Below, in pieces: positions 1 through 64,000 of a stretch of 64,000 bases of DNA; position 1 is the first letter of the stretch, and every line of letters starts with the position of its first letter. The position numbers and the translations under genes are program-made. Where the stretch lies: positions 309,884-373,883 of the forward strand of contig MU008180.1 of assembly GCA_010909165.1 (NCBI GenBank), given 5' to 3'. This DNA is from Anthoceros angustus. Its lineage: Eukaryota > Plantae > Anthocerotophyta. The notes beneath the pieces are model-generated. The model ran no database searches and was not told the origin of the DNA. It worked only from the letters and a program-made list of their open reading frames with translations.

Positions 1-410
1 AGCTCAAGACAACGAGTTATAACCCATCTCATGGGTGCTGCTCCAATGAGATCTGCTGAAAGCCTTCCGGTTGGTGTCTTGCATCGGCTCAACAAGATAT
101 GAAGAGTTGAAGAGGAGGGTATTGTGTAATGCTCCATGGGATGAGAATAAGCCAAGTCCTCGGGTGCAATCCTCCCATGCTTTGGGTGCGATTGCGTGGA
201 TGGACTCTACATTTATCCACTTGGCGAGCGTTTGCCAAACGTGGAGGTGTATAACTTGCGGACACATTCACTAAGCTAGAGGTCCGGACACAATACAAAG
301 GGGAAATGGAGCACAAAGGATTGCGCTTTATTTCATATGCCTACTTCCTGCGGCTTTGGGAACAGAACTTCAAACGGGTGAAGATACCCAAGTCCAATAG
401 GTTTTCGACT
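1..410 (+). mobile_element. Degraded DUF7869/Sola-like transposase fragment
   Basis: Stitched across frameshifts it reads LKAFRLVSCIGSTRYEELKRRV...GAIAWMDSTF..GERLPN...ISYAYFLRLWEQNFKRVKIPKSNRFS. This matches the AWM..F...G..P and S...F..LW...F..VKIPK..RFS pattern I recall for this transposase group. It breaks off at the hairpin at 408. Confidence 0.5.
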
Positions 411-446
411 AGGCGCATTCGACTATTATAGTCGAATGCGCCTAGT
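408..446. repeat. Perfect 18-bp inverted repeat with 3-nt loop
   Basis: actaggcgcattcgacta-tta-tagtcgaatgcgcctagt, read directly. Confidence 0.95.
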
Positions 447-744
447 GCTACCCCCTTGTTTTTTGTGGCACCTAATGCAATGCGGGCTGCAGATGGTGCC
501 CTTCAAGATCGTGTTGAGGAAGGTGATCATCTTCCTCATGATGCAGTGGATGAGGATTATGAACCGTGTATTCCAGAAGAATGTCATGTCATTGACAAGA
601 AGCGTCCAAGGGGTCCTAAGCGGAAAAGGAAGCCTGATTTGGAACACGCGGTGCTTCCCGAACACCTCCATCCAGGAGGTGAGTTTTGCTTTAGTTTGCT
701 TTAGTTTGCTTTCTGTTTTCAGGTGGACTTACCTCGATTGTGTC

Positions 745-905
745 ATTCAGGCCTGAAATTTTCTGGCTTTTCAAGCCTGGATTTTTAGGATTGGATGTTT
801 TCAGGCCATTGAAGCCTGGATTTTGCAACCCTTTCAGCCTTGTATTTTCCAGGCCATTCAGGCCTAGATTATTCATGAGTTTCAGGCAATTCAGGACTGA
901 ACATT
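745..905 (+). repeat. Degenerate short-period repeat (TTCAGGCC/AAGCCTGG motifs)
   Basis: Recurrent ttcaggcc, ttcaggca, ttcaggac and aagcctgg motifs every ~15-30 bp. Confidence 0.6.
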
Positions 906-1039
906 CCTTTAACTATGCCGGTGCTAATGTGGAGGATTCATCTACCAGGACTCCCCCAGCTTTTTGCCAATGAAGAATAGGGTGCATTTCACCATCCGGT
1001 GGCTCTGCAATCCTCTCATTAGTGTTTTTGGGGATCAAA

Positions 1040-3554
1040 CTGAAGCCACTAAGGTTCATGTTGAACAATGCATCAGGCAAACTATTTTTGGACCTTGGTC
1101 ATTTGAAGCCATTGTGTTACAATTTTTTGGCACTTATCTCAAGCATTGGCGGAACAATGAGAGGAAGGAGGCCCGAAAGTTTTTGGAAGGGAAGAAGAGA
1201 AACCCTGGCTATGTTCCAAAGAGTATAAAGCCGGAGTACTAGGAGGTGTTTTTGAGGGAGGAGAAGGAGAAGATGGATGGCATTGTAGCCCCTAGCCAGC
1301 AAAAGGAGTTGTCATGAAGAGGGTGAAGCATACAGGTAGCAATACCTATGCATGCTTTGGCCATGGGAGCAGCGTGGTTTTCTGGATAGGTTCAAAGGAA
1401 TGTTTGGGAGGGAGCCAACTATGGATGAGATCAGTGTTGGCACCATTAACGGAAATTGGTGGAGAAGTCATGAGCATTTTGGATGAATTCCAAAATAACA
1501 AGTCGTCAAGCCAATCCGCTTTTCAACGAAAGCTAAAGAACCCTATCAGTGCTTGTCCTCGAGCCTTGGTAATCCTAGAATTTTACCTATATTATCTGAC
1601 CATGGTAAAAATGGTATATTTCATGGAAACCCCAAAACCCAAGGAAGGTAATCCGGCTTACAAGGCACTGAAGGAAACAATTTTTAATGGAGCCATTGTC
1701 TGTGTCTGTGTGAAGCCTTGACGAGTCCTTTTAGAAGCACGCGCCTATGCAAAGTCCACGGCGATGCTGCTTATCGCAAAGATTGAAACGCATTGATCAA
1801 GACATGTGGCGATGAGCCATTGGCTGTCAAGCCATAAGAAGGGGCCACCGCCTCCCTTCACATCGTTGGGTGTAGGTTAAGCTGAAGCCACTAAGGTTCA
1901 TGTTGAACAATGCATCGAGCAAACTATTTTTGGACCTTGGTCATTTGAAGCCATTGTGTTACAATTTTTGGCACTTATCTCAAGCATTGGCGGAACAATG
2001 AGAGGAAGGAGGCCGAAAGTTTTTGGAAGGAAGAAGAGAAACCGGCTATGTTCCAAAGAGTATAAAGCCGGAGTACTAGGAGGTGTTTTGAGGGAGGAGA
2101 AGGAGAAGATGGATGGCATTGTAGCCCCTAGCCAAAGAAAAAGGAGTTGTCATGAAGAGGGTGAAGCATACAGTAGCAATACCTATGCATGCTTTGGCCA
2201 TGGAGCAGCGTGGTTTTGGATAGGTTCAAAGGAATGTTTGGGAGGAGCCAACTATGGATGAGATCAGTGTTGGCACCATTAACGGAAATTGGTGGAGAAG
2301 CTGAGCATTTTGGATGAATTCCAAAATAACAAGTCGTCAAGCCAATCCGCTTTTCAACGAAAGCTAAAGAACCCTATCGATTGCTTGTCCTCGAGCCTTG
2401 GTAATCCTAGAATTTTACCTATATTATCGACCATGGTAAAATGGTATATTTCATGGAAACCCCAAAACCCCAAGGAAGGTAATCCATACAAGGCAATCAA
2501 GGAAACAATTTTAATGGAGCCATTATGCGTCTGTGAAGCCTTGACGAGTCCTTTTAGAAGCACGCGCCTATGCAAAGTCCACGGCGATGCTGCTTATCGC
2601 AAAGATTGAAACGCATTGATCAAGACATGTGGCGATGAGCCATTGGCTGTCAAGCCATAAGAAGGGGCCACCGCCTCCCTTCACATCGTTGGGTGTAGGT
2701 TAAGCTGAAGCCACTAAGGTTCATGTTGAACAATGCATCGAGCAAACTATTTTTGGACCTTGGTCATTTGAAGCCATTGTGTTACAATTTTTGGCACTTA
2801 TCTCAAGCATTGGCGGAACAATGAGAGGAAGGAGGCCGAAAGTTTTTGGAAGGAAGAAGAGAAACCGGCTATGTTCCAAAGAGTATAAAGCCGGAGTACT
2901 AGGAGGTGTTTTTGAGGGAGGAGAAGGAGAAGATGGATGGCATTGTAGCCCCTAGCCAGCAAAAGGAGTTGTCATGAAGAGGGTGAAGCATACAGGTAGC
3001 AATACCTATGCATGCTTTGGCCATGGGAGCAGCGTGGTTTTCTGGATAGGTTCAAAGGAATGTTTGGGAGGGAGCCAACTATGGATGAGATCAGAGCTGT
3101 TGGCACCATTAACGGAAATTGGCTGGAGAAGCTGCGAGCATTTTGGATGAATTCCAAAATAACAAGTCGTCAGCAGTCCCAGCGTCACCGTTTTCAACGC
3201 CGAAAGCTAAAGAACCCTATCAGTGCTTGTCCTCGAGCCTTGGTAATCCTAGAATTTTACCTATATTATCTGACCATGGTAAAAATGGTATATTTCATGG
3301 AAACCCCAAAACCCAAGGAAGGTAAACACAAAACAAGGAAACAATTTTAATGGAGCCATTATGCGTATGCATGAAGCCTTGACGAGTCCTTTTAGAAGCA
3401 CGCGCCTATGCAAAGTCCACGTGCCGGCATGCCGATGCCTCGCCATGAGCCATGGCATATGCTTGTGCCTCGCCATGAGCCATGAGCCATTGGCCTGTCC
3501 AAGCCATAAGAAGGGGCCACTGCCTCCCCTTCACATCGTTGGGTGTAGGTTAAG
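1040..3554 (+). repeat. Three tandem copies of an ~840-bp segment carrying a degraded CACTA TnpA/Ptta-like ORF
   Basis: Units start with ctgaagccactaagg at 1040, 1882 and 2705 (842, 823 and ~850 bp). Peptide pieces LKHWRNNERKEARKF and FKGMFGREPTMDEI resemble En/Spm Ptta-type proteins. A CACTA end lies downstream. Confidence 0.7.
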
Positions 3555-3912
3555 CTGAAGCGGAAGATTACAGTTGGCATTTGCGATTCTGAAGATTGGA
3601 GCACCGAATTACTGTGAGCATATCCAAATTTCCCTGTCCACGCCAATTTTTCCTTGTTGTTTGTTGTTGGCATGGACGCACCCTCTTGCATATCATGTGC
3701 ACCAGGGGGCGCTTTGAGACGCGCGCTGAAGGGCGACCATATGCGAGGGCGAGGACTTGCGCATGCCACGGCCATGAGCCACGGCATATGCTTGTGCCTC
3801 GGCCATGAGCCATGGCATATGCTTATGCCTTGGCCATTAGCCGTGGCACATGCTGATGCCTCGGCCATGTCCTTGCCCATGGCCGTGGCACATGCTGATG
3901 CCTCGGCCATGT
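3437..3912 (+). repeat. ~31-bp minisatellite (cctcggccatgagccatggcatatgcttgtg) in two clusters
   Basis: About 2 copies at 3437-3490 and about 5 diverging copies at 3765-3912. Confidence 0.8.
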
Positions 3913-4429
3913 CCTCACCCATGTCTGCTGCCCAATCGCGACTCCCCAAAAACCTAATCGCCATTAGTCCTGACACTTGTGAATGGTTTTCCAGGGAAGA
4001 CAAGCATCGATGGCCGCAGCGCTTGAAGCAGGATCTCCCGGAGATGGGTGGCCGGAATACGCTGCTCAGTGCGAGGCCACCATTCGAGCCACCTTTGATC
4101 ACGCATGGGCGGTTCGGGGTCAACTGCCCCCACGCGACACCATCGTGACCGCAGAGGAGGCACATAGAATTGTTTAGGGTGTCCCCGATGCGGAGTTTCC
4201 AAAGTTTCGCATGCGGTAAACGGTAGTGGGCTGTTGTCGTTCGGAGATAGATTCAATGCTCGAATTGATGCTTGTGACGTGGACACCCGGGATACTCACA
4301 TGAGTGGACGAGCAGCGACATACTATGAGGCTTCTATAGGATGCCATAAAGGCGCGTTTTGGCCCAAACCCCCATTAGTGTGAACATGTTTAGGGTATGC
4401 AATTTAGGGTTTGTGGCAACCCCTAAAAA

Positions 4430-4950
4430 TTCGCAAAAAGGGCCATGCTGTAATGCTTTTGATAACTTAGTAATAGACAGCCCGTGGTAAGTATCATATA
4501 CGCCCATAGTGATCCCATACGTAAAATGTGTAATTTAAAAGGTACATCCGTTATAAATCCAAGCATGTAGTAAAAGAACAGCGATGGATAGTAAATAAGA
4601 GCCTTAGTAAAAGGTAAACGCTCATTGTAAAACACATTTGTAGTAAAAAAACTTACCCATCAGTAAATCTTTATGTAGTAATTTCTATACTTGCGTAGTA
4701 AAGTCCTCCATCTTGCTGTGAACCTCAATTTCCTTCGTAATAAACGACTTTCGCCAATGCCACATCATCGTATTGAGTCGCGGCGAAACCCCACAGTAGT
4801 AAAATACCGCAACCCCTGTTGTAAAGTCTAGTTGTATACTCCTAGAAAATAATTCGGCCAATAAAGCCCCGTAGTAAAACAAAAATATGTTCCACTCTCT
4901 CATCTCTCTATAAAACAGAGGTTAGTAAAGGGCATGGTTTCCTCGTAGTG
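4430..4950. mobile_element. CACTA (En/Spm) transposon right end with subterminal repeats
   Basis: Ends ...catggtttcctcgtagtg at 4950 (reverse complement CACTACGAGGAAAC, a canonical CACTA TIR form). About 15 copies of a (G/T)TAGTAAA-like motif occur in the preceding 500 bp. No left TIR was found in the window. Confidence 0.8.
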
Positions 4951-6043
4951 TAGAGACCCAATTGCTGCACTCTACTGCCCTAGCCTCAAGCCATGACGGG
5001 ATGAGGTGCTCAAGGGCGTAGTGTTGTGATGTCTACAAAGACATCAGTGCCTCAAGCTTGAATTGCAGCATCTATATGCAGAATTTTGCCTAATTCATGT
5101 AGGGTGCCACTCCAGAAGGAGTGCATTTATGATGGACCTACGCTCTGAGCAATGTGGGCCCATAAGTGTGTAGCCTTACCATAGAATATGAATTTCCTTG
5201 TGACACGCTAGAATATAGAAGAGTGTAAAGCCGCCGTTTCCTTTATGACGTCTAGAAAGTTGAGTGGGCTAGAACTATAAAGCCAGGCTCGGAAATTGTA
5301 AGGTTGGGACTTCTCAAAGACAGTGCAGCCTCTAACAATTTTCTATTGTGTGCTGAGTGTTGATGTGGACTCGCTAACAAGCAGACTTGGAAGTCTACCT
5401 TTTCCCATGTTTCTGTGTGTTGATTCACGATCCCAAGAATGCCTACTTTGGATAACTACCTTGTCAGACCATGGCACAAAGTTCCGGTCATTCACTTTTC
5501 ATGTGCTAACCTCGGTTGCAAACATAGATACTAACGCTTGTCCATGCCATCTATGCCCATGTTGAGATGCTAATGCAAAACCATGGTACTGTGAACTAGT
5601 ATTGCCAACCAAGGTTGCTACTTACCTAGTCGAAAGTCTGTCATTTCCCCGGGCAATTATAGGCAGCCAGGTTCTCCTTGCACATCGTTTCTATGTGTGC
5701 GGCGTAGCTTGTGCTCTTGTGAAGTACCTCTCGTACCATTAAACCAATCCCTCATCCAAGAGAGGCTAGAAAACCTAATCCTAATTAAATTAATTAAATA
5801 TGAACTCTAGATATTATAATGATAACTTGCCATTTGTTTTTTTAACGGGCGAACACCGCAAGTATGAAATAAGACCTTAACCTCAGCACCCAGCACAAGA
5901 CTTAATAGCCTTCTCAACCAGAGTTTTGCTGATCCAGTCCACCACCGAGGACCATAGATGTTCTGGCAACAAATATGTAATATCATTCGACATATTCATG
6001 TCCAATGAACACAAATTTCTTGTAGGGGCGCAAGGACCGATCC

Positions 6044-7495
6044 TCAAAGCTTTTGGATTAAGTGCTTGAGGAGTGAGAAAGCGCAAACGGATACTTCAAA
6101 AATCCTTGGGTGATGGCTTACGAAAAGGCTCACCCCATAATCCGGCTTGAGTTGCCACGTGCCATAGTTCTTTCCGTCTGGGTTGTATTTGCACGTACTT
6201 TGCAAAATTTTCTTCACGAGATCCTGTCATGAATGAGACAAACTTCATACATGTGAGAACGCTAGGATGCCAATCATATTGCAGCAGCTCTAGACTGAAT
6301 ATGGATTCATATGCATGACACTATACGCACCACAGGCTGATCAACCTCCGTGACAAGGTCCTTCAATTTCCAATAGGAATTGCGTTCAAACAGGTTGAAA
6401 ACTTCCTCTTCTACCTCCATGGAATCTCTGCGCATCCTCCTCCTTGGTTTTGGAAGCTCTTGGCTCCTCTTCTTACCCTCACTAGATGAGCATATGCTCG
6501 TTAAGATGATTTGTTACGGACAGTCGCATGCATAGATAGTGGTACATAGAAGTACGGTATAAATTATTGGGAGTCGGGAAAGACAGGCAAGATACCGTAC
6601 CTGTCCATTAAGCTCATTTAAGTCATAACCTCGAGCTATCGGATCATTCCTCAGCACCTGTGAGACCAGAAAACAACTTTAACATGTATGGACTAGCAAT
6701 CAGGGCAAAGGTGAAGGAGGTCTCCAATTGCTACAAGCTATACACCTTTGAAGTTTTTCTGACGCTGGCGGCGTTCCTCTCCCTCTCCCGGCAAACTGCG
6801 CCATACACGTGCAAATCGCTCACGCCATCATAGCGCTGCATGTGGAATATGTCCTTCACTGTTCCCTCCGCTGCAAGCGTACCTGCATAGAGTATGCACG
6901 CGTCATGTTCAAGAAAGCTGACCTTTACCTCACCTCAATTGCAACACGGCCCGAAGTTGCATGCAACCACCACGCCATAACCAAGACGCCTGTACCAATC
7001 AACAATGTTAACCACAAATCGCCATACCCTATGCTAGCAATTACCGTCAGGTGCCACAGAGAATGACAACAGCGATGGCAGATACTCTCGGGATCGATTG
7101 ACCAGCGATCGTGGTTGGTGATCCATCCTTCCCGGGCACCGTTAAGGTGTGCTGCACAAGCATGGCAAGACAAAGAGTGAGCTCATCAATCCTCCTAGTA
7201 GTCTACTCATCACCTCTATCAACAACCCTAGTGAACCTAGGGCCCTAGAGAGAGCGATGTGGCGTTGCCATGGCATGACCTGTGGAGGAGCCGTAGGCTT
7301 GTGCAGATCAATCGCGACGGTCATGATACCCAGGGGCTCCTGCGATTCTACACGTAGCTGCTTCTCCCATCGCTTCACCAAGTCGGGTGAAATTTTTAGC
7401 AACATATGTTCTTCCCCGGACCTTGTAGTATCCAGCAGTGTTTCAGGCTGGCCAAGATAATCCAAATCGTCGTCGCTGCTGCTCACATAGGCCAT
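6044..7495 (-). CDS. RAP30: TFIIF beta subunit (RAP30)-like gene, divergent paralog A0, multi-exon, apparently in frame in the exons checked
   Basis: Exon peptides MAYVSSSDDDLDYLGQPETLLDTTRSGEEHMLLKISP..., GTLAAEGTVKDIFHMQ..YGAVCRERE, EEEVFNLFERNSYWKLKDLVTEVDQP and DLVKKILQSTCKYNPDGKNYGTWQLKPDY follow the plant RAP30 order (EGKV..KFDM; FKLFE.QPNW.LKQLV.ETDQP; FLKEIL.ELCVYNKRG.NQGTYELKPEY). Introns are GT-AG. The stop position is approximate. Confidence 0.8.
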
Positions 7496-7989
7496 GTTGT
7501 CTCACTATTGCTATTGAGGGGCTCACACGCACCGGTTTAGGTGACCAGGCAACAATTCAAGGGTTTGATCGCTTTCTCCCTCAAGCCAAGGATTTCAAGC
7601 ATATATAGACCGGCCGGGGGGGTATAGCCTCGGAATCAGAATCTCCATTGATATCGATATCGGACAAACTCATATATGGTTGCTCAGTTATCGAGATTAA
7701 TATCGTATTCAAAGCGAATGAACCCAAATAACAGCGTCTGTGTAAAAAGGGGTTTCTCCTGTCAAAAGGGGTTTTGGAAAAAATCCCAACCCTATTTCGC
7801 CGAAAACTGAAGTTGGTTTGGTTTTTGTAGGTATTCATCCATCGATTTCGGGCATTCTCGGCTCCGGCACCACTTCCTGTCGAGTCATTTACACCACGCT
7901 GGCGCTTGTACTCAGGTTCATGGCGATTTAGTCGGTATGATGATGGGCTAGTGACCTCATTGTTCTATAATTTCGTCATGTCCGTAGTT

Positions 7990-8780
7990 TCTGCATTTTA
8001 TGTGGTTTTGTATGCCGGAGTGTGGTCCGGAGTCGCTCTGCCTACTCCGGAGTGTAGAACGGAGTACTCCGACCTTATTTCTCCCTTTCCGCCTTATTTT
8101 CTACTCCACACCTACGAAAAAAAACAAAACCTAGCTCATTTCCTACCCAAGGGAAGGGTCCGTAGTCCACAGCTTCCTACCACAGAAGAAGGGGAGATTG
8201 TTTCTTCCCCAGGAACAGATCTACCTAAGGAGCGAACGAAGGTAGGAGGAGATGTCAGGGGCAGTTCCGATGAACGATCCGAGTTAGGAGGAGGTAAGCG
8301 ATGCGCCGAGGATGAAGCCGACAGTGGAGTTAGAAGAAGCAAATGAAGACGAACCTCTTAGCTGGTAGGACGATTCGTAGGATGACTGGTAGAAGCATTC
8401 TTTTTTGGACACCGACACTAATGTGGGACCCGTATTTAAGAGGGGGACCCTATTTTGAGGGAGGCCATGACTAAGATGGCTGGGAGAGGTGGTAGTTGTG
8501 AGCTGGACCTTACCCTGTGGGGTTAAAAGTCCGGACTGCCAGTCGTGAATTCCCTCGTGGAATTCGGAGGGTCATCCCGCATTTAAGATGCACATATTTT
8601 GAGAGACCGCTCCACCTATAAAAGGGGGGCCATGTAACCAATTCAATATCAATCCTTGTGGCTCCTCTCGTCGCGCGCCCCGGGTAGCGTGGCCGATCCC
8701 GTTCGCCCGGGCAGTGCGTCGGGAAGAGAGCAAGGTTGATCGTAGGGACTGAGCTAAAGGGGAGGCGCCCACGTCCCCCT
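7990..8780 (+). mobile_element. Possible LTR-retrotransposon remnant at the left edge of the array
   Basis: Purine tract agaagaaggggagat followed by TG at ~8199 (PPT/LTR-start-like), and a TATA-like ctataaaaggggg at ~8617. No partner LTR or TSD was found. Confidence 0.3.
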
Positions 8781-9206
8781 CTTAACTGGTTTCCTGTTTC
8801 CTTGTGCAGGTTTCACCTTAGGATCGCTGTGTGCTTGTTGCTTGTTGGCATATTGCAGGGCACTACCGTCAGAGACTCGTTTTAAGCAACCTATCAGGAG
8901 CTTCCTAACCCAAGAGCGCTCACGTTGTAGGTAATCTCAGGGCTGCCGGCCCAAGTGAAAATCCATCGATTTGGTCCTCTAAGCGTTGGTGCTGCAAGAG
9001 CGACTTGAGAGGTTGTTAAGAATAGATCTAGTGGATGGTTGTGGAAGAAGGTATGAGATTGAGTTATTGGGTTCTCCGTTGTAGTGTTTTTCCGTGGTCT
9101 TAGAAGTTAGGGGAACCCGAAGGCTCAAGTTGGGGCCGTGGGCGATAAACCCAAAACCCATATTCGGTGAGGCAATTTATGACAAAGAAGGAATTGTGAG
9201 AGAGCA

Positions 9207-9450
9207 AGAATCGACCCCTCGTGATAAGCATATCCACCAAGTCTCTTGGAATCGAACCCACGTATTCGACAGTGGGACAAGTATGGCCACGGGGGGCTAG
9301 CTCGGGTGATCGGGCGAACCTACCACAGTGAGAATCGACCCCTCGAGGATAAGCGCATCCAAACAAGTCTCTTGGGATCAAACCCACGTATTCGACCACC
9401 GTGGGATAAGTGTAGCCCGGGCTAGCTCGGGGTGGTGAATCCACCACAAC
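9207..9450 (+). repeat. Two diverged ~125-bp direct repeats; also at ~21920-22170, ~46700-46960 and ~57345-57595
   Basis: gaatcgacccctcg...gtctcttgg..cgaacccacgtattcgac...gggctagctcggg...ccaccacag occurs twice in every unit. Confidence 0.85.
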
Positions 9451-9859
9451 ACATCTCGCAGATCGCAAATCCAGCACATGCACGATGAACCGCGTACTTG
9501 AATCGATATCACCTTTTTTTTCTTGTGTTATTTCTCATAGATCAAATAGGACCTATTGATTTGTTTCTAGAGGATCACTTCGAGCTGCTTCACACGGTTT
9601 CTAGGTATGCCTCAAGTTACCGCCCTATCAAAAAGCCTCGAAACTCGCAGCGGAGGCGAACTTCCACGGTTGGCCCCTCCGTTGCATCTCGATTGAGGAG
9701 TCCCTCCAGCGCCTGACAAGACTTAATAGCCTTCTCAACCATAGTTTTGCTGATCTAGTCGGCCACAGAGGACCATAGATGTTATGGCAACAAATATGTG
9801 ATATCATTCGACATATTCATGTCCAAAGAACTCAAATTTTCTTGTGGGCGCAAGGACCG

Positions 9860-11183
9860 ATCCTCGAGCTTGTACTCCTGCTTGAGTTGCCACGTGCCAT
9901 AGTTCTTTCCGTCGAGTTGTATTCGCACGCACTTTGCAAAATTTTCTTCACGAGATCCTGCTGAATGAGACAAACTTCATACATGTGAGAACGCTAGGAT
10001 GCCAATCATATTGCAGCAGCTCTAGACTGAATATGGATTCATATGCATGACACTATACGCACTACAGTGATCAACCTCCAGCGACAAGGTCCTTCAATTT
10101 CCAATAAGGATTGCGTTCAAGCAGTTGAAAACTTCCTCTTCTACCTCCATGGAATCTCTGCGCATCCTCCTCCTTGGTTTTGGAAGCTCTTGGCTCCTCT
10201 TCTTACCCTCACTAGATGAGCATATGCTCGTTAAGATGATTTGTTACGGACAGTCGCATGCATAGATAGTGGTGCATAGAAGTGCGGTATAAATTATTGG
10301 GAGTCGGAAAGGCAGGCAAGACAGACACTGTCCATTAAGCTCATTTAAGTCATAACCTCGAGCTATCGGATCATTCCTCAGCACCTGTGAGACCAGAAAA
10401 CAACTTTAACATGTATGGACTAGCAATCAGGGCAAAGGTGAAGGAGGTCTCCAATTGCTACAAGCTATACACCTTTGAAGTTTTTCTGACGCTGGCGGCG
10501 TTCCTCTCCCTCTCCCGGCAAACTGCGCCATACACGTGCAAATCGCTCACGCCATCATAGCGCATGTGGAATATGTCCTTCATCGCTTCCCTCAGGCAAG
10601 CGTACGCATAGGGTATGCACGCGTCATGTTCAAGAAAGCGACCTTTACCTCACCTCAATTGCAACACGGCCCGAAGTTGCATGCACCACTCGCCAACCCG
10701 GCCGCTGTGCTACCAACCAACAACGTTAACCACAAATCGCCATACCCTATGCTAGCAATTACCGTCGGTGCCACGAAAATGACAACATCGATGGGAGATA
10801 CTCGGATCGATTGACCAGCGATACGTGGTTGGTGACCGCCCATCCTTCCGCACGCGTTAAGGTGTCTTGCACAAGCATGGCAAGACAAAGAGTGAGCTCA
10901 TCAATCCTCCACGGTAGTCTACTCATCGCCTCTATCAACAACCCTAGTGAACCTAGGGCCGGAGAGAGCGATGTGGCGTTGCCATGGTATGACACATGGA
11001 GGAGCCGTAGGCTTGTGCAGATCAATCGCGGTCATGATACCAGGCTCCTGCGATCCACGTGGCTTCTCCCATCGCCGCCAAGTCGGGTGAAATTTTGAGC
11101 AACATATGTTCTTCCCGGACCTTGTAGTATCCAGTGTTTCGGTGGCGGAAAATCGAATCATCGCTGCTGCTCACATAGGCCAT
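9860..11183 (-). pseudogene. RAP30: TFIIF beta paralog A, array copy 1a
   Basis: Colinear with A0. Carries the shared -1 frameshift in the winged-helix exon (VFNCLNA instead of VFNLFE) plus further indels. Confidence 0.75.
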
Positions 11184-11294
11184 GTTGTCACACTCGCTAT
11201 TGAGGGGCTCACAGCATGGCAACAAATATGTGATATCATTCGACATATTCATGTCCAAAGAACTCAAATTTTCTTGTGGGCGCAAGGACCGATC

Positions 11295-12573
11295 CTCGAG
11301 CTTGTACTCGCTTGAGTTGCCACGTGCCATAGTTCTTTCCGTCGAGTTGTATTCGCACGCACTTTGCAAAATTTTCTTCACGAGATCCCGCCATGAATGA
11401 GACAAACTTCATTCATGTGAGAACGCTAGGATGCCAATCATATTGCAGCAGCTCTAGACTGAATATGGATTCATATGCATGACACTATACGCACTACAGT
11501 GCTGATCAACCTCCGCGACAAGGTCCTTCAATTTCCAATAAGGATTGCGTTCAAACAGTTGAAAACTTCCTCTTCTACCTCCATCTCTGCGCATCCTCCT
11601 CCTTGGTTTTGGAAGCTCTTGGCTCCTCTTCTTACCCTCACCGATGAGCATATGCTCGTTAAGATGATTGGTTACGAATGCATAGATAGTGGTGCATAGA
11701 AGTGCGGTATAAATTATTGGGAGTCGGGAAAGAAAAAGACACGCACATCCATTAAGCTCATTTAAGTCATAACCTCGAGCTATCGGATCATTCCTCAAAG
11801 ACCGTGAGACCAGGAAACAACTTTAACATGTATGGACTAGCAATCGGGCAAAGGTGAAGGAGGTCTCCAATTGCTACAAGCTATACACCTTTGAAGTTTT
11901 TCTACCGCCCTCTCCTCTCCCGCAAACCGCCATACACGTGCAAATCGCTCACGCCATCATAGCGCGCATGTGGAATATGTCCTTCATCGCTCCCTCCACG
12001 CAAGCGTACGCATAGGGTATGCACGCGTCATGTTCAAGAAAGCGACCTTTACCTCACCTCAATTGCAACACGGCCCGAAAGTTGCATGCAACCACCACGC
12101 CAAATTTCAACCAAAGACGCTACCAACCAACAACGTTAACCACAAATCGCCATACCCTATGCTAGCAATTACCGTCGGTGCCAAAAGAAAATGACAACAT
12201 CGATGGGAGATACTCGGATCGATTGACCAACGATGATCCCATCCTTCCCACCGCTTAATGCATACAAGCATGGCAAGACAAAGAGTGAGCTCATCAATCC
12301 TCCCGGTAGTCTACTCATCGCCTATCAACAACCCTAGTGAACCTAGGGCCCGGAGAGAGCGATGTGGCGCCATGGTATGACTGTGGAGGAGCCTTTGTGC
12401 AGATCAATCGCGACGGTCATGATACCTGTGGGGCTCCTCGCGATCCGCACGTAGTCGCTTCTCCCATCGCCGCCAAGTCGGGTGAAATTTTGAGCAACAT
12501 ATGTTCTTCCCGGACCTTGTAGTATCCAGCATTTCACAGGAAAATCAATCATCGCGCTGCTCACATAGGCCAT
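11295..12573 (-). pseudogene. RAP30: TFIIF beta paralog A, local tandem duplicate 1b
   Basis: Positions 11215-12600 repeat 9785-11215. Same shared frameshift. Confidence 0.7.
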
Positions 12574-13329
12574 GTTGTCACACGCTATTGAGGGGCTCAC
12601 AGGACTAGGCAACAATTAAAGGGTTTAATCGCTTTCTCCCTCAAGCCGGATTTCAAGCATATATAGACCGGCCGGGGTATAGCCTCGAATCAGAATCTCA
12701 GGACAAACTCATATACGGTTGTAGTTATCGAGATTAATATCGTATTCAAAGCGAATGAACCCAAATGCATATTTTGCGCATCGGAGCTAGCTCTTGGACC
12801 TCGGGCGACGCACTCATATTAATGAATGAATGCCCGACATTCATTTGCATCTGCAAGCGAGATCATCTCAGTGCTTTTACTCTCCAAGAGATGCATCCAT
12901 GCGGCAGCAGTATCGCCTTTTCTGTCTGCAAATTCTGCTCAATCGCGAACGGCGAACACAACGGAATAGAGATTGTCGGGCCGGAGAGCGCCCGTTAGTC
13001 AGTCACTGCTCATTATGATTACGCTTTGTGGCAGGAGTAGAAACAATGGCCTGGGAAGCTTGTGCTGGACCTGCTTTATGAATGCATCATGTGGGGCTGT
13101 ACGTGTGCAGGAAACCAAGGCTGGGCAGCCCCAAAGTTGAAGGAGGACAGTGCTGACCAATTCAAAACTGTGTGAATGCAAAGGAGGTACAGCCAAGGAT
13201 GCATAAGCATGCTGTCTTTATTGTGTTGTTTCAGGTTTGCTGCTACAATTAAGTTTCATCAGATCCCTCTTGGTTGTGGCCCCGGGCCCATAAACTTGTA
13301 TGCCTTGTGTTTGGCTAACTGTAGCTGGT

Positions 13330-13700
13330 AGTCACGATGCGCACCATGCACCAGAAGTGCCGGCTTGTGCATACCGACCTCAGCAAATAAAACGTTTTTG
13401 TACCTTGAGGTGAGCTCTCGCGTGCATTCATGAAAGCCAAATTAATGTGGAATTGAGTGTGGCTCAAGTGAGCCTTACTAGATGAATCCCAATCACCGAA
13501 GATGGAATGGAGCTGGACACCAATCTGTTGCCCAAACATGTCCGTCGAAACATCTCCACATCTGGTTCAGTCCAAGCATACGGCCCTGTACTTACGAAGG
13601 GCTTTCTCCTTCCTACCACCTGCCCTGCTGGGAATACCCCGCCATCATGGCATTCCAAGTCAGCCGGTGCCTGCACGGCTCCCTCTGCTGTGCAGGAACA
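13330..13700 (-). pseudogene. Decayed PPR-like remnant; also near 24700-25060, 49420-49790 and 60070-60430
   Basis: Minus-strand pieces LTWNAMMAGYSQQG, then EKALRKYRAVCLD and EPD in neighbouring frames. These resemble the PLS-PPR motif WNAMI.GY.Q.G..EEAL.L...M...G..PD. Confidence 0.45.
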
Positions 13701-14593
13701 CGCAGATAGCATCCGGCAGGAGTCCGGCTCCAACACCGGCGTCCGTCACGGCTACGAGGAAGGCGTTCAGATCCGGTGTTCCGAATGGTGGTATCGCTGG
13801 GGATGCTGCAGAATCCCTGATGCAGGTTGGCATGTTTCTGTGGCGGCGTTGGCGACCAAAGGCTTCAATCAATGCCTGGCGAGATTCCTATCATGGGACC
13901 TCGGACAGTTGCAAAAATATTACAGTACTAACATTACAGTACTAACATTGAACAGAAGTATGATCCTGTTACAGCAGATGATTCGCATCGATCACCCAGT
14001 CACCGGCCTTGTGAATCTTGCCTGGGATTTACGTTGTTCAAGGCTTTCATGGTGTTGACAAAGAAATCCAGGTGACATTATCATCTTCTCCACGATCGTC
14101 ACTCGCGCGTGCACCTTGCCATTGGGAAGCTTGAATCTCCGTCAGCTCGCTGATCATGACGAACGCCCGCGTTGGAGGAGCGAACGTTGACGATCCGCCC
14201 GGTGGACAGGTAACAGACTCTATGCCCAAGTGAACCGCACTGGAAGCAGGCGGTGTCATCCACCTTGGCGATGACGATCCCGTGGTTGTCGAGGAAGGAG
14301 TGATTTGTGGGTGCCCCTGTGTTGCGTTGCGTTCCACTGCTCGATCATTCCCTTTGCAAAATAGGTCCGCGTTCAAGAAAAGGAGCTGCACACAGCTATT
14401 GAATGATGTGGTCCAATCTCCTCAAGCTTAAGGAAACGGAGGGAAAATGACGTGTAATAAATCCTGTAAAGGAAACACCCTACCACTCAAACCTCACTGA
14501 CTGCCTCAAAACGCCTCCCTTACGCTGTACATGCATGGTGGGGAGAGATCCTCCTTCCGGCCTTGGGAAAATGCTCCCACAAGGACCGACTGA

Positions 14594-15977
14594 TCAACCA
14601 GGATCTATCCTGTGGACGCAGGCAGGGCATCCCCTGCCGAACAGGGGCTTGTATTCGGGCTTCAACTCGTAGGTTCCTTGGTTGGTCCCGCCTTTATTGT
14701 ATACACAGAGATCCTTCAAAATCTCCTTCAGGAAATTCTGCCATGAGACAAACTTCGCACATGTGAGAACTAGGATGCCAATTATATTGCAGCAGGTCCG
14801 ATAGAGATACGCCATACTTACCACGGGCTGATTAGTTTCCTTGATAAGGTTCTTCAATTCCCAGTTAGGATTCTCTTCGAACAGTTTGAAAACCCTGGCT
14901 TCTACATTCGAGGGCTCTCCGCGAAACCGCCTCTCTTTTTTCTTTTGGAGCCTCTCGGCAGCCGTTCAGACCCTGAGGAGATGTACATGCGCTCGTAAGA
15001 TGCTATGTTACGGACAGTTGCAGACAGTGCTGCATAGGAGCGCGGTATTGACTGGAAGTGATTCGGAAAGAAAGACAGCTGTAACACCTGCCTCTCCACC
15101 CGAAGCTCCAGATTGCGGCCCCATATGCGTGCCATGATGATCCTCCAGCATCTGAGGCCAGGGAACATATTTAACATGCATAGACTAGTTATCAGGGCAA
15201 AGGTGAAGGAGGTCTCCAATTGCAAGCTGTAAACCTACTTGTAAAGTTCGTCTGCCGCTGGCCTTCCTTTGCCTCTCCCGGTAAAGCTTGCCATACTTAT
15301 TCAAGTCGGTCAGCCCATCGCGCTGCATGTCGAATTTTCTTGTCACCGTTCCCTCCGCTGCAAGCTTACCTGCAGAGGGTATGCACGCGTCATGCTCAGA
15401 AATTTGACCTCCCACCACAACAGGGGCTCGAAAGTTGCACCCAACACCAATTCGTCAGCCCAACCAGCCTGCTACCACCCAATTAACAACATTTGGCCAT
15501 AGCGCATGTTAGCAATTACCGTCAGCTGCCTCAGAAAATACGCACATCGCGCCAAAGTGCTTCACCGAATTAAGCTCATACTTGGTCGGTGATAACTCTC
15601 CATCCTTCCGGGCACCTGCAAGGAATACTGCGCAAGCATGGCCAGAGTGAGGTCATCCTCGACGTCTACTCACAGGTCTCTACAACCCTAGCTAAACAAA
15701 CCGCGCCGATAGCTGGGAGCGAGCGGGAATGCGATGTGGTGTCTGTCATGGCACCTTTGGAAGAGCCTGAGGGTTGAGCAGATCCCAAGCAACAGTCATC
15801 CGACCCACTGGCTCTGTGCTTCCTGCATCGCGCCTCTGCTCCCATGACTTCGGCAGCTCATGATCAGCTGGAACCTTGAGCAAGAAAGCATTGCGCCTGG
15901 CCCTTGTAGTATTCAGTTGTATCTCAGGCAGCCGCCGAGGCATCAGTTTCGTCATCGCTGCCTTGTACACCGGCCAT
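14594..15977 (-). CDS. RAP30: TFIIF beta subunit (RAP30)-like paralog B, array copy 1
   Basis: Exons LNTTRARRNAFLLKVP, KYELNSVKHFGAMCVFSE, GKLAAEGTVTRKFDMQ..YGKLYRER, MLEDHHGTHMGP, RVFKLFEENPNWELKNLIKETNQP and NFLKEILKDLCVYNKGGTNQGTYELKPEYK, separated by short GT-AG introns. Frame near the ATG and at a poly-T run depends on 1-2-nt indels that vary between copies. Confidence 0.85.
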
Positions 15978-16499
15978 GTTGTCTCGCTGTGAGACCTTGA
16001 GGGGCTCACGGCTGTAGGCGACCAGCTGCAGGGAACGATGCAAGGGTTTGTTCGAGCCGGGGTTTTCAAGCATATATCGGCTGCGGGCTTAGGACTTCGA
16101 AATCAGAATCTCGGACAAAGGCACACGTATGCTTATCGCGATTCTACCGAAAGTGAATGAAACGAACTGCATATATATTTGGGGCAGCGTCGCTGTCCCC
16201 AACTGGAGCTTGAGCGACGCAGTCTGATTACGAAATGAGCCTCCCGCGCCAATCTGTAGACACGCGACTCATCTCAATGCTTTCTCTCCAGAGATGAATC
16301 GATGCAGGAGCATGATCGCTTATTCTGTCGGTGAATTCTGCTCCAACTGCCTGATCCTTTGAACTGGAAGGCTATAAGGACTGACTCGTTTGAGCTGGAA
16401 GGTTGGAAACATGGCTGCGACACCAGAAGGTAACAACGAGATGGCGAATGGAATGACAGACTGGCTCAGGGTGATGGAAGGCTCAGGCTGAGGACTTTC

Positions 16500-17110
16500 C
16501 AGGTGAGCTGGGAGGAGGTGAAATGGGAGTGGAACACGGATGAGAAAGCCTACCCTTGTCCAATTTCGATCGAGCTGAGTTCTGCAGGTCTCATTGCATA
16601 AATTCAAGACCTGGGACTGTACCATATTCTTAGTCACTGTGCTTCCAATTGCAAGCAAAGAGCTGGGGAACTAAGACAACGGAGGCTAGGGTTCCAATCA
16701 TTCTCGATTCTTGTTACAAGTGTGTTCAAGTTGGCTCTTGTGTAGGAGGATGGGGAGGAAGGGAACATGCTGGTGGTCGGGGACTCCATCAATTCAACCA
16801 GGAGGTGTTCGTGATTTTGGTGAACCACATCGTGGTAAGCAAACCAATTAGGTGGAGAGCGCCCTTGACCTCGGGAGTGTGGCACATAGCTGGGACATCA
16901 TCAGGTCTGCAAAGATGTGCTTGGGGACAGGGATTCCGCGTGGAGAATGTAAGAGATGACAGACTAGACTGTCTGTCATCCAGTGGATGGACGAGGACAA
17001 GGTCAAGCAATCACATGGAGTATCCATGGATCAAGCTTGTGGAGCCCTGCAACATCTCGTCTTGGTGCTCACCAGACGAGCGCACTTTGAGAATGATGCC
17101 AAATTTACAG
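16500..17110 (+). pseudogene. TBL/PC-esterase-like remnant; also at ~29090-29700, ~36200-36810, ~52590-53200 and ~63240-63850
   Basis: VKWEWNTDE / LSNFDRAEFCR / RMGRKGNMLVVGDSIN / LVLVLTRRAHFEND resemble the TBL KWRW.P..C.LPRFD...FLE..RGK.L.FVGDS and NRGAH motifs. Frameshifted. Confidence 0.55.
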
Positions 17111-17285
17111 CTTGAGACCAAATTTCAATATGCGCATAATCCAAATCCTAACAACAACGTACCATTGTCATTGCAGTGAAGTACCGAGGTGATAAAATAT
17201 TATACTTGTATGTACATAGTTAGAGTGGCAGGTGCATTTAGTATCCAAAAGTAGGTAAGAATTAGGCTTCGGCGGCGGTCCCATA

Positions 17286-19707
17286 ATGCGCACCATCAAG
17301 GCCGCGCGAAACGAAACGTCTCAGTATCGTCTCAAGCTCCTTCCTCAGCATCTCCTTCTGCATTCTCTGCATCCATCGATTCGCTTGAAGCCGGAATGGA
17401 TATGGACGGTGCCGCAACTGCTGGGGCCAAAGGATTGGGACTCGGCTGATGCTGCCGGGGAAATCCGATACACGCAGTCCAGGATTTCGACGGTCTTCTC
17501 CAAGAGGAAAGCGCTCTCCGCTTGCTCCACTTTGCGGGACTTGCTGAGAGGCTTCGGCGTGGAGACTTGGCTGTGACAGACGTGTCCCCGATCCGTGTGG
17601 TGATGCACGAAGGCGTCCCCTACAGCCTGGACAACAGGAGGCTTTGGGTGTTCAAGGAGCTCAGGAAGCCCATTCCGGTGAAAGTCCTCTCCTTGGAGGA
17701 GTGCGGGAAGGAGTTCTTCCAAAAGTGGGACTCCAAATCCTCGGGGAACAGCGTGTCGCTCAACGAGGAGTGGGATCGGAAGGAGAAGTTTCACCCAACG
17801 CAGATGGTGAACCATATCCTGAGCTGGTCGCTGGAGAACGTGCAGACAAAGTGGCTGCACGTGAACAAGGTAGTGGTTTGGATTGGTGTAATGAGGTTGT
17901 GTGAAGTAGGAGAAACGGGTCTGATCATGCTGGTTTGAGGACTGAGTGTTGGGTTTGGTGTGCTGTGCACTCTGGGTGGCACAGGCAAAGCCGATTGGAC
18001 TCACGTTCGACTCCATGGAGCAGTATGTGACGGGCTTTAAGTGGCCTCTGCTGGAGGAGACAAGGCGCCATTCAACAGCAGCTGGAGGAAATCGGAGCCG
18101 CGCCCCGATTCCATGTCTCGGGCCGACAACTCGCGATCGGACATGCTGCTGGTAGTCATGACGCTCGATTGAAAACACTTGAGCTCGAGGTGTCAGGAGG
18201 GACTTACCAACCCAGAAGCAACGATCTGGTTCTGTTCTCAACAGTAGACCCAAAGGGTCTTCATGCCCTTCATAGGGCGTCCACATGTTTGGCTTCCTTA
18301 GGCGTAAGGTGAGCAAGCTTGGAGGCTGTCAAGGTAACTTGCATTTCAAGACTGTAGTATATGCACCGGATGAGAGTCCGGAGTATGCTGCTCTGCGGGA
18401 TGGCAAGGCAACATGGACCATTCTCCACATCACCAACTTAGCTACGACTATTAGGATTTGGGACAGTTTGGAGCTACTGTATCGTAATTCTAAATCTGAA
18501 GTACTTGCATTACCAGTACTGCAAGATATTCTCCAGGCGGACTATAACTGCTCGGTATGCTTTACACCGTATGGGATAATCTCGTGGTGGTTCTGAAGTC
18601 TGGAGGTCATTCTATTTTCTTATCACATGAACTTACATTACTGTTATCATGGCTCACTGCAGTTTGTTATCAGCTTGCAGACAACCTGATCATGTTCGGA
18701 TGGAAATTTGGTTTGATGTTTTGTGCACAGGTGCCCAGGTGCCAACATATGGCTTTTGATGAAGTAGAGCTGCCACTCAGGAAATACTGTGAGGATGTCA
18801 GAGCCATGAATCAGTCCCAAGTGGAAGCAGTCGTAGATGCAGTGTCTGGACTTGTGAACCGAGTTGGACCACGAGTAAGACTGATCCAAGGTCCGCCAGG
18901 GACGGGAAGACTACCCTGCTGGTATCTCTGCTGTCTATACTTTCCAGCATGAACTACAGAGTCCACATGTCTGCACCAACCAACACAGCCATTTGTGAGG
19001 TTGCTTCCAGGTTTGTGTCACAGATGTTGGTCTCTAAGCACAACAATGTCCAGTTTGGTGCTTGTTTCCCGGATTTGAGGATTCGTGGACGCGAAGGAAG
19101 CAGGATGTTGAATTTGGGAGACGTAGTGCTTATTGGGCGCGAGGAGGCAATAGACCTCAAGACCCACAAAGTGCTGGAATATATTTATCTGCCCCATAGC
19201 AAACACATTGAAGGAATCAGCTTTGTGTTTTGTCACTGCCTATAAGAAATGTGCCGAGGCGCTCAGAAAATTCCTGCAGTGTGCGTTAGGAGAGTATGTG
19301 AGGCATTCCAAAGTTTTAGCGGCCGCTCACAACAGGGAAGAGTCACGACCATTAGCCACTTTCGTGAGGAAGAATTTGGAGGTCCTGATTTCGTCTATGG
19401 TCCACCATGGTCATATCATGTGCCAGGACGTCTCAAGTGTTTTCTCAGCTCTCAAACAAAGAAGGGCGCCCGTCATATTGTAGTCCTCAGAGAGAAACTT
19501 CTTGGGTATTTCGATTTGCATGATCTTTCTCATGAACACATAAGCATATGGCTGTCCGAAACACACGCCGAATTTTACTCATTCTGGACTCCTGTAGACT
19601 GCCGAGTTATAGTATGCTTGCAGGACAACAAAGAAGCGAAGTGGTCTGCCACTTTTCTGGAGGAGTCGACTGTGGCGCAACGCAACCTGGGAGCGGAGGA
19701 CTTGTGA
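17286..19707 (+). CDS. ParB/Srx-like domain fused to a DUF6469-type region and the N-terminal half of a Upf1/Sen1-like SF1B helicase; 3 exons, frameshifted and C-terminally truncated; copy 1
   Basis: Exon 1 (to 17869): EIRYTQSRISTVFS...PIRVVMHEGVPYSLDNRRLWVFKEL. Phase-0 intron 17870-17984. Exon 2: FDSMEQYVTGFKWPLLEETRA..YQPRSNDLV..HITNLATTIRIWDSL. Phase-0 intron 18555-18730. Exon 3: MNQSQVEAV..LIQGPPGTGK(T)..SAPTNTAICEVASR. No DEAAQ or later helicase motifs were found. Confidence 0.75.
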
Positions 19708-20029
19708 GAAAAGTGACGCAAACACAGGCGCGTGAGGCCAGGAAAGTTTGTTGTGAAAAGGCGCGCTAGGTGGTGGTTGAGCTGAGAATTGTGAAGGCAT
19801 GGCAAGTTGGAGAGGAGCTAGGGGGCGAGAGATTGCTGAGGAAGAGGAGCTGTCTTTTGGCAAGTGTTGGCGGGGAGTTTGTGGGGTTTTGTTCCAGCCT
19901 GAGGAAGGGAGCCCTCTTGATTAACGACCTTGGTGCCTTTTTCTTTGCTCACTCTTCCTCTCTAGCCGCCTGATAGGTTGCTCTCCCTACCCTCCCAAAT
20001 TCCATCCTTGTGTGTGCTCCTTTTGTGCA

Positions 20030-21500
20030 GATGGTGAAGATTGTTAGGACGGGTGGTGGCACCCCAACTCAAGGCGATAGCAGAAAGGCAGTGCCGCCAC
20101 ACCTCCCGTCGAGGCAAAGGCAAAAACATCGATCCCATGCCCGAGTTCGACTACCGCCCCATCCAAATTTCACCTCGAGACTTGAATGCTTTCGAGCGTG
20201 CGGAGGAATTGAAGATGGAGTGGTTGTATTTGGCGCTGGATGGCACTTTTCAAGCCCAGCATTGGTGCGGAGTGTGCACGGTTGCGAGCCACGAGGAGAA
20301 GCAAGGACACCAAGATGTCATAGTCCCGAGTCACCACAGGCGTGGAAGGTGCGCCATTTTCACCGACATATTTCATACCCGAGGCGCACTAGGAGGGATC
20401 ATCCCATGCCCGCTTTTCTAAGAATCGATCCAGAAGTGGCCATGGATATGTTCCTCGACCCAAGAAGGAAGTTTGGTCTCCGGTAATGGTTGGCGAGTTT
20501 CCATATTCAAAGAAAAGGAAGTGGAACTGTTCTCCAAGATTTGGTTGGGATTGATTTTTGCGGAAGACCTACATAAGCAATTCCCACCTCATGATGATCT
20601 ATGAAATGTCCAAGGGCAAGTGGCGATTAGGCGAGCATCCTCTATGAGCAAGCGGTAGCTCATAGGAATCATTTGATGAGTGAGGAGGCCAAAATTAGTT
20701 TTGTCTCCACCTTCCTAGTGCATCTATACCATAGGGAGGAACTTCTTAAGGAGGAGGAACTGGAGGAAGCTAAGGCAGGCTTCCTTGGTCCGAGTGGTGG
20801 CGCCCCTCTTAACCGGTTTCTTTTCTTGTCAGATTTCACCTTAGGATCAGTGCTTGTTGCTTGTTGGCATCTTGCAGGCACTCGAGACTTGAATGCTTTC
20901 GATGCGGGAGGAATTGAAGATGGATGGTTGTATTTGGCGCTGGATGGCACTTTTCAAGCCCAGCATTGGTGCGGAGTGTGCACACGGTTGCGAGCCACGA
21001 GAGGAGAAGCAAGGACACCAAGATGTCATAGTCCCGAGTCACCACAGGCGTGGAAGGTGCGCCATTTTCAGCGGACATATTTCATACCCGAGGCGCACTA
21101 GGAGGGATCATCCCATGCCCGCTTTTCTAAGAATCGGATCCGAAGTGGCCATGGATATGTTCCTACAGAAGGAAGTTTGGTCTCCGGTAATGGTTGGCGA
21201 GTTTCCATATTCAAAGAAAAGGAAGTGGAACTGTTCTCCAAGATTTGGTTGGGATTGATTTGCGCCCGCCAGAAGACCTACATAAGCAATTCCCACCTCA
21301 TGATGATCTATGAAATGTCCAAGGTGCAGTTAGTGAGCATCCTCTATGAGCAAGCGGTAGCTCATAGGAATCATTTGATGAGTGAGGAGGCCAAAATTAG
21401 TTTTGTCTCCACCTTCCTAGTGCATCTATACCATAGGGAGGAACTTCTTAAGGAGGAGGAACTGGAGGAAGCTAAGGCAGGCTTCCTTGGTCCGAGTGGT
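20030..21500 (+). mobile_element. Degraded retroelement-associated ORF (plant transposon-protein-like), with ~700-bp internal duplication in this copy; also 39730-40406 + 46148-46280 and 56120-56920
   Basis: WNLFSKIWLGLICAARKTYISNSHLMMIYEMSKGKLADWASILYEQ..FVSTFLVHLY resembles accessory ORFs of plant gypsy elements. Heavily frameshifted; followed by the 125-bp repeats. Confidence 0.4.
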
Positions 21501-22589
21501 GGCGCCCCTCTTAACCGGTTTCTGTTTTCTTGTATTTCACCTTAGGATCGGCTGTGCTTGTTGCTTGTTGGCATCTTGCGAGGCACCTGAGACTCGTTTT
21601 AAGCAACCTATCGGGAGCTTCCTAACCCAAGAGCGCTCACGTTGTAGGTAATCTCGTGGCTGCCCAAGTGAAAATCCATCGATTTCGGCCACTCTAGGCG
21701 TTGGTGCTGCAAGAGCGACTTGAGAGGTTGTTAAGAATAGATCTAGTGGATGGTTGTGGAAGAAGGTATGAGATTGAGTTATTGGGTTCTCTCGTCGTTG
21801 TAGTGTTTTTCCGTGGTCTTAGAAGTTAGGGGAACGGAAGGCTCAAGTTGGGGCCGTACAAGAAACCCAAAACCCATATTCGGTGAGGCAATTTGTGACA
21901 AAGAAGGAATTGTGAGAGAGCAAGAATCGACCCCTCGTGATAAGCGTATCCACCAAGTCTCTTGGAATCGAACCCACGATTCGACGATGGGACAAGTGTG
22001 GCCACCGGGCTAGCTCGGGGTGATCGGGCGAACCTACCACAGAGAGTGAGAATCGACGTGGATAAGCGCATCCAAACAAGTCTCTTGGGATCGAACCCAC
22101 GATTCGACGACCACCGTGGATAAGTGTGGCCACCGGGCTAGCTCGGGGTGACGGGTGAATCCACCACAACACATCTCGCAGATCGCAAATCCAGCACCAC
22201 ATGCACGATGAACCGTACTTGAATCGATATCACCTTTTTTTTTTTCTTGTGTTATTTCTCATAGATCAAATAGTACCTATTCAGATTTGTTTCTAGAGGA
22301 TCACTTACCGAGCTGCTTCACACGGTTTCTAGGTATGCCTCAAGTTACCGCCCTATCAAAAACCTCGAAACTCGCAGTGAGGCGAACTTCCGCAGTTGGC
22401 CCCTCCGTTGCATCTGATTGAGGAGTCCCTCCAGCGCCCAGACAAGACTTAATAGCCTTCTCAACCATAGTTTTGCTGATCTAGTCGGCCACAGAGGACC
22501 ATAGATGTTATGGCAACAAATATGTGATATCATTCGACATATTCATGTCCAAAGAACTCAAATTTCTTGTGGGGCGCAAGGACCGATCC

Positions 22590-23931
22590 TCGAGCTTGTA
22601 CTGCTTGAGTTGCCACGTGCCATAGTTCTTTCCGTCGAGTTGTATTCGCACGCACTTTGCAAAATTTTCTTCACGAGATCCCGCTGAATGAGACAAACTT
22701 CATTCATGTGAGAACGCTAGGATGCCAATCATATTGCAGCAGCTCTAGACTGAATATGGATTCATATGCATGACACTATACGCACCACAGTGATCAACCT
22801 CCGCGACAAGGTCCTTCAATTTCCAATAAGGATTGCTCAAACAGTTGAAAACTTCCTCTTCTACCTCCATGGAATCTCGCATCCTCCTCCTTGGTTTTGG
22901 AAGCTCTTGGCTCCTCTTCTTACCCTCACTCGATGAGCATATGCTCGTTAAGATGATTTGTTACGGACAGTCGCATGCATAGATAGTGGTACATAGAAGT
23001 ACGGTATAAATTATTGGGAGTCGGGAAAGACAGGCAAGATACCGTACCTGTCCATTAAGCTCATTTAAGTCATAACCTCGAGCTATCGGATCATTCCTCA
23101 AAGACCGTGAGACCAGAAACAACTTTAACATGTATGGACTAGCAATCGTGGCAAAGGTGAAGGAGGTCTCCAATTGCTACAAGCTATACACCTTTGAAGT
23201 TTTTCTAACGCTGGTTCCTCTCCCTCTCCGCAAACGCGCCATACACGTGCAAATCGCCACGCCATCATAGCGCGCATGTGGAATATGTCCTTCACTGTTC
23301 CCTCCGCTGCAAGCGTACCTGCATAGAGTATGCACGCGTCATGTTCAAGAAAGCTGACCTTTACCTCACCTCAATTGCAACACGGCCCGAAAGTTGCATG
23401 CAACCACCACTTCGCCAGCCCAACCAGCACGCCTGTGCTACCAATCAACAATGTTAACCACAAATCGCCATACCCTATGCTAGCAATTACCGTCAGGTGC
23501 CACAGAGAATGACAACAGCGATGGCAGATACTCTCAGGATCGATTGACCAGCGCATACGTGGTTGGTGACTGTCCATCCTTCCCGGGCACCGTTAAGGTG
23601 TGCTGCACAAGCATGGCAAGACAAAGAGTGAGCTCATCAATCCTCCTAGTAGTCTACTCATCACCTCTATCAACAACCCTAGTGAACCTAGGGCCGGAGA
23701 GAGCGATGTGGCGTTGCCATGGTATGACTGTGGAGGAGCCGTAGGCTTGTGCAGATCAATCGCGACGGTCATGATACCTGTGGGGCTCGCGATCCGCACG
23801 TAGTCGCTTCTCCCATCGCCGCCAAGTCGGGTGAAATTTTGAGCAACATATGTTCTTCCCCGACCTTGTAGTATCCAGCAGTGTTTCAGCTGGCCAGAAA
23901 ATCAATCATCGCTGCTGCTCACATAGGCCAT
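22590..23931 (-). pseudogene. RAP30: TFIIF beta paralog A, array copy 2
   Basis: Colinear with A0; shared frameshifts. Confidence 0.75.
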
Positions 23932-25956
23932 GTTGTCACACTCCTGCTATTGAGGGCTCACGCAGCTGACTAGGCAACAATTAAAGGGTTTAATCGCTTT
24001 CTCCCTCAAGCCGGATTTCAAGCATATATAGACCGGCCGGGGTATAGCCTCGAATCGAATCTCAGGACAAACTCATATACGGTTGCTTAGTTATCGAGAT
24101 TAATATCGTATTCAAAGCGAATGAACCCAAATGCATATTTTGCGCATCGGAGCTAGCTCTTGGACCTCGGGCGACGACTCATATTAATGAATGAATGCCC
24201 GACATTCATTTGCATCTGCAAGCGAGATCATCTCAGTGCTTTTACTCTCCAAGAGATGCATCCATGCGGCAGCAGTATCGCCTTTTCTGTCTGCAAATTC
24301 TGCTCAATCGCGAACGGCGAACACAACGGAATAGAGATTGTCGGGCCGGAGAGCGCCCGTTAGTCAGTCACTGCTCATTATGATTACGCTTTGTGGCAGG
24401 AGTAGAAACAATGGCCTGGGAAGCTTGTGCTGGACCTGCTTTATGAATGCATCATGTGGGGCTGTACGTGCAGGAAACCAAGGCTGGGCAGCCCCAAAGT
24501 TGAAGGACGCAGTGCTGACCAATTCAAAACTGTGTGAATGCAAAGGAGGTACAGCCAAGGATGCATAAGCATGCTGTCTTTATTGTGTTGTTTCAGGTTT
24601 GCTGCTACAATTAAGTTTCATCAGATCCCTCTTGGTTGTGGCCCCTGGGCCCATAAACTTGTATGCCTTGTGTTTGGCTAACTGTAGCTGGTAGTCACGA
24701 TGCGCACCATGCACCAGAAGTGCCGGCTTGTGCATACCGACCTCAGCAACAAACGTTTTTGTACCTTGAGGTGAGCTCTCGCGTGCATTCATGAAAGCCA
24801 AATTAATGTGGGAATTGAGTGTGGCTCAAGTGAGCCTTACTAGATGAATCCCAATCACCGAAGATGGAATGGAGCTGGACACCAATCTGTTGCCCAAACA
24901 TGTCCGTCGAAACATCTCCACATCTGGTTCAGTCCAAGCATACGGCCCTGTACTTACGAAGGGCTTTCTCCTTCCTACCACCTGCCCTGCTGGGAATACC
25001 CCGCCATCATGGCATTCCAAGTCAGCCGGTGCCTGCACGGCTCCCTCTGCTGTGCAGGAACACGCAGATAGCATCCGGCAGGAGTCCGGCTCCAACACCG
25101 GCGTCCGTCACGGCTACGAGGAAGGCGTTCAGATCCGGTGTTCCGAATGGTGGTATCGCTGGGGATGCTGCAGAATCCCTGATGCAGGTTGGCATGTTTC
25201 TGTGGCGGCGTTGGCGACCAAAGGCTTCAATCAATGCCTGGCGAGATTCCTATCATGGGACCTCGGACAGTTGCAAAAATATTACAGTACTAACATTACA
25301 GTACTAACATTGAACAGAAGTATGATCCTGTTACAGCAGATGATTCGCATCGATCACCCAGTCACCGGCCTTGTGAATCTTGCCTGGGATTTACGTTGTT
25401 CAAGGCTTTCATGGTGTTGACAAAGAAATCCAGGTGACATTATCATCTTCTCCACGATCGTCACTCGCGCGTGCACCTTGCCATTGGGAAGCTTGAATCT
25501 CCGTCAGCTCGCTGATCATGACGAACGCCCGCGTTGGAGGAGCGAACGTTGACGATCCGCCCGGTGGACAGGTAACAGACTCTATGCCCAAGTGAACCGC
25601 ACTGGAAGCAGGCGGTGTCATCCACCTTGGCGATGACGATCCCGTGGTTGTCGAGGAAGGAGTGATTTGTGGGTGCCCTGTGTTGCGTTGCGTTCCACTG
25701 CTCGATCATTCCCTTTGCAAAATAGGTCCGCGTTCAAGAAAAGGGAGCTGCACACAGCTATTGAATGATGTGGTCCAATCTCCTCAAGCTTAAGGAAACG
25801 GAGGGAAAATGACGTGTAATAAATCCTGTAAAGGAAACACCCTACCACTCAAACCTCACTGACTGCCTCAAAACGCCTCCCTTACGCTGTACATGCATGG
25901 TGGGGAGAGATCCTCCTTCCGGCCTTGGGGAAAATGCTCCCACAAGGACCGACTGA

Positions 25957-27320
25957 TCAACCAGGATCTATCCTGTGGACGCAGGCAGGGCATCCCCTGC
26001 CGAACAGGGCTTGTATTCGGGCTTCAACTCGTAGGTTCCTTGGTTGGTCCCGCCTTTATTGTATACACAGAGATCCTTCAAAATCTCCTTCAGGAAATTC
26101 TGCCATGAGACAAACTTCGCACATGTGAGAACTAGGATGCCAATTATATTGCAGCAGGTCCGATAGAGATACGCCATACTTACCACGGGCTGATTAGTTT
26201 CCTTGATAAGGTTCTTCAATTCCCAGTTAGGATTCTCTTCGAACAGTTTGAAAACCCTGGCTTCTACATTCGAGGGCTCTCCATGAAACCGCCTCTCTTT
26301 TTTCTTTTGGAGCCTCTCGGCAGCCGTTCAGACCCTGAGGAGATGTACATGCGCTCGTAAGATGCTATGTTACGGACAGTTGCAGACAGTGCTGCATAGG
26401 AGCGCGGTATTGACTGGAAGTGATTCGGAAAGAAAGACAGCTGTAACACCGTACCTCTCCACCCGAAGCTCCAGATTGCGGCCCCATATGCGTGCCATGA
26501 TGATCCTCCAGCATCTGAGGCCAGGGAACATATTTAACATGCATAGACTAGTTATCAGGGCAAAGGTGAAGGAGGTCTCCAATTGCAAGCTGTAAACCTA
26601 CTTGTAAAGTTCGTCTGCCGCTGGCCTTCCTTTGCCTCTCCCGGTAAAGCTTGCCATACTTATTCAAGTCGGTCAGCCCATCGCGCTGCATGTCGAATTT
26701 TCTTGTCACCGTTCCCTCCGCTGCAAGCTTACCTGCAGAGGGTATGCACGCGTCATGCTCAAGAAATTTGACCTCCCACCACAACAGGGGCTCGAAAGTT
26801 GCACCCAACACCAATTCGTCAGCCCAACCAGCCTGCTACCACCCAATTAACAACATTTGGCCATAGCGCATGTTAGCAATTACCGTCAGCTGCCTCAGAA
26901 AATACGCACATCGCGCCAAAGTGCTTCACCGAATTAAGCTCATACTTGGTCGGTGATAACTCTCCATCCTTCCGGGCCGTTAAGGTGTCTTGCACAAGCA
27001 TGGCCAGAGTGAGGTCATCCTCGACGTCTACTCACAGGTCTCTACAACCCTAGTGAACCTAGGGCCCGGAGAGAGCGATGTGGTGTCTGTCATGGCACCT
27101 TTGGAAGAGCCTGAGGTTGAGCAGATCCCAAGCAACAGTCATCCGACCCACTGGCTCTGTGCTTCCTGCATCGCGCCTCTGCTCCCATGACTTCGGCAGC
27201 TCATGATCAGCTGGAACCTTGAGCAAGAAAGCATTGCGCCTGGCCCTTGTAGTATTCAGTTGTATCTCAGGCAGCCGCCGAGGCATCAGTTTCGTCATCG
27301 CTGCCTTGTACACCGGCCAT
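25957..27320 (-). CDS. RAP30: TFIIF beta paralog B, copy 2, with patches of paralog A sequence in its 5' part
   Basis: 3' exons are as in copy 1. A-type patches lie at 26978-27000 and 27054-27083. Confidence 0.7.
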
Positions 27321-30300
27321 GTTGTCACACTCACGCTATTGAGGGGCTCGCAGCTGACTAGGCAACAATTAAAGGGTTTAATCGCTTTCTCCCTCAAGCC
27401 GGATTTCAAGCATATATCGGCTGCGGGCTTAGGACTTCGAAATCAGAATCTCGGACAAAGGCACACACGTATGCTTATCGCGATTCTACCGAAAGTGAAT
27501 GAAACGAACTGCATATATAGGCCGGGGTATAGCCTCGGAATCGAATCTCAGGACAAACTCATATACGGTTGCTTAGTTATCGAGATTAATATCGTATTCA
27601 AAGCGAATGAACCCAAATGCATATTTTGCATCGGAGCTAGCTCTTGGACCTCGGGCGACGCACTCATATTAATGAATGAATGCCCGACATTCATTGCATC
27701 TGCAAGCGAGATCATCTCAGTGCTTTTACTCTCCAAGAGATGCATCCATGCGGCAGCAGTATCGCCTTTTCTGTCTGCAAATTCTGCTCAATCGCGAACG
27801 GAACACAACGGAATAGAGATTGTCGGGCCGGAGCGCCCGTTAGTCAGTCACTGCTCATTATGATTACGCTTTGTGGCAGGAGTAGAAACAATGGCCTGGG
27901 AAGCTTGTGGAGCCCTGCAACATCTCGTCTTGGTGCTCACCAGACGAGCGCACTTTGAGAATGATGCCAAATTTACAGCTTGAGACCAAATTTCAATATG
28001 CGCATAATCCAAATCCTAACAACAACGTACCATTGTCATTGCAGTGAAGTACCGAGGTGATAAAATATTATACTTGTATGTACATAGTTAGAGTGGCAGG
28101 TGCATTTAGTATCCAAAAGTAGGTAAGAATTAGGCTTCGGCGGCGGTCCCATAATGCGCACCATGCACCAGAAGTGCCGGCTTGTGCATACCGACCTCAG
28201 CAAATAAAACGTTTTTGTACCTTGAGGGGCTCACGGCTGTAGGCGACCAGCTGCAGGGAACGATGCAAGGGTTTGTTCGAGCCGGGGTTTTCAAGCATAT
28301 ATCGGCTGCGGGCTTAGGACTTCGAAATCAGAATCTCGGACAAAGGCACACACGTATGCTTATCGCGATTCTACCGAAAGTGAATGAAACGAACTGCATA
28401 TATATTTGGGGCAGCGTCGCTGTCCCCAACTGGAGCTTGAGCGACGCAGTCTGATTACGAAATGAGCCTCCGCGCCAATCTGTAGACACGCGACTCATCT
28501 CAATGCTTTCTCTCCAGAGATGAATCGATGCAGGAGCATGATCGCTTATTCTGTCGGTGAATTCTGCTCCAACTGCCTGATCCTTTGAACTGGAAGGCTA
28601 TAAGGACTGACTCGTTTGAGCTGGAAGGTTGGAAACATGGCTGCGACACCAGAAGGTAACAACGAGATGGCGAATGGAATGACAGACTGGCTCAGGGTGA
28701 TGGAAGGCTCAGGCTGAGGACTTTCCAGGTGAGCTCTCGTGCATTCATGAAAGCCAAATTAATGTGGGGAATTGAGTGTGGCTCAAGTGAGCCTTACTAG
28801 ATGAATCCCAATCACCGAAGATGGAATGGAGCTGGACACCAATCTGTAGACACGCGACTCATCTCAATGCTTTCTCTCCAGAGATGAATCGATGCAGGAG
28901 CATGATCGCTTATTCTGTCGGTGAATTCTGCTCCAACTGCCTGATCCTTTGAACTGGAAGGCTATAAGGACTGACTCGTTTGAGCTGGAAGGTTGGAAAC
29001 ATGGCTGCGACACCAGAAGGTAACAACGAGATGGCGAATGGAATGACAGACTGGCTCAGGGTGATGGAAGGCTCAGGCTGAGGACTTTCCAGGTGAGCTG
29101 GGAGGAGGTGAAATGGGAGTGGAACACGGATGAGAAAGCCTACCCTTGTCCAATTTCGATCGAGCTGAGTTCTGCAGGTCTCATTGCATAAATTCAAGAC
29201 CTGGGACTGTACCATATTCTTAGTCACTGTGCTTCCAATTGCAAGCAAAGAGCTGGGGAACTAAGACAACGGAGGCTAGGGTTCCAATCATTCTCGATTC
29301 TTGTTACAAGTGTGTTCAAGTTGGCTCTTGTGTAGGAGGATGGGGAGGAAGGGGAACATGCTGGTGGTCGGGGACTCCATCAATTCAACCAGGAGGTGTT
29401 CGTGATTTTGGTGAACCACATCGTGGTAAGCAAACCAATTAGGTGGAGAGCGCCCTTGACCTCGGGAGTGTGGCACATAGCTGGGACATCATCAGGTCTG
29501 CAAAGATGTGCTTGGGGACAGGGATTCCGCGTGGAGAATGTAGAGATGACAGACTAGACTGTCTGTCATCCAGTGGATGGACGAGGACAAGGTCAAGCAA
29601 TCACATGGAGTATCCATGGATCAAGCTTGTGGAGCCCTGCAACATCTCGTCTTGGTGCTCACCAGACGAGCGCACTTTGAGAATGATGCCAAATTTACAG
29701 CTTGAGACCAAATTTCAATATGCGCATAATCCAAATCCTAACAACAACGTACCATTGTCATTGCAGTGAAGTACCGAGGTGATAAAATATTATACTTGTA
29801 TGTACATAGTTAGAGTGGCAGGTGCATTTAGTATCCAAAAGTAGGTAAGAATTAGGCTTCGGCGGCGGTCCCATAATGCGCACCATCAAGGCCGCGCGAA
29901 ACGAAACGTCTCAGTATCGTCTCAAGCTCCTTCCTACCACCTGCCCTGCTGGGGAATACCCCGCCATCATGGCATTCCAAGTCAGCCGGTGCCTGCACGG
30001 CTCCCTCTGCTGTGCAGGAACACGCAGATAGCATCCGGCAGGAGTCCGGCTCCAACACCGGCGTCCGTCACGGCTACGAGGAAGGCGTTCAGATCCGGTG
30101 TTCCGAATGGTGGTATCGCTGGGGATGCTGCAGAATCCCTGATGCAGGTTGGCATGTTTCTGTGGCGGCGTTGGCGACCAAAGGCTTCAATCAATGCCTG
30201 GCGAGATTCCTATCATGGGACCTCGGACAGTTGCAAAAATATTATACTTGTATGTACATAGTTAGAGTGGCAGGTGCATTTAGTATCCAAAAGTAGGTAA

Positions 30301-33300
30301 GAATTAGGCTTCGGCGGCGGTCCCATAATGCGCACCATCAAGGCCGCGCGAAACGAAACGTCTCAGTATCGTCTCAAGCTCCTTCCTCAGCATCTCCTTC
30401 TGCATTCTCTGCATCCATCGATTCGCTTGAAGCCGGAATGGATATGGACGGTGCCGCAACTGCTGGGGCCAAAGGGATTGGGACTCGGCTGATGCTGCCG
30501 GGGAAATCCGATACACGCAGTCCAGGATTTCGACGGTCTTCTCAAGAGGAAAGCGCTCTCCGCTTGCTCCACTTTGCGGGACTTGCTGGAGGCTTCGGCG
30601 TGGAGACTTGGCTGTGACAGACGTGTCCCCGATCCGTGTGGTGATGAAGGCGTCCCCTACAGCCTGGACAACAGGAGGCTTTGGGTGTTCAAGGCTTTCA
30701 TGGTGTTGACAAAGAAATCCAGGTGACATTATCATCTTCTCCACGATCGTCACTCGCGTGCACCTTGCCATTGGGAAGCTTGAATCTCCGTCAGCTCGCT
30801 GATCATGACGAACGCCCGCGTTGGAGGAGCGAACGTTGACGATCCGCCCGGTGGACAGGTAACAGACTCTATGCCCAAGTGAACCGCACTGGAAGCAGGC
30901 GGTGTCATCCAGTGGATGGACGAGGACAAGGTCAAGCAATCACATGGAGTATCCATGGATCAAGCTTGTGGAGCCCTGCAACATCTCGTCTTGGTGCTCA
31001 CCAGACGAGCGCACTTTGAGAATGATGCCAAATTTACAGCTTGAGACCAAATTTCAATATGCGCATAATCCAAATCCTAACAACAACGTACCATTGTCAT
31101 TGCAGTGAAGTACCGAGGTGATAAAATATTATACTTGTATGTACATAGTTAGAGTGGCAGGTGCATTTAGTATCCAAAAGTAGGTAAGAATTAGGCTTCG
31201 GCGGCGGTCCCATAATGCGCACCATCAAGGCCGCGCGAAACGAAACGTCTCAGTATCGTCTCAAGCTCCTTCCTCAGCATCTCCTTCTGCATTCTCTGCA
31301 TCCATCGATTCGCTTGAAGCCGGAATGGATATGGACGGTGCCGCAACTGCTGGGGCCAAAGGGATTGGGACTCGGCTGATGCTGCCGGGGAAATCCGATA
31401 CACGCAGTCCAGGATTTCGACGGTCTTCTCAAGCGCTCTCCGCTTGCTCCACTTTGCGGGACTTGCTGGAGAGGCTTCGGCGTGGAGACTTGGCTGTGAC
31501 AGACGTGTCCCCGATCCGTGTGGTGATGCACGAAGGCGTCCCCTACAGCCTGGACAACAGGAGGCTTTGGGTGTTCAAGGCTTTCATGGTGTTGACAAAG
31601 AAATCCAGGTGACATTATCATCTTCTCCACGATCGTCACTCGCGTGCACCTTGCCATTGGGAAGCTTGAATCTCCGTCAGCTCGCTGATCATGACGAACG
31701 CCCGCGTTGGAGGAGCGAACGTTGACGATCCGCCCGGTGGACAGGTAACAGACTCTATGCCCAAGTGAACCGCACTGGAAGCAGGCGGTGTCATCCAGTG
31801 GATGGACGAGGACAAGGTCAAGCAATCACATGGAGTATCCATGGATCAAGCTTGTGGAGCCCTGCAACATCTCGTCTTGGTGCTCACCAGACGAGCGCAC
31901 TTTGAGAATGATGCCAAATTTACAGCTTGAGACCAAATTTCAATATGCGCATAATCCAAATCCTAACAACAACGTACCATTGTCATTGCAGTGAAGTACC
32001 GAGGTGATAAAATATTATACTTGTATGTACATAGTTAGAGTGGCAGGTGCATTTAGTATCCAAAAGTAGGTAAGAATTAGGCTTCGGCGGCGGTCCCATA
32101 ATGCGCACCATCAAGGCCGCGCGAAACGAAACGTCTCAGTATCGTCTCAAGCTCCTTCCTCAGCATCTCCTTCTGCATTCTCTGCATCCATCGATTCGCT
32201 TGAAGCCGGAATGGATATGGACGGTGCCGCAACTGCTGGGGCCAAAGGGATTGGGACTCGGCTGATGCTGCCGGGGAAATCCGATACACGCAGTCCAGGA
32301 TTTCGACGGTCTTCTCAAGCGCTCTCCGCTTGCTCCACTTTGCGGGACTTGCTGGAGAGGCTTCGGCGTGGAGACTTGGCTGTGACAGACGTGTCCCCGA
32401 TCCGTGTGGTGATGCACGAAGGCGTCCCCTACAGCCTGGACAACAGGAGGCTTTGGGTGTTCAAGGAGCTCGGAAGCCCATTCCGGTGAAAGTCCTCTCC
32501 TTGGAGGAGTGCGGAAGGAGTGATTTGTGGGTGCCCCTGTGTTGCGTTGCGTTCCACTGCTCGATCATTCCCTTTGCAAAATAGGTCCGCGTTCAAGAAA
32601 AGGGAGCTGCACACAGCTATTGAATGATGTGGTCCAATCTCCTCAAGCTTAAGGAAACGGAGGGAAAATGACGTGTAATAAATCCTGTAAAGGAAACACC
32701 CTACCACTCAAACCTCACTGACTGCCTCAAAACGCCTCCCTTACGCTGTACATGCATGGTGGGGAGAGATCCTCCTTCCGGCCTTGGGAAAATGCTCCCA
32801 CAAGGACCGACTGATCAACCAGGAGGTGTTCGTGATTTTGGTGAACCACATCGTGGTAAGCAAACCAATTAGGTGGAGAGCGCCCTTGACCTCGGGAGTG
32901 TGGCACATAGCTGGGACATCATCAGGTCTGCAAAGATGTGCTTGGGGACAGGGATTCCGCGTGGAGAATGAGATGACAGACTAGACTGTCTGTCATCCAG
33001 TGGATGGACGAGGACAAGGTCAAGCAATCACATGGAGTATCCATGGATCAAGCTTGTGGAGCCCTGCAACATCTCGTCTTGGTGCTCACCAGACGAGCGC
33101 ACTTTGAGAATGATGCCAAATTTACAGCTTGAGACCAAATTTCAATATGCGCATAATCCAAATCCTAACAACAACGTACCATTGTCATTGCAGTGAAGTA
33201 CCGAGGTGATAAAATATTATACTTGTATGTACATAGTTAGAGTGGCAGGTGCATTTAGTATCCAAAAGTAGGTAAGAATTAGGCTTCGGCGGCGGTCCCA

Positions 33301-34724
33301 TAATGCGCACCATCAAGGCCGCGCGAAACGAAACGTCTCAGTATCGTCTCAAGCTCCTTCCTCAGCATCTCCTTCAGGAAATTCTGCCATGAGACAAACT
33401 TCGCACATGTGAGAACTAGGATGCCAATTATATTGCAGCAGGTCCGATAGAGATACGCCATACTTACCACGGGCTGATTAGTTTCCTTGATAAGGTTCTT
33501 CAATTCCCAGTTAGGATTCTCTTCGAACAGTTTGAAAACCCTGGCTTCTACATTCGAGGGCTCTCCGCTTGCTCCACTTTGCGGGACTTGCTGGAGAGGC
33601 TTCGGCGTGAGACTTGGCTGTGACAGACGTGTCCCCGATCCGTGTGGTGATGCACGAAGGCGTCCCCTACAGCCTGGACAACAGGAGGCTTTGGGTGTTC
33701 AAGGAGCTCGGAAGCCCATTCCGGTGAAAGTCCTCTCCTTGGAGTGCGGGAAGGAGTTCTTCCAAAAGTGGGACTCCAAATCCTCGGGGAACAGCGTGTC
33801 GCTCAACGAGGAGTGGGATCGGAAGGAGAAGTTTCACCCAACGCAGATGGTGAACCATATCCTGAGCTGGTCGCTGGAGAACGTGCAGACAAAGTGGCTG
33901 CACGTGAACAAGGTAGTGGTTTGGATTGGTGTAATGAGGTTGTGTGAAGTAGGAGAAACGGGTCTGATCATGCTGGTTTGAGGACTGAGTGTTGGGTTTG
34001 GTGTGCTGTGCACTCTGGGTGGCACAGGCAAAGCCGATTGGACTCACGTTCGACTCCATGGAGCAGTATGTGACGGGCTTTAAGTGGCCTCTGCTGGAGG
34101 AGACAAGGGCGCCATTCAACAGCAGCTGGAGGAAATCAGCCGCGCCCGATTCCATGTCTCGGGCCGACAACTCGCGATCGGACATGCTGCTGGTAGTCAT
34201 GACGCTCGATTGAAAACACTTGAGCTCGAGGTGTCAGGAGGGACTTACCAACCCAGAAGCAACGATCTGGTTCTGTTCTCAACAGTAGACCCAAAGGGTC
34301 TTCATGCCCTTCATAGGGCGTCCCACATGTTTGGCTTCCTTAGGCGTAAGGTGAGCAAGCTTGGAGGCTGTCAAGGTAACTTGCATTTCAAGACTGTAGT
34401 ATATGCACCGGATGAGAGTCCGGAGTATGCTGCTCTGCGGGATGGCAAGGCAACATGGACCATTCTCCACATCACCAACTTAGCTACGACTATTAGGATT
34501 GGGACAGTTTGGAGCTACTGTATCGTAATTCTAAATCTGAAGTACTTGCATTACCAGTACTGCAAGATATTCTCCAGGCGGACTATAACTGCTCGGTATG
34601 CTTTACACCGTATGGGATAATCTCGTGGTGGTTCTGAAGTCTGGAGGTCATTCTATTTTCTTATCACATGAACTTACATTACTGTTATCATGGCTCACTG
34701 CAGTTTGTTATCAGCTTGCAGACA
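26970..34724 (+). other. Scrambled block made of interleaved fragments of the repeat unit joined at 9-13-bp microhomologies
   Basis: Every segment I traced maps to unit positions equivalent to paralog A or 12.6-18.7 kb; junctions are listed in the findings. Confidence 0.9.
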
Positions 34725-35678
34725 GTGCTGCATAGGAGCGCGGTATTGACTGGAAGTGATTCGGAAAGAAAGACAGCTGTAACACCGTACCTCTCCACCC
34801 GAAGCTCCAGATTGCGGCCCCATATGCGTGCCATGATGATCCTCCAGCATCTGAGGCCAGGGAACATATTTAACATGCATAGACTAGTTATCAGGGCAAA
34901 GGTGAAGGAGGTCTCCAATTGCAAGCTGTAAACCTACTTGTAAAGTTCGTCTGCCGCTGGCCTTCCTTTGCCTCTCCCGGTAAAGCTTGCCATACTTATT
35001 CAAGTCGGTCAGCCCATCGCGCTGCATGTCGAATTTTCTTGTCACCGTTCCCTCCGCTGCAAGCTTACCTGCAGAGGGTATGCACGCGTCATGCTCAAGA
35101 ATTTGACCTCCCACCACAACAGGGGCTCGAAAGTTGCACCCAACACCAATTCGTCAGCCCAACCAGCCTGCTACCACCCAATTAACAACATTTGGCCATA
35201 GCGCATGTTAGCAATTACCGTCAGCTGCCTCAGAAAATACGCACATCGCGCCAAAGTGCTTCACCGAATTAAGCTCATACTTGGTCGGTGATAACTCTCC
35301 ATCCTTCCGGGCACCTGCAAGGAATACTGCGCAAGCATGGCCAGAGTGAGGTCATCCTCGACGTCTACTCACAGGTCTCTACAACCCTAGCTAAACAAAC
35401 CGCGCCGATAGCTGGGAGCGAGCGGGAATGCGATGTGGTGTCTGTCATGGCACCTTTGGAAGAGCCTGAGGGTTGAGCAGATCCCAAGCAACAGTCATCC
35501 GACCCACTGGCTCTGTGCTTCCTGCATCGCGCCTCTGCTCCCATGACTTCGGCAGCTCATGATCAGCTGGAACCTTGAGCAAGAAAGCATTGCGCCTGGC
35601 CCTTGTAGTATTCAGTTGTATCTCAGGCAGCCGCCGAGGCACATCAGTTTCGTCATCGCTGCCTTGTACACCGGCCAT
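34716..35678 (-). CDS. RAP30: TFIIF beta paralog B, 5' and middle exons only; the one copy with an in-frame N-terminus (MAGVQGSDDETDVPRRLPEIQLNTTR)
   Basis: ORF 35445-35678; the 3' exons are lost at the junction at 34716-34724. Confidence 0.7.
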
Positions 35679-36988
35679 GTTGTCTCGCTGTGAGACCTTG
35701 AGGGCTCACGGCTGTAGGCGACCAGCTGCAGGGAACGATGCAAGGGTTTTGTTCGAGCCGGGGTTTTCAAGCATATATCGGCTGCGGGCTTAGGACTTCG
35801 AAATCAGAATCTCGGACAAAGGCACACACGTATGCTTATCGCGATTCTACCGAAAGTGAATGAAACGAACTGCATATATATTTGGGCAGCGTCGCTGTCC
35901 CCTAACTGAGCTTGAGCGACGCAGTCTGATTACGAAATGAGCCTCCCGCGCCAATCTGTAGACACGCGACTCATCTCAATGCTTTCTCTCCAGAGATGAA
36001 TCGATGCAGGAGCATGATCGCTTATTCTGTCGGTGAATTCTGCTCCAACTGCCTGATCCTTTGAACTGGAAGGCTATAAGGACTGACTCGTTTGAGCTGG
36101 AAGGTTGGAAACATGGCTGCGACACCAGAAGGTAACAACGAGATGGCGAATGGAATGACAGACTGGCTCAGGGTGATGGAAGGCTCAGGCTGAGGACTTT
36201 CCAGGTGAGCTGGGAGGAGGTGAAATGGGAGTGGAACACGGATGAGAAAGCCTACCCTTGTCCAATTTCGATCGAGCTGAGTTCTGCAGGTCTCATTGCA
36301 TAAATTCAAGACCTGGGACTGTACCATATTCTTAGTCACTGTGCTTCCAATTGCAAGCAAAGAGCTGGGGAACTAAGACAACGGAGGCTAGGGTTCCAAT
36401 CATTCTCGATTCTTGTTACAAGTGTGTTCAAGTTGGCTCTTGTGTAGGAGGATGGGGAGGAAGGGGAACATGCTGGTGGTCGGGGACTCCATCAATTCAA
36501 CCAGGAGGTGTTCGTGATTTTGGTGAACCACATCGTGGTAAGCAAACCAATTAGGTGGAGAGCGCCCTTGACCTCGGGAGTGTGGCACATAGCTGGGACA
36601 TCATCAGGTCTGCAAAGATGTGCTTGGGGACAGGGATTCCGCGTGGAGAATGTAAGAGATGACAGACTAGACTGTCTGTCATCCAGTGGATGGACGAGGA
36701 CAAGGTCAAGCAATCACATGGAGTATCCATGGATCAAGCTTGTGGAGCCCTGCAACATCTCGTCTTGGTGCTCACCAGACGAGCGCACTTTGAGAATGAT
36801 GCCAAATTTACAGCTTGAGACCAAATTTCAATATGCGCATAATCCAAATCCTAACAACAACGTACCATTGTCATTGCAGTGAAGTACCGAGGTGATAAAA
36901 TATTATACTTGTATGTACATAGTTAGAGTGGCAGGTGCATTTAGTATCCAAAAGTAGGTAAGAATTAGGCTTCGGCGGCGGTCCCATA

Positions 36989-39410
36989 ATGCGCACCATC
37001 AAGGCCGCGCGAAACGAAACGTCTCAGTATCGTCTCAAGCTCCTTCCTCAGCATCTCCTTCTGCATTCTCTGCATCCATCGATTCGCTTGAAGCCGGAAT
37101 GGATATGGACGGTGCCGCAACTGCTGGGGCCAAAGGGATTGGGACTCGGCTGATGCTGCCGGGGAAATCCGATACACGCAGTCCAGGATTTCGACGGTCT
37201 TCTCAAGAGGAAAGGCTCTCCGCTTGCTCCACTTTGCGGGACTTGCTGGAGAGGCTTCGGCGTGGAGACTTGGCTGTGACAGACGTGTCCCCGATCCGTG
37301 TGGTGATGCACGAAGGCGTCCCCAGCCTGGACAACAGGAGGCTTTGGGTGTTCAAGGAGCTCAGGAAGCCCATTCCGGTGAAAGTCCTCTCCTTGGAGGA
37401 GTGCGGGAAGGAGTTCTTCCAAAAGTGGGACTCCAAATCCTCGGGGAACAGCGTGTCGCTCAACGAGGAGTGGGATCGGAAGGAGAAGTTTCACCCAACG
37501 CAGATGGTGAACCATATCCTGAGCTGGTCGCTGGAGAACGTGCAGACAAAGTGGCTGCACGTGAACAAGGTAGTGGTTTGGATTGGTGTAATGAGGTTGT
37601 GTGAAGTAGGAGAAACGGGTCTGATCATGCTGGTTTGAGGACTGAGTGTTGGGTTTGGTGTGCTGTGCACTCTGGGTGGCACAGGCAAAGCCGATTGACT
37701 CACGTTCGACTCCATGGAGCAGTATGTGACGGGCTTTAAGTGGCCTCTGCTGGAGGAGACAAGGGCGCCATTCAACAGCAGCTGGAGGAAATGGAGCCGC
37801 GCCCGATTCCATGTCTCGGGCCGACAACTCGCGATCGGACATGCTGCTGGTAGTCATGACGCTCGATTGAAAACACTTGAGCTCGAGGTGTCAGGAGGGA
37901 CTTACCAACCCAGAAGCAACGATCTGGTTCTGTTCTCAACAGTAGACCCAAAGGGTCTTCATGCCCTTCATAGGGCGTCCCACATGTTTGGCTTCCTTAG
38001 GCGTAAGGTGAGCAAGCTTGGAGGCTGTCAAGGTAACTTGCATTTCAAGACTGTAGTATATGCACCGGATGAGAGTCCGGAGTATGCTGCTCTGCGGGAT
38101 GGCAAGGCAACATGGACCATTCTCCACATCACCAACTTAGCTACGACTATTAGGATTTGGGACAGTTTGGAGCTACTGTATCGTAATTCTAAATCTGAAG
38201 TACTTGCATTACCAGTACTGCAAGATATTCTCCAGGCGGACTATAACTGCTCGGTATGCTTTACACCGTATGGGATAATCTCGTGGTGGTTCTGAAGTCT
38301 GGAGGTCATTCTATTTTCTTATCACATGAACTTACATTACTGTTATCATGGCTCACTGCAGTTTGTTATCAGCTTGCAGACAACCTGATCATGTTCGGAT
38401 GGAAATTTGGTTTGATGTTTTGTGCACAGGTGCCCAGGTGCCAACATATGGCTTTTGATGAAGTAGAGCTGCCACTCAGGAAATACTGTGAGGATGTCAG
38501 AGCCATGAATCAGTCCCAAGTGGAAGCAGTCGTAGATGCAGTGTCTGGACTTGTGAACCGAGTTGGACCACGAGTAAGACTGATCCAAGGTCCGCCAGGG
38601 ACGGGGAAGACTACCCTGCTGGTATCTCTGCTGTCTATACTTTCCAGCATGAACTACAGAGTCCACATGTCTGCACCAACCAACACAGCCATTTGTGAGG
38701 TTGCTTCCAGGTTTGTGTCACAGATGTTGGTCTCTAAGCACAACAATGTCCAGTTTGGTGCTTGTTTCCCGGATTTGAGGATTCGTGGACGCGAAGGAAG
38801 CAGGATGTTGAATTTGGGAGACGTAGTGCTTATTGGGCGCGAGGAGGCAATAGACCTCAAGACCCACAAAGTGCTGGAATATATTTATCTGCCCTGCATA
38901 GCAAACACATTGAAGGAATCAGCTTTGTGTTTTGTCACTGCCTATAAGAAATGTGCCGAGGCGCTCAGAAAATTCCTGCAGTGTGCGTTAGGAGAGTATG
39001 TGAGGCATTCCAAAGTTTTAGCGGCCGCTCACAACAGGGAAGAGTCACGACCATTAGCCACTTTCGTGAGGAAGAATTTGGAGGTCCTGATTTCGTCTAT
39101 GGTCCACCATGGTCATATCATGTGCCAGGACGTCTCAAGTGTTTTTCTCAGCTCTCAAACAAAGAAGGGCGCCCGTCATATTGTAGTCCTCAGAGAGAAA
39201 CTTCTTGGGTATTTCGATTTGCATGATCTTTCTCATGAACACATAAGCATATGGCTGTCCGAAACACACGCCGAATTTTACTCATTCTGGACTCCTGTAG
39301 ACTGCCGAGTTATAGTATGCTTGCAGGACAACAAAGAAGCGAAGTGGTCTGCCACTTTTCTGGAGGAGTCGACTGTGGCGCAACGCAACCTGGGAGCGGA
39401 GGACTTGTGA
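36989..39410 (+). CDS. ParB/Srx-like + Upf1-like helicase N-half, copy 2
   Basis: ORFs 37099-37638, 37714-38295 and 38256-39410 with an intact Walker A (QGPPGTGKT); same intron positions. Confidence 0.75.
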
Positions 39411-40406
39411 GAAAAGTGACGCAAACACAGGCGCGTGAGGCCAGGAAAGTTTGTTGTGAAAAGGCGCGCTAGGTGGTGGTTGAGCTGAGAATTGTGAAGG
39501 CATGGCAAGTTGGAGAGGAGCTAGGGGCGAGAGATTGCTGAGGAAGAGGAGCTGTCTTTTGGCAAGTGTTGGCGGGGAGTTTGTGGGGTTTTGTTCCAGC
39601 CTGAGGAAGGGAGCCCTCTTGATTAACGACCTTGGTGCCTTTTCTTTGCTCACTCTTCCTCTCTAGCCGCCTGATAGGTTGCTCTCCCCTACCCTCCCAA
39701 ATTCCATCCTTGTGTGTGCTCCTTTTGTGCAGATGGTGAGGATTGTTAGGACGGGTGATGGCACCCCAACTCAAGGCGATAGCAGAAAGGCAGTGCCGCC
39801 CACACCTCCCAGTCGAGGCAAAGGCAAAAAGCATCGATCCCATGCCTGAGTTCGACTACCGCCCCATCCAAATTTCACCTCGAGACTTGAATGCTTTCGA
39901 GCGGTACGCGGAGGAATTGAAGATGGAGTGGTTGTATTTGGCACCTGGATGGCACTTTTCAAGCCCAAAGATTGGTGCAGTGTGCACGACGGCCAGCCAG
40001 AGAGGAGAAGCAAGGACACAAGATGTCATAGTCCCGAGTCACCTGAACGTGGAAGGTGCGCCATTTTCAATGACATATTTCATACCCGAGGCGCACTAGG
40101 AGGGATCATCCCAGCGGCTCAGTTTTCTAAGAATCAGATCCCGGCTACCATGGATATGTTCCTACGACCCAAGAAGGAAGTTTGGTCTCCTGGTAATGGT
40201 TGGCGAGTTTCCATGTTCAAAGAAAAGGAAGTGGAACCTGTTCTCCAAGATTTGGTTGGGATTGATTTGCGCCGCCAGGAAGACCTACATAAGCAATTCC
40301 CACCTCATGATGATCTATGAAATGTCCAAGGGCAAGCTGGCAGATTGGGCGAGCATCCTCTATGAGCAAGCGGTAGCTCATAGGAATCATTTGATGAGTG
40401 AGGAGG

Positions 40407-40616
40407 TGTCACGGATAAGGTTTGATAGCGCTTAGTCTTCCGCAATTAGAGGCTGGATAATCCGCTGTTTGCTGTGATCACGGCTAGGCTACCACCACAA
40501 TCTGTGGCATGTACTACAAGCTGCATAAAAGCCCGGCTCCCTTACTAGTAGACATGTCTCTCTTGGTACAAGTGTACTCCCCTACCGCTCCCTATTTGCG
40601 AAGTCCGCTCATGACA
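40407..40616 (+). repeat. 5' LTR (210 bp)
   Basis: tgtcacggataagg...ctcatgaca; matches 45930-46147. Confidence 0.95.
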
Positions 40617-40715
40617 AAGTATCGAGGCACAGTCGATCGGTGCAACCGATCATGGCCTTGGGCTTAGGGTAGGAATGTTCTAACGCGTTTATTGTGTGTC
40701 ATTAGAAGGTCCGCC

Positions 40716-41697
40716 ATGGAAGAAGCTGGTCTCGACCCTACCCGACTAGCTCGGATGCTTGCCGAAGCTCACCATGAGCTTAGGCAGTCCGAGATGCGCT
40801 GTGCGGAGAGAGATGCCTGTGTAGCTCAGTTGGAGGCTGCGGCCGTGCAAGCTGCAGCACCCAGTCTGCAGTGGCTGAGGCTACAGCTGTTGCAGCGGCT
40901 CAACGGCAGGCACAAGGGACAACGATTGGGTCGAAGATCTCCAAGCCTGATAATTTTGAAGGCAAGGGGGACCCGGTGGAGGTTGAACTCTGGATCCATC
41001 AAGTGAAGACGTATGTTCAGCTAAGCAAGACTGAGCCGGGGCAAGAGATACAGACGGCAGCTACATACTTGAAGGGGGCGGCTTTGTTGTGGTGCGATTG
41101 CCGGTCGATTTGCAGGAGGCGGCGTGGCGCCTCGGACTCGGCGAGTTCTTACTGGTCCATCCAATTTGTACCCTTGGAAGCAAGACAAGTTGCTCGAGAG
41201 AAGCTAGCTCGATTGACGGAACCAGTTCAGCATACACTCATGAGTTTGCATGATCAATCATGAGCCTTCCCGGCATCACGAATGAAGAGAAACTAGACAA
41301 GTATTCTCGAGGTTTGAGACATGCCGTTCGTAAGGACGTTGTTCTAAGGCGGTGTCACACATTCGAGGAAGCAGTTCAGATTGCGGAGTCCGCTGATGCT
41401 TTGTACCATGAATTTAGAGGTTGGTATAAGCCACGAAATTCCGGGGGCTTGGGATCTGGAGATGGACCAGCCCCTATGGAACTTGGGGAAGCACAAGCGT
41501 TTTCAGGTCAGTGTTATACTTGTAATGGGTGGGGTCATCGTGCCAGAGATTGTCCGCAACGATTAGCTCGAGGCCAAGGTGGTCGGGGACGGGGACGACT
41601 GCAGGCTGCTGGAGCACGAGTTCCTCCTGCTGCTCGGCAGTTCAACGAGGTGCAAAGGGTTGAAGGTGCGGGAAACGAGCCTACCCAGCAGTCTTAG
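40716..41697 (+). CDS. gag: Gag (frameshifted) with CCHC zinc knuckle
   Basis: KISKPDNFEG, AATYLKGAALLW, GDGPAPMELG and CYTCNGWGHRARDC. Confidence 0.9.
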
Positions 41698-41809
41698 GGG
41701 AACGTCTGGGCTAGGGCAGCCTCCTGGTGATACTCATGTGGTGAGTACCCACCGAAGCCCACGAACACGAGAGTTGTTCACTTTGAGGGCAGGTAAACAG
41801 TCAGCATTG

Positions 41810-44430
41810 TCGCATTTTGCTTGACTGTGGCGCTAACACCAATTTTATGGCCAGGACCTTTGCCCAGCGGTGGGGATTGGATACCGGTCGAGGTTGTGGA
41901 GCAGTGCATCTGGCAGACAGGCGTGTGCAACATCGGGCGACATTGAGTCGTGTGGTTAATTTACGGTTAGGAGCTCATTGTGAGCAGGTTTGTTTTACCA
42001 TTACACACTTAGGGAATGGTCATGACCTCATTTTAGGGATGCCGTGGCTCGAGGATCGGGAGCCCGCAATAACTTGGCGTGGGGAAGCTCACCGTAGTCC
42101 GTGGTCGACGTCTAGTTGTCCGGGGTGGGCTTGAGCCAGAGTCAGTCCAACAAGTCTTATCTGCATGATGGTTCGTGATATGAGATGCCAAAATGTGCCT
42201 CCTTTTGTGTGTTATTAAGGAGCGACTTTGTCCAACTCGACCCGATCGATTCTGAGCACGAGCATGATAAGCCCTTGCAGCGTATTGGAGTTTAATGATG
42301 TTACGGTAGACAGTTTGCCACCATGATTACCCCCATCTCGTGATGTTGATCACCGTATTGAATTTTTGCCAGTACTCATAAGCCCCCATATATCGTGTCG
42401 ATGTCCCCACTAGAAATTGAGGAGTCGTCTTGCCAGGTTGAGGAGTTGCTAGAGAAGGGCCATATCGACGTACTTCCCCTCTGATATTATTCTCGCGAAA
42501 GAAAAACGGTAAGCTTCGTATGTGCATTGACTACCGAGGCCTTAATTCATTGACTAAGCGGAACACTTTTCCTCTACCTTGTATTGATGAGCTTTTGGAG
42601 GGATTTGCTAGTGCTCGGTACTTCACCAGACTAGATCTAGCAAGTGGATATCATCAGATTCGTATTGCTGCAGGGGATGAGGAGAAAACTGCATTTAATA
42701 CACGGTACGGCCACTATGAGTGGCTGGTTATGTCGTTCGGGATGACAAATGCGCCAGCATCCTTCCAAACTCTTATGAATAATGTGTTTCATGGCATGAT
42801 CAATCGAGGGCTGCTTGTTTATCTCGATGATATTCTCATCTATGGAGCTACCCGTGAGGAGCATAACCAACGCTTAAGAGAAGCGTTGCGACGGCTGCGA
42901 GCTCATCATCTCTATGTCCAAGCTCCGAAGTGTGAATTCTTGCAAGAACGCTTGGAGTACTTAGGGCACATTATTGATGCTGAAGGTATCCGTGTAGACC
43001 CCGCTAAGATTCAGTCATTAGGGCCGATTCTCGGCAAGTACACGATGCGTGAAACTTCCTCGGTCTTGCATCATATTACCGTAAGTTTGTTTCACGGTTT
43101 GCTCATGGCTGCCCCTCACCCGCTTCCGGCTGTGCTTGGACTTGGGTCTGCTCAAGATAATGCTTTTCATGCTATCCAGATCGCTTTGGAGCCCTGTTGG
43201 CATACCCAAATCCGGCCTCCTTTATTGTTACGATGCCTCAACCTTGCCATCGGTGCGGTCCTTCAACAAGACCAAGGCCAAGGCCGCCAGCCGATTGCTT
43301 ACTTCTCGCGAAAGTTGAAGGGTGCCGAGTTGAATTGGACAACCAGTGAAAAGGAGACTTTAGCTCAGGTCTTGGCTTTAAAGACATGGCGCTGTTTTTT
43401 GGAAGGTGCCCCTTTCGAGCTTGAGACGGATCATTGCCCTCTTATTTATCTCCAAACGCAGCCCGCTCTCTCTCGCAAGCAAGCCCGATGGCTTGAGTTG
43501 CTTCAGGTACCATAATCCGCTATGTCGGTCGTCTTGATTGCGATGCTTTGGCGGGGATTCGAGACTCATCGCACTTTACGAGGTGCATTCAACCCGGCGG
43601 GGATGAGATTATCGGAGCTCTCATACAGGATGCCGATGCCCACTCTGCTTTGCAAGCCCTTGGGTTCCCAGCTGGCGGGATGGTCTTCTTTGGTATCGGC
43701 ACGCTCTTCATCCCTCGTTCCCCATATCCGCTTGCTTTGATTTGAAGCCCTGACGTTCCATCTGCAGTCATCAAGGTATAAGTCGACTACTTCCACTCTC
43801 GATCGGCTCTATTTTGGCCTCAACTCAACCAGACGTTGATTATGTCCTCCTCTGTAACTTATGCCGGTAAACAAAGCTTGTCACCAACGTTGCTACCGCT
43901 CCAACCCTTGTCCCTTTATTGCCTTGGGAGCAAGTCACACTTGACTTTATAACGGATTGCCTCGCACCTCTGGCTTTGATGCATTCTTTGGTATTCACGG
44001 ATAAGCTTACCGTCAAGTGCTCCTTGCCCCCCTACCGAGACATGCTCTGCTGAGCAAACTGCTGACTTATTTTTGAAAGTGGTTTATCGTGCCCATGGCC
44101 TCCTCGCTCTTGTGGCCGTGATTCAGTTTACTTCCCGCCGGCAAGCGGTTCACCGTGGTCTTGGCACCAAGCTCGTATGTCTCGCCTTTCATCCTCAGAC
44201 CAATGGTGCTACGGAGCGAGCTAATCAAGTTTTAGAGGATATTCTCCGTGCTTATGCAGGCGTGCACCAAGCTCGGTGGCCGGACTTTCTCCACCTCGTT
44301 GAGTTTGCCTACAACAACGCCCCTAATGCCTCAACCCGAGTTACTCCATTCTTGTTCAACAAAGGTTTTCACCCTCGCACGTTGCTTTCTACTTCCTTGC
44401 CTTCTGCTGCTTGTGTCCTGCTGTAGATTT
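41810..44430 (+). CDS. pol: Pol: protease, RT, RNase H and integrase (frameshifted)
   Basis: LDCGANTNF (protease); MCIDYRGLN, RLDLASGYHQIRI, YLDDILIY (RT); IAYFSRKL, ETDHCPL (RNase H); FHPQTNGATERANQVLE (integrase). Confidence 0.92.
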
Positions 44431-44974
44431 CCTCACCCAACGTGTCCAGATTCGTATGAGCTCGTCAGTTACCCATGAAGCCCAAAACCGCTAAGCCCGA
44501 TCGCCAATCATCGTCGTCCTCCTCAAGAATTTGCATTGGTACCTATGTCCTTCTATGCCGAAATTTGTCCCTTCACAGGATTCGTAAGATTTCCCCTCGT
44601 TTGTTGGTCCTTCTGTATCCTCCGCCGCATTGGCCCTGTGGCCTATGAGCTTGCCCTTCCCCCTGAATCTCGCATTCACCCTGTCTTTCATGTTTCCTTG
44701 CTAAAACTTTATCACGGCTCCCCACCTTCTGTCCCCGATAGATATGCAGCAGCGGTGATGAAGTGGAGAGCCTTCTCCGACACCGATGTGTTCGCCGTCG
44801 GTATGAATTTTTAGTGCTGTGGAAAGGTTTTCCCATTAGCGATGCCTCTTGGGAACCCCTTGCCAACCTTTCTCGTTCTCGACCTTCTTCGTGTCTATGC
44901 TCGTGATCATCACCTACATCCTCCGGCCGAGGACGAAGCCTCTTCCCCGGTGAGTTGTCACGGATAAGGTTTGA

Positions 44975-45929
44975 TAAGCTTACCGTCAAGTGCTCCTTGC
45001 CCCCACTCGAGACATGCTCTGTGAGCAAGCTGCGACTTATTTTTGAAAGTGGTTTATCGTGCCCATGGCCTCCTCGCTCTCTTGTCGTGGCCGTGATTCA
45101 GTTTACTTCCGCTCGGCAAGCGGTTCACCGTGGTCTTGGCACCAAGCTCTGTATGTCTACTGCCTTTCATCCTCAGACCGATGGTGCTACAGAGCGAGCT
45201 AATCAAGTTTTAGAGGATATTCTCCGTGCTTATGCAGGCGTGCACCAAGCTCGGTGGCCGGACTTTCTCCACCTGAGTTTGCCTACAACAACGCCCCTAA
45301 TGCCTCAACCCGAGTTACTCCATTCTTGTTCAACAAAGGTTTTCACCCTACGTTGCTTTCTACTTCCTTGCCTTCTGCTTGTGTCCTCGCTGTAGATTTC
45401 CTCACCCAACGTGTCAGATTCGAAGCTCGTCGGTTACCCATGAAGCCATGTAAGATCGCAATCATCGTCGTCGTCCTCAAGAATTTGCGTTGGTACCTAT
45501 GTCCTTCTACGCGAAATTTGTCCCTTCACAGGATTCGTAAGATTTCCCCTCGTTTTGTTGGTCCTTACCGTATCCTCCGTCGCATTGGCCCTGTGGCCTA
45601 TGAGCTTGCCCTTCCCCCTGAATCTCGCATTCACCCTGTCTTTCATGTTTCCTTGCTAAAACTTTATCACGGCTCCCCACCTTCTGTCCCAGCCCCGATA
45701 GATACCTGTGACGGTCCCGCGTATGAAGTGGAGAGCCTTCTCCGACACCGATGTGTTCGCCGTCGGTATGAATTTTTAGTGCTGTGGAAAGGTTTTCCCA
45801 TTAGCGATGCCTCTTGGGAACCCCTTGCCAACCTTTCTCGTTCTCCTGACCTTCTTCGTGTCTATGCTCGTGATCATCACCTACATCCTCCCGGCTTCGA
45901 GGACGAAGCCTCTTCCCCCCGGGGTGAGT
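44975..45929 (+). CDS. Second copy of the integrase C-terminus plus chromodomain
   Basis: [25 protein letters not shown] (GPY/F region) and [32 protein letters not shown] (chromodomain); duplicates ~43996-44955. Confidence 0.9.
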
Positions 45930-46147
45930 TGTCACGGATAAGGTTTGATAGCGCTTAGTCTTCCGCAATTAGAGGCTGGATAATCCGCTGTTTGCTGTGA
46001 TCACGGCTAGGCTACCACCACAATCTGTGGCATGTACTACGCAAGCCCGTGCATAAAAGCCCGGCTCCCTTACTAGTAGACATAGTCTCTCTTGGTACAA
46101 GTGTACTCCCCTACTCGCTCCCTATTTGCGAAGTCCGGCTCATGACA
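45930..46147 (+). repeat. 3' LTR (218 bp)
   Basis: Preceded by ggggtgag; ends catgaca followed by the TSD ggagg. Confidence 0.95.
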
Positions 46148-47367
46148 GGAGGCCAAAATTAGTTTTGTCTCCACCTTCCTAGTGCATCTATACCATAGGG
46201 AGGAACTTCTTAAGGAGGAGGAACTGGAGGAAGCTAAGACAGAAGCTTCCTTGGTCCGAGTGGTGGCGTCCCCTCTTAACCGGTTTCTGCTTTCTCTTGT
46301 CGATTTCACCTTAGGATCACTGTGTGCTTGTTGCTTGTTGGCATCTTGCAGGCACTACCGTCGACTCGTTTTAAGCAACCTATCGGGAGCTTCCTAACCC
46401 AAGAGCGCTCACGTTGTGGTAATCTCGGGGCTGCCGCCCAAGTGAAAATCCATCGATTTCGGTCCTCTAAACGCGTTGGTGCTGCAAGAGCGACTTGAGA
46501 GGTTGTTAAGAATAGATCTAGTGGATGGTTGTGGAAGAAGGTATGAGATTGAGTTATTGGGTTCTCCCTCGTTGTAGTGTTTTTCGTGGTCTTAGAAGTT
46601 AGGGGAACTGGAAGGCTCAAGTTGGGGCCGTGGGCGGAAACCCAAAACCCATATTCGGTGAGGCAATTTATGACAAAGAAGGAATTGTGAGAGAGCAAGA
46701 ATCGACCCCTCAGGATAAGCATATCCAGCCAAGTCTCTTGGAATCGAACCCACGTATTCGACGACTGTGGGACAAGTATGGCCACAGGGGCTAGCTCTGG
46801 GTGATCGGGGCGAACCTACCACAGAGAGTGAGAATCGACCCCTCAGGGATAAGCGCATCCAAACAAGTCTCTTGGGATCAAACCCACGTATTCGATGACC
46901 ACCGTGGGATAAGTGTGGCCACTGGGGCTAGCTCGGGGTGACGGGGCGAATCCACCACAACACATCTCGCAGATCGCAAATCCAGCACTACATGCACGAT
47001 GAACCGTACTTGAATCGATATCACCTTTTTTTTTTTCTTGTGTTATTTCTCATAGATCAAATAGTACCTATTGATTTGTTTCTAGAGGATCACTTCGAGC
47101 TTCACACGGTTTCTAGGTATGCCTCAAGTTACCGCCCTATCAAAAAGCCTCGAAACTTCATGAGGGAACTTCCGACGGTTGGCCCCTCCGTTGCATCCGA
47201 TTGAGGAGTCCCTCCAGCACAAGACTTAATAGCCTTCTCAACCATAGTTTTGCTGATCTAGTCGGCCACGAGGACCATAGATGTTATGGCAACAAATATG
47301 TGATATCATTCGACATATTCATGTCCAAAGAACTCAAATTTCTTGTGGGCGCAAGGACCGATCCTCG

Positions 47368-48661
47368 AGCTTGTACTCCGCTTGAGTTGCCACGTGCCAT
47401 AGTTCTTTCCGTCGAGTTGTATTCGCACGCACTTTGCAAAATTTTCTTCACGAGATCCCGCTTGAATGAGACAAACTTCATTCATGTGAGAACGCTAGGA
47501 TGCCAATCATATTGCAGCAGCTCTAGACTGAATATGGATTCATATGCATGACACTATACGCTACACGATCAACCTCCGACAAGGTCCTTCAATTTCCAAT
47601 AAGGATTAACAAGCAGTTGAAAACTTCCTCTTCTACCTCCATGGAATCTCTGCGCATCCTCCTCCTTGGTTTTGGAAGCTCTTGGCTCCTCTTCTTACCC
47701 TCACCGATGAGCATATGCTCGTTAAGATGATTGGTTACGACGATGATGCATAGATAGTGGTGCATAGAAGTGCGGTATAAATTATTGGGAGTCGGGAAAG
47801 ACAGACAGAACCGTACTGTCCATTAAGCTCATTTAAGTCATAACCTCGAGCTATCGGATCATTCCTCGACTGAGACCGACAACTTTAACATGTATGGACT
47901 AGCAATCGTGGCAAAGGTGAAGGAGGTCTCCAATTGCTACAAGCTATACACCTTTGAAGTTTTCTAACGCGGCGTTCCTCTCCCTCTCCCAAGCTGCGCC
48001 ATACACGTGCAAATCGCTCACGCCATCATAGCGCGCATGTGGAATATGTCCTTCATCGCTCCCTCCTGCAAGCGTACGCATAGGGTATGCACGCGTCATG
48101 TTCAAGAAAGGCTGCTTTTACCTCACCTCAATTGCAACACGGCCCGAAAGTTGCATGCAACCACCACGCCACCAAGACGCCTGTACCAACCAACAACGTT
48201 AACCACAAATCGCCATACCCTATGCTAGCAATTACCGTCGGTGCCACGGAAAATGACAACATCGATGGGAGATACTCGGATCGATTGACCAGCGCATACG
48301 TGGTTGGTGACGCCCATCCTTCCGGCACCGTTAAGGTGTACTTGCACAAGCATGGCAAGACAAAGTGAGCTCATCAATCCTCCCGTAGTCTACTCATCGC
48401 CTCTATCAACAACCCTAGTGAACCTAGGGCCGGAGAAGGCGATGTGGCGTTGCCATGGTATGACTGTGGAGGAGCCGTAGGCTGTGCAGATCAATCGCGA
48501 CGGTCATGATACCTGTGGCTCCTGCGATCCTGCACGTAGCTTCTCCATCGCCGCCAAGTCGGGTGAAATTTTGAGCAACATATGTTCTTCCCGGACCTTG
48601 TAGTATCCAGCATGTTTGCTGGCCGGAAAATCGAATCATCGTCGCTGCTCACATAGGCCAT
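47368..48661 (-). pseudogene. RAP30: TFIIF beta paralog A, array copy 3
   Basis: Colinear with A0; shared frameshifts. Confidence 0.75.
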
Positions 48662-50681
48662 GTTGTCACACTCACGCTATTGAGGGCTCATGGTGACTAG
48701 GCAACAATTAAAGGGTTTAATCGCTTTCTCCCTCAAGCCGGGATTTCAAGCATATATAGACCGGCCGGGGTATAGCCTCGAATCGTAATCTCAGGACAAA
48801 CTCATATACGGTTGTAGTTATCGAGATTAATATCGTATTCAAAGCGAATGAACCCAAATGCATATTTTGCGCATCGGAGCTAGCTCTTGGACCTCGGGCG
48901 ACGCACTCATATTAATGAATGAATGCCCGACATTCATTTGCATCTGCAAGCGAGATCATCTCAGTGCTTTTACTCTCCAAGAGATGCATCCATGCGGCAG
49001 CAGTATCGCCTTTTCTGTCTGCAAATTCTGCTCAATCGCGAACGGCGAACACAACGGAATAGAGATTGTCGGGCCGGAGAGCGCCCGTTAGTCAGTCACT
49101 GCTCATTATGATTACGCTTTGTGGCAGGGTAGAAACAATGGCCTGGGAAGCTTGTGCTGGACCTGCTTTATGAATGCATCATGTGGGGCTGTACGTGTGC
49201 AGGAAACCAAGGCTGGGCAGCCCCAAAGTTGAAGGACGCAGTGCTGACCAATTCAAAACTGTGTGAATGCAAAGGAGGTACAGCCAAGGATGCATAAGCA
49301 TGCTGTCTTTATTGTGTTGTTTCAGGTTTGCTGCTACAATTAAGTTTCATCAGATCCCTCTTGGTTGTGGCCCGGCCCATAAACTTGTATGCCTTGTGTT
49401 TGGCTAACTGTAGCTGGTAGTCACGATGCGCACCATGCACCAGAAGTGCCGGCTTGTGCATACCGACCTCAGCAAATAAACGTTTTGTACCTTGAGGTGA
49501 GCTCTCGCGTGCATTCATGAAAGCCAAATTAATGTGGGAATTGAGTGTGGCTCAAGTGAGCCTTACTAGATGAATCCCAATCACCGAAGATGGAATGGAG
49601 CTGGACACCAATCTGTTGCCCAAACATGTCCGTCGAAACATCTCCACATCTGGTTCAGTCCAAGCATACGGCCCTGTACTTACGAAGGGCTTTCTCCTTC
49701 CTACCACCTGCCCTGCTGGGAATACCCCGCCATCATGGCATTCCAAGTCAGCCGGTGCCTGCACGGCTCCCTCTGCTGTGCAGGAACACGCAGATAGCAT
49801 CCGGCAGGAGTCCGGCTCCAACACCGGCGTCCGTCACGGCTACGAGGAAGGCGTTCAGATCCGGTGTTCCGAATGGTGGTATCGCTGGGGATGCTGCAGA
49901 ATCCCTGATGCAGGTTGGCATGTTTCTGTGGCGGCGTTGGCGACCAAAGGCTTCAATCAATGCCTGGCGAGATTCCTATCATGGGACCTCGGACAGTTGC
50001 AAAAATATTACAGTACTAACATTACAGTACTAACATTGAACAGAAGTATGATCCTGTTACAGCAGATGATTCGCATCGATCACCCAGTCACCGGCCTTGT
50101 GAATCTTGCCTGGGATTTACGTTGTTCAAGGCTTTCATGGTGTTGACAAAGAAATCCAGGTGACATTATCATCTTCTCCACGATCGTCACTCGCGCGTGC
50201 ACCTTGCCATTGGGAAGCTTGAATCTCCGTCAGCTCGCTGATCATGACGAACGCCCGCGTTGGAGGAGCGAACGTTGACGATCCGCCCGGTGGACAGGTA
50301 ACAGACTCTATGCCCAAGTGAACCGCACTGGAAGCAGGCGGTGTCATCCACCTTGGCGATGACGATCCCGTGGTTGTCGAGGAAGGAGTGATTTGTGGGT
50401 GCCCCTGTGTTGCGTTGCGTTCCACTGCTCGATCATTCCCTTTGCAAAATAGGTCCGCGTTCAAGAAAAGGAGCTGCACACAGCTATTGAATGATGTGGT
50501 CCAATCTCCTCAAGCTTAAGGAAACGGAGGGAAAATGACGTGTAATAAATCCTGTAAAGGAAACACCCTACCACTCAAACCTCACTGACTGCCTCAAAAC
50601 GCCTCCCTTACGCTGTACATGCATGGTGGGGAGAGATCCTCCTTCCGGCCTTGGGAAAATGCTCCCACAAGGACCGACTGA

Positions 50682-52069
50682 TCAACCAGGATCTATCCTG
50701 TGGACGCAGGCAGGGCATCCCCTGCCGAACAGGGGCTTGTATTCGGGCTTCAACTCGTAGGTTCCTTGGTTGGTCCCGCCTTTATTGTATACACAGAGAT
50801 CCTTCAAAATCTCCTTCAGGAAATTCTGCCATGAGACAAACTTCGCACATGTGAGAACTAGGATGCCAATTATATTGCAGCAGGTCCGATAGAGATACGC
50901 CATACTTACCACGGGCTGATTAGTTTCCTTGATAAGGTTCTTCAATTCCCAGTTAGGATTCTCTTCGAACAGTTTGAAAACCCTGGCTTCTACATTCGAG
51001 GGCTCTCCGCGAAACCGCCTCTCTTTTTTTCTTTTGGAGCCTCTCGGCAGCCGTTCAGACCCTGAGGAGATGTACATGCGCTCGTAAGATGCTATGTTAC
51101 GGACAGTTGCAGACAGTGCTGCATAGGAGCGCGGTATTGACTGGAAGTGATTCGGAAAGAAAGACAGCTGTAACACCGTACCTCTCCACCCGAAGCTCCA
51201 GATTGCGGCCCCATATGCGTGCCATGATGATCCTCCAGCATCTGAGGCCAGGGAACATATTTAACATGCATAGACTAGTTATCAGGGCAAAGGTGAAGGA
51301 GGTCTCCAATTGCAAGCTGTAAACCTACTTGTAAAGTTCGTCTGCCGCTGGCCTTCCTTTGCCTCTCCCGGTAAAGCTTGCCATACTTATTCAAGTCGGT
51401 CAGCCCATCGCGCTGCATGTCGAATTTTCTTGTCACCGTTCCCTCCGCTGCAAGCTTACCTGCAGAGGGTATGCACGCGTCATGCTCAAGAAATTTGACC
51501 TCCCACCACAACAGGGGCTCGAAAGTTGCACCCAACACCAATTCGTCAGCCCAACCAGCCTGCTACCACCCAATTAACAACATTTGGCCATAGCGCATGT
51601 TAGCAATTACCGTCAGCTGCCTCAGAAAATACGCACATCGCGCCAAAGTGCTTCACCGAATTAAGCTCATACTTGGTCGGTGATAACTCTCCATCCTTCC
51701 GGGCACCTGCAAGGAATACTGCGCAAGCATGGCCAGAGTGAGGTCATCCTCGACGTCTACTCACAGGTCTCTACAACCCTAGCTAAACAAACCGCGCCGA
51801 TAGCTGGGAGCGAGCGGGAATGCGATGTGGTGTCTGTCATGGCACCTTTGGAAGAGCCTGAGGGTTGAGCAGATCCCAAGCAACAGTCATCCGACCCACT
51901 GGCTCTGTGCTTCCTGCATCGCGCCTCTGCTCCCATGACTTCGGCAGCTCATGATCAGCTGGAACCTTGAGCAAGAAAGCATTGCGCCTGGCCCTTGTAG
52001 TATTCAGTTGTATCTCAGGCAGCCGCCGAGGCTGTCAGTTTCGTCATCGCTGCCTTGTACACCGGCCAT
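50682..52069 (-). CDS. RAP30: TFIIF beta paralog B, copy 3
   Basis: KERRFRGEPSNVEARVFKLFEENPNWELKNLIKETNQP and FLKEILKDLCVYNKGGTNQGTYELKPEYK. Confidence 0.85.
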
Positions 52070-53377
52070 GTTGTCTCGCTGTGAGACCTTGAGGGGCTCA
52101 CGGCTGTAGGCGACCAGCTGCAGGGAACGATGCAAGGGTTTGTTCGAGCCAGGGTTTTCAAGCATATATCGGCTGCGGGCTTAGGACTTCGAAATCAGAA
52201 TCTCGGACAAAGGCACACGTATGCTTATCGCGATTCTACCGAAAGTGAATGAAACGAACTGCATATATATTTGGGGCAGCGTCGCTGTCCCCAACTGGAG
52301 CTTGAGCGACGCAGTCTGATTACGAAATGAGCCTCCCGCGCCAATCTGTAGACACGCGACTCATCTCAATGCTTTCTCTCCAGAGATGAATCGATGCAGG
52401 AGCATGATCGCTTATTCTGTCGGTGAATTCTGCTCCAACTGCCTGATCCTTTGAACTGGAAGGCTATAAGGACTGACTCGTTTGAGCTGGAAGGTTGGAA
52501 ACATGGCTGCGACACCAGAAGGTAACAACGAGATGGCGAATGGAATGACAGACTGGCTCAGGGTGATGGAAGGCTCAGGCTGAGGACTTTCCAGGTGAGC
52601 TGGGAGGAGGTGAAATGGGAGTGGAACACGGATGAGAAAGCCTACCCTTGTCCAATTTCGATCGAGCTGAGTTCTGCAGGTCTCATTGCATAAATTCAAG
52701 ACCTGGGACTGTACCATATTCTTAGTCACTGTGCTTCCAATTGCAAGCAAAGAGCTGGGGAACTAAGACAACGGAGGCTAGGGTTCCAATCATTCTCGAT
52801 TCTTGTTACAAGTGTGTTCAAGTTGGCTCTTGTGTAGGAGGATGGGGAGGAAGGGAACATGCTGGTGGTCGGGGACTCCATCAATTCAACCAGGAGGTGT
52901 TCGTGATTTTGGTGAACCACATCGTGGTAAGCAAACCAATTAGGTGGAGAGCGCCCTTGACCTCGGGAGTGTGGCACATAGCTGGGACATCATCAGGTCT
53001 GCAAAGATGTGCTTGGGGACAGGGATTCCGCGTGGAGAATGTAAGAGATGACAGACTAGACTGTCTGTCATCCAGTGGATGGACGAGGACAAGGTCAAGC
53101 AATCACATGGAGTATCCATGGATCAAGCTTGTGGAGCCCTGCAACATCTCGTCTTGGTGCTCACCAGACGAGCGCACTTTGAGAATGATGCCAAATTTAC
53201 AGCTTGAGACCAAATTTCAATATGCGCATAATCCAAATCCTAACAACAACGTACCATTGTCATTGCAGTGAAGTACCGAGGTGATAAAATATTATACTTG
53301 TATGTACATAGTTAGAGTGGCAGGTGCATTTAGTATCCAAAAGTAGGTAAGAATTAGGCTTCGGCGGCGGTCCCATA

Positions 53378-55800
53378 ATGCGCACCATCAAGGCCGCGCG
53401 AAACGAAACGTCTCAGTATCGTCTCAAGCTCCTTCCTCAGCATCTCCTTCTGCATTCTCTGCATCCATCGATTCGCTTGAAGCCGGAATGGATATGGACG
53501 GTGCCGCAACTGCTGGGGCCAAAGGATTGGGACTCGGCTGATGCTGCCGGGGAAATCCGATACACGCAGTCCAGGATTTCGACGGTCTTCTCAAGAGGAA
53601 AGCGCTCTCCGCTTGCTCCACTTTGCGGGACTTGCTGGAGAGGCTTCGGCGTGGAGACTTGGCTGTGACAGACGTGTCCCCGATCCGTGTGGTGATGCAC
53701 GAAGGCGTCCCCTACAGCCTGGACAACAGGAGGCTTTGGGTGTTCAAGGAGCTCAGGAAGCCCATTCCGGTGAAAGTCCTCTCCTTGGAGGAGTGCGGGA
53801 AGGAGTTCTTCCAAAAGTGGGACTCCAAATCCTCGGGGAACAGCGTGTCGCTCAACGAGGAGTGGGATCGGAAGGAGAAGTTTCACCCAACGCAGATGGT
53901 GAACCATATCCTGAGCTGGTCGCTGGAGAACGTGCAGACAAAGTGGCTGCACGTGAACAAGGTAGTGGTTTGGATTGGTGTAATGAGGTTGTGTGAAGTA
54001 GGAGAAACGGGTCTGATCATGCTGGTTTGAGGACTGAGTGTTGGGTTTGGTGTGCTGTGCACTCTGGGTGGCACAGGCAAAGCCGATTGGACTCACGTTC
54101 GACTCCATGGAGCAGTATGTGACGGGCTTTAAGTGGCCTCTGCTGGAGGAGACAAGGGCGCCATTCAACAGCAGCTGGAGGAAATCGGAGCCGCGCCCCG
54201 ATTCCATGTCTCGGGCCGACAACTCGCGATCGGACATGCTGCTGGTAGTCATGACGCTCGATTGAAAACACTTGAGCTCGAGGTGTCAGGAGGGACTTAC
54301 CAACCCAGAAGCAACGATCTGGTTCTGTTCTCAACAGTAGACCCAAAGGGTCTTCATGCCCTTCATAGGGCGTCCCACATGTTTGGCTTCCTTAGGCGTA
54401 AGGTGAGCAAGCTTGGAGGCTGTCAAGGTAACTTGCATTTCAAGACTGTAGTATATGCACCGGATGAGAGTCCGGAGTATGCTGCTCTGCGGGATGGCAA
54501 GGCAACATGGACCATTCTCCACATCACCAACTTAGCTACGACTATTAGGATTGGGACAGTTTGGAGCTACTGTATCGTAATTCTAAATCTGAAGTACTTG
54601 CATTACCAGTACTGCAAGATATTCTCCAGGCGGACTATAACTGCTCGGTATGCTTTACACCGTATGGGATAATCTCGTGGTGGTTCTGAAGTCTGGAGGT
54701 CATTCTATTTTCTTATCACATGAACTTACATTACTGTTATCATGGCTCACTGCAGTTTATCAGCTTGCAGACAACCTGATCATGTTCGGATGGAAATTTG
54801 GTTTGATGTTTTGTGCACAGGTGCCCAGGTGCCAACATATGGCTTTTGATGAAGTAGAGCTGCCACTCAGGAAATACTGTGAGGATGTCAGAGCCATGAA
54901 TCAGTCCCAAGTGGAAGCAGTCGTAGATGCAGTGTCTGGACTTGTGAACCGAGTTGGACCACGAGTAAGACTGATCCAAGGTCCGCCAGGGACGGGGAAG
55001 ACTACCCTGCTGGTATCTCTGCTGTCTATACTTTCCAGCATGAACTACAGAGTCCACATGTCTGCACCAACCAACACAGCCATTTGTGAGGTTGCTTCCA
55101 GGTTTGTGTCACAGATGTTGGTCTCTAAGCACAACAATGTCCAGTTTGGTGCTTGTTTCCCGGATTTGAGGATTCGTGGACGCGAAGGAAGCAGGATGTT
55201 GAATTTGGGAGACGTAGTGCTTATTGGGCGCGAGGAGGCAATAGACCTCAAGACCCACAAAGTGCTGGAATATATTTATCTGCCCCGCATAGCAAACACA
55301 TTGAAGGAATCAGCTTTGTGTTTTGTCACTGCCTATAAGAAATGTGCCGAGGCGCTCAGAAAATTCCTGCAGTGTGCGTTAGGAGAGTATGTGAGGCATT
55401 CCAAAGTTTTAGCGGCCGCTCACAACAGGGAAGAGTCACGACCATTAGCCACTTTCGTGAGGAAGAATTTGGAGGTCCTGATTTCGTCTATGGTCCACCA
55501 TGGTCATATCATGTGCCAGGACGTCTCAAGTGTTTTCTCAGCTCTCAAACAAAGAAGGGCGCCCGTCATATTGTAGTCCTCAGAGAGAAACTTCTTGGGT
55601 ATTTCGATTTGCATGATCTTTCTCATGAACACATAAGCATTTGGCTGTCCGAAACACACGCCGAATTTTACTCATTCTGGACTCCTGTAGACTGCCGAGT
55701 TATAGTATGCTTGCAGGACAACAAAGAAGCGAAGTGGTCTGCCACTTTTCTGGAGGAGTCGACTGTGGCGCAACGCAACCTGGGAGCGGAGGACTTGTGA
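53378..55800 (+). CDS. ParB/Srx-like + Upf1-like helicase N-half, copy 3
   Basis: ORFs 53623-54030 (YSLDNRRLWVFKEL), 54133-54672 and 54650-55576 (QGPPGTGKT, SAPTNTA). Confidence 0.75.
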
Positions 55801-58009
55801 GAAAAGTGACGCAAACACAGGCGCGTGAGGCCAGGAAAGTTTGTTGTGAAAAGGCGCGCTAGGTGGTGGTTGAGCTGAGAATTGTGAAGGCATGGCAAGT
55901 TGGAGAGGAGCTAGGGGGCGAGAGATTGCTGAGGAAGAGGAGCTGTCTTTTGGCAAGTGTTGGCGGGGAGTTTGTGGGGTTTTGTTCCAGCCTGAGGAAG
56001 GGAGCCCTCTTGATTAACGACCTTGGTGCCTTTTTCTTTGCTCACTCTTCCTCTCTAGCCGCCTGATAGGTTGCTCTCCCTACCCTCCCAAATTCCATCC
56101 TTGTGTGTGCTCCTTTTGTGCAGATGGTGAAGATTGTTAGGACGGGTGATGGCACCCCAACTCAAGGCGATAGCAGAAAGGCAGTGCCGCCCACACCTCC
56201 CAGTCGAGGCAAAGGCAAAAAGCATCGATCCCATGCCTGAGTTCGACTACCGCCCCATCCAAATTTCACCTCGAGACTTGAATGCTTTCGAGCGGTACGC
56301 GGAGGAATTGAAGATGGAGTGGTTGTATTTGGCACCTGGATGGCACTTTTCAAGCCCAGCATTGGTGCAGGAGTGTGCACGACGGTTGCGAGCCACGAGA
56401 GGAGAAGCAAGGACACCTGAAGATGTCATAGTCCGGAGTCACCCTGGAACGTGGAAGGTGCGCCATTTTCAACAGACATATTTCATACCCGAGGCGCACT
56501 AGGGAGGGATCATCCCAGCGGCTCAGTTTTCTAAGAATCAGATCCCGGAAGCGGCCATGGATATGTTCCTACGACCCAAGAAGGAAGTTTGGTCTCCTGG
56601 TAATGGTTGGCGAGTTTCCATGTTCAAAGAAAAGGAAGTGGAACCTGTTCTCCAAGATTTGGTTGGGATTGATTTGCGCCGCCAGGAAGACCTACATAAG
56701 CAATTCCCACCTCATGATGATCTATGAAATGTCCAAGGGCAAGTGGCAGTTAGGCGAGCATCCTCTATGAGCAAGCGGTAGCTCATAGGAATCATTTGAT
56801 GAGTGAGGAGGCCAAAATTAGTTTTGTCTCCACCTTCCTAGTGCATCTATACCATAGGGAGGAACTTTAAGGAGGAGGAACTGGAGGAAGCTAAGAGAAG
56901 CTTCCTTGGTCCGAGTGGTGGCGCCCCTCTTAACCGGTTTCGCTTTTCTTGTCTGATTTCACCTTAGGATCACTGTGTGCTTGTTGCTTGTTGGCATCTT
57001 GCAGGCACTCGAGACTCGTTTAAGCAACCTATCGGGAGCTTCCTAACCCAAGAGCGCTCACGTTGTAGGTAATCTCGTGGCTGCCGCCCAAGTGAAAATC
57101 CATCGATTTCGGTCACTCTAGGCGTTGGTGCTGCAAGAGCGACTTGAGAGGTTGTTAAGAATAGATCTAGTGGATGGTTGTGGAAGAAGGTATGAGATTG
57201 AGTTATTGGGTTCTCTGTCGTTAGTGTTTTTCCGTGGTCTTAGAAGTTAGGGGAACCCGAAGGCTCAAGTTGGGGCCGTGGGCGATAAACCCAAAACCCA
57301 TATTCGGTGAGGCAATTTGTGACAAAGAAGGAATTGTGAGAGAGCAAGAATCGACCCCTCGTGATAAGCGTATCCACCAAGTCTCTTGGAATCGAACCCA
57401 CGTATTCGACGATGGGACAAGTGTGGCCACTGGGGCTAGCTCGGGTGATCGGGCGAACCTACCACAGTGAGAATCGACCCCTCGTGATAAGCGCATCCAA
57501 ACAAGTCTCTTGGGATCGAACCCACGTATTCGACGACCACCGTGGATAAGTGTGGCCAGGGCTAGCTCGGGGTGACGGGTGAATCCACCACAACACATCT
57601 CGCAGATCGCAATCCAGCACCACATGCACGATGAACCGTACTTGAATCGATATCACCTTTTTTTTCTTGTGTTATTTCTCATAGATCAAATAGGACCTAT
57701 TCGATTTGTTTCTAGAGGATCACTTCGAGCTGCTTCACACGGTTTCTAGGTATGCCTCAAGTTACCGCCCTATCAAAAAACCTCGAAACTCGCGGAGGCG
57801 AACTTCCGACGGTTGGCCCCTCCGTTGCATCTGATTGAGGAGTCCCTCCAGCGCCCAGACAAGACTTAATAGCCTTCTCAACCATAGTTTTGCTGATCTA
57901 GTCGGCCACAGAGGACCATAGATGTTATGGCAACAAATATGTGATATCATTCGACATATTCATGTCCAAAGAACTCAAATTTTCTTGTGGGCGCAAGGAC
58001 CGATCCTCG

Positions 58010-59308
58010 AGCTTGTACTCGCTTGAGTTGCCACGTGCCATAGTTCTTTCCGTCGAGTTGTATTCGCACGCACTTTGCAAAATTTTCTTCACGAGATCCC
58101 GTCATGAATGAGACAAACTTCATTCATGTGAGAACGCTTAGGATGCCAATCATATTGCAGCAGCTCTAGACTGAATATGGATTCATATGCATGACACTAT
58201 ACGCACCACAGTGATCAACCTCCGACAAGGTCCTTCAATTTCCAATAAGGATTGCGTTCAAACAGTTGAAAACTTCCTCTTCTACCTCCATGGAATCTCT
58301 GCGCATCCTCCTCCTTGGTTTTGGAAGCTCTTGGCTCCTCTTCTTACCCTCACCGATGAGCATATGCTCGTTAAGATGATTGTTACGACGATGCATGCAT
58401 AGATAGTGGTGCATAGAAGTGCGGTATAAATTATTGGGAGTCGGGAAAGACAGGCAAGACACCGCACATCCATTAAGCTCATTTAAGTCATAACCTCGAG
58501 CTATCGGATCATTCCTCAAAGACCGTGAGACCAGAAACAACTTTAACATGTATGGACTAGCAATCGTGGCAAAGGTGAAGGAGGTCTCCAATTGCTACAA
58601 GCTATACACCTTTGAAGTTTTTCTAACGCGTTCCTCTCCCTCTCGCAAGCGCCATACACGTGCAAATCGCCACGCCATCATAGCGCCGCATGTGGAATAT
58701 GTCCTTCATTCCCTCCGCAAGCGTACACATAGGGTATGCACGTCATGTTCAAGAAAGCGACCTTTACCTCACCTCAATTGCAACACGGCCCGAAGTTGCA
58801 TGCAACCACCACCCATTTAACCAGACGCGCTGTGCTACCAACCAACAACGTTAACCACAAATCGCCATACCCTATGCTAGCAATTGCGTCGGTGCCACGA
58901 AATGACAACATCGATGGGAGATACTCTGGATCGATTGACCAGCGATACGTGGTTGGTGTCCATCCTTCCGGGCACCGTTAAGGTGTCTTGCACAAGCATG
59001 GCAAGACAAAGAGTGAGCTCATCAATCCTCCGGTAGTCTACTCATCGCCTCTATCAACAACCCTAGTGAACCTAGGGCCGGAGAGAGCGATGTGGCGTTG
59101 CCATGGTATGACTGTGGAGGAGCCGTAGGCTGTGCAGATCAATCGCGACGGTCATGATACCCGGGGCTCTGCGATCCGCGTGTCGCTTCTCCCATCGCCG
59201 CCAAGTCGGGTGAAATTTTGAGCAACATATGTTCTTCCCGGACCTTGTAGTATCCAGCGTGTTTCGGCTGGCGAAAATCAATCATCGCCTGCTGCTCACA
59301 TAGGCCAT
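58010..59308 (-). pseudogene. RAP30: TFIIF beta paralog A, array copy 4
   Basis: ORF 58235-58591 ends MEVEEEVFNCLNAILIGN* at the shared frameshift. Confidence 0.75.
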
Positions 59309-61333
59309 GTTGTCACACTCACGCTATTGAGGGGCTCACGCAGTGACTAGGCAACAATTAAAGGGTTTAATCGCTTTCTCCCTCAAGCCGGGATTTCAAG
59401 CATATATAGACCGGCCGGGGTATAGCCTCAATCGAATCTCAGGACAAACTCATATACGGTTGCTTAGTTATCGAGATTAATATCGTATTCAAAGCGAATG
59501 AACCCAAATGCATATTTTGCGCATCGGAGCTAGCTCTTGGACCTCGGGCGACGCACTCATATTAATGAATGAATGCCCGACATTCATTTGCATCTGCAAG
59601 CGAGATCATCTCAGTGCTTTTACTCTCCAAGAGATGCATCCATGCGGCAGCAGTATCGCCTTTTCTGTCTGCAAATTCTGCTCAATCGCGAACGGCGAAC
59701 ACAACGGAATAGAGATTGTCGGGCCGGAGAGCGCCCGTTAGTCAGTCACTGCTCATTATGATTACGCTTTGTGGCAGGAGTAGAAACAATGGCCTGGGAA
59801 GCTTGTGCTGGACCTGCTTTATGAATGCATCATGTGGGGCTGTACGTGTGCAGGAAACCAAGGCTGGGCAGCCCCAAAGTTGAAGGACGCAGTGCTGACC
59901 AATTCAAAACTGTGTGAATGCAAAGGAGGTACAGCCAAGGATGCATAAGCATGCTGTCTTTATTGTGTTGTTTCAGGTTTGCTGCTACAATTAAGTTTCA
60001 TCAGATCCCTCTTGGTTGTGGCCCCGGCCCATAAACTTGTATGCCTTGTGTTTGGCTAACTGTAGCTGGTAGTCACGATGCGCACCATGCACCAGAAGTG
60101 CCGGCTTGTGCATACCGACCTCAGCAAATAAACGTTTTTGTACCTTGAGGTGAGCTCTCGCGTGCATTCATGAAAGCCAAATTAATGTGGGAATTGAGTG
60201 TGGCTCAAGTGAGCCTTACTAGATGAATCCCAATCACCGAAGATGGAATGGAGCTGGACACCAATCTGTTGCCCAAACATGTCCGTCGAAACATCTCCAC
60301 ATCTGGTTCAGTCCAAGCATACGGCCCTGTACTTACGAAGGGCTTTCTCCTTCCTACCACCTGCCCTGCTGGGAATACCCCGCCATCATGGCATTCCAAG
60401 TCAGCCGGTGCCTGCACGGCCCCTCTGCTGTGCAGGAACACGCAGATAGCATCCGGCAGGAGTCCGGCTCCAACACCGGCGTCCGTCACGGCTACGAGGA
60501 AGGCGTTCAGATCCGGTGTTCCGAATGGTGGTATCGCTGGGGATGCTGCAGAATCCCTGATGCAGGTTGGCATGTTTCTGTGGCGGCGTTGGCGACCAAA
60601 GGCTTCAATCAATGCCTGGCGAGATTCCTATCATGGGACCTCGGACAGTTGCAAAAATATTACAGTACTAACATTACAGTACTAACATTGAACAGAAGTA
60701 TGATCCTGTTACAGCAGATGATTCGCATCGATCACCCAGTCACCGGCCTTGTGAATCTTGCCTGGGATTTACGTTGTTCAAGGCTTTCATGGTGTTGACA
60801 AAGAAATCCAGGTGACATTATCATCTTCTCCACGATCGTCACTCGCGCGTGCACCTTGCCATTGGGAAGCTTGAATCTCCGTCAGCTCGCTGATCATGAC
60901 GAACGCCCGCGTTGGAGGAGCGAACGTTGACGATCCGCCCGGTGGACAGGTAACAGACTCTATGCCCAAGTGAACCGCACTGGAAGCAGGCGGTGTCATC
61001 CACCTTGGCGATGACGATCCCGTGGTTGTCGAGGAAGGAGTGATTTGTGGGTGCCCCTGTGTTGCGTTGCGTTCCACTGCTCGATCATTCCCTTTGCAAA
61101 ATAGGTCCGCGTTCAAGAAAAGGAGCTGCACACAGCTATTGAATGATGTGGTCCAATCTCCTCAAGCTTAAGGAAACGGAGGGAAAATGACGTGTAATAA
61201 ATCCTGTAAAGGAAACACCTACCACTCAAACCTCACTGACTGCCTCAAAACGCCTCCCTTACGCTGTACATGCATGGTGGGGAGAGATCCTCCTTCCGGC
61301 CTTGGGGAAAATGCTCCCACAAGGACCGACTGA

Positions 61334-62718
61334 TCAACCAGGATCTATCCTGTGGACGCAGGCGGGCATCCCCTGCCGAACAGGGGCTTGTATTCGGGCT
61401 TCAACTCGTAGGTTCCTTGGTTGGTCCCGCCTTTATTGTATACACAGAGATCCTTCAAAATCTCCTTCAGGAAATTCTGCCATGAGACAAACTTCGCACA
61501 TGTGAGAACTAGGATGCCAATTATATTGCAGCAGGTCCGATAGAGATACGCCATACTTACCACGGGCTGATTAGTTTCCTTGATAAGGTTCTTCAATTCC
61601 CAGTTAGGATTCTCTTCGAACAGTTTGAAAACCCTGGCTTCTACATTCGAGGGCTCTCCATGAAACCGCCTCTCTTTTTTCTTTTGGAGCCTCTCGGCAG
61701 CCGTTCAGACCCTGAGGAGATGTACATGCGCTCGTAAGATGCTATGTTACGGACAGTTGCAGACAGTGCTGCATAGGAGCGCGGTATTGACTGGAAGTGA
61801 TTCGGAAAGAAAGACAGCTGTAACACCGTACCTCTCCACCCGAAGCTCCAGATTGCGGCCCCATATGCGTGCCATGATGATCCTCCAGCATCTGAGGCCA
61901 GGGAACATATTTAACATGCATAGACTAGTTATCAGGGCAAAGGTGAAGGAGGTCTCCAATTGCAAGCTGTAAACCTACTTGTAAAGTTCGTCTGCCGCTG
62001 GCCTTCCTTTGCCTCTCCCGGTAAAGCTTGCCATACTTATTCAAGTCGGTCAGCCCATCGCGCTGCATGTCGAATTTTCTTGTCACCGTTCCCTCCGCTG
62101 CAAGCTTACCTGCAGAGGGTATGCACGCGTCATGCTCAAGAAATTTGACCTCCCACCACAACAGGGGCTCGAAAGTTGCACCCAACACCAATTCGTCAGC
62201 CCAACCAGCCTGCTACCACCCAATTAACAACATTTGGCCATAGCGCATGTTAGCAATTACCGTCAGCTGCCTCAGAAAATACGCACATCGCGCCAAAGTG
62301 CTTCACCGAATTAAGCTCATACTTGGTCGGTGATAACTCTCCATCCTTCCGGGCACCTGCAAGGAATACTGCGCAAGCATGGCCAGAGTGAGGTCATCCT
62401 CGACGTCTACTCACAGGTCTCTACAACCCTAGCTAAACAAACCGCGCCGATAGCTGGGAGCGAGCGGGAATGCGATGTGGTGTCTGTCATGGCACCTTTG
62501 GAAGAGCCTGAGGGTTGAGCAGATCCCAAGCAACAGTCATCCGACCCACTGGCTCTGTGCTTCCTGCATCGCGCCTCTGCTCCCATGACTTCGGCAGCTC
62601 ATGATCAGCTGGAACCTTGAGCAAGAAAGCATTGCGCCTGGCCCTTGTAGTATTCAGTTGTATCTCAGGCAGCCGCCGAGGCATCAGTTTCGTCATCGCT
62701 GCCTTGTACACCGGCCAT
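61334..62718 (-). CDS. RAP30: TFIIF beta paralog B, copy 4
   Basis: Same exons as copies 1 and 3. Confidence 0.8.
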
Positions 62719-64000
62719 GTTGTCTCGCTGTGAGACCTTGAGGGGCTCACGGCTGTAGGCGACCAGCTGCAGGAACGATGCAAGGGTTTGTTCGAGCCGG
62801 GTTTTCAAGCATATATCGGCTGCGGGCTTAGGACTTCGAAATCAGAATCTCGGACAAAGGCACACGTATGCTTATCGCGATTCTACCGAAAGTGAATGAA
62901 ACGAACTGCATATATATTTGGGGCAGCGTCGCTGTCCCCAACTGGAGCTTGAGCGACGCAGTCTGATTACGAAATGAGCCTCCGCGCCAATCTGTAGACA
63001 CGCGACTCATCTCAATGCTTTCTCTCCAGAGATGAATCGATGCAGGAGCATGATCGCTTATTCTGTCGGTGAATTCTGCTCCAACTGCCTGATCCTTTGA
63101 ACTGGAAGGCTATAAGGACTGACTCGTTTGAGCTGGAAGGTTGGAAACATGGCTGCGACACCAGAAGGTAACAACGAGATGGCGAATGGAATGACAGACT
63201 GGCTCAGGGTGATGGAAGGCTCAGGCTGAGGACTTTCCAGGTGAGCTGGGAGGAGGTGAAATGGGAGTGGAACACGGATGAGAAAGCCTACCCTTGTCCA
63301 ATTTCGATCGAGCTGAGTTCTGCAGGTCTCATTGCATAAATTCAAGACCTGGGACTGTACCATATTCTTAGTCACTGTGCTTCCAATTGCAAGCAAAGAG
63401 CTGGGGAACTAAGACAACGGAGGCTAGGGTTCCAATCATTCTCGATTCTTGTTACAAGTGTGTTCAAGTTGGCTCTTGTGTAGGAGGATGGGGAGGAAGG
63501 GGAACATGCTGGTGGTCGGGGACTCCATCAATTCAACCAGGAGGTGTTCGTGATTTTGGTGAACCACATCGTGGTAAGCAAACCAATTAGGTGGAGAGCG
63601 CCCTTGACCTCGGGAGTGTGGCACATAGCTGGGACATCATCAGGTCTGCAAAGATGTGCTTGGGGACAGGGATTCCGCGTGGAGAATGTAAGAGATGACA
63701 GACTAGACTGTCTGTCATCCAGTGGATGGACGAGGACAAGGTCAAGCAATCACATGGAGTATCCATGGATCAAGCTTGTGGAGCCCTGCAACATCTCGTC
63801 TTGGTGCTCACCAGACGAGCGCACTTTGAGAATGATGCCAAATTTACAGCTTGAGACCAAATTTCAATATGCGCATAATCCAAATCCTAACAACAACGTA
63901 CCATTGTCATTGCAGTGAAGTACCGAGGTGATAAAATATTATACTTGTATGTACATAGTTAGAGTGGCAGGTGCATTTAGTATCCAAAAGTAGGTAAGAA

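Follow-up and report, generated by a model that had tools for sequence, protein, structure and literature searches.

Probable relics in Anthoceros angustus of a gene joining a toxin-type ParB-like domain to a Upf1/Sen1-like helicase

The domain Tox-ParBL1 was defined in 2012 by Zhang, de Souza, Anantharaman, Iyer and Aravind (Biol Direct 7:18; PMC3482391), whose passages on it predict a ParB fold and describe two motifs: a conserved N-terminal Ser/Thr, absent from classical ParB, and [NT][RT][RT], mostly RR, which replaces the GERR/DGHHR of ParB. According to the same passages, bacterial Tox-ParBL1 domains are the C-terminal warheads of polymorphic toxins of the RHS and filamentous-haemagglutinin types, the eukaryotic carriers include Viridiplantae, and ParBL1 is regarded as an acquisition separate from Srx. 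The nearest experimental model for the capability of a toxin-type ParB fold is CdiA-CT ToxB, an ATPase toxin of the ParB-CTPase fold, which both binds ATP and hydrolyses it; this ParB-fold module lacks DNA-binding domains and forms the warhead behind a VENN motif (bioRxiv 10.64898/2026.05.05.722872).

Here we analyzed a 64,000-nucleotide stretch of the Anthoceros angustus genome (the window; assembly GCA_010909165.1, contig MU008180.1, positions 309,884 to 373,883 of the forward strand), in which a first-pass annotation made from the sequence alone had described an amplified gene fusing a ParB/Srx-like domain to a Upf1/Sen1-like helicase. Every motif that it quoted was found in its place when checked against the sequence. 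In the copy described there (copy A, plus strand), exon 1 (17286-17869) encodes the N-terminal ParBL1-type ParB/Srx-fold domain, with IRYTQ from 17463 and SLDNRRL at approximately 17624-17644 (LDNRRL from 17627), and closes with the residues LHVNK followed by a GT donor (17858-17871). Intron 1 (17870-17984; GT..AG, 115 nt, phase 0) has its acceptor at 17984/17985, directly before AKPIG, and in the relative L001 this codon is likewise followed by an intron. Exon 2 (17985-18554) encodes a DUF6469-like region, AKPIGLTFDSMEQY...EETRA (EETR from 18054) and then IQQQLEE...ADYNCS. The putative intron 2 (18555-18730; GT..AG, 176 nt) we infer only, L001 having what look like donor and acceptor sites at the corresponding place. 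Exon 3 (18731-19707) encodes the start of SF1 helicase domain 1A and an inserted 1B/1C-like region, with Walker A (GPPGTG) from 18890 and motif Ia (SAPTNTA) from 18970; homology runs out near 19560 and the stop codon is at 19705-19707. The exons were used individually as search queries.

BLASTN over the whole 64 kb revealed three near-full copies with 99.4-99.6% identity (extents 17001-20000 for A, 36704-39702 for B and 53093-56093 for C), all on the plus strand: copy A (17286-19707, exons 1-3), copy B (36989-39410) and copy C (53378-55800). IRYTQ...SLDNRRL, the GT-AG introns, the DUF6469-like stretch, Walker A and motif Ia are common to them. Copy B has indels of its own in exons 1-2, and its exon 3 (38247-39407, stop 39408-39410) is a single open frame of 387 codons in which intron 2 is read through. 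The three near-full copies agree with the first-pass count, whereas the single partial copy given there has to be raised to four, also on the plus strand. Three of these are exon-1 fragments: D (30236-30694) and E (30903-31580), each with the upstream region and exon 1 as far as LWVFK, and F (31789-32521), with the upstream region and then the greater part of exon 1. The fourth, G (33557-34724), covers the latter half of exon 1, followed by intron 1, exon 2 and some of intron 2.

Copy A is carried by a repeat unit at 11216-20889, one unit of an amplified segment of ~10.6 kb, which is matched in sequence by 47286-57016 and in part by 34712-40406, 20881-27519 and 56270-64000. The repeat unit is pieced together from gene fragments: a minus-strand TFIIF-beta piece adjoins the helicase fragment. 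A Ty3/gypsy element sits within the array. Such a patchwork, like the presence of the retroelement, could favor capture and multiplication of a gene fragment by a transposon of the Pack-MULE or Helitron type in place of segmental tandem duplication. However, the units are arranged head to tail with a period of ~10.6 kb, as is typical of unequal crossing-over, the introns have been kept, and inverted repeats of at least 25 bp are absent from a full unit. Since a full unit has no terminal inverted repeats, transposon capture was rejected, and we regard it as highly improbable.

The view that exon 1 encodes a toxin-type ParB/Srx-fold domain was upheld by fold matches, motifs and bacterial toxin-module relatives alike. 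The fold was predicted with AlphaFold2 on a relative 52% identical to the broken exon 1 of the window (P0001, residues 30-188), giving a pLDDT of 79.9 overall and above 93 in the core. The structure check proposed at first pass, carried out on this relative, returned ParB/Srx-fold matches. Among the best 50 Foldseek matches listed for the P0001 model, ranks 1-49 were all of the ParB/Srx-fold type (ParB, Noc, KorB, PadC, Srx, SerK, SbnI or other ParB-like entries) and rank 50 was not, with weak E-values (best 0.03). Comparison of model residues 1-111/123 by VIA-align gave Z scores of 5.2-8.2 for 31 entries and of at least 5 in 56 chains, a Z of 7-8 by itself being reachable by unrelated folds as well. 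The case for a ParB/Srx fold is therefore built on the uniformity of the match list together with the published profile match.

The sequence motifs point the same way. The family consensus IRFTQxSIS is represented in the window by IRYTQSRIS, at 17463 in copy A and at equivalent positions in a further five copies. Across 70 aligned sequences DNRRL varies little or not at all, and SLDNRRL is found in seven copies in the window. All 11 near-invariant family positions are kept in the window copies. Pfam gave nothing for exon 1 and no family for its closest relatives, P0001 and P0002, and the classical ParB_N family (PF02195) was absent from the window pieces and from both relatives even at E≤10. 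When the PDB was searched by sequence and by profile, only chance-level rows or none came back, and a profile of the 70-member family found no PDB sequence at E≤10.

A HMMER search over 1.84 billion proteins gave 105 matches to the exon-1 domain family, and none of the 20 family matches whose source was looked up came from a seed plant. In the bacterial members, whose loci lie in Pseudomonas, Verrucomicrobiota and Acetivibrio genomes, the domain is C-terminal, behind RHS_repeat/RHS, PT-VENN or DUF637 regions. The motifs of exon 1 and the architectures of its bacterial relatives fit Tox-ParBL1, an assignment made by the motifs, architectures and phyletic range published for that family and not by alignment with the type member NGK_2271 of Neisseria gonorrhoeae. 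A domain tree (70 sequences, 113 columns) placed helicase-fused together with long-linker sequences in a group of 13 rows (SH-aLRT 90), and a separate group of 37 rows (SH-aLRT 94) included the known toxin modules; this tree was unrooted and poorly resolved, and neither a donor nor a direction of transfer could be obtained from it. A length-windowed word-index protein search with exon 1 returned two short ORFs.

For the downstream part, the Pfam results and the domains of the relatives supported a Upf1/Sen1-like SF1 helicase with a DUF6469-type N-region. Exon 2 of copy B matched DUF6469 (PF20073) with 15.7 bits (E=0.015) against a gathering score of 27 bits; among the relatives, P0003 scored above this cut-off (41.3 bits) and L001 slightly below it (25.1 bits), and the window aligns colinearly with both. 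The AAA_11 match of the window (E=8e-12) is confined to profile positions 2-81 of 257, and both QGPPGTGKTT (motif I) and SAPTNTA (motif Ia) are encoded in copies B and C. TBLASTN with four full-length homologues, run down to E≤5, found motifs II-VI (the rest of AAA_11, and AAA_12) nowhere in the window, and the similarity of the window ends at approximately residue 670 of the 2620-aa Calypogeia homologue (P0107). Each window copy stops before motif II, so that unwinding is impossible. The word-index protein search with exon 3 found no relative above 44% identity.

The fusion of a ParB-like domain and a helicase in one gene, as the first-pass annotation had proposed, is found in full-length proteins of other streptophytes: Selaginella moellendorffii (EFJ34295.1 / D8QYT2, 2806 aa), the liverwort Calypogeia fissa (CAM6124396.1, 2620 aa, and CAM6084426.1, 1155 aa) and the alga Closterium (CAI5957752.1, 1219 aa). 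In these intact fusions the order is N-domain, DUF6469, AAA_11 and AAA_12 (+UvrD). Judged from these sequences, the ParBL1-helicase fusion is real and old. The databases call these proteins hypothetical, unnamed, uncharacterized or 'UvrD-like helicase ATP-binding domain-containing protein'. The earlier remark that no description of this architecture was known therefore holds for the full-length fusions, which are unnamed in the databases, but not for the domain family, which was published in 2012 with plants included.

The copies had also been described as damaged, with a functional member perhaps elsewhere in the genome. A working member must indeed be elsewhere, but much of the damage by which the copies differ has the look of assembly error. 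Exon 1 of copy A has frame breaks near 17431, 17500 and 17545, its IRYTQSRIS and PIRVV...SLDNRRL segments lie in different frames, and Walker A in exon 3 of this copy is frameshifted. The dots in the first-pass motif string conceal frame breaks of this kind. The differences among A, B and C amount to 18 indel events, 13 of them 1-bp changes in homopolymers, versus 1 substitution. A short-read contig from run X1 (4030 bp, depth 55.7) has no substitutions, undoes the copy A indels at 17545, 18063, 18280 and 18903, and gives no support to the Walker A frameshift of copy A. Most copy-specific 1-bp indels thus look like long-read assembly errors and not decay. Since the assembly has many homopolymer indel errors in repeats, its apparent pseudogenes need a short-read check.

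Relative to intact relatives, the X1 contig nevertheless keeps the breaks at ~17431, ~17500 and 18064-18068, the last of which is common to all copies and the contig; the relative L001 has no frame break at those same places. A read-backed sequence of copy A was built to track the frames. With the read-backed length at 17431 there is no ATG in frame with the domain, and in no copy does an uninterrupted frame run from a start codon through all exons. In the assembly, the length that preserves the frame at 17431, 17500 or 19439 is present in copy A or B. Logan contigs drop minority variants, and one real copy could therefore have the frame-keeping length at one of these positions.

These results bear on the alternative that each copy is a functioning gene whose short product (ParBL1, DUF6469 and an ATP-binding stub) might, for instance, regulate the full-length helicase or act as its decoy, and that all frame breaks are sequencing errors. 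The copy-specific indels do have a technical-error profile and several of them are contradicted by the X1 contig; moreover, every conserved residue is intact and exon 3 of copy B keeps its 387-codon open frame. On the other hand, the contig retains the breaks near 17500 and at 18064-18068, the latter in every copy, the read-backed length at 17431 deprives the domain of an in-frame ATG, and no protein of such shape appeared in the word searches with exon 1 (length-windowed) or exon 3. In addition, a single search of sequencing runs turned up no RNA run containing the locus, and one run from the same sample, presumed to be RNA, gave no sequence over it. We consider working short genes very unlikely. 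The intact conserved residues fit a very recent death, but also a working exon 1. The missing helicase motifs and the read-backed frame breaks in exons 1 and 2 lead us to regard the copies as non-functional relics.

Fragments D-G belong to a mosaic block (27520-34724) made of 17 pieces of the repeat unit. At all 16 junctions inside this block the adjoining pieces share an exact word, and the word length has a sharp lower limit of 9 bp: 12 words are of 9 bp and the others of 10, 11, 12 and 13 bp, a mismatch or indel occurring in the two longest. There is zero overlap at the opening junction of the block, 27519/27520. A small-k graph walk switching at every shared 9-mer was rejected as a source of the block, because the pieces pass many shared 9-mers unswitched.

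Part of the amplification, namely the block at 27.5-34.7 kb with D-G and possibly one full copy too, may be an artefact of assembly. The distribution of the junction words looks algorithmic, the assembly is rich in homopolymer errors in this region, the single 4030-bp X1 contig crosses ~15 source break points unbroken, and no X1 loose end was reported at the 6 junction sites inside the covered stretch. The absence of junction paths from the contigs is weak evidence, however, since graph cleaning can remove low-coverage paths; serial microhomology-mediated template switching could look alike, and an artefact has also to account for pieces that run past many other shared 9-mers without switching. 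In addition, the short-read depth in run X1 was 39-64 for the main contigs versus 12-18 for diverged paralogue contigs, suggesting ~3-5 real copies, and X1 contigs end at 18664-18666 and 19194, positions at which the copies are not identical, as several real copies would lead one to expect. On balance an artefact of this extent is a doubtful explanation, though one that keeps some weight.

We conclude that the locus is probably a recent tandem amplification of a dead 5' fragment of a streptophyte ParBL1-helicase gene, the copies being non-functional relics. Tandem amplification of a unit of ~10.6 kb would have multiplied a gene fragment that was already dead. Intact members of this gene encode an N-terminal Tox-ParBL1 domain of the ParB/sulfiredoxin fold, in which the motifs IRF[ST]Q.S and DNRR accompany a pocket predicted to bind nucleotide triphosphates, followed by DUF6469 and a Upf1/Sen1-like SF1 helicase (AAA_11 plus AAA_12), and long forms add a second, UvrD-like helicase after AAA_12. 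For intact members we infer that the ParB-like domain may bind or hydrolyse NTP, and this head, coupled to the helicase on nucleic acid, could act as its switch or as an effector.

An immune sensor-effector role for a helicase with a ParB-like head, raised in the first-pass annotation, is speculation. The broader proposal, that ParBL1-headed SF1 helicases form an ancient streptophyte nucleic-acid conflict system whose toxin-derived, NTP-dependent head was taken from bacterial polymorphic toxins before land plants, and that the fragment array reflects the birth-and-death turnover typical of immune clusters, seems to us rather unlikely. Because it consists of dead fragments, the locus itself is of little biological weight. 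The window does add a lineage to an unstudied family of large helicases that begin with a toxin-warhead domain and occur in algae, in liverworts, in a lycophyte and in this plant, and the ParBL1-helicase family is a reasonable target for studying the role of a toxin-type ParB fold inside the eukaryotic cell.

Compared with bacterial Tox-ParBL1, the IRY-T-Q-S of the window corresponds to the N-terminal Ser/Thr motif and its DNRR to [NT][RT][RT]. Unlike its bacterial counterparts, the domain in the window is N-terminal and intracellular, has a linker insertion of ~25 residues and is fused to a helicase, a fusion not discussed in the passages on Tox-ParBL1 in the paper that defined it (PMC3482391). 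ToxB was found via PF02195 and thus belongs to the classical ParB_N branch (Tox-ParB), whereas the window domain and its relatives have no PF02195 match. Sulfiredoxin, the common eukaryotic ParB-fold protein, resembles the window domain in being a single small ParB/Srx-fold domain, and it binds ATP; VIA-align gave Z 6.4-7.6 against sulfiredoxins (Arabidopsis 6ky4; human 1xw4 and 3cyi). It differs in its FSGCHR active site with a catalytic Cys, where the window domain has SLDNRRL. The plant DUF6469/SEN1-like (Upf1-like SF1B) helicases share the passage from DUF6469 to AAA_11 and the GPPGTGKT and APTN motifs, and to our knowledge the usual seed-plant members have no ParB-like head. The streptophyte fusions share with the window the order ParBL1-type domain, DUF6469, AAA_11, are 38-44% identical to its exon 1 and are colinear with the window across the intron-1 junction. 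These fusions reach AAA_12 with motifs II-VI, and their long forms add a UvrD-like helicase, whereas the window copies are frameshifted and end near residue 670 of the Calypogeia homologue of 2620 aa.

The motifs and GT-AG structure that the first-pass annotation had described at 17286-19707 were all present there on the forward strand. In this near-full copy (copy A) IRYTQSRIS starts at 17463, PIRVV...SLDNRRLWVFKE is read from about 17585, and exon 1 ends in LHVNK, followed by the donor GT at 17870. The acceptor AG of intron 1 at 17984 leads into AKPIGLTFDSMEQY...PLLEETRA, and further downstream lie a second GT..AG interval (18555-18730), the Walker A sequence QGPPGTG(K) (18890), SAPTNTA (18970) and a stop codon (19705-19707).

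The identity of the encoded domains was determined by comparison with Pfam and with protein databases. The exon-3 frame of copy B (36989-39410) matched AAA_11 (E=8e-12) over profile positions 2-81 of 257 only, exon 2 matched DUF6469 below threshold (E=0.015) and exon 1 matched no Pfam family. A word-index protein search with the in-frame part of exon 1 (window:53593-53961) revealed one ORF at 52% and one at 40% identity, both stopping at a matching LHVNK-type boundary. When residues 30-188 of P0001, the closest natural relative, were used as HMMER query against 1.84 billion representative proteins, 105 matches of two kinds were obtained. In the first kind the domain is N-terminal in large proteins with DUF6469, AAA_11 and AAA_12, the long forms adding a UvrD-like helicase, as in Selaginella moellendorffii (EFJ34295.1, 2806 aa), Calypogeia fissa (2620 and 1155 aa) and Closterium (1219-2217 aa). 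In the second kind a compact domain of about 100 residues is C-terminal in proteins with RHS repeats, PT-VENN or DUF637, encoded by genomes of Pseudomonas, Verrucomicrobiota and Acetivibrio; these modules are bacterial polymorphic toxin warheads. At 2989-3556 of L006 (Pseudomonas sp. NPDC078700) a stand-alone 102-codon ParBL1-type ORF is followed immediately, with overlap, by a second ORF of 98 codons; both lie in a series of small ORFs resembling an array of orphan toxin/immunity cassettes.

The window exons were searched singly rather than as a joined spliced model. Across the exon 1/exon 2 junction the window aligns colinearly with full-length proteins from other streptophytes, the homologues having NKVQPIPLRF, NQVDKIPLEF and DKVKEIPLSF and the window NK|AKPIGLTF. 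In a genomic contig of the closest relative (L001), GT immediately follows the same AAG (Lys) codon, AG lies 75 nt further on, and an unbroken frame of 514 codons then runs via DUF6469 into the helicase. The colinear homologues and the intron at the same codon show that the ParBL1-DUF6469-helicase fusion is real, supporting the earlier proposal that exon 1 and the helicase exons belong to one gene.

Since the whole domain is never in one frame in any window copy, P0001 was folded instead, using a 70-sequence family alignment. The domain model had a mean pLDDT of 79.9 and exceeded 93 over its first 20 residues and again between residues 51 and 110. Foldseek returned no matches to this model at E<=0.001; among the best 50, ranks 1-49 were ParB, Noc, KorB, PadC, sulfiredoxin (Srx), the serine kinase SerK, SbnI or other ParB-like proteins, and rank 50 was not. 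VIA-align gave Z values of 5.2-8.2 for 31 ParB/Srx-type entries over model residues 1-111/123, a Z of 7-8 being by itself insufficient proof of fold. ParB has GERR, and Srx GCHR, at the position where the exon-1 domain has DNRR. On the uniform Foldseek list and this motif correspondence, a ParB/Srx fold is the clear reading of the model of the 52%-identical relative, in agreement with the annotation. Tox-ParBL1, a toxin-type family of this fold, was defined in a 2012 paper (PMC3482391) that linked it to Thermus ParB by HHpred and listed Viridiplantae among its carriers. The exon-1 domain matches this published description in motifs, toxin contexts and taxon range. The annotation had known of no description of such an architecture; we likewise found no paper on a ParBL1-helicase fusion (ParBL1 leads to the 2012 paper alone and DUF6469 to none), but the domain belongs to a published family and the helicase to a known one, and the full-length fusion is present, unnamed, in public databases.

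A BLASTN search of the window with this region revealed three near-full copies of 99.4-99.6% identity (A, 17001-20000; B, 36704-39702; C, 53093-56093) and a partial copy at 33557-34724, as previously counted, and also three exon-1 fragments missing from that count (30236-30694, 30903-31580 and 31789-32521). The copies are contained in head-to-tail repeat units of about 10.6 kb each, an array interrupted at about 40.4-46.1 kb. The interruption is a Ty3/gypsy chromovirus-type retrotransposon (about 40400-46150) between two repeat units, with RVT_1, RT_RNaseH, Tf2-1 SH3 and Chromo domains; its RT/RNase H ORF lies at 42520-43515 and its integrase SH3 and chromodomain ORF at 45254-45958. Each repeat unit also carries a fragment of the TFIIF beta-subunit HTH domain (minus strand 50682-51176, E=8.6e-14; weak similarity near 14703-14816, 26065-26178 and 61442-61555), which makes the amplified unit a patchwork of gene pieces. 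At 1037-3561, 20174-21594 and 44000-45957 there are local tandem repeats of 91-94% identity, their periods being about 840, 710 and 975 bp.

The window was compared with Logan contigs of the best-matching DNA run, X1 (presumably short-read, library unrecorded). Depth was 39-64 in the main contigs and 12-18 in those from diverged paralogues, which show 9-13 differences per 100-185 bp; this contrast in depth roughly suggests, depth being one figure per contig, about 3-5 real copies plus further family members elsewhere in the genome. Contigs at 18932-19031 and 19262-19446 had depths of 12-16 against 56-64 and were 87-93% identical to exon 3, one having a Walker A-like loose end; these lower-depth contigs indicate that diverged helicase paralogues exist elsewhere in the Anthoceros angustus genome. 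Runs X2 and X13, of organisms B and C, contained pieces 90-99% alike, mainly over window 18400-19200 (mostly exon 3, little of exons 1-2), and these organisms are presumably close relatives carrying the same gene family. No match to the stretch was found in any run recorded as RNA, and a run guessed to be RNA gave no contig match.

Over 3 kb, copies A, B and C differ by 18 indel events, 13 of them 1-bp homopolymer-run changes, and one substitution, a signature of long-read consensus error and not of decay. The X1 contigs confirm this in part. One contig (4030 bp, depth 55.7) spans 17250-18665 without substitutions, differing from copy A by indels only (17431, 17500, 17545, 18063 and 18280), and a second has an indel at 18903; four of these six differences undo frame breaks specific to A. 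Several 1-bp indels are contradicted by the short-read contig, and frames taken from repeated regions of this assembly are unreliable unless reads are checked. Three frame differences from intact relatives remain in the read-backed sequence: near 17431, which puts the ATG at 17286 and the domain in different frames; near 17500, where ISTVFS is separated from KRKALS; and at about 18064-18068, between EETRA and IQQQLEE, the last common to every copy. Two further possible breaks lie at 19194 and 19439. Contigs lose minority variants, so a lone copy could keep the frame at one of these sites.

Similarity of copy A to full-length relatives stops near 19560, ahead of motif II, which corresponds to about residue 670 in the Calypogeia protein of 2620 aa. 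Even at E<=5, the whole 64 kb showed nothing similar to the remainder of AAA_11, AAA_12 or the UvrD part. Homology ending before motif II, together with the broken frames, indicates that the copies are non-living. Judged from their sequence they are truncated, frameshifted relics, which bears out the caveat that they look damaged; none of the 11 near-invariant residues of the domain has been lost, suggesting that gene death was recent.

All four partial copies lie in a block (27520-34724) formed by a chain of 17 repeat-unit pieces, in which a backbone that progresses from 12670 to 15015 and lacks short stretches alternates with inserted fragments of the pseudogene 5' region. Every one of the 16 internal junctions falls within an exact word common to both sources (9 bp in 12 cases, otherwise 10, 11, 12 and 13 bp, with a mismatch or an indel in the 12- and 13-bp words), whereas the opening junction (27519/27520) has zero overlap. 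Switching at every shared 9-mer was ruled out, the chain passing many without a switch. Serial microhomology-mediated template switching is a possible origin of such junctions. The hard 9-bp minimum looks algorithmic; an unbroken 4-kb X1 contig traverses about 15 source break points, and within the compared stretch no X1 loose end occurs at the junction sites, two observations that point towards an assembly artefact, although graph cleaning could conceal real junctions.

The locus is a tandemly amplified segment with the 5' part, truncated and frameshifted, of a ParBL1-DUF6469-SF1 helicase gene. The gene fragment would first have lost its 3' part and gained the exon-2 frame break, the segment then being duplicated via unequal crossing-over; this order is suggested by the break being common to all copies. 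The immune sensor-effector role proposed in the annotation would fit the toxin ancestry and the clustering and fast turnover of the copies. The ParB-like head of intact members may bind NTP through the DNRR arginines and work as a helicase-coupled switch or enzyme, as suggested by the predicted fold and by superfamily members that bind ATP or CTP. Among these is ToxB, a recently characterised ParB-fold toxin with ATPase activity (bioRxiv 10.64898/2026.05.05.722872), which belongs to the classical PF02195 branch and is thus a model for how the exon-1 domain might work rather than a member of its family.
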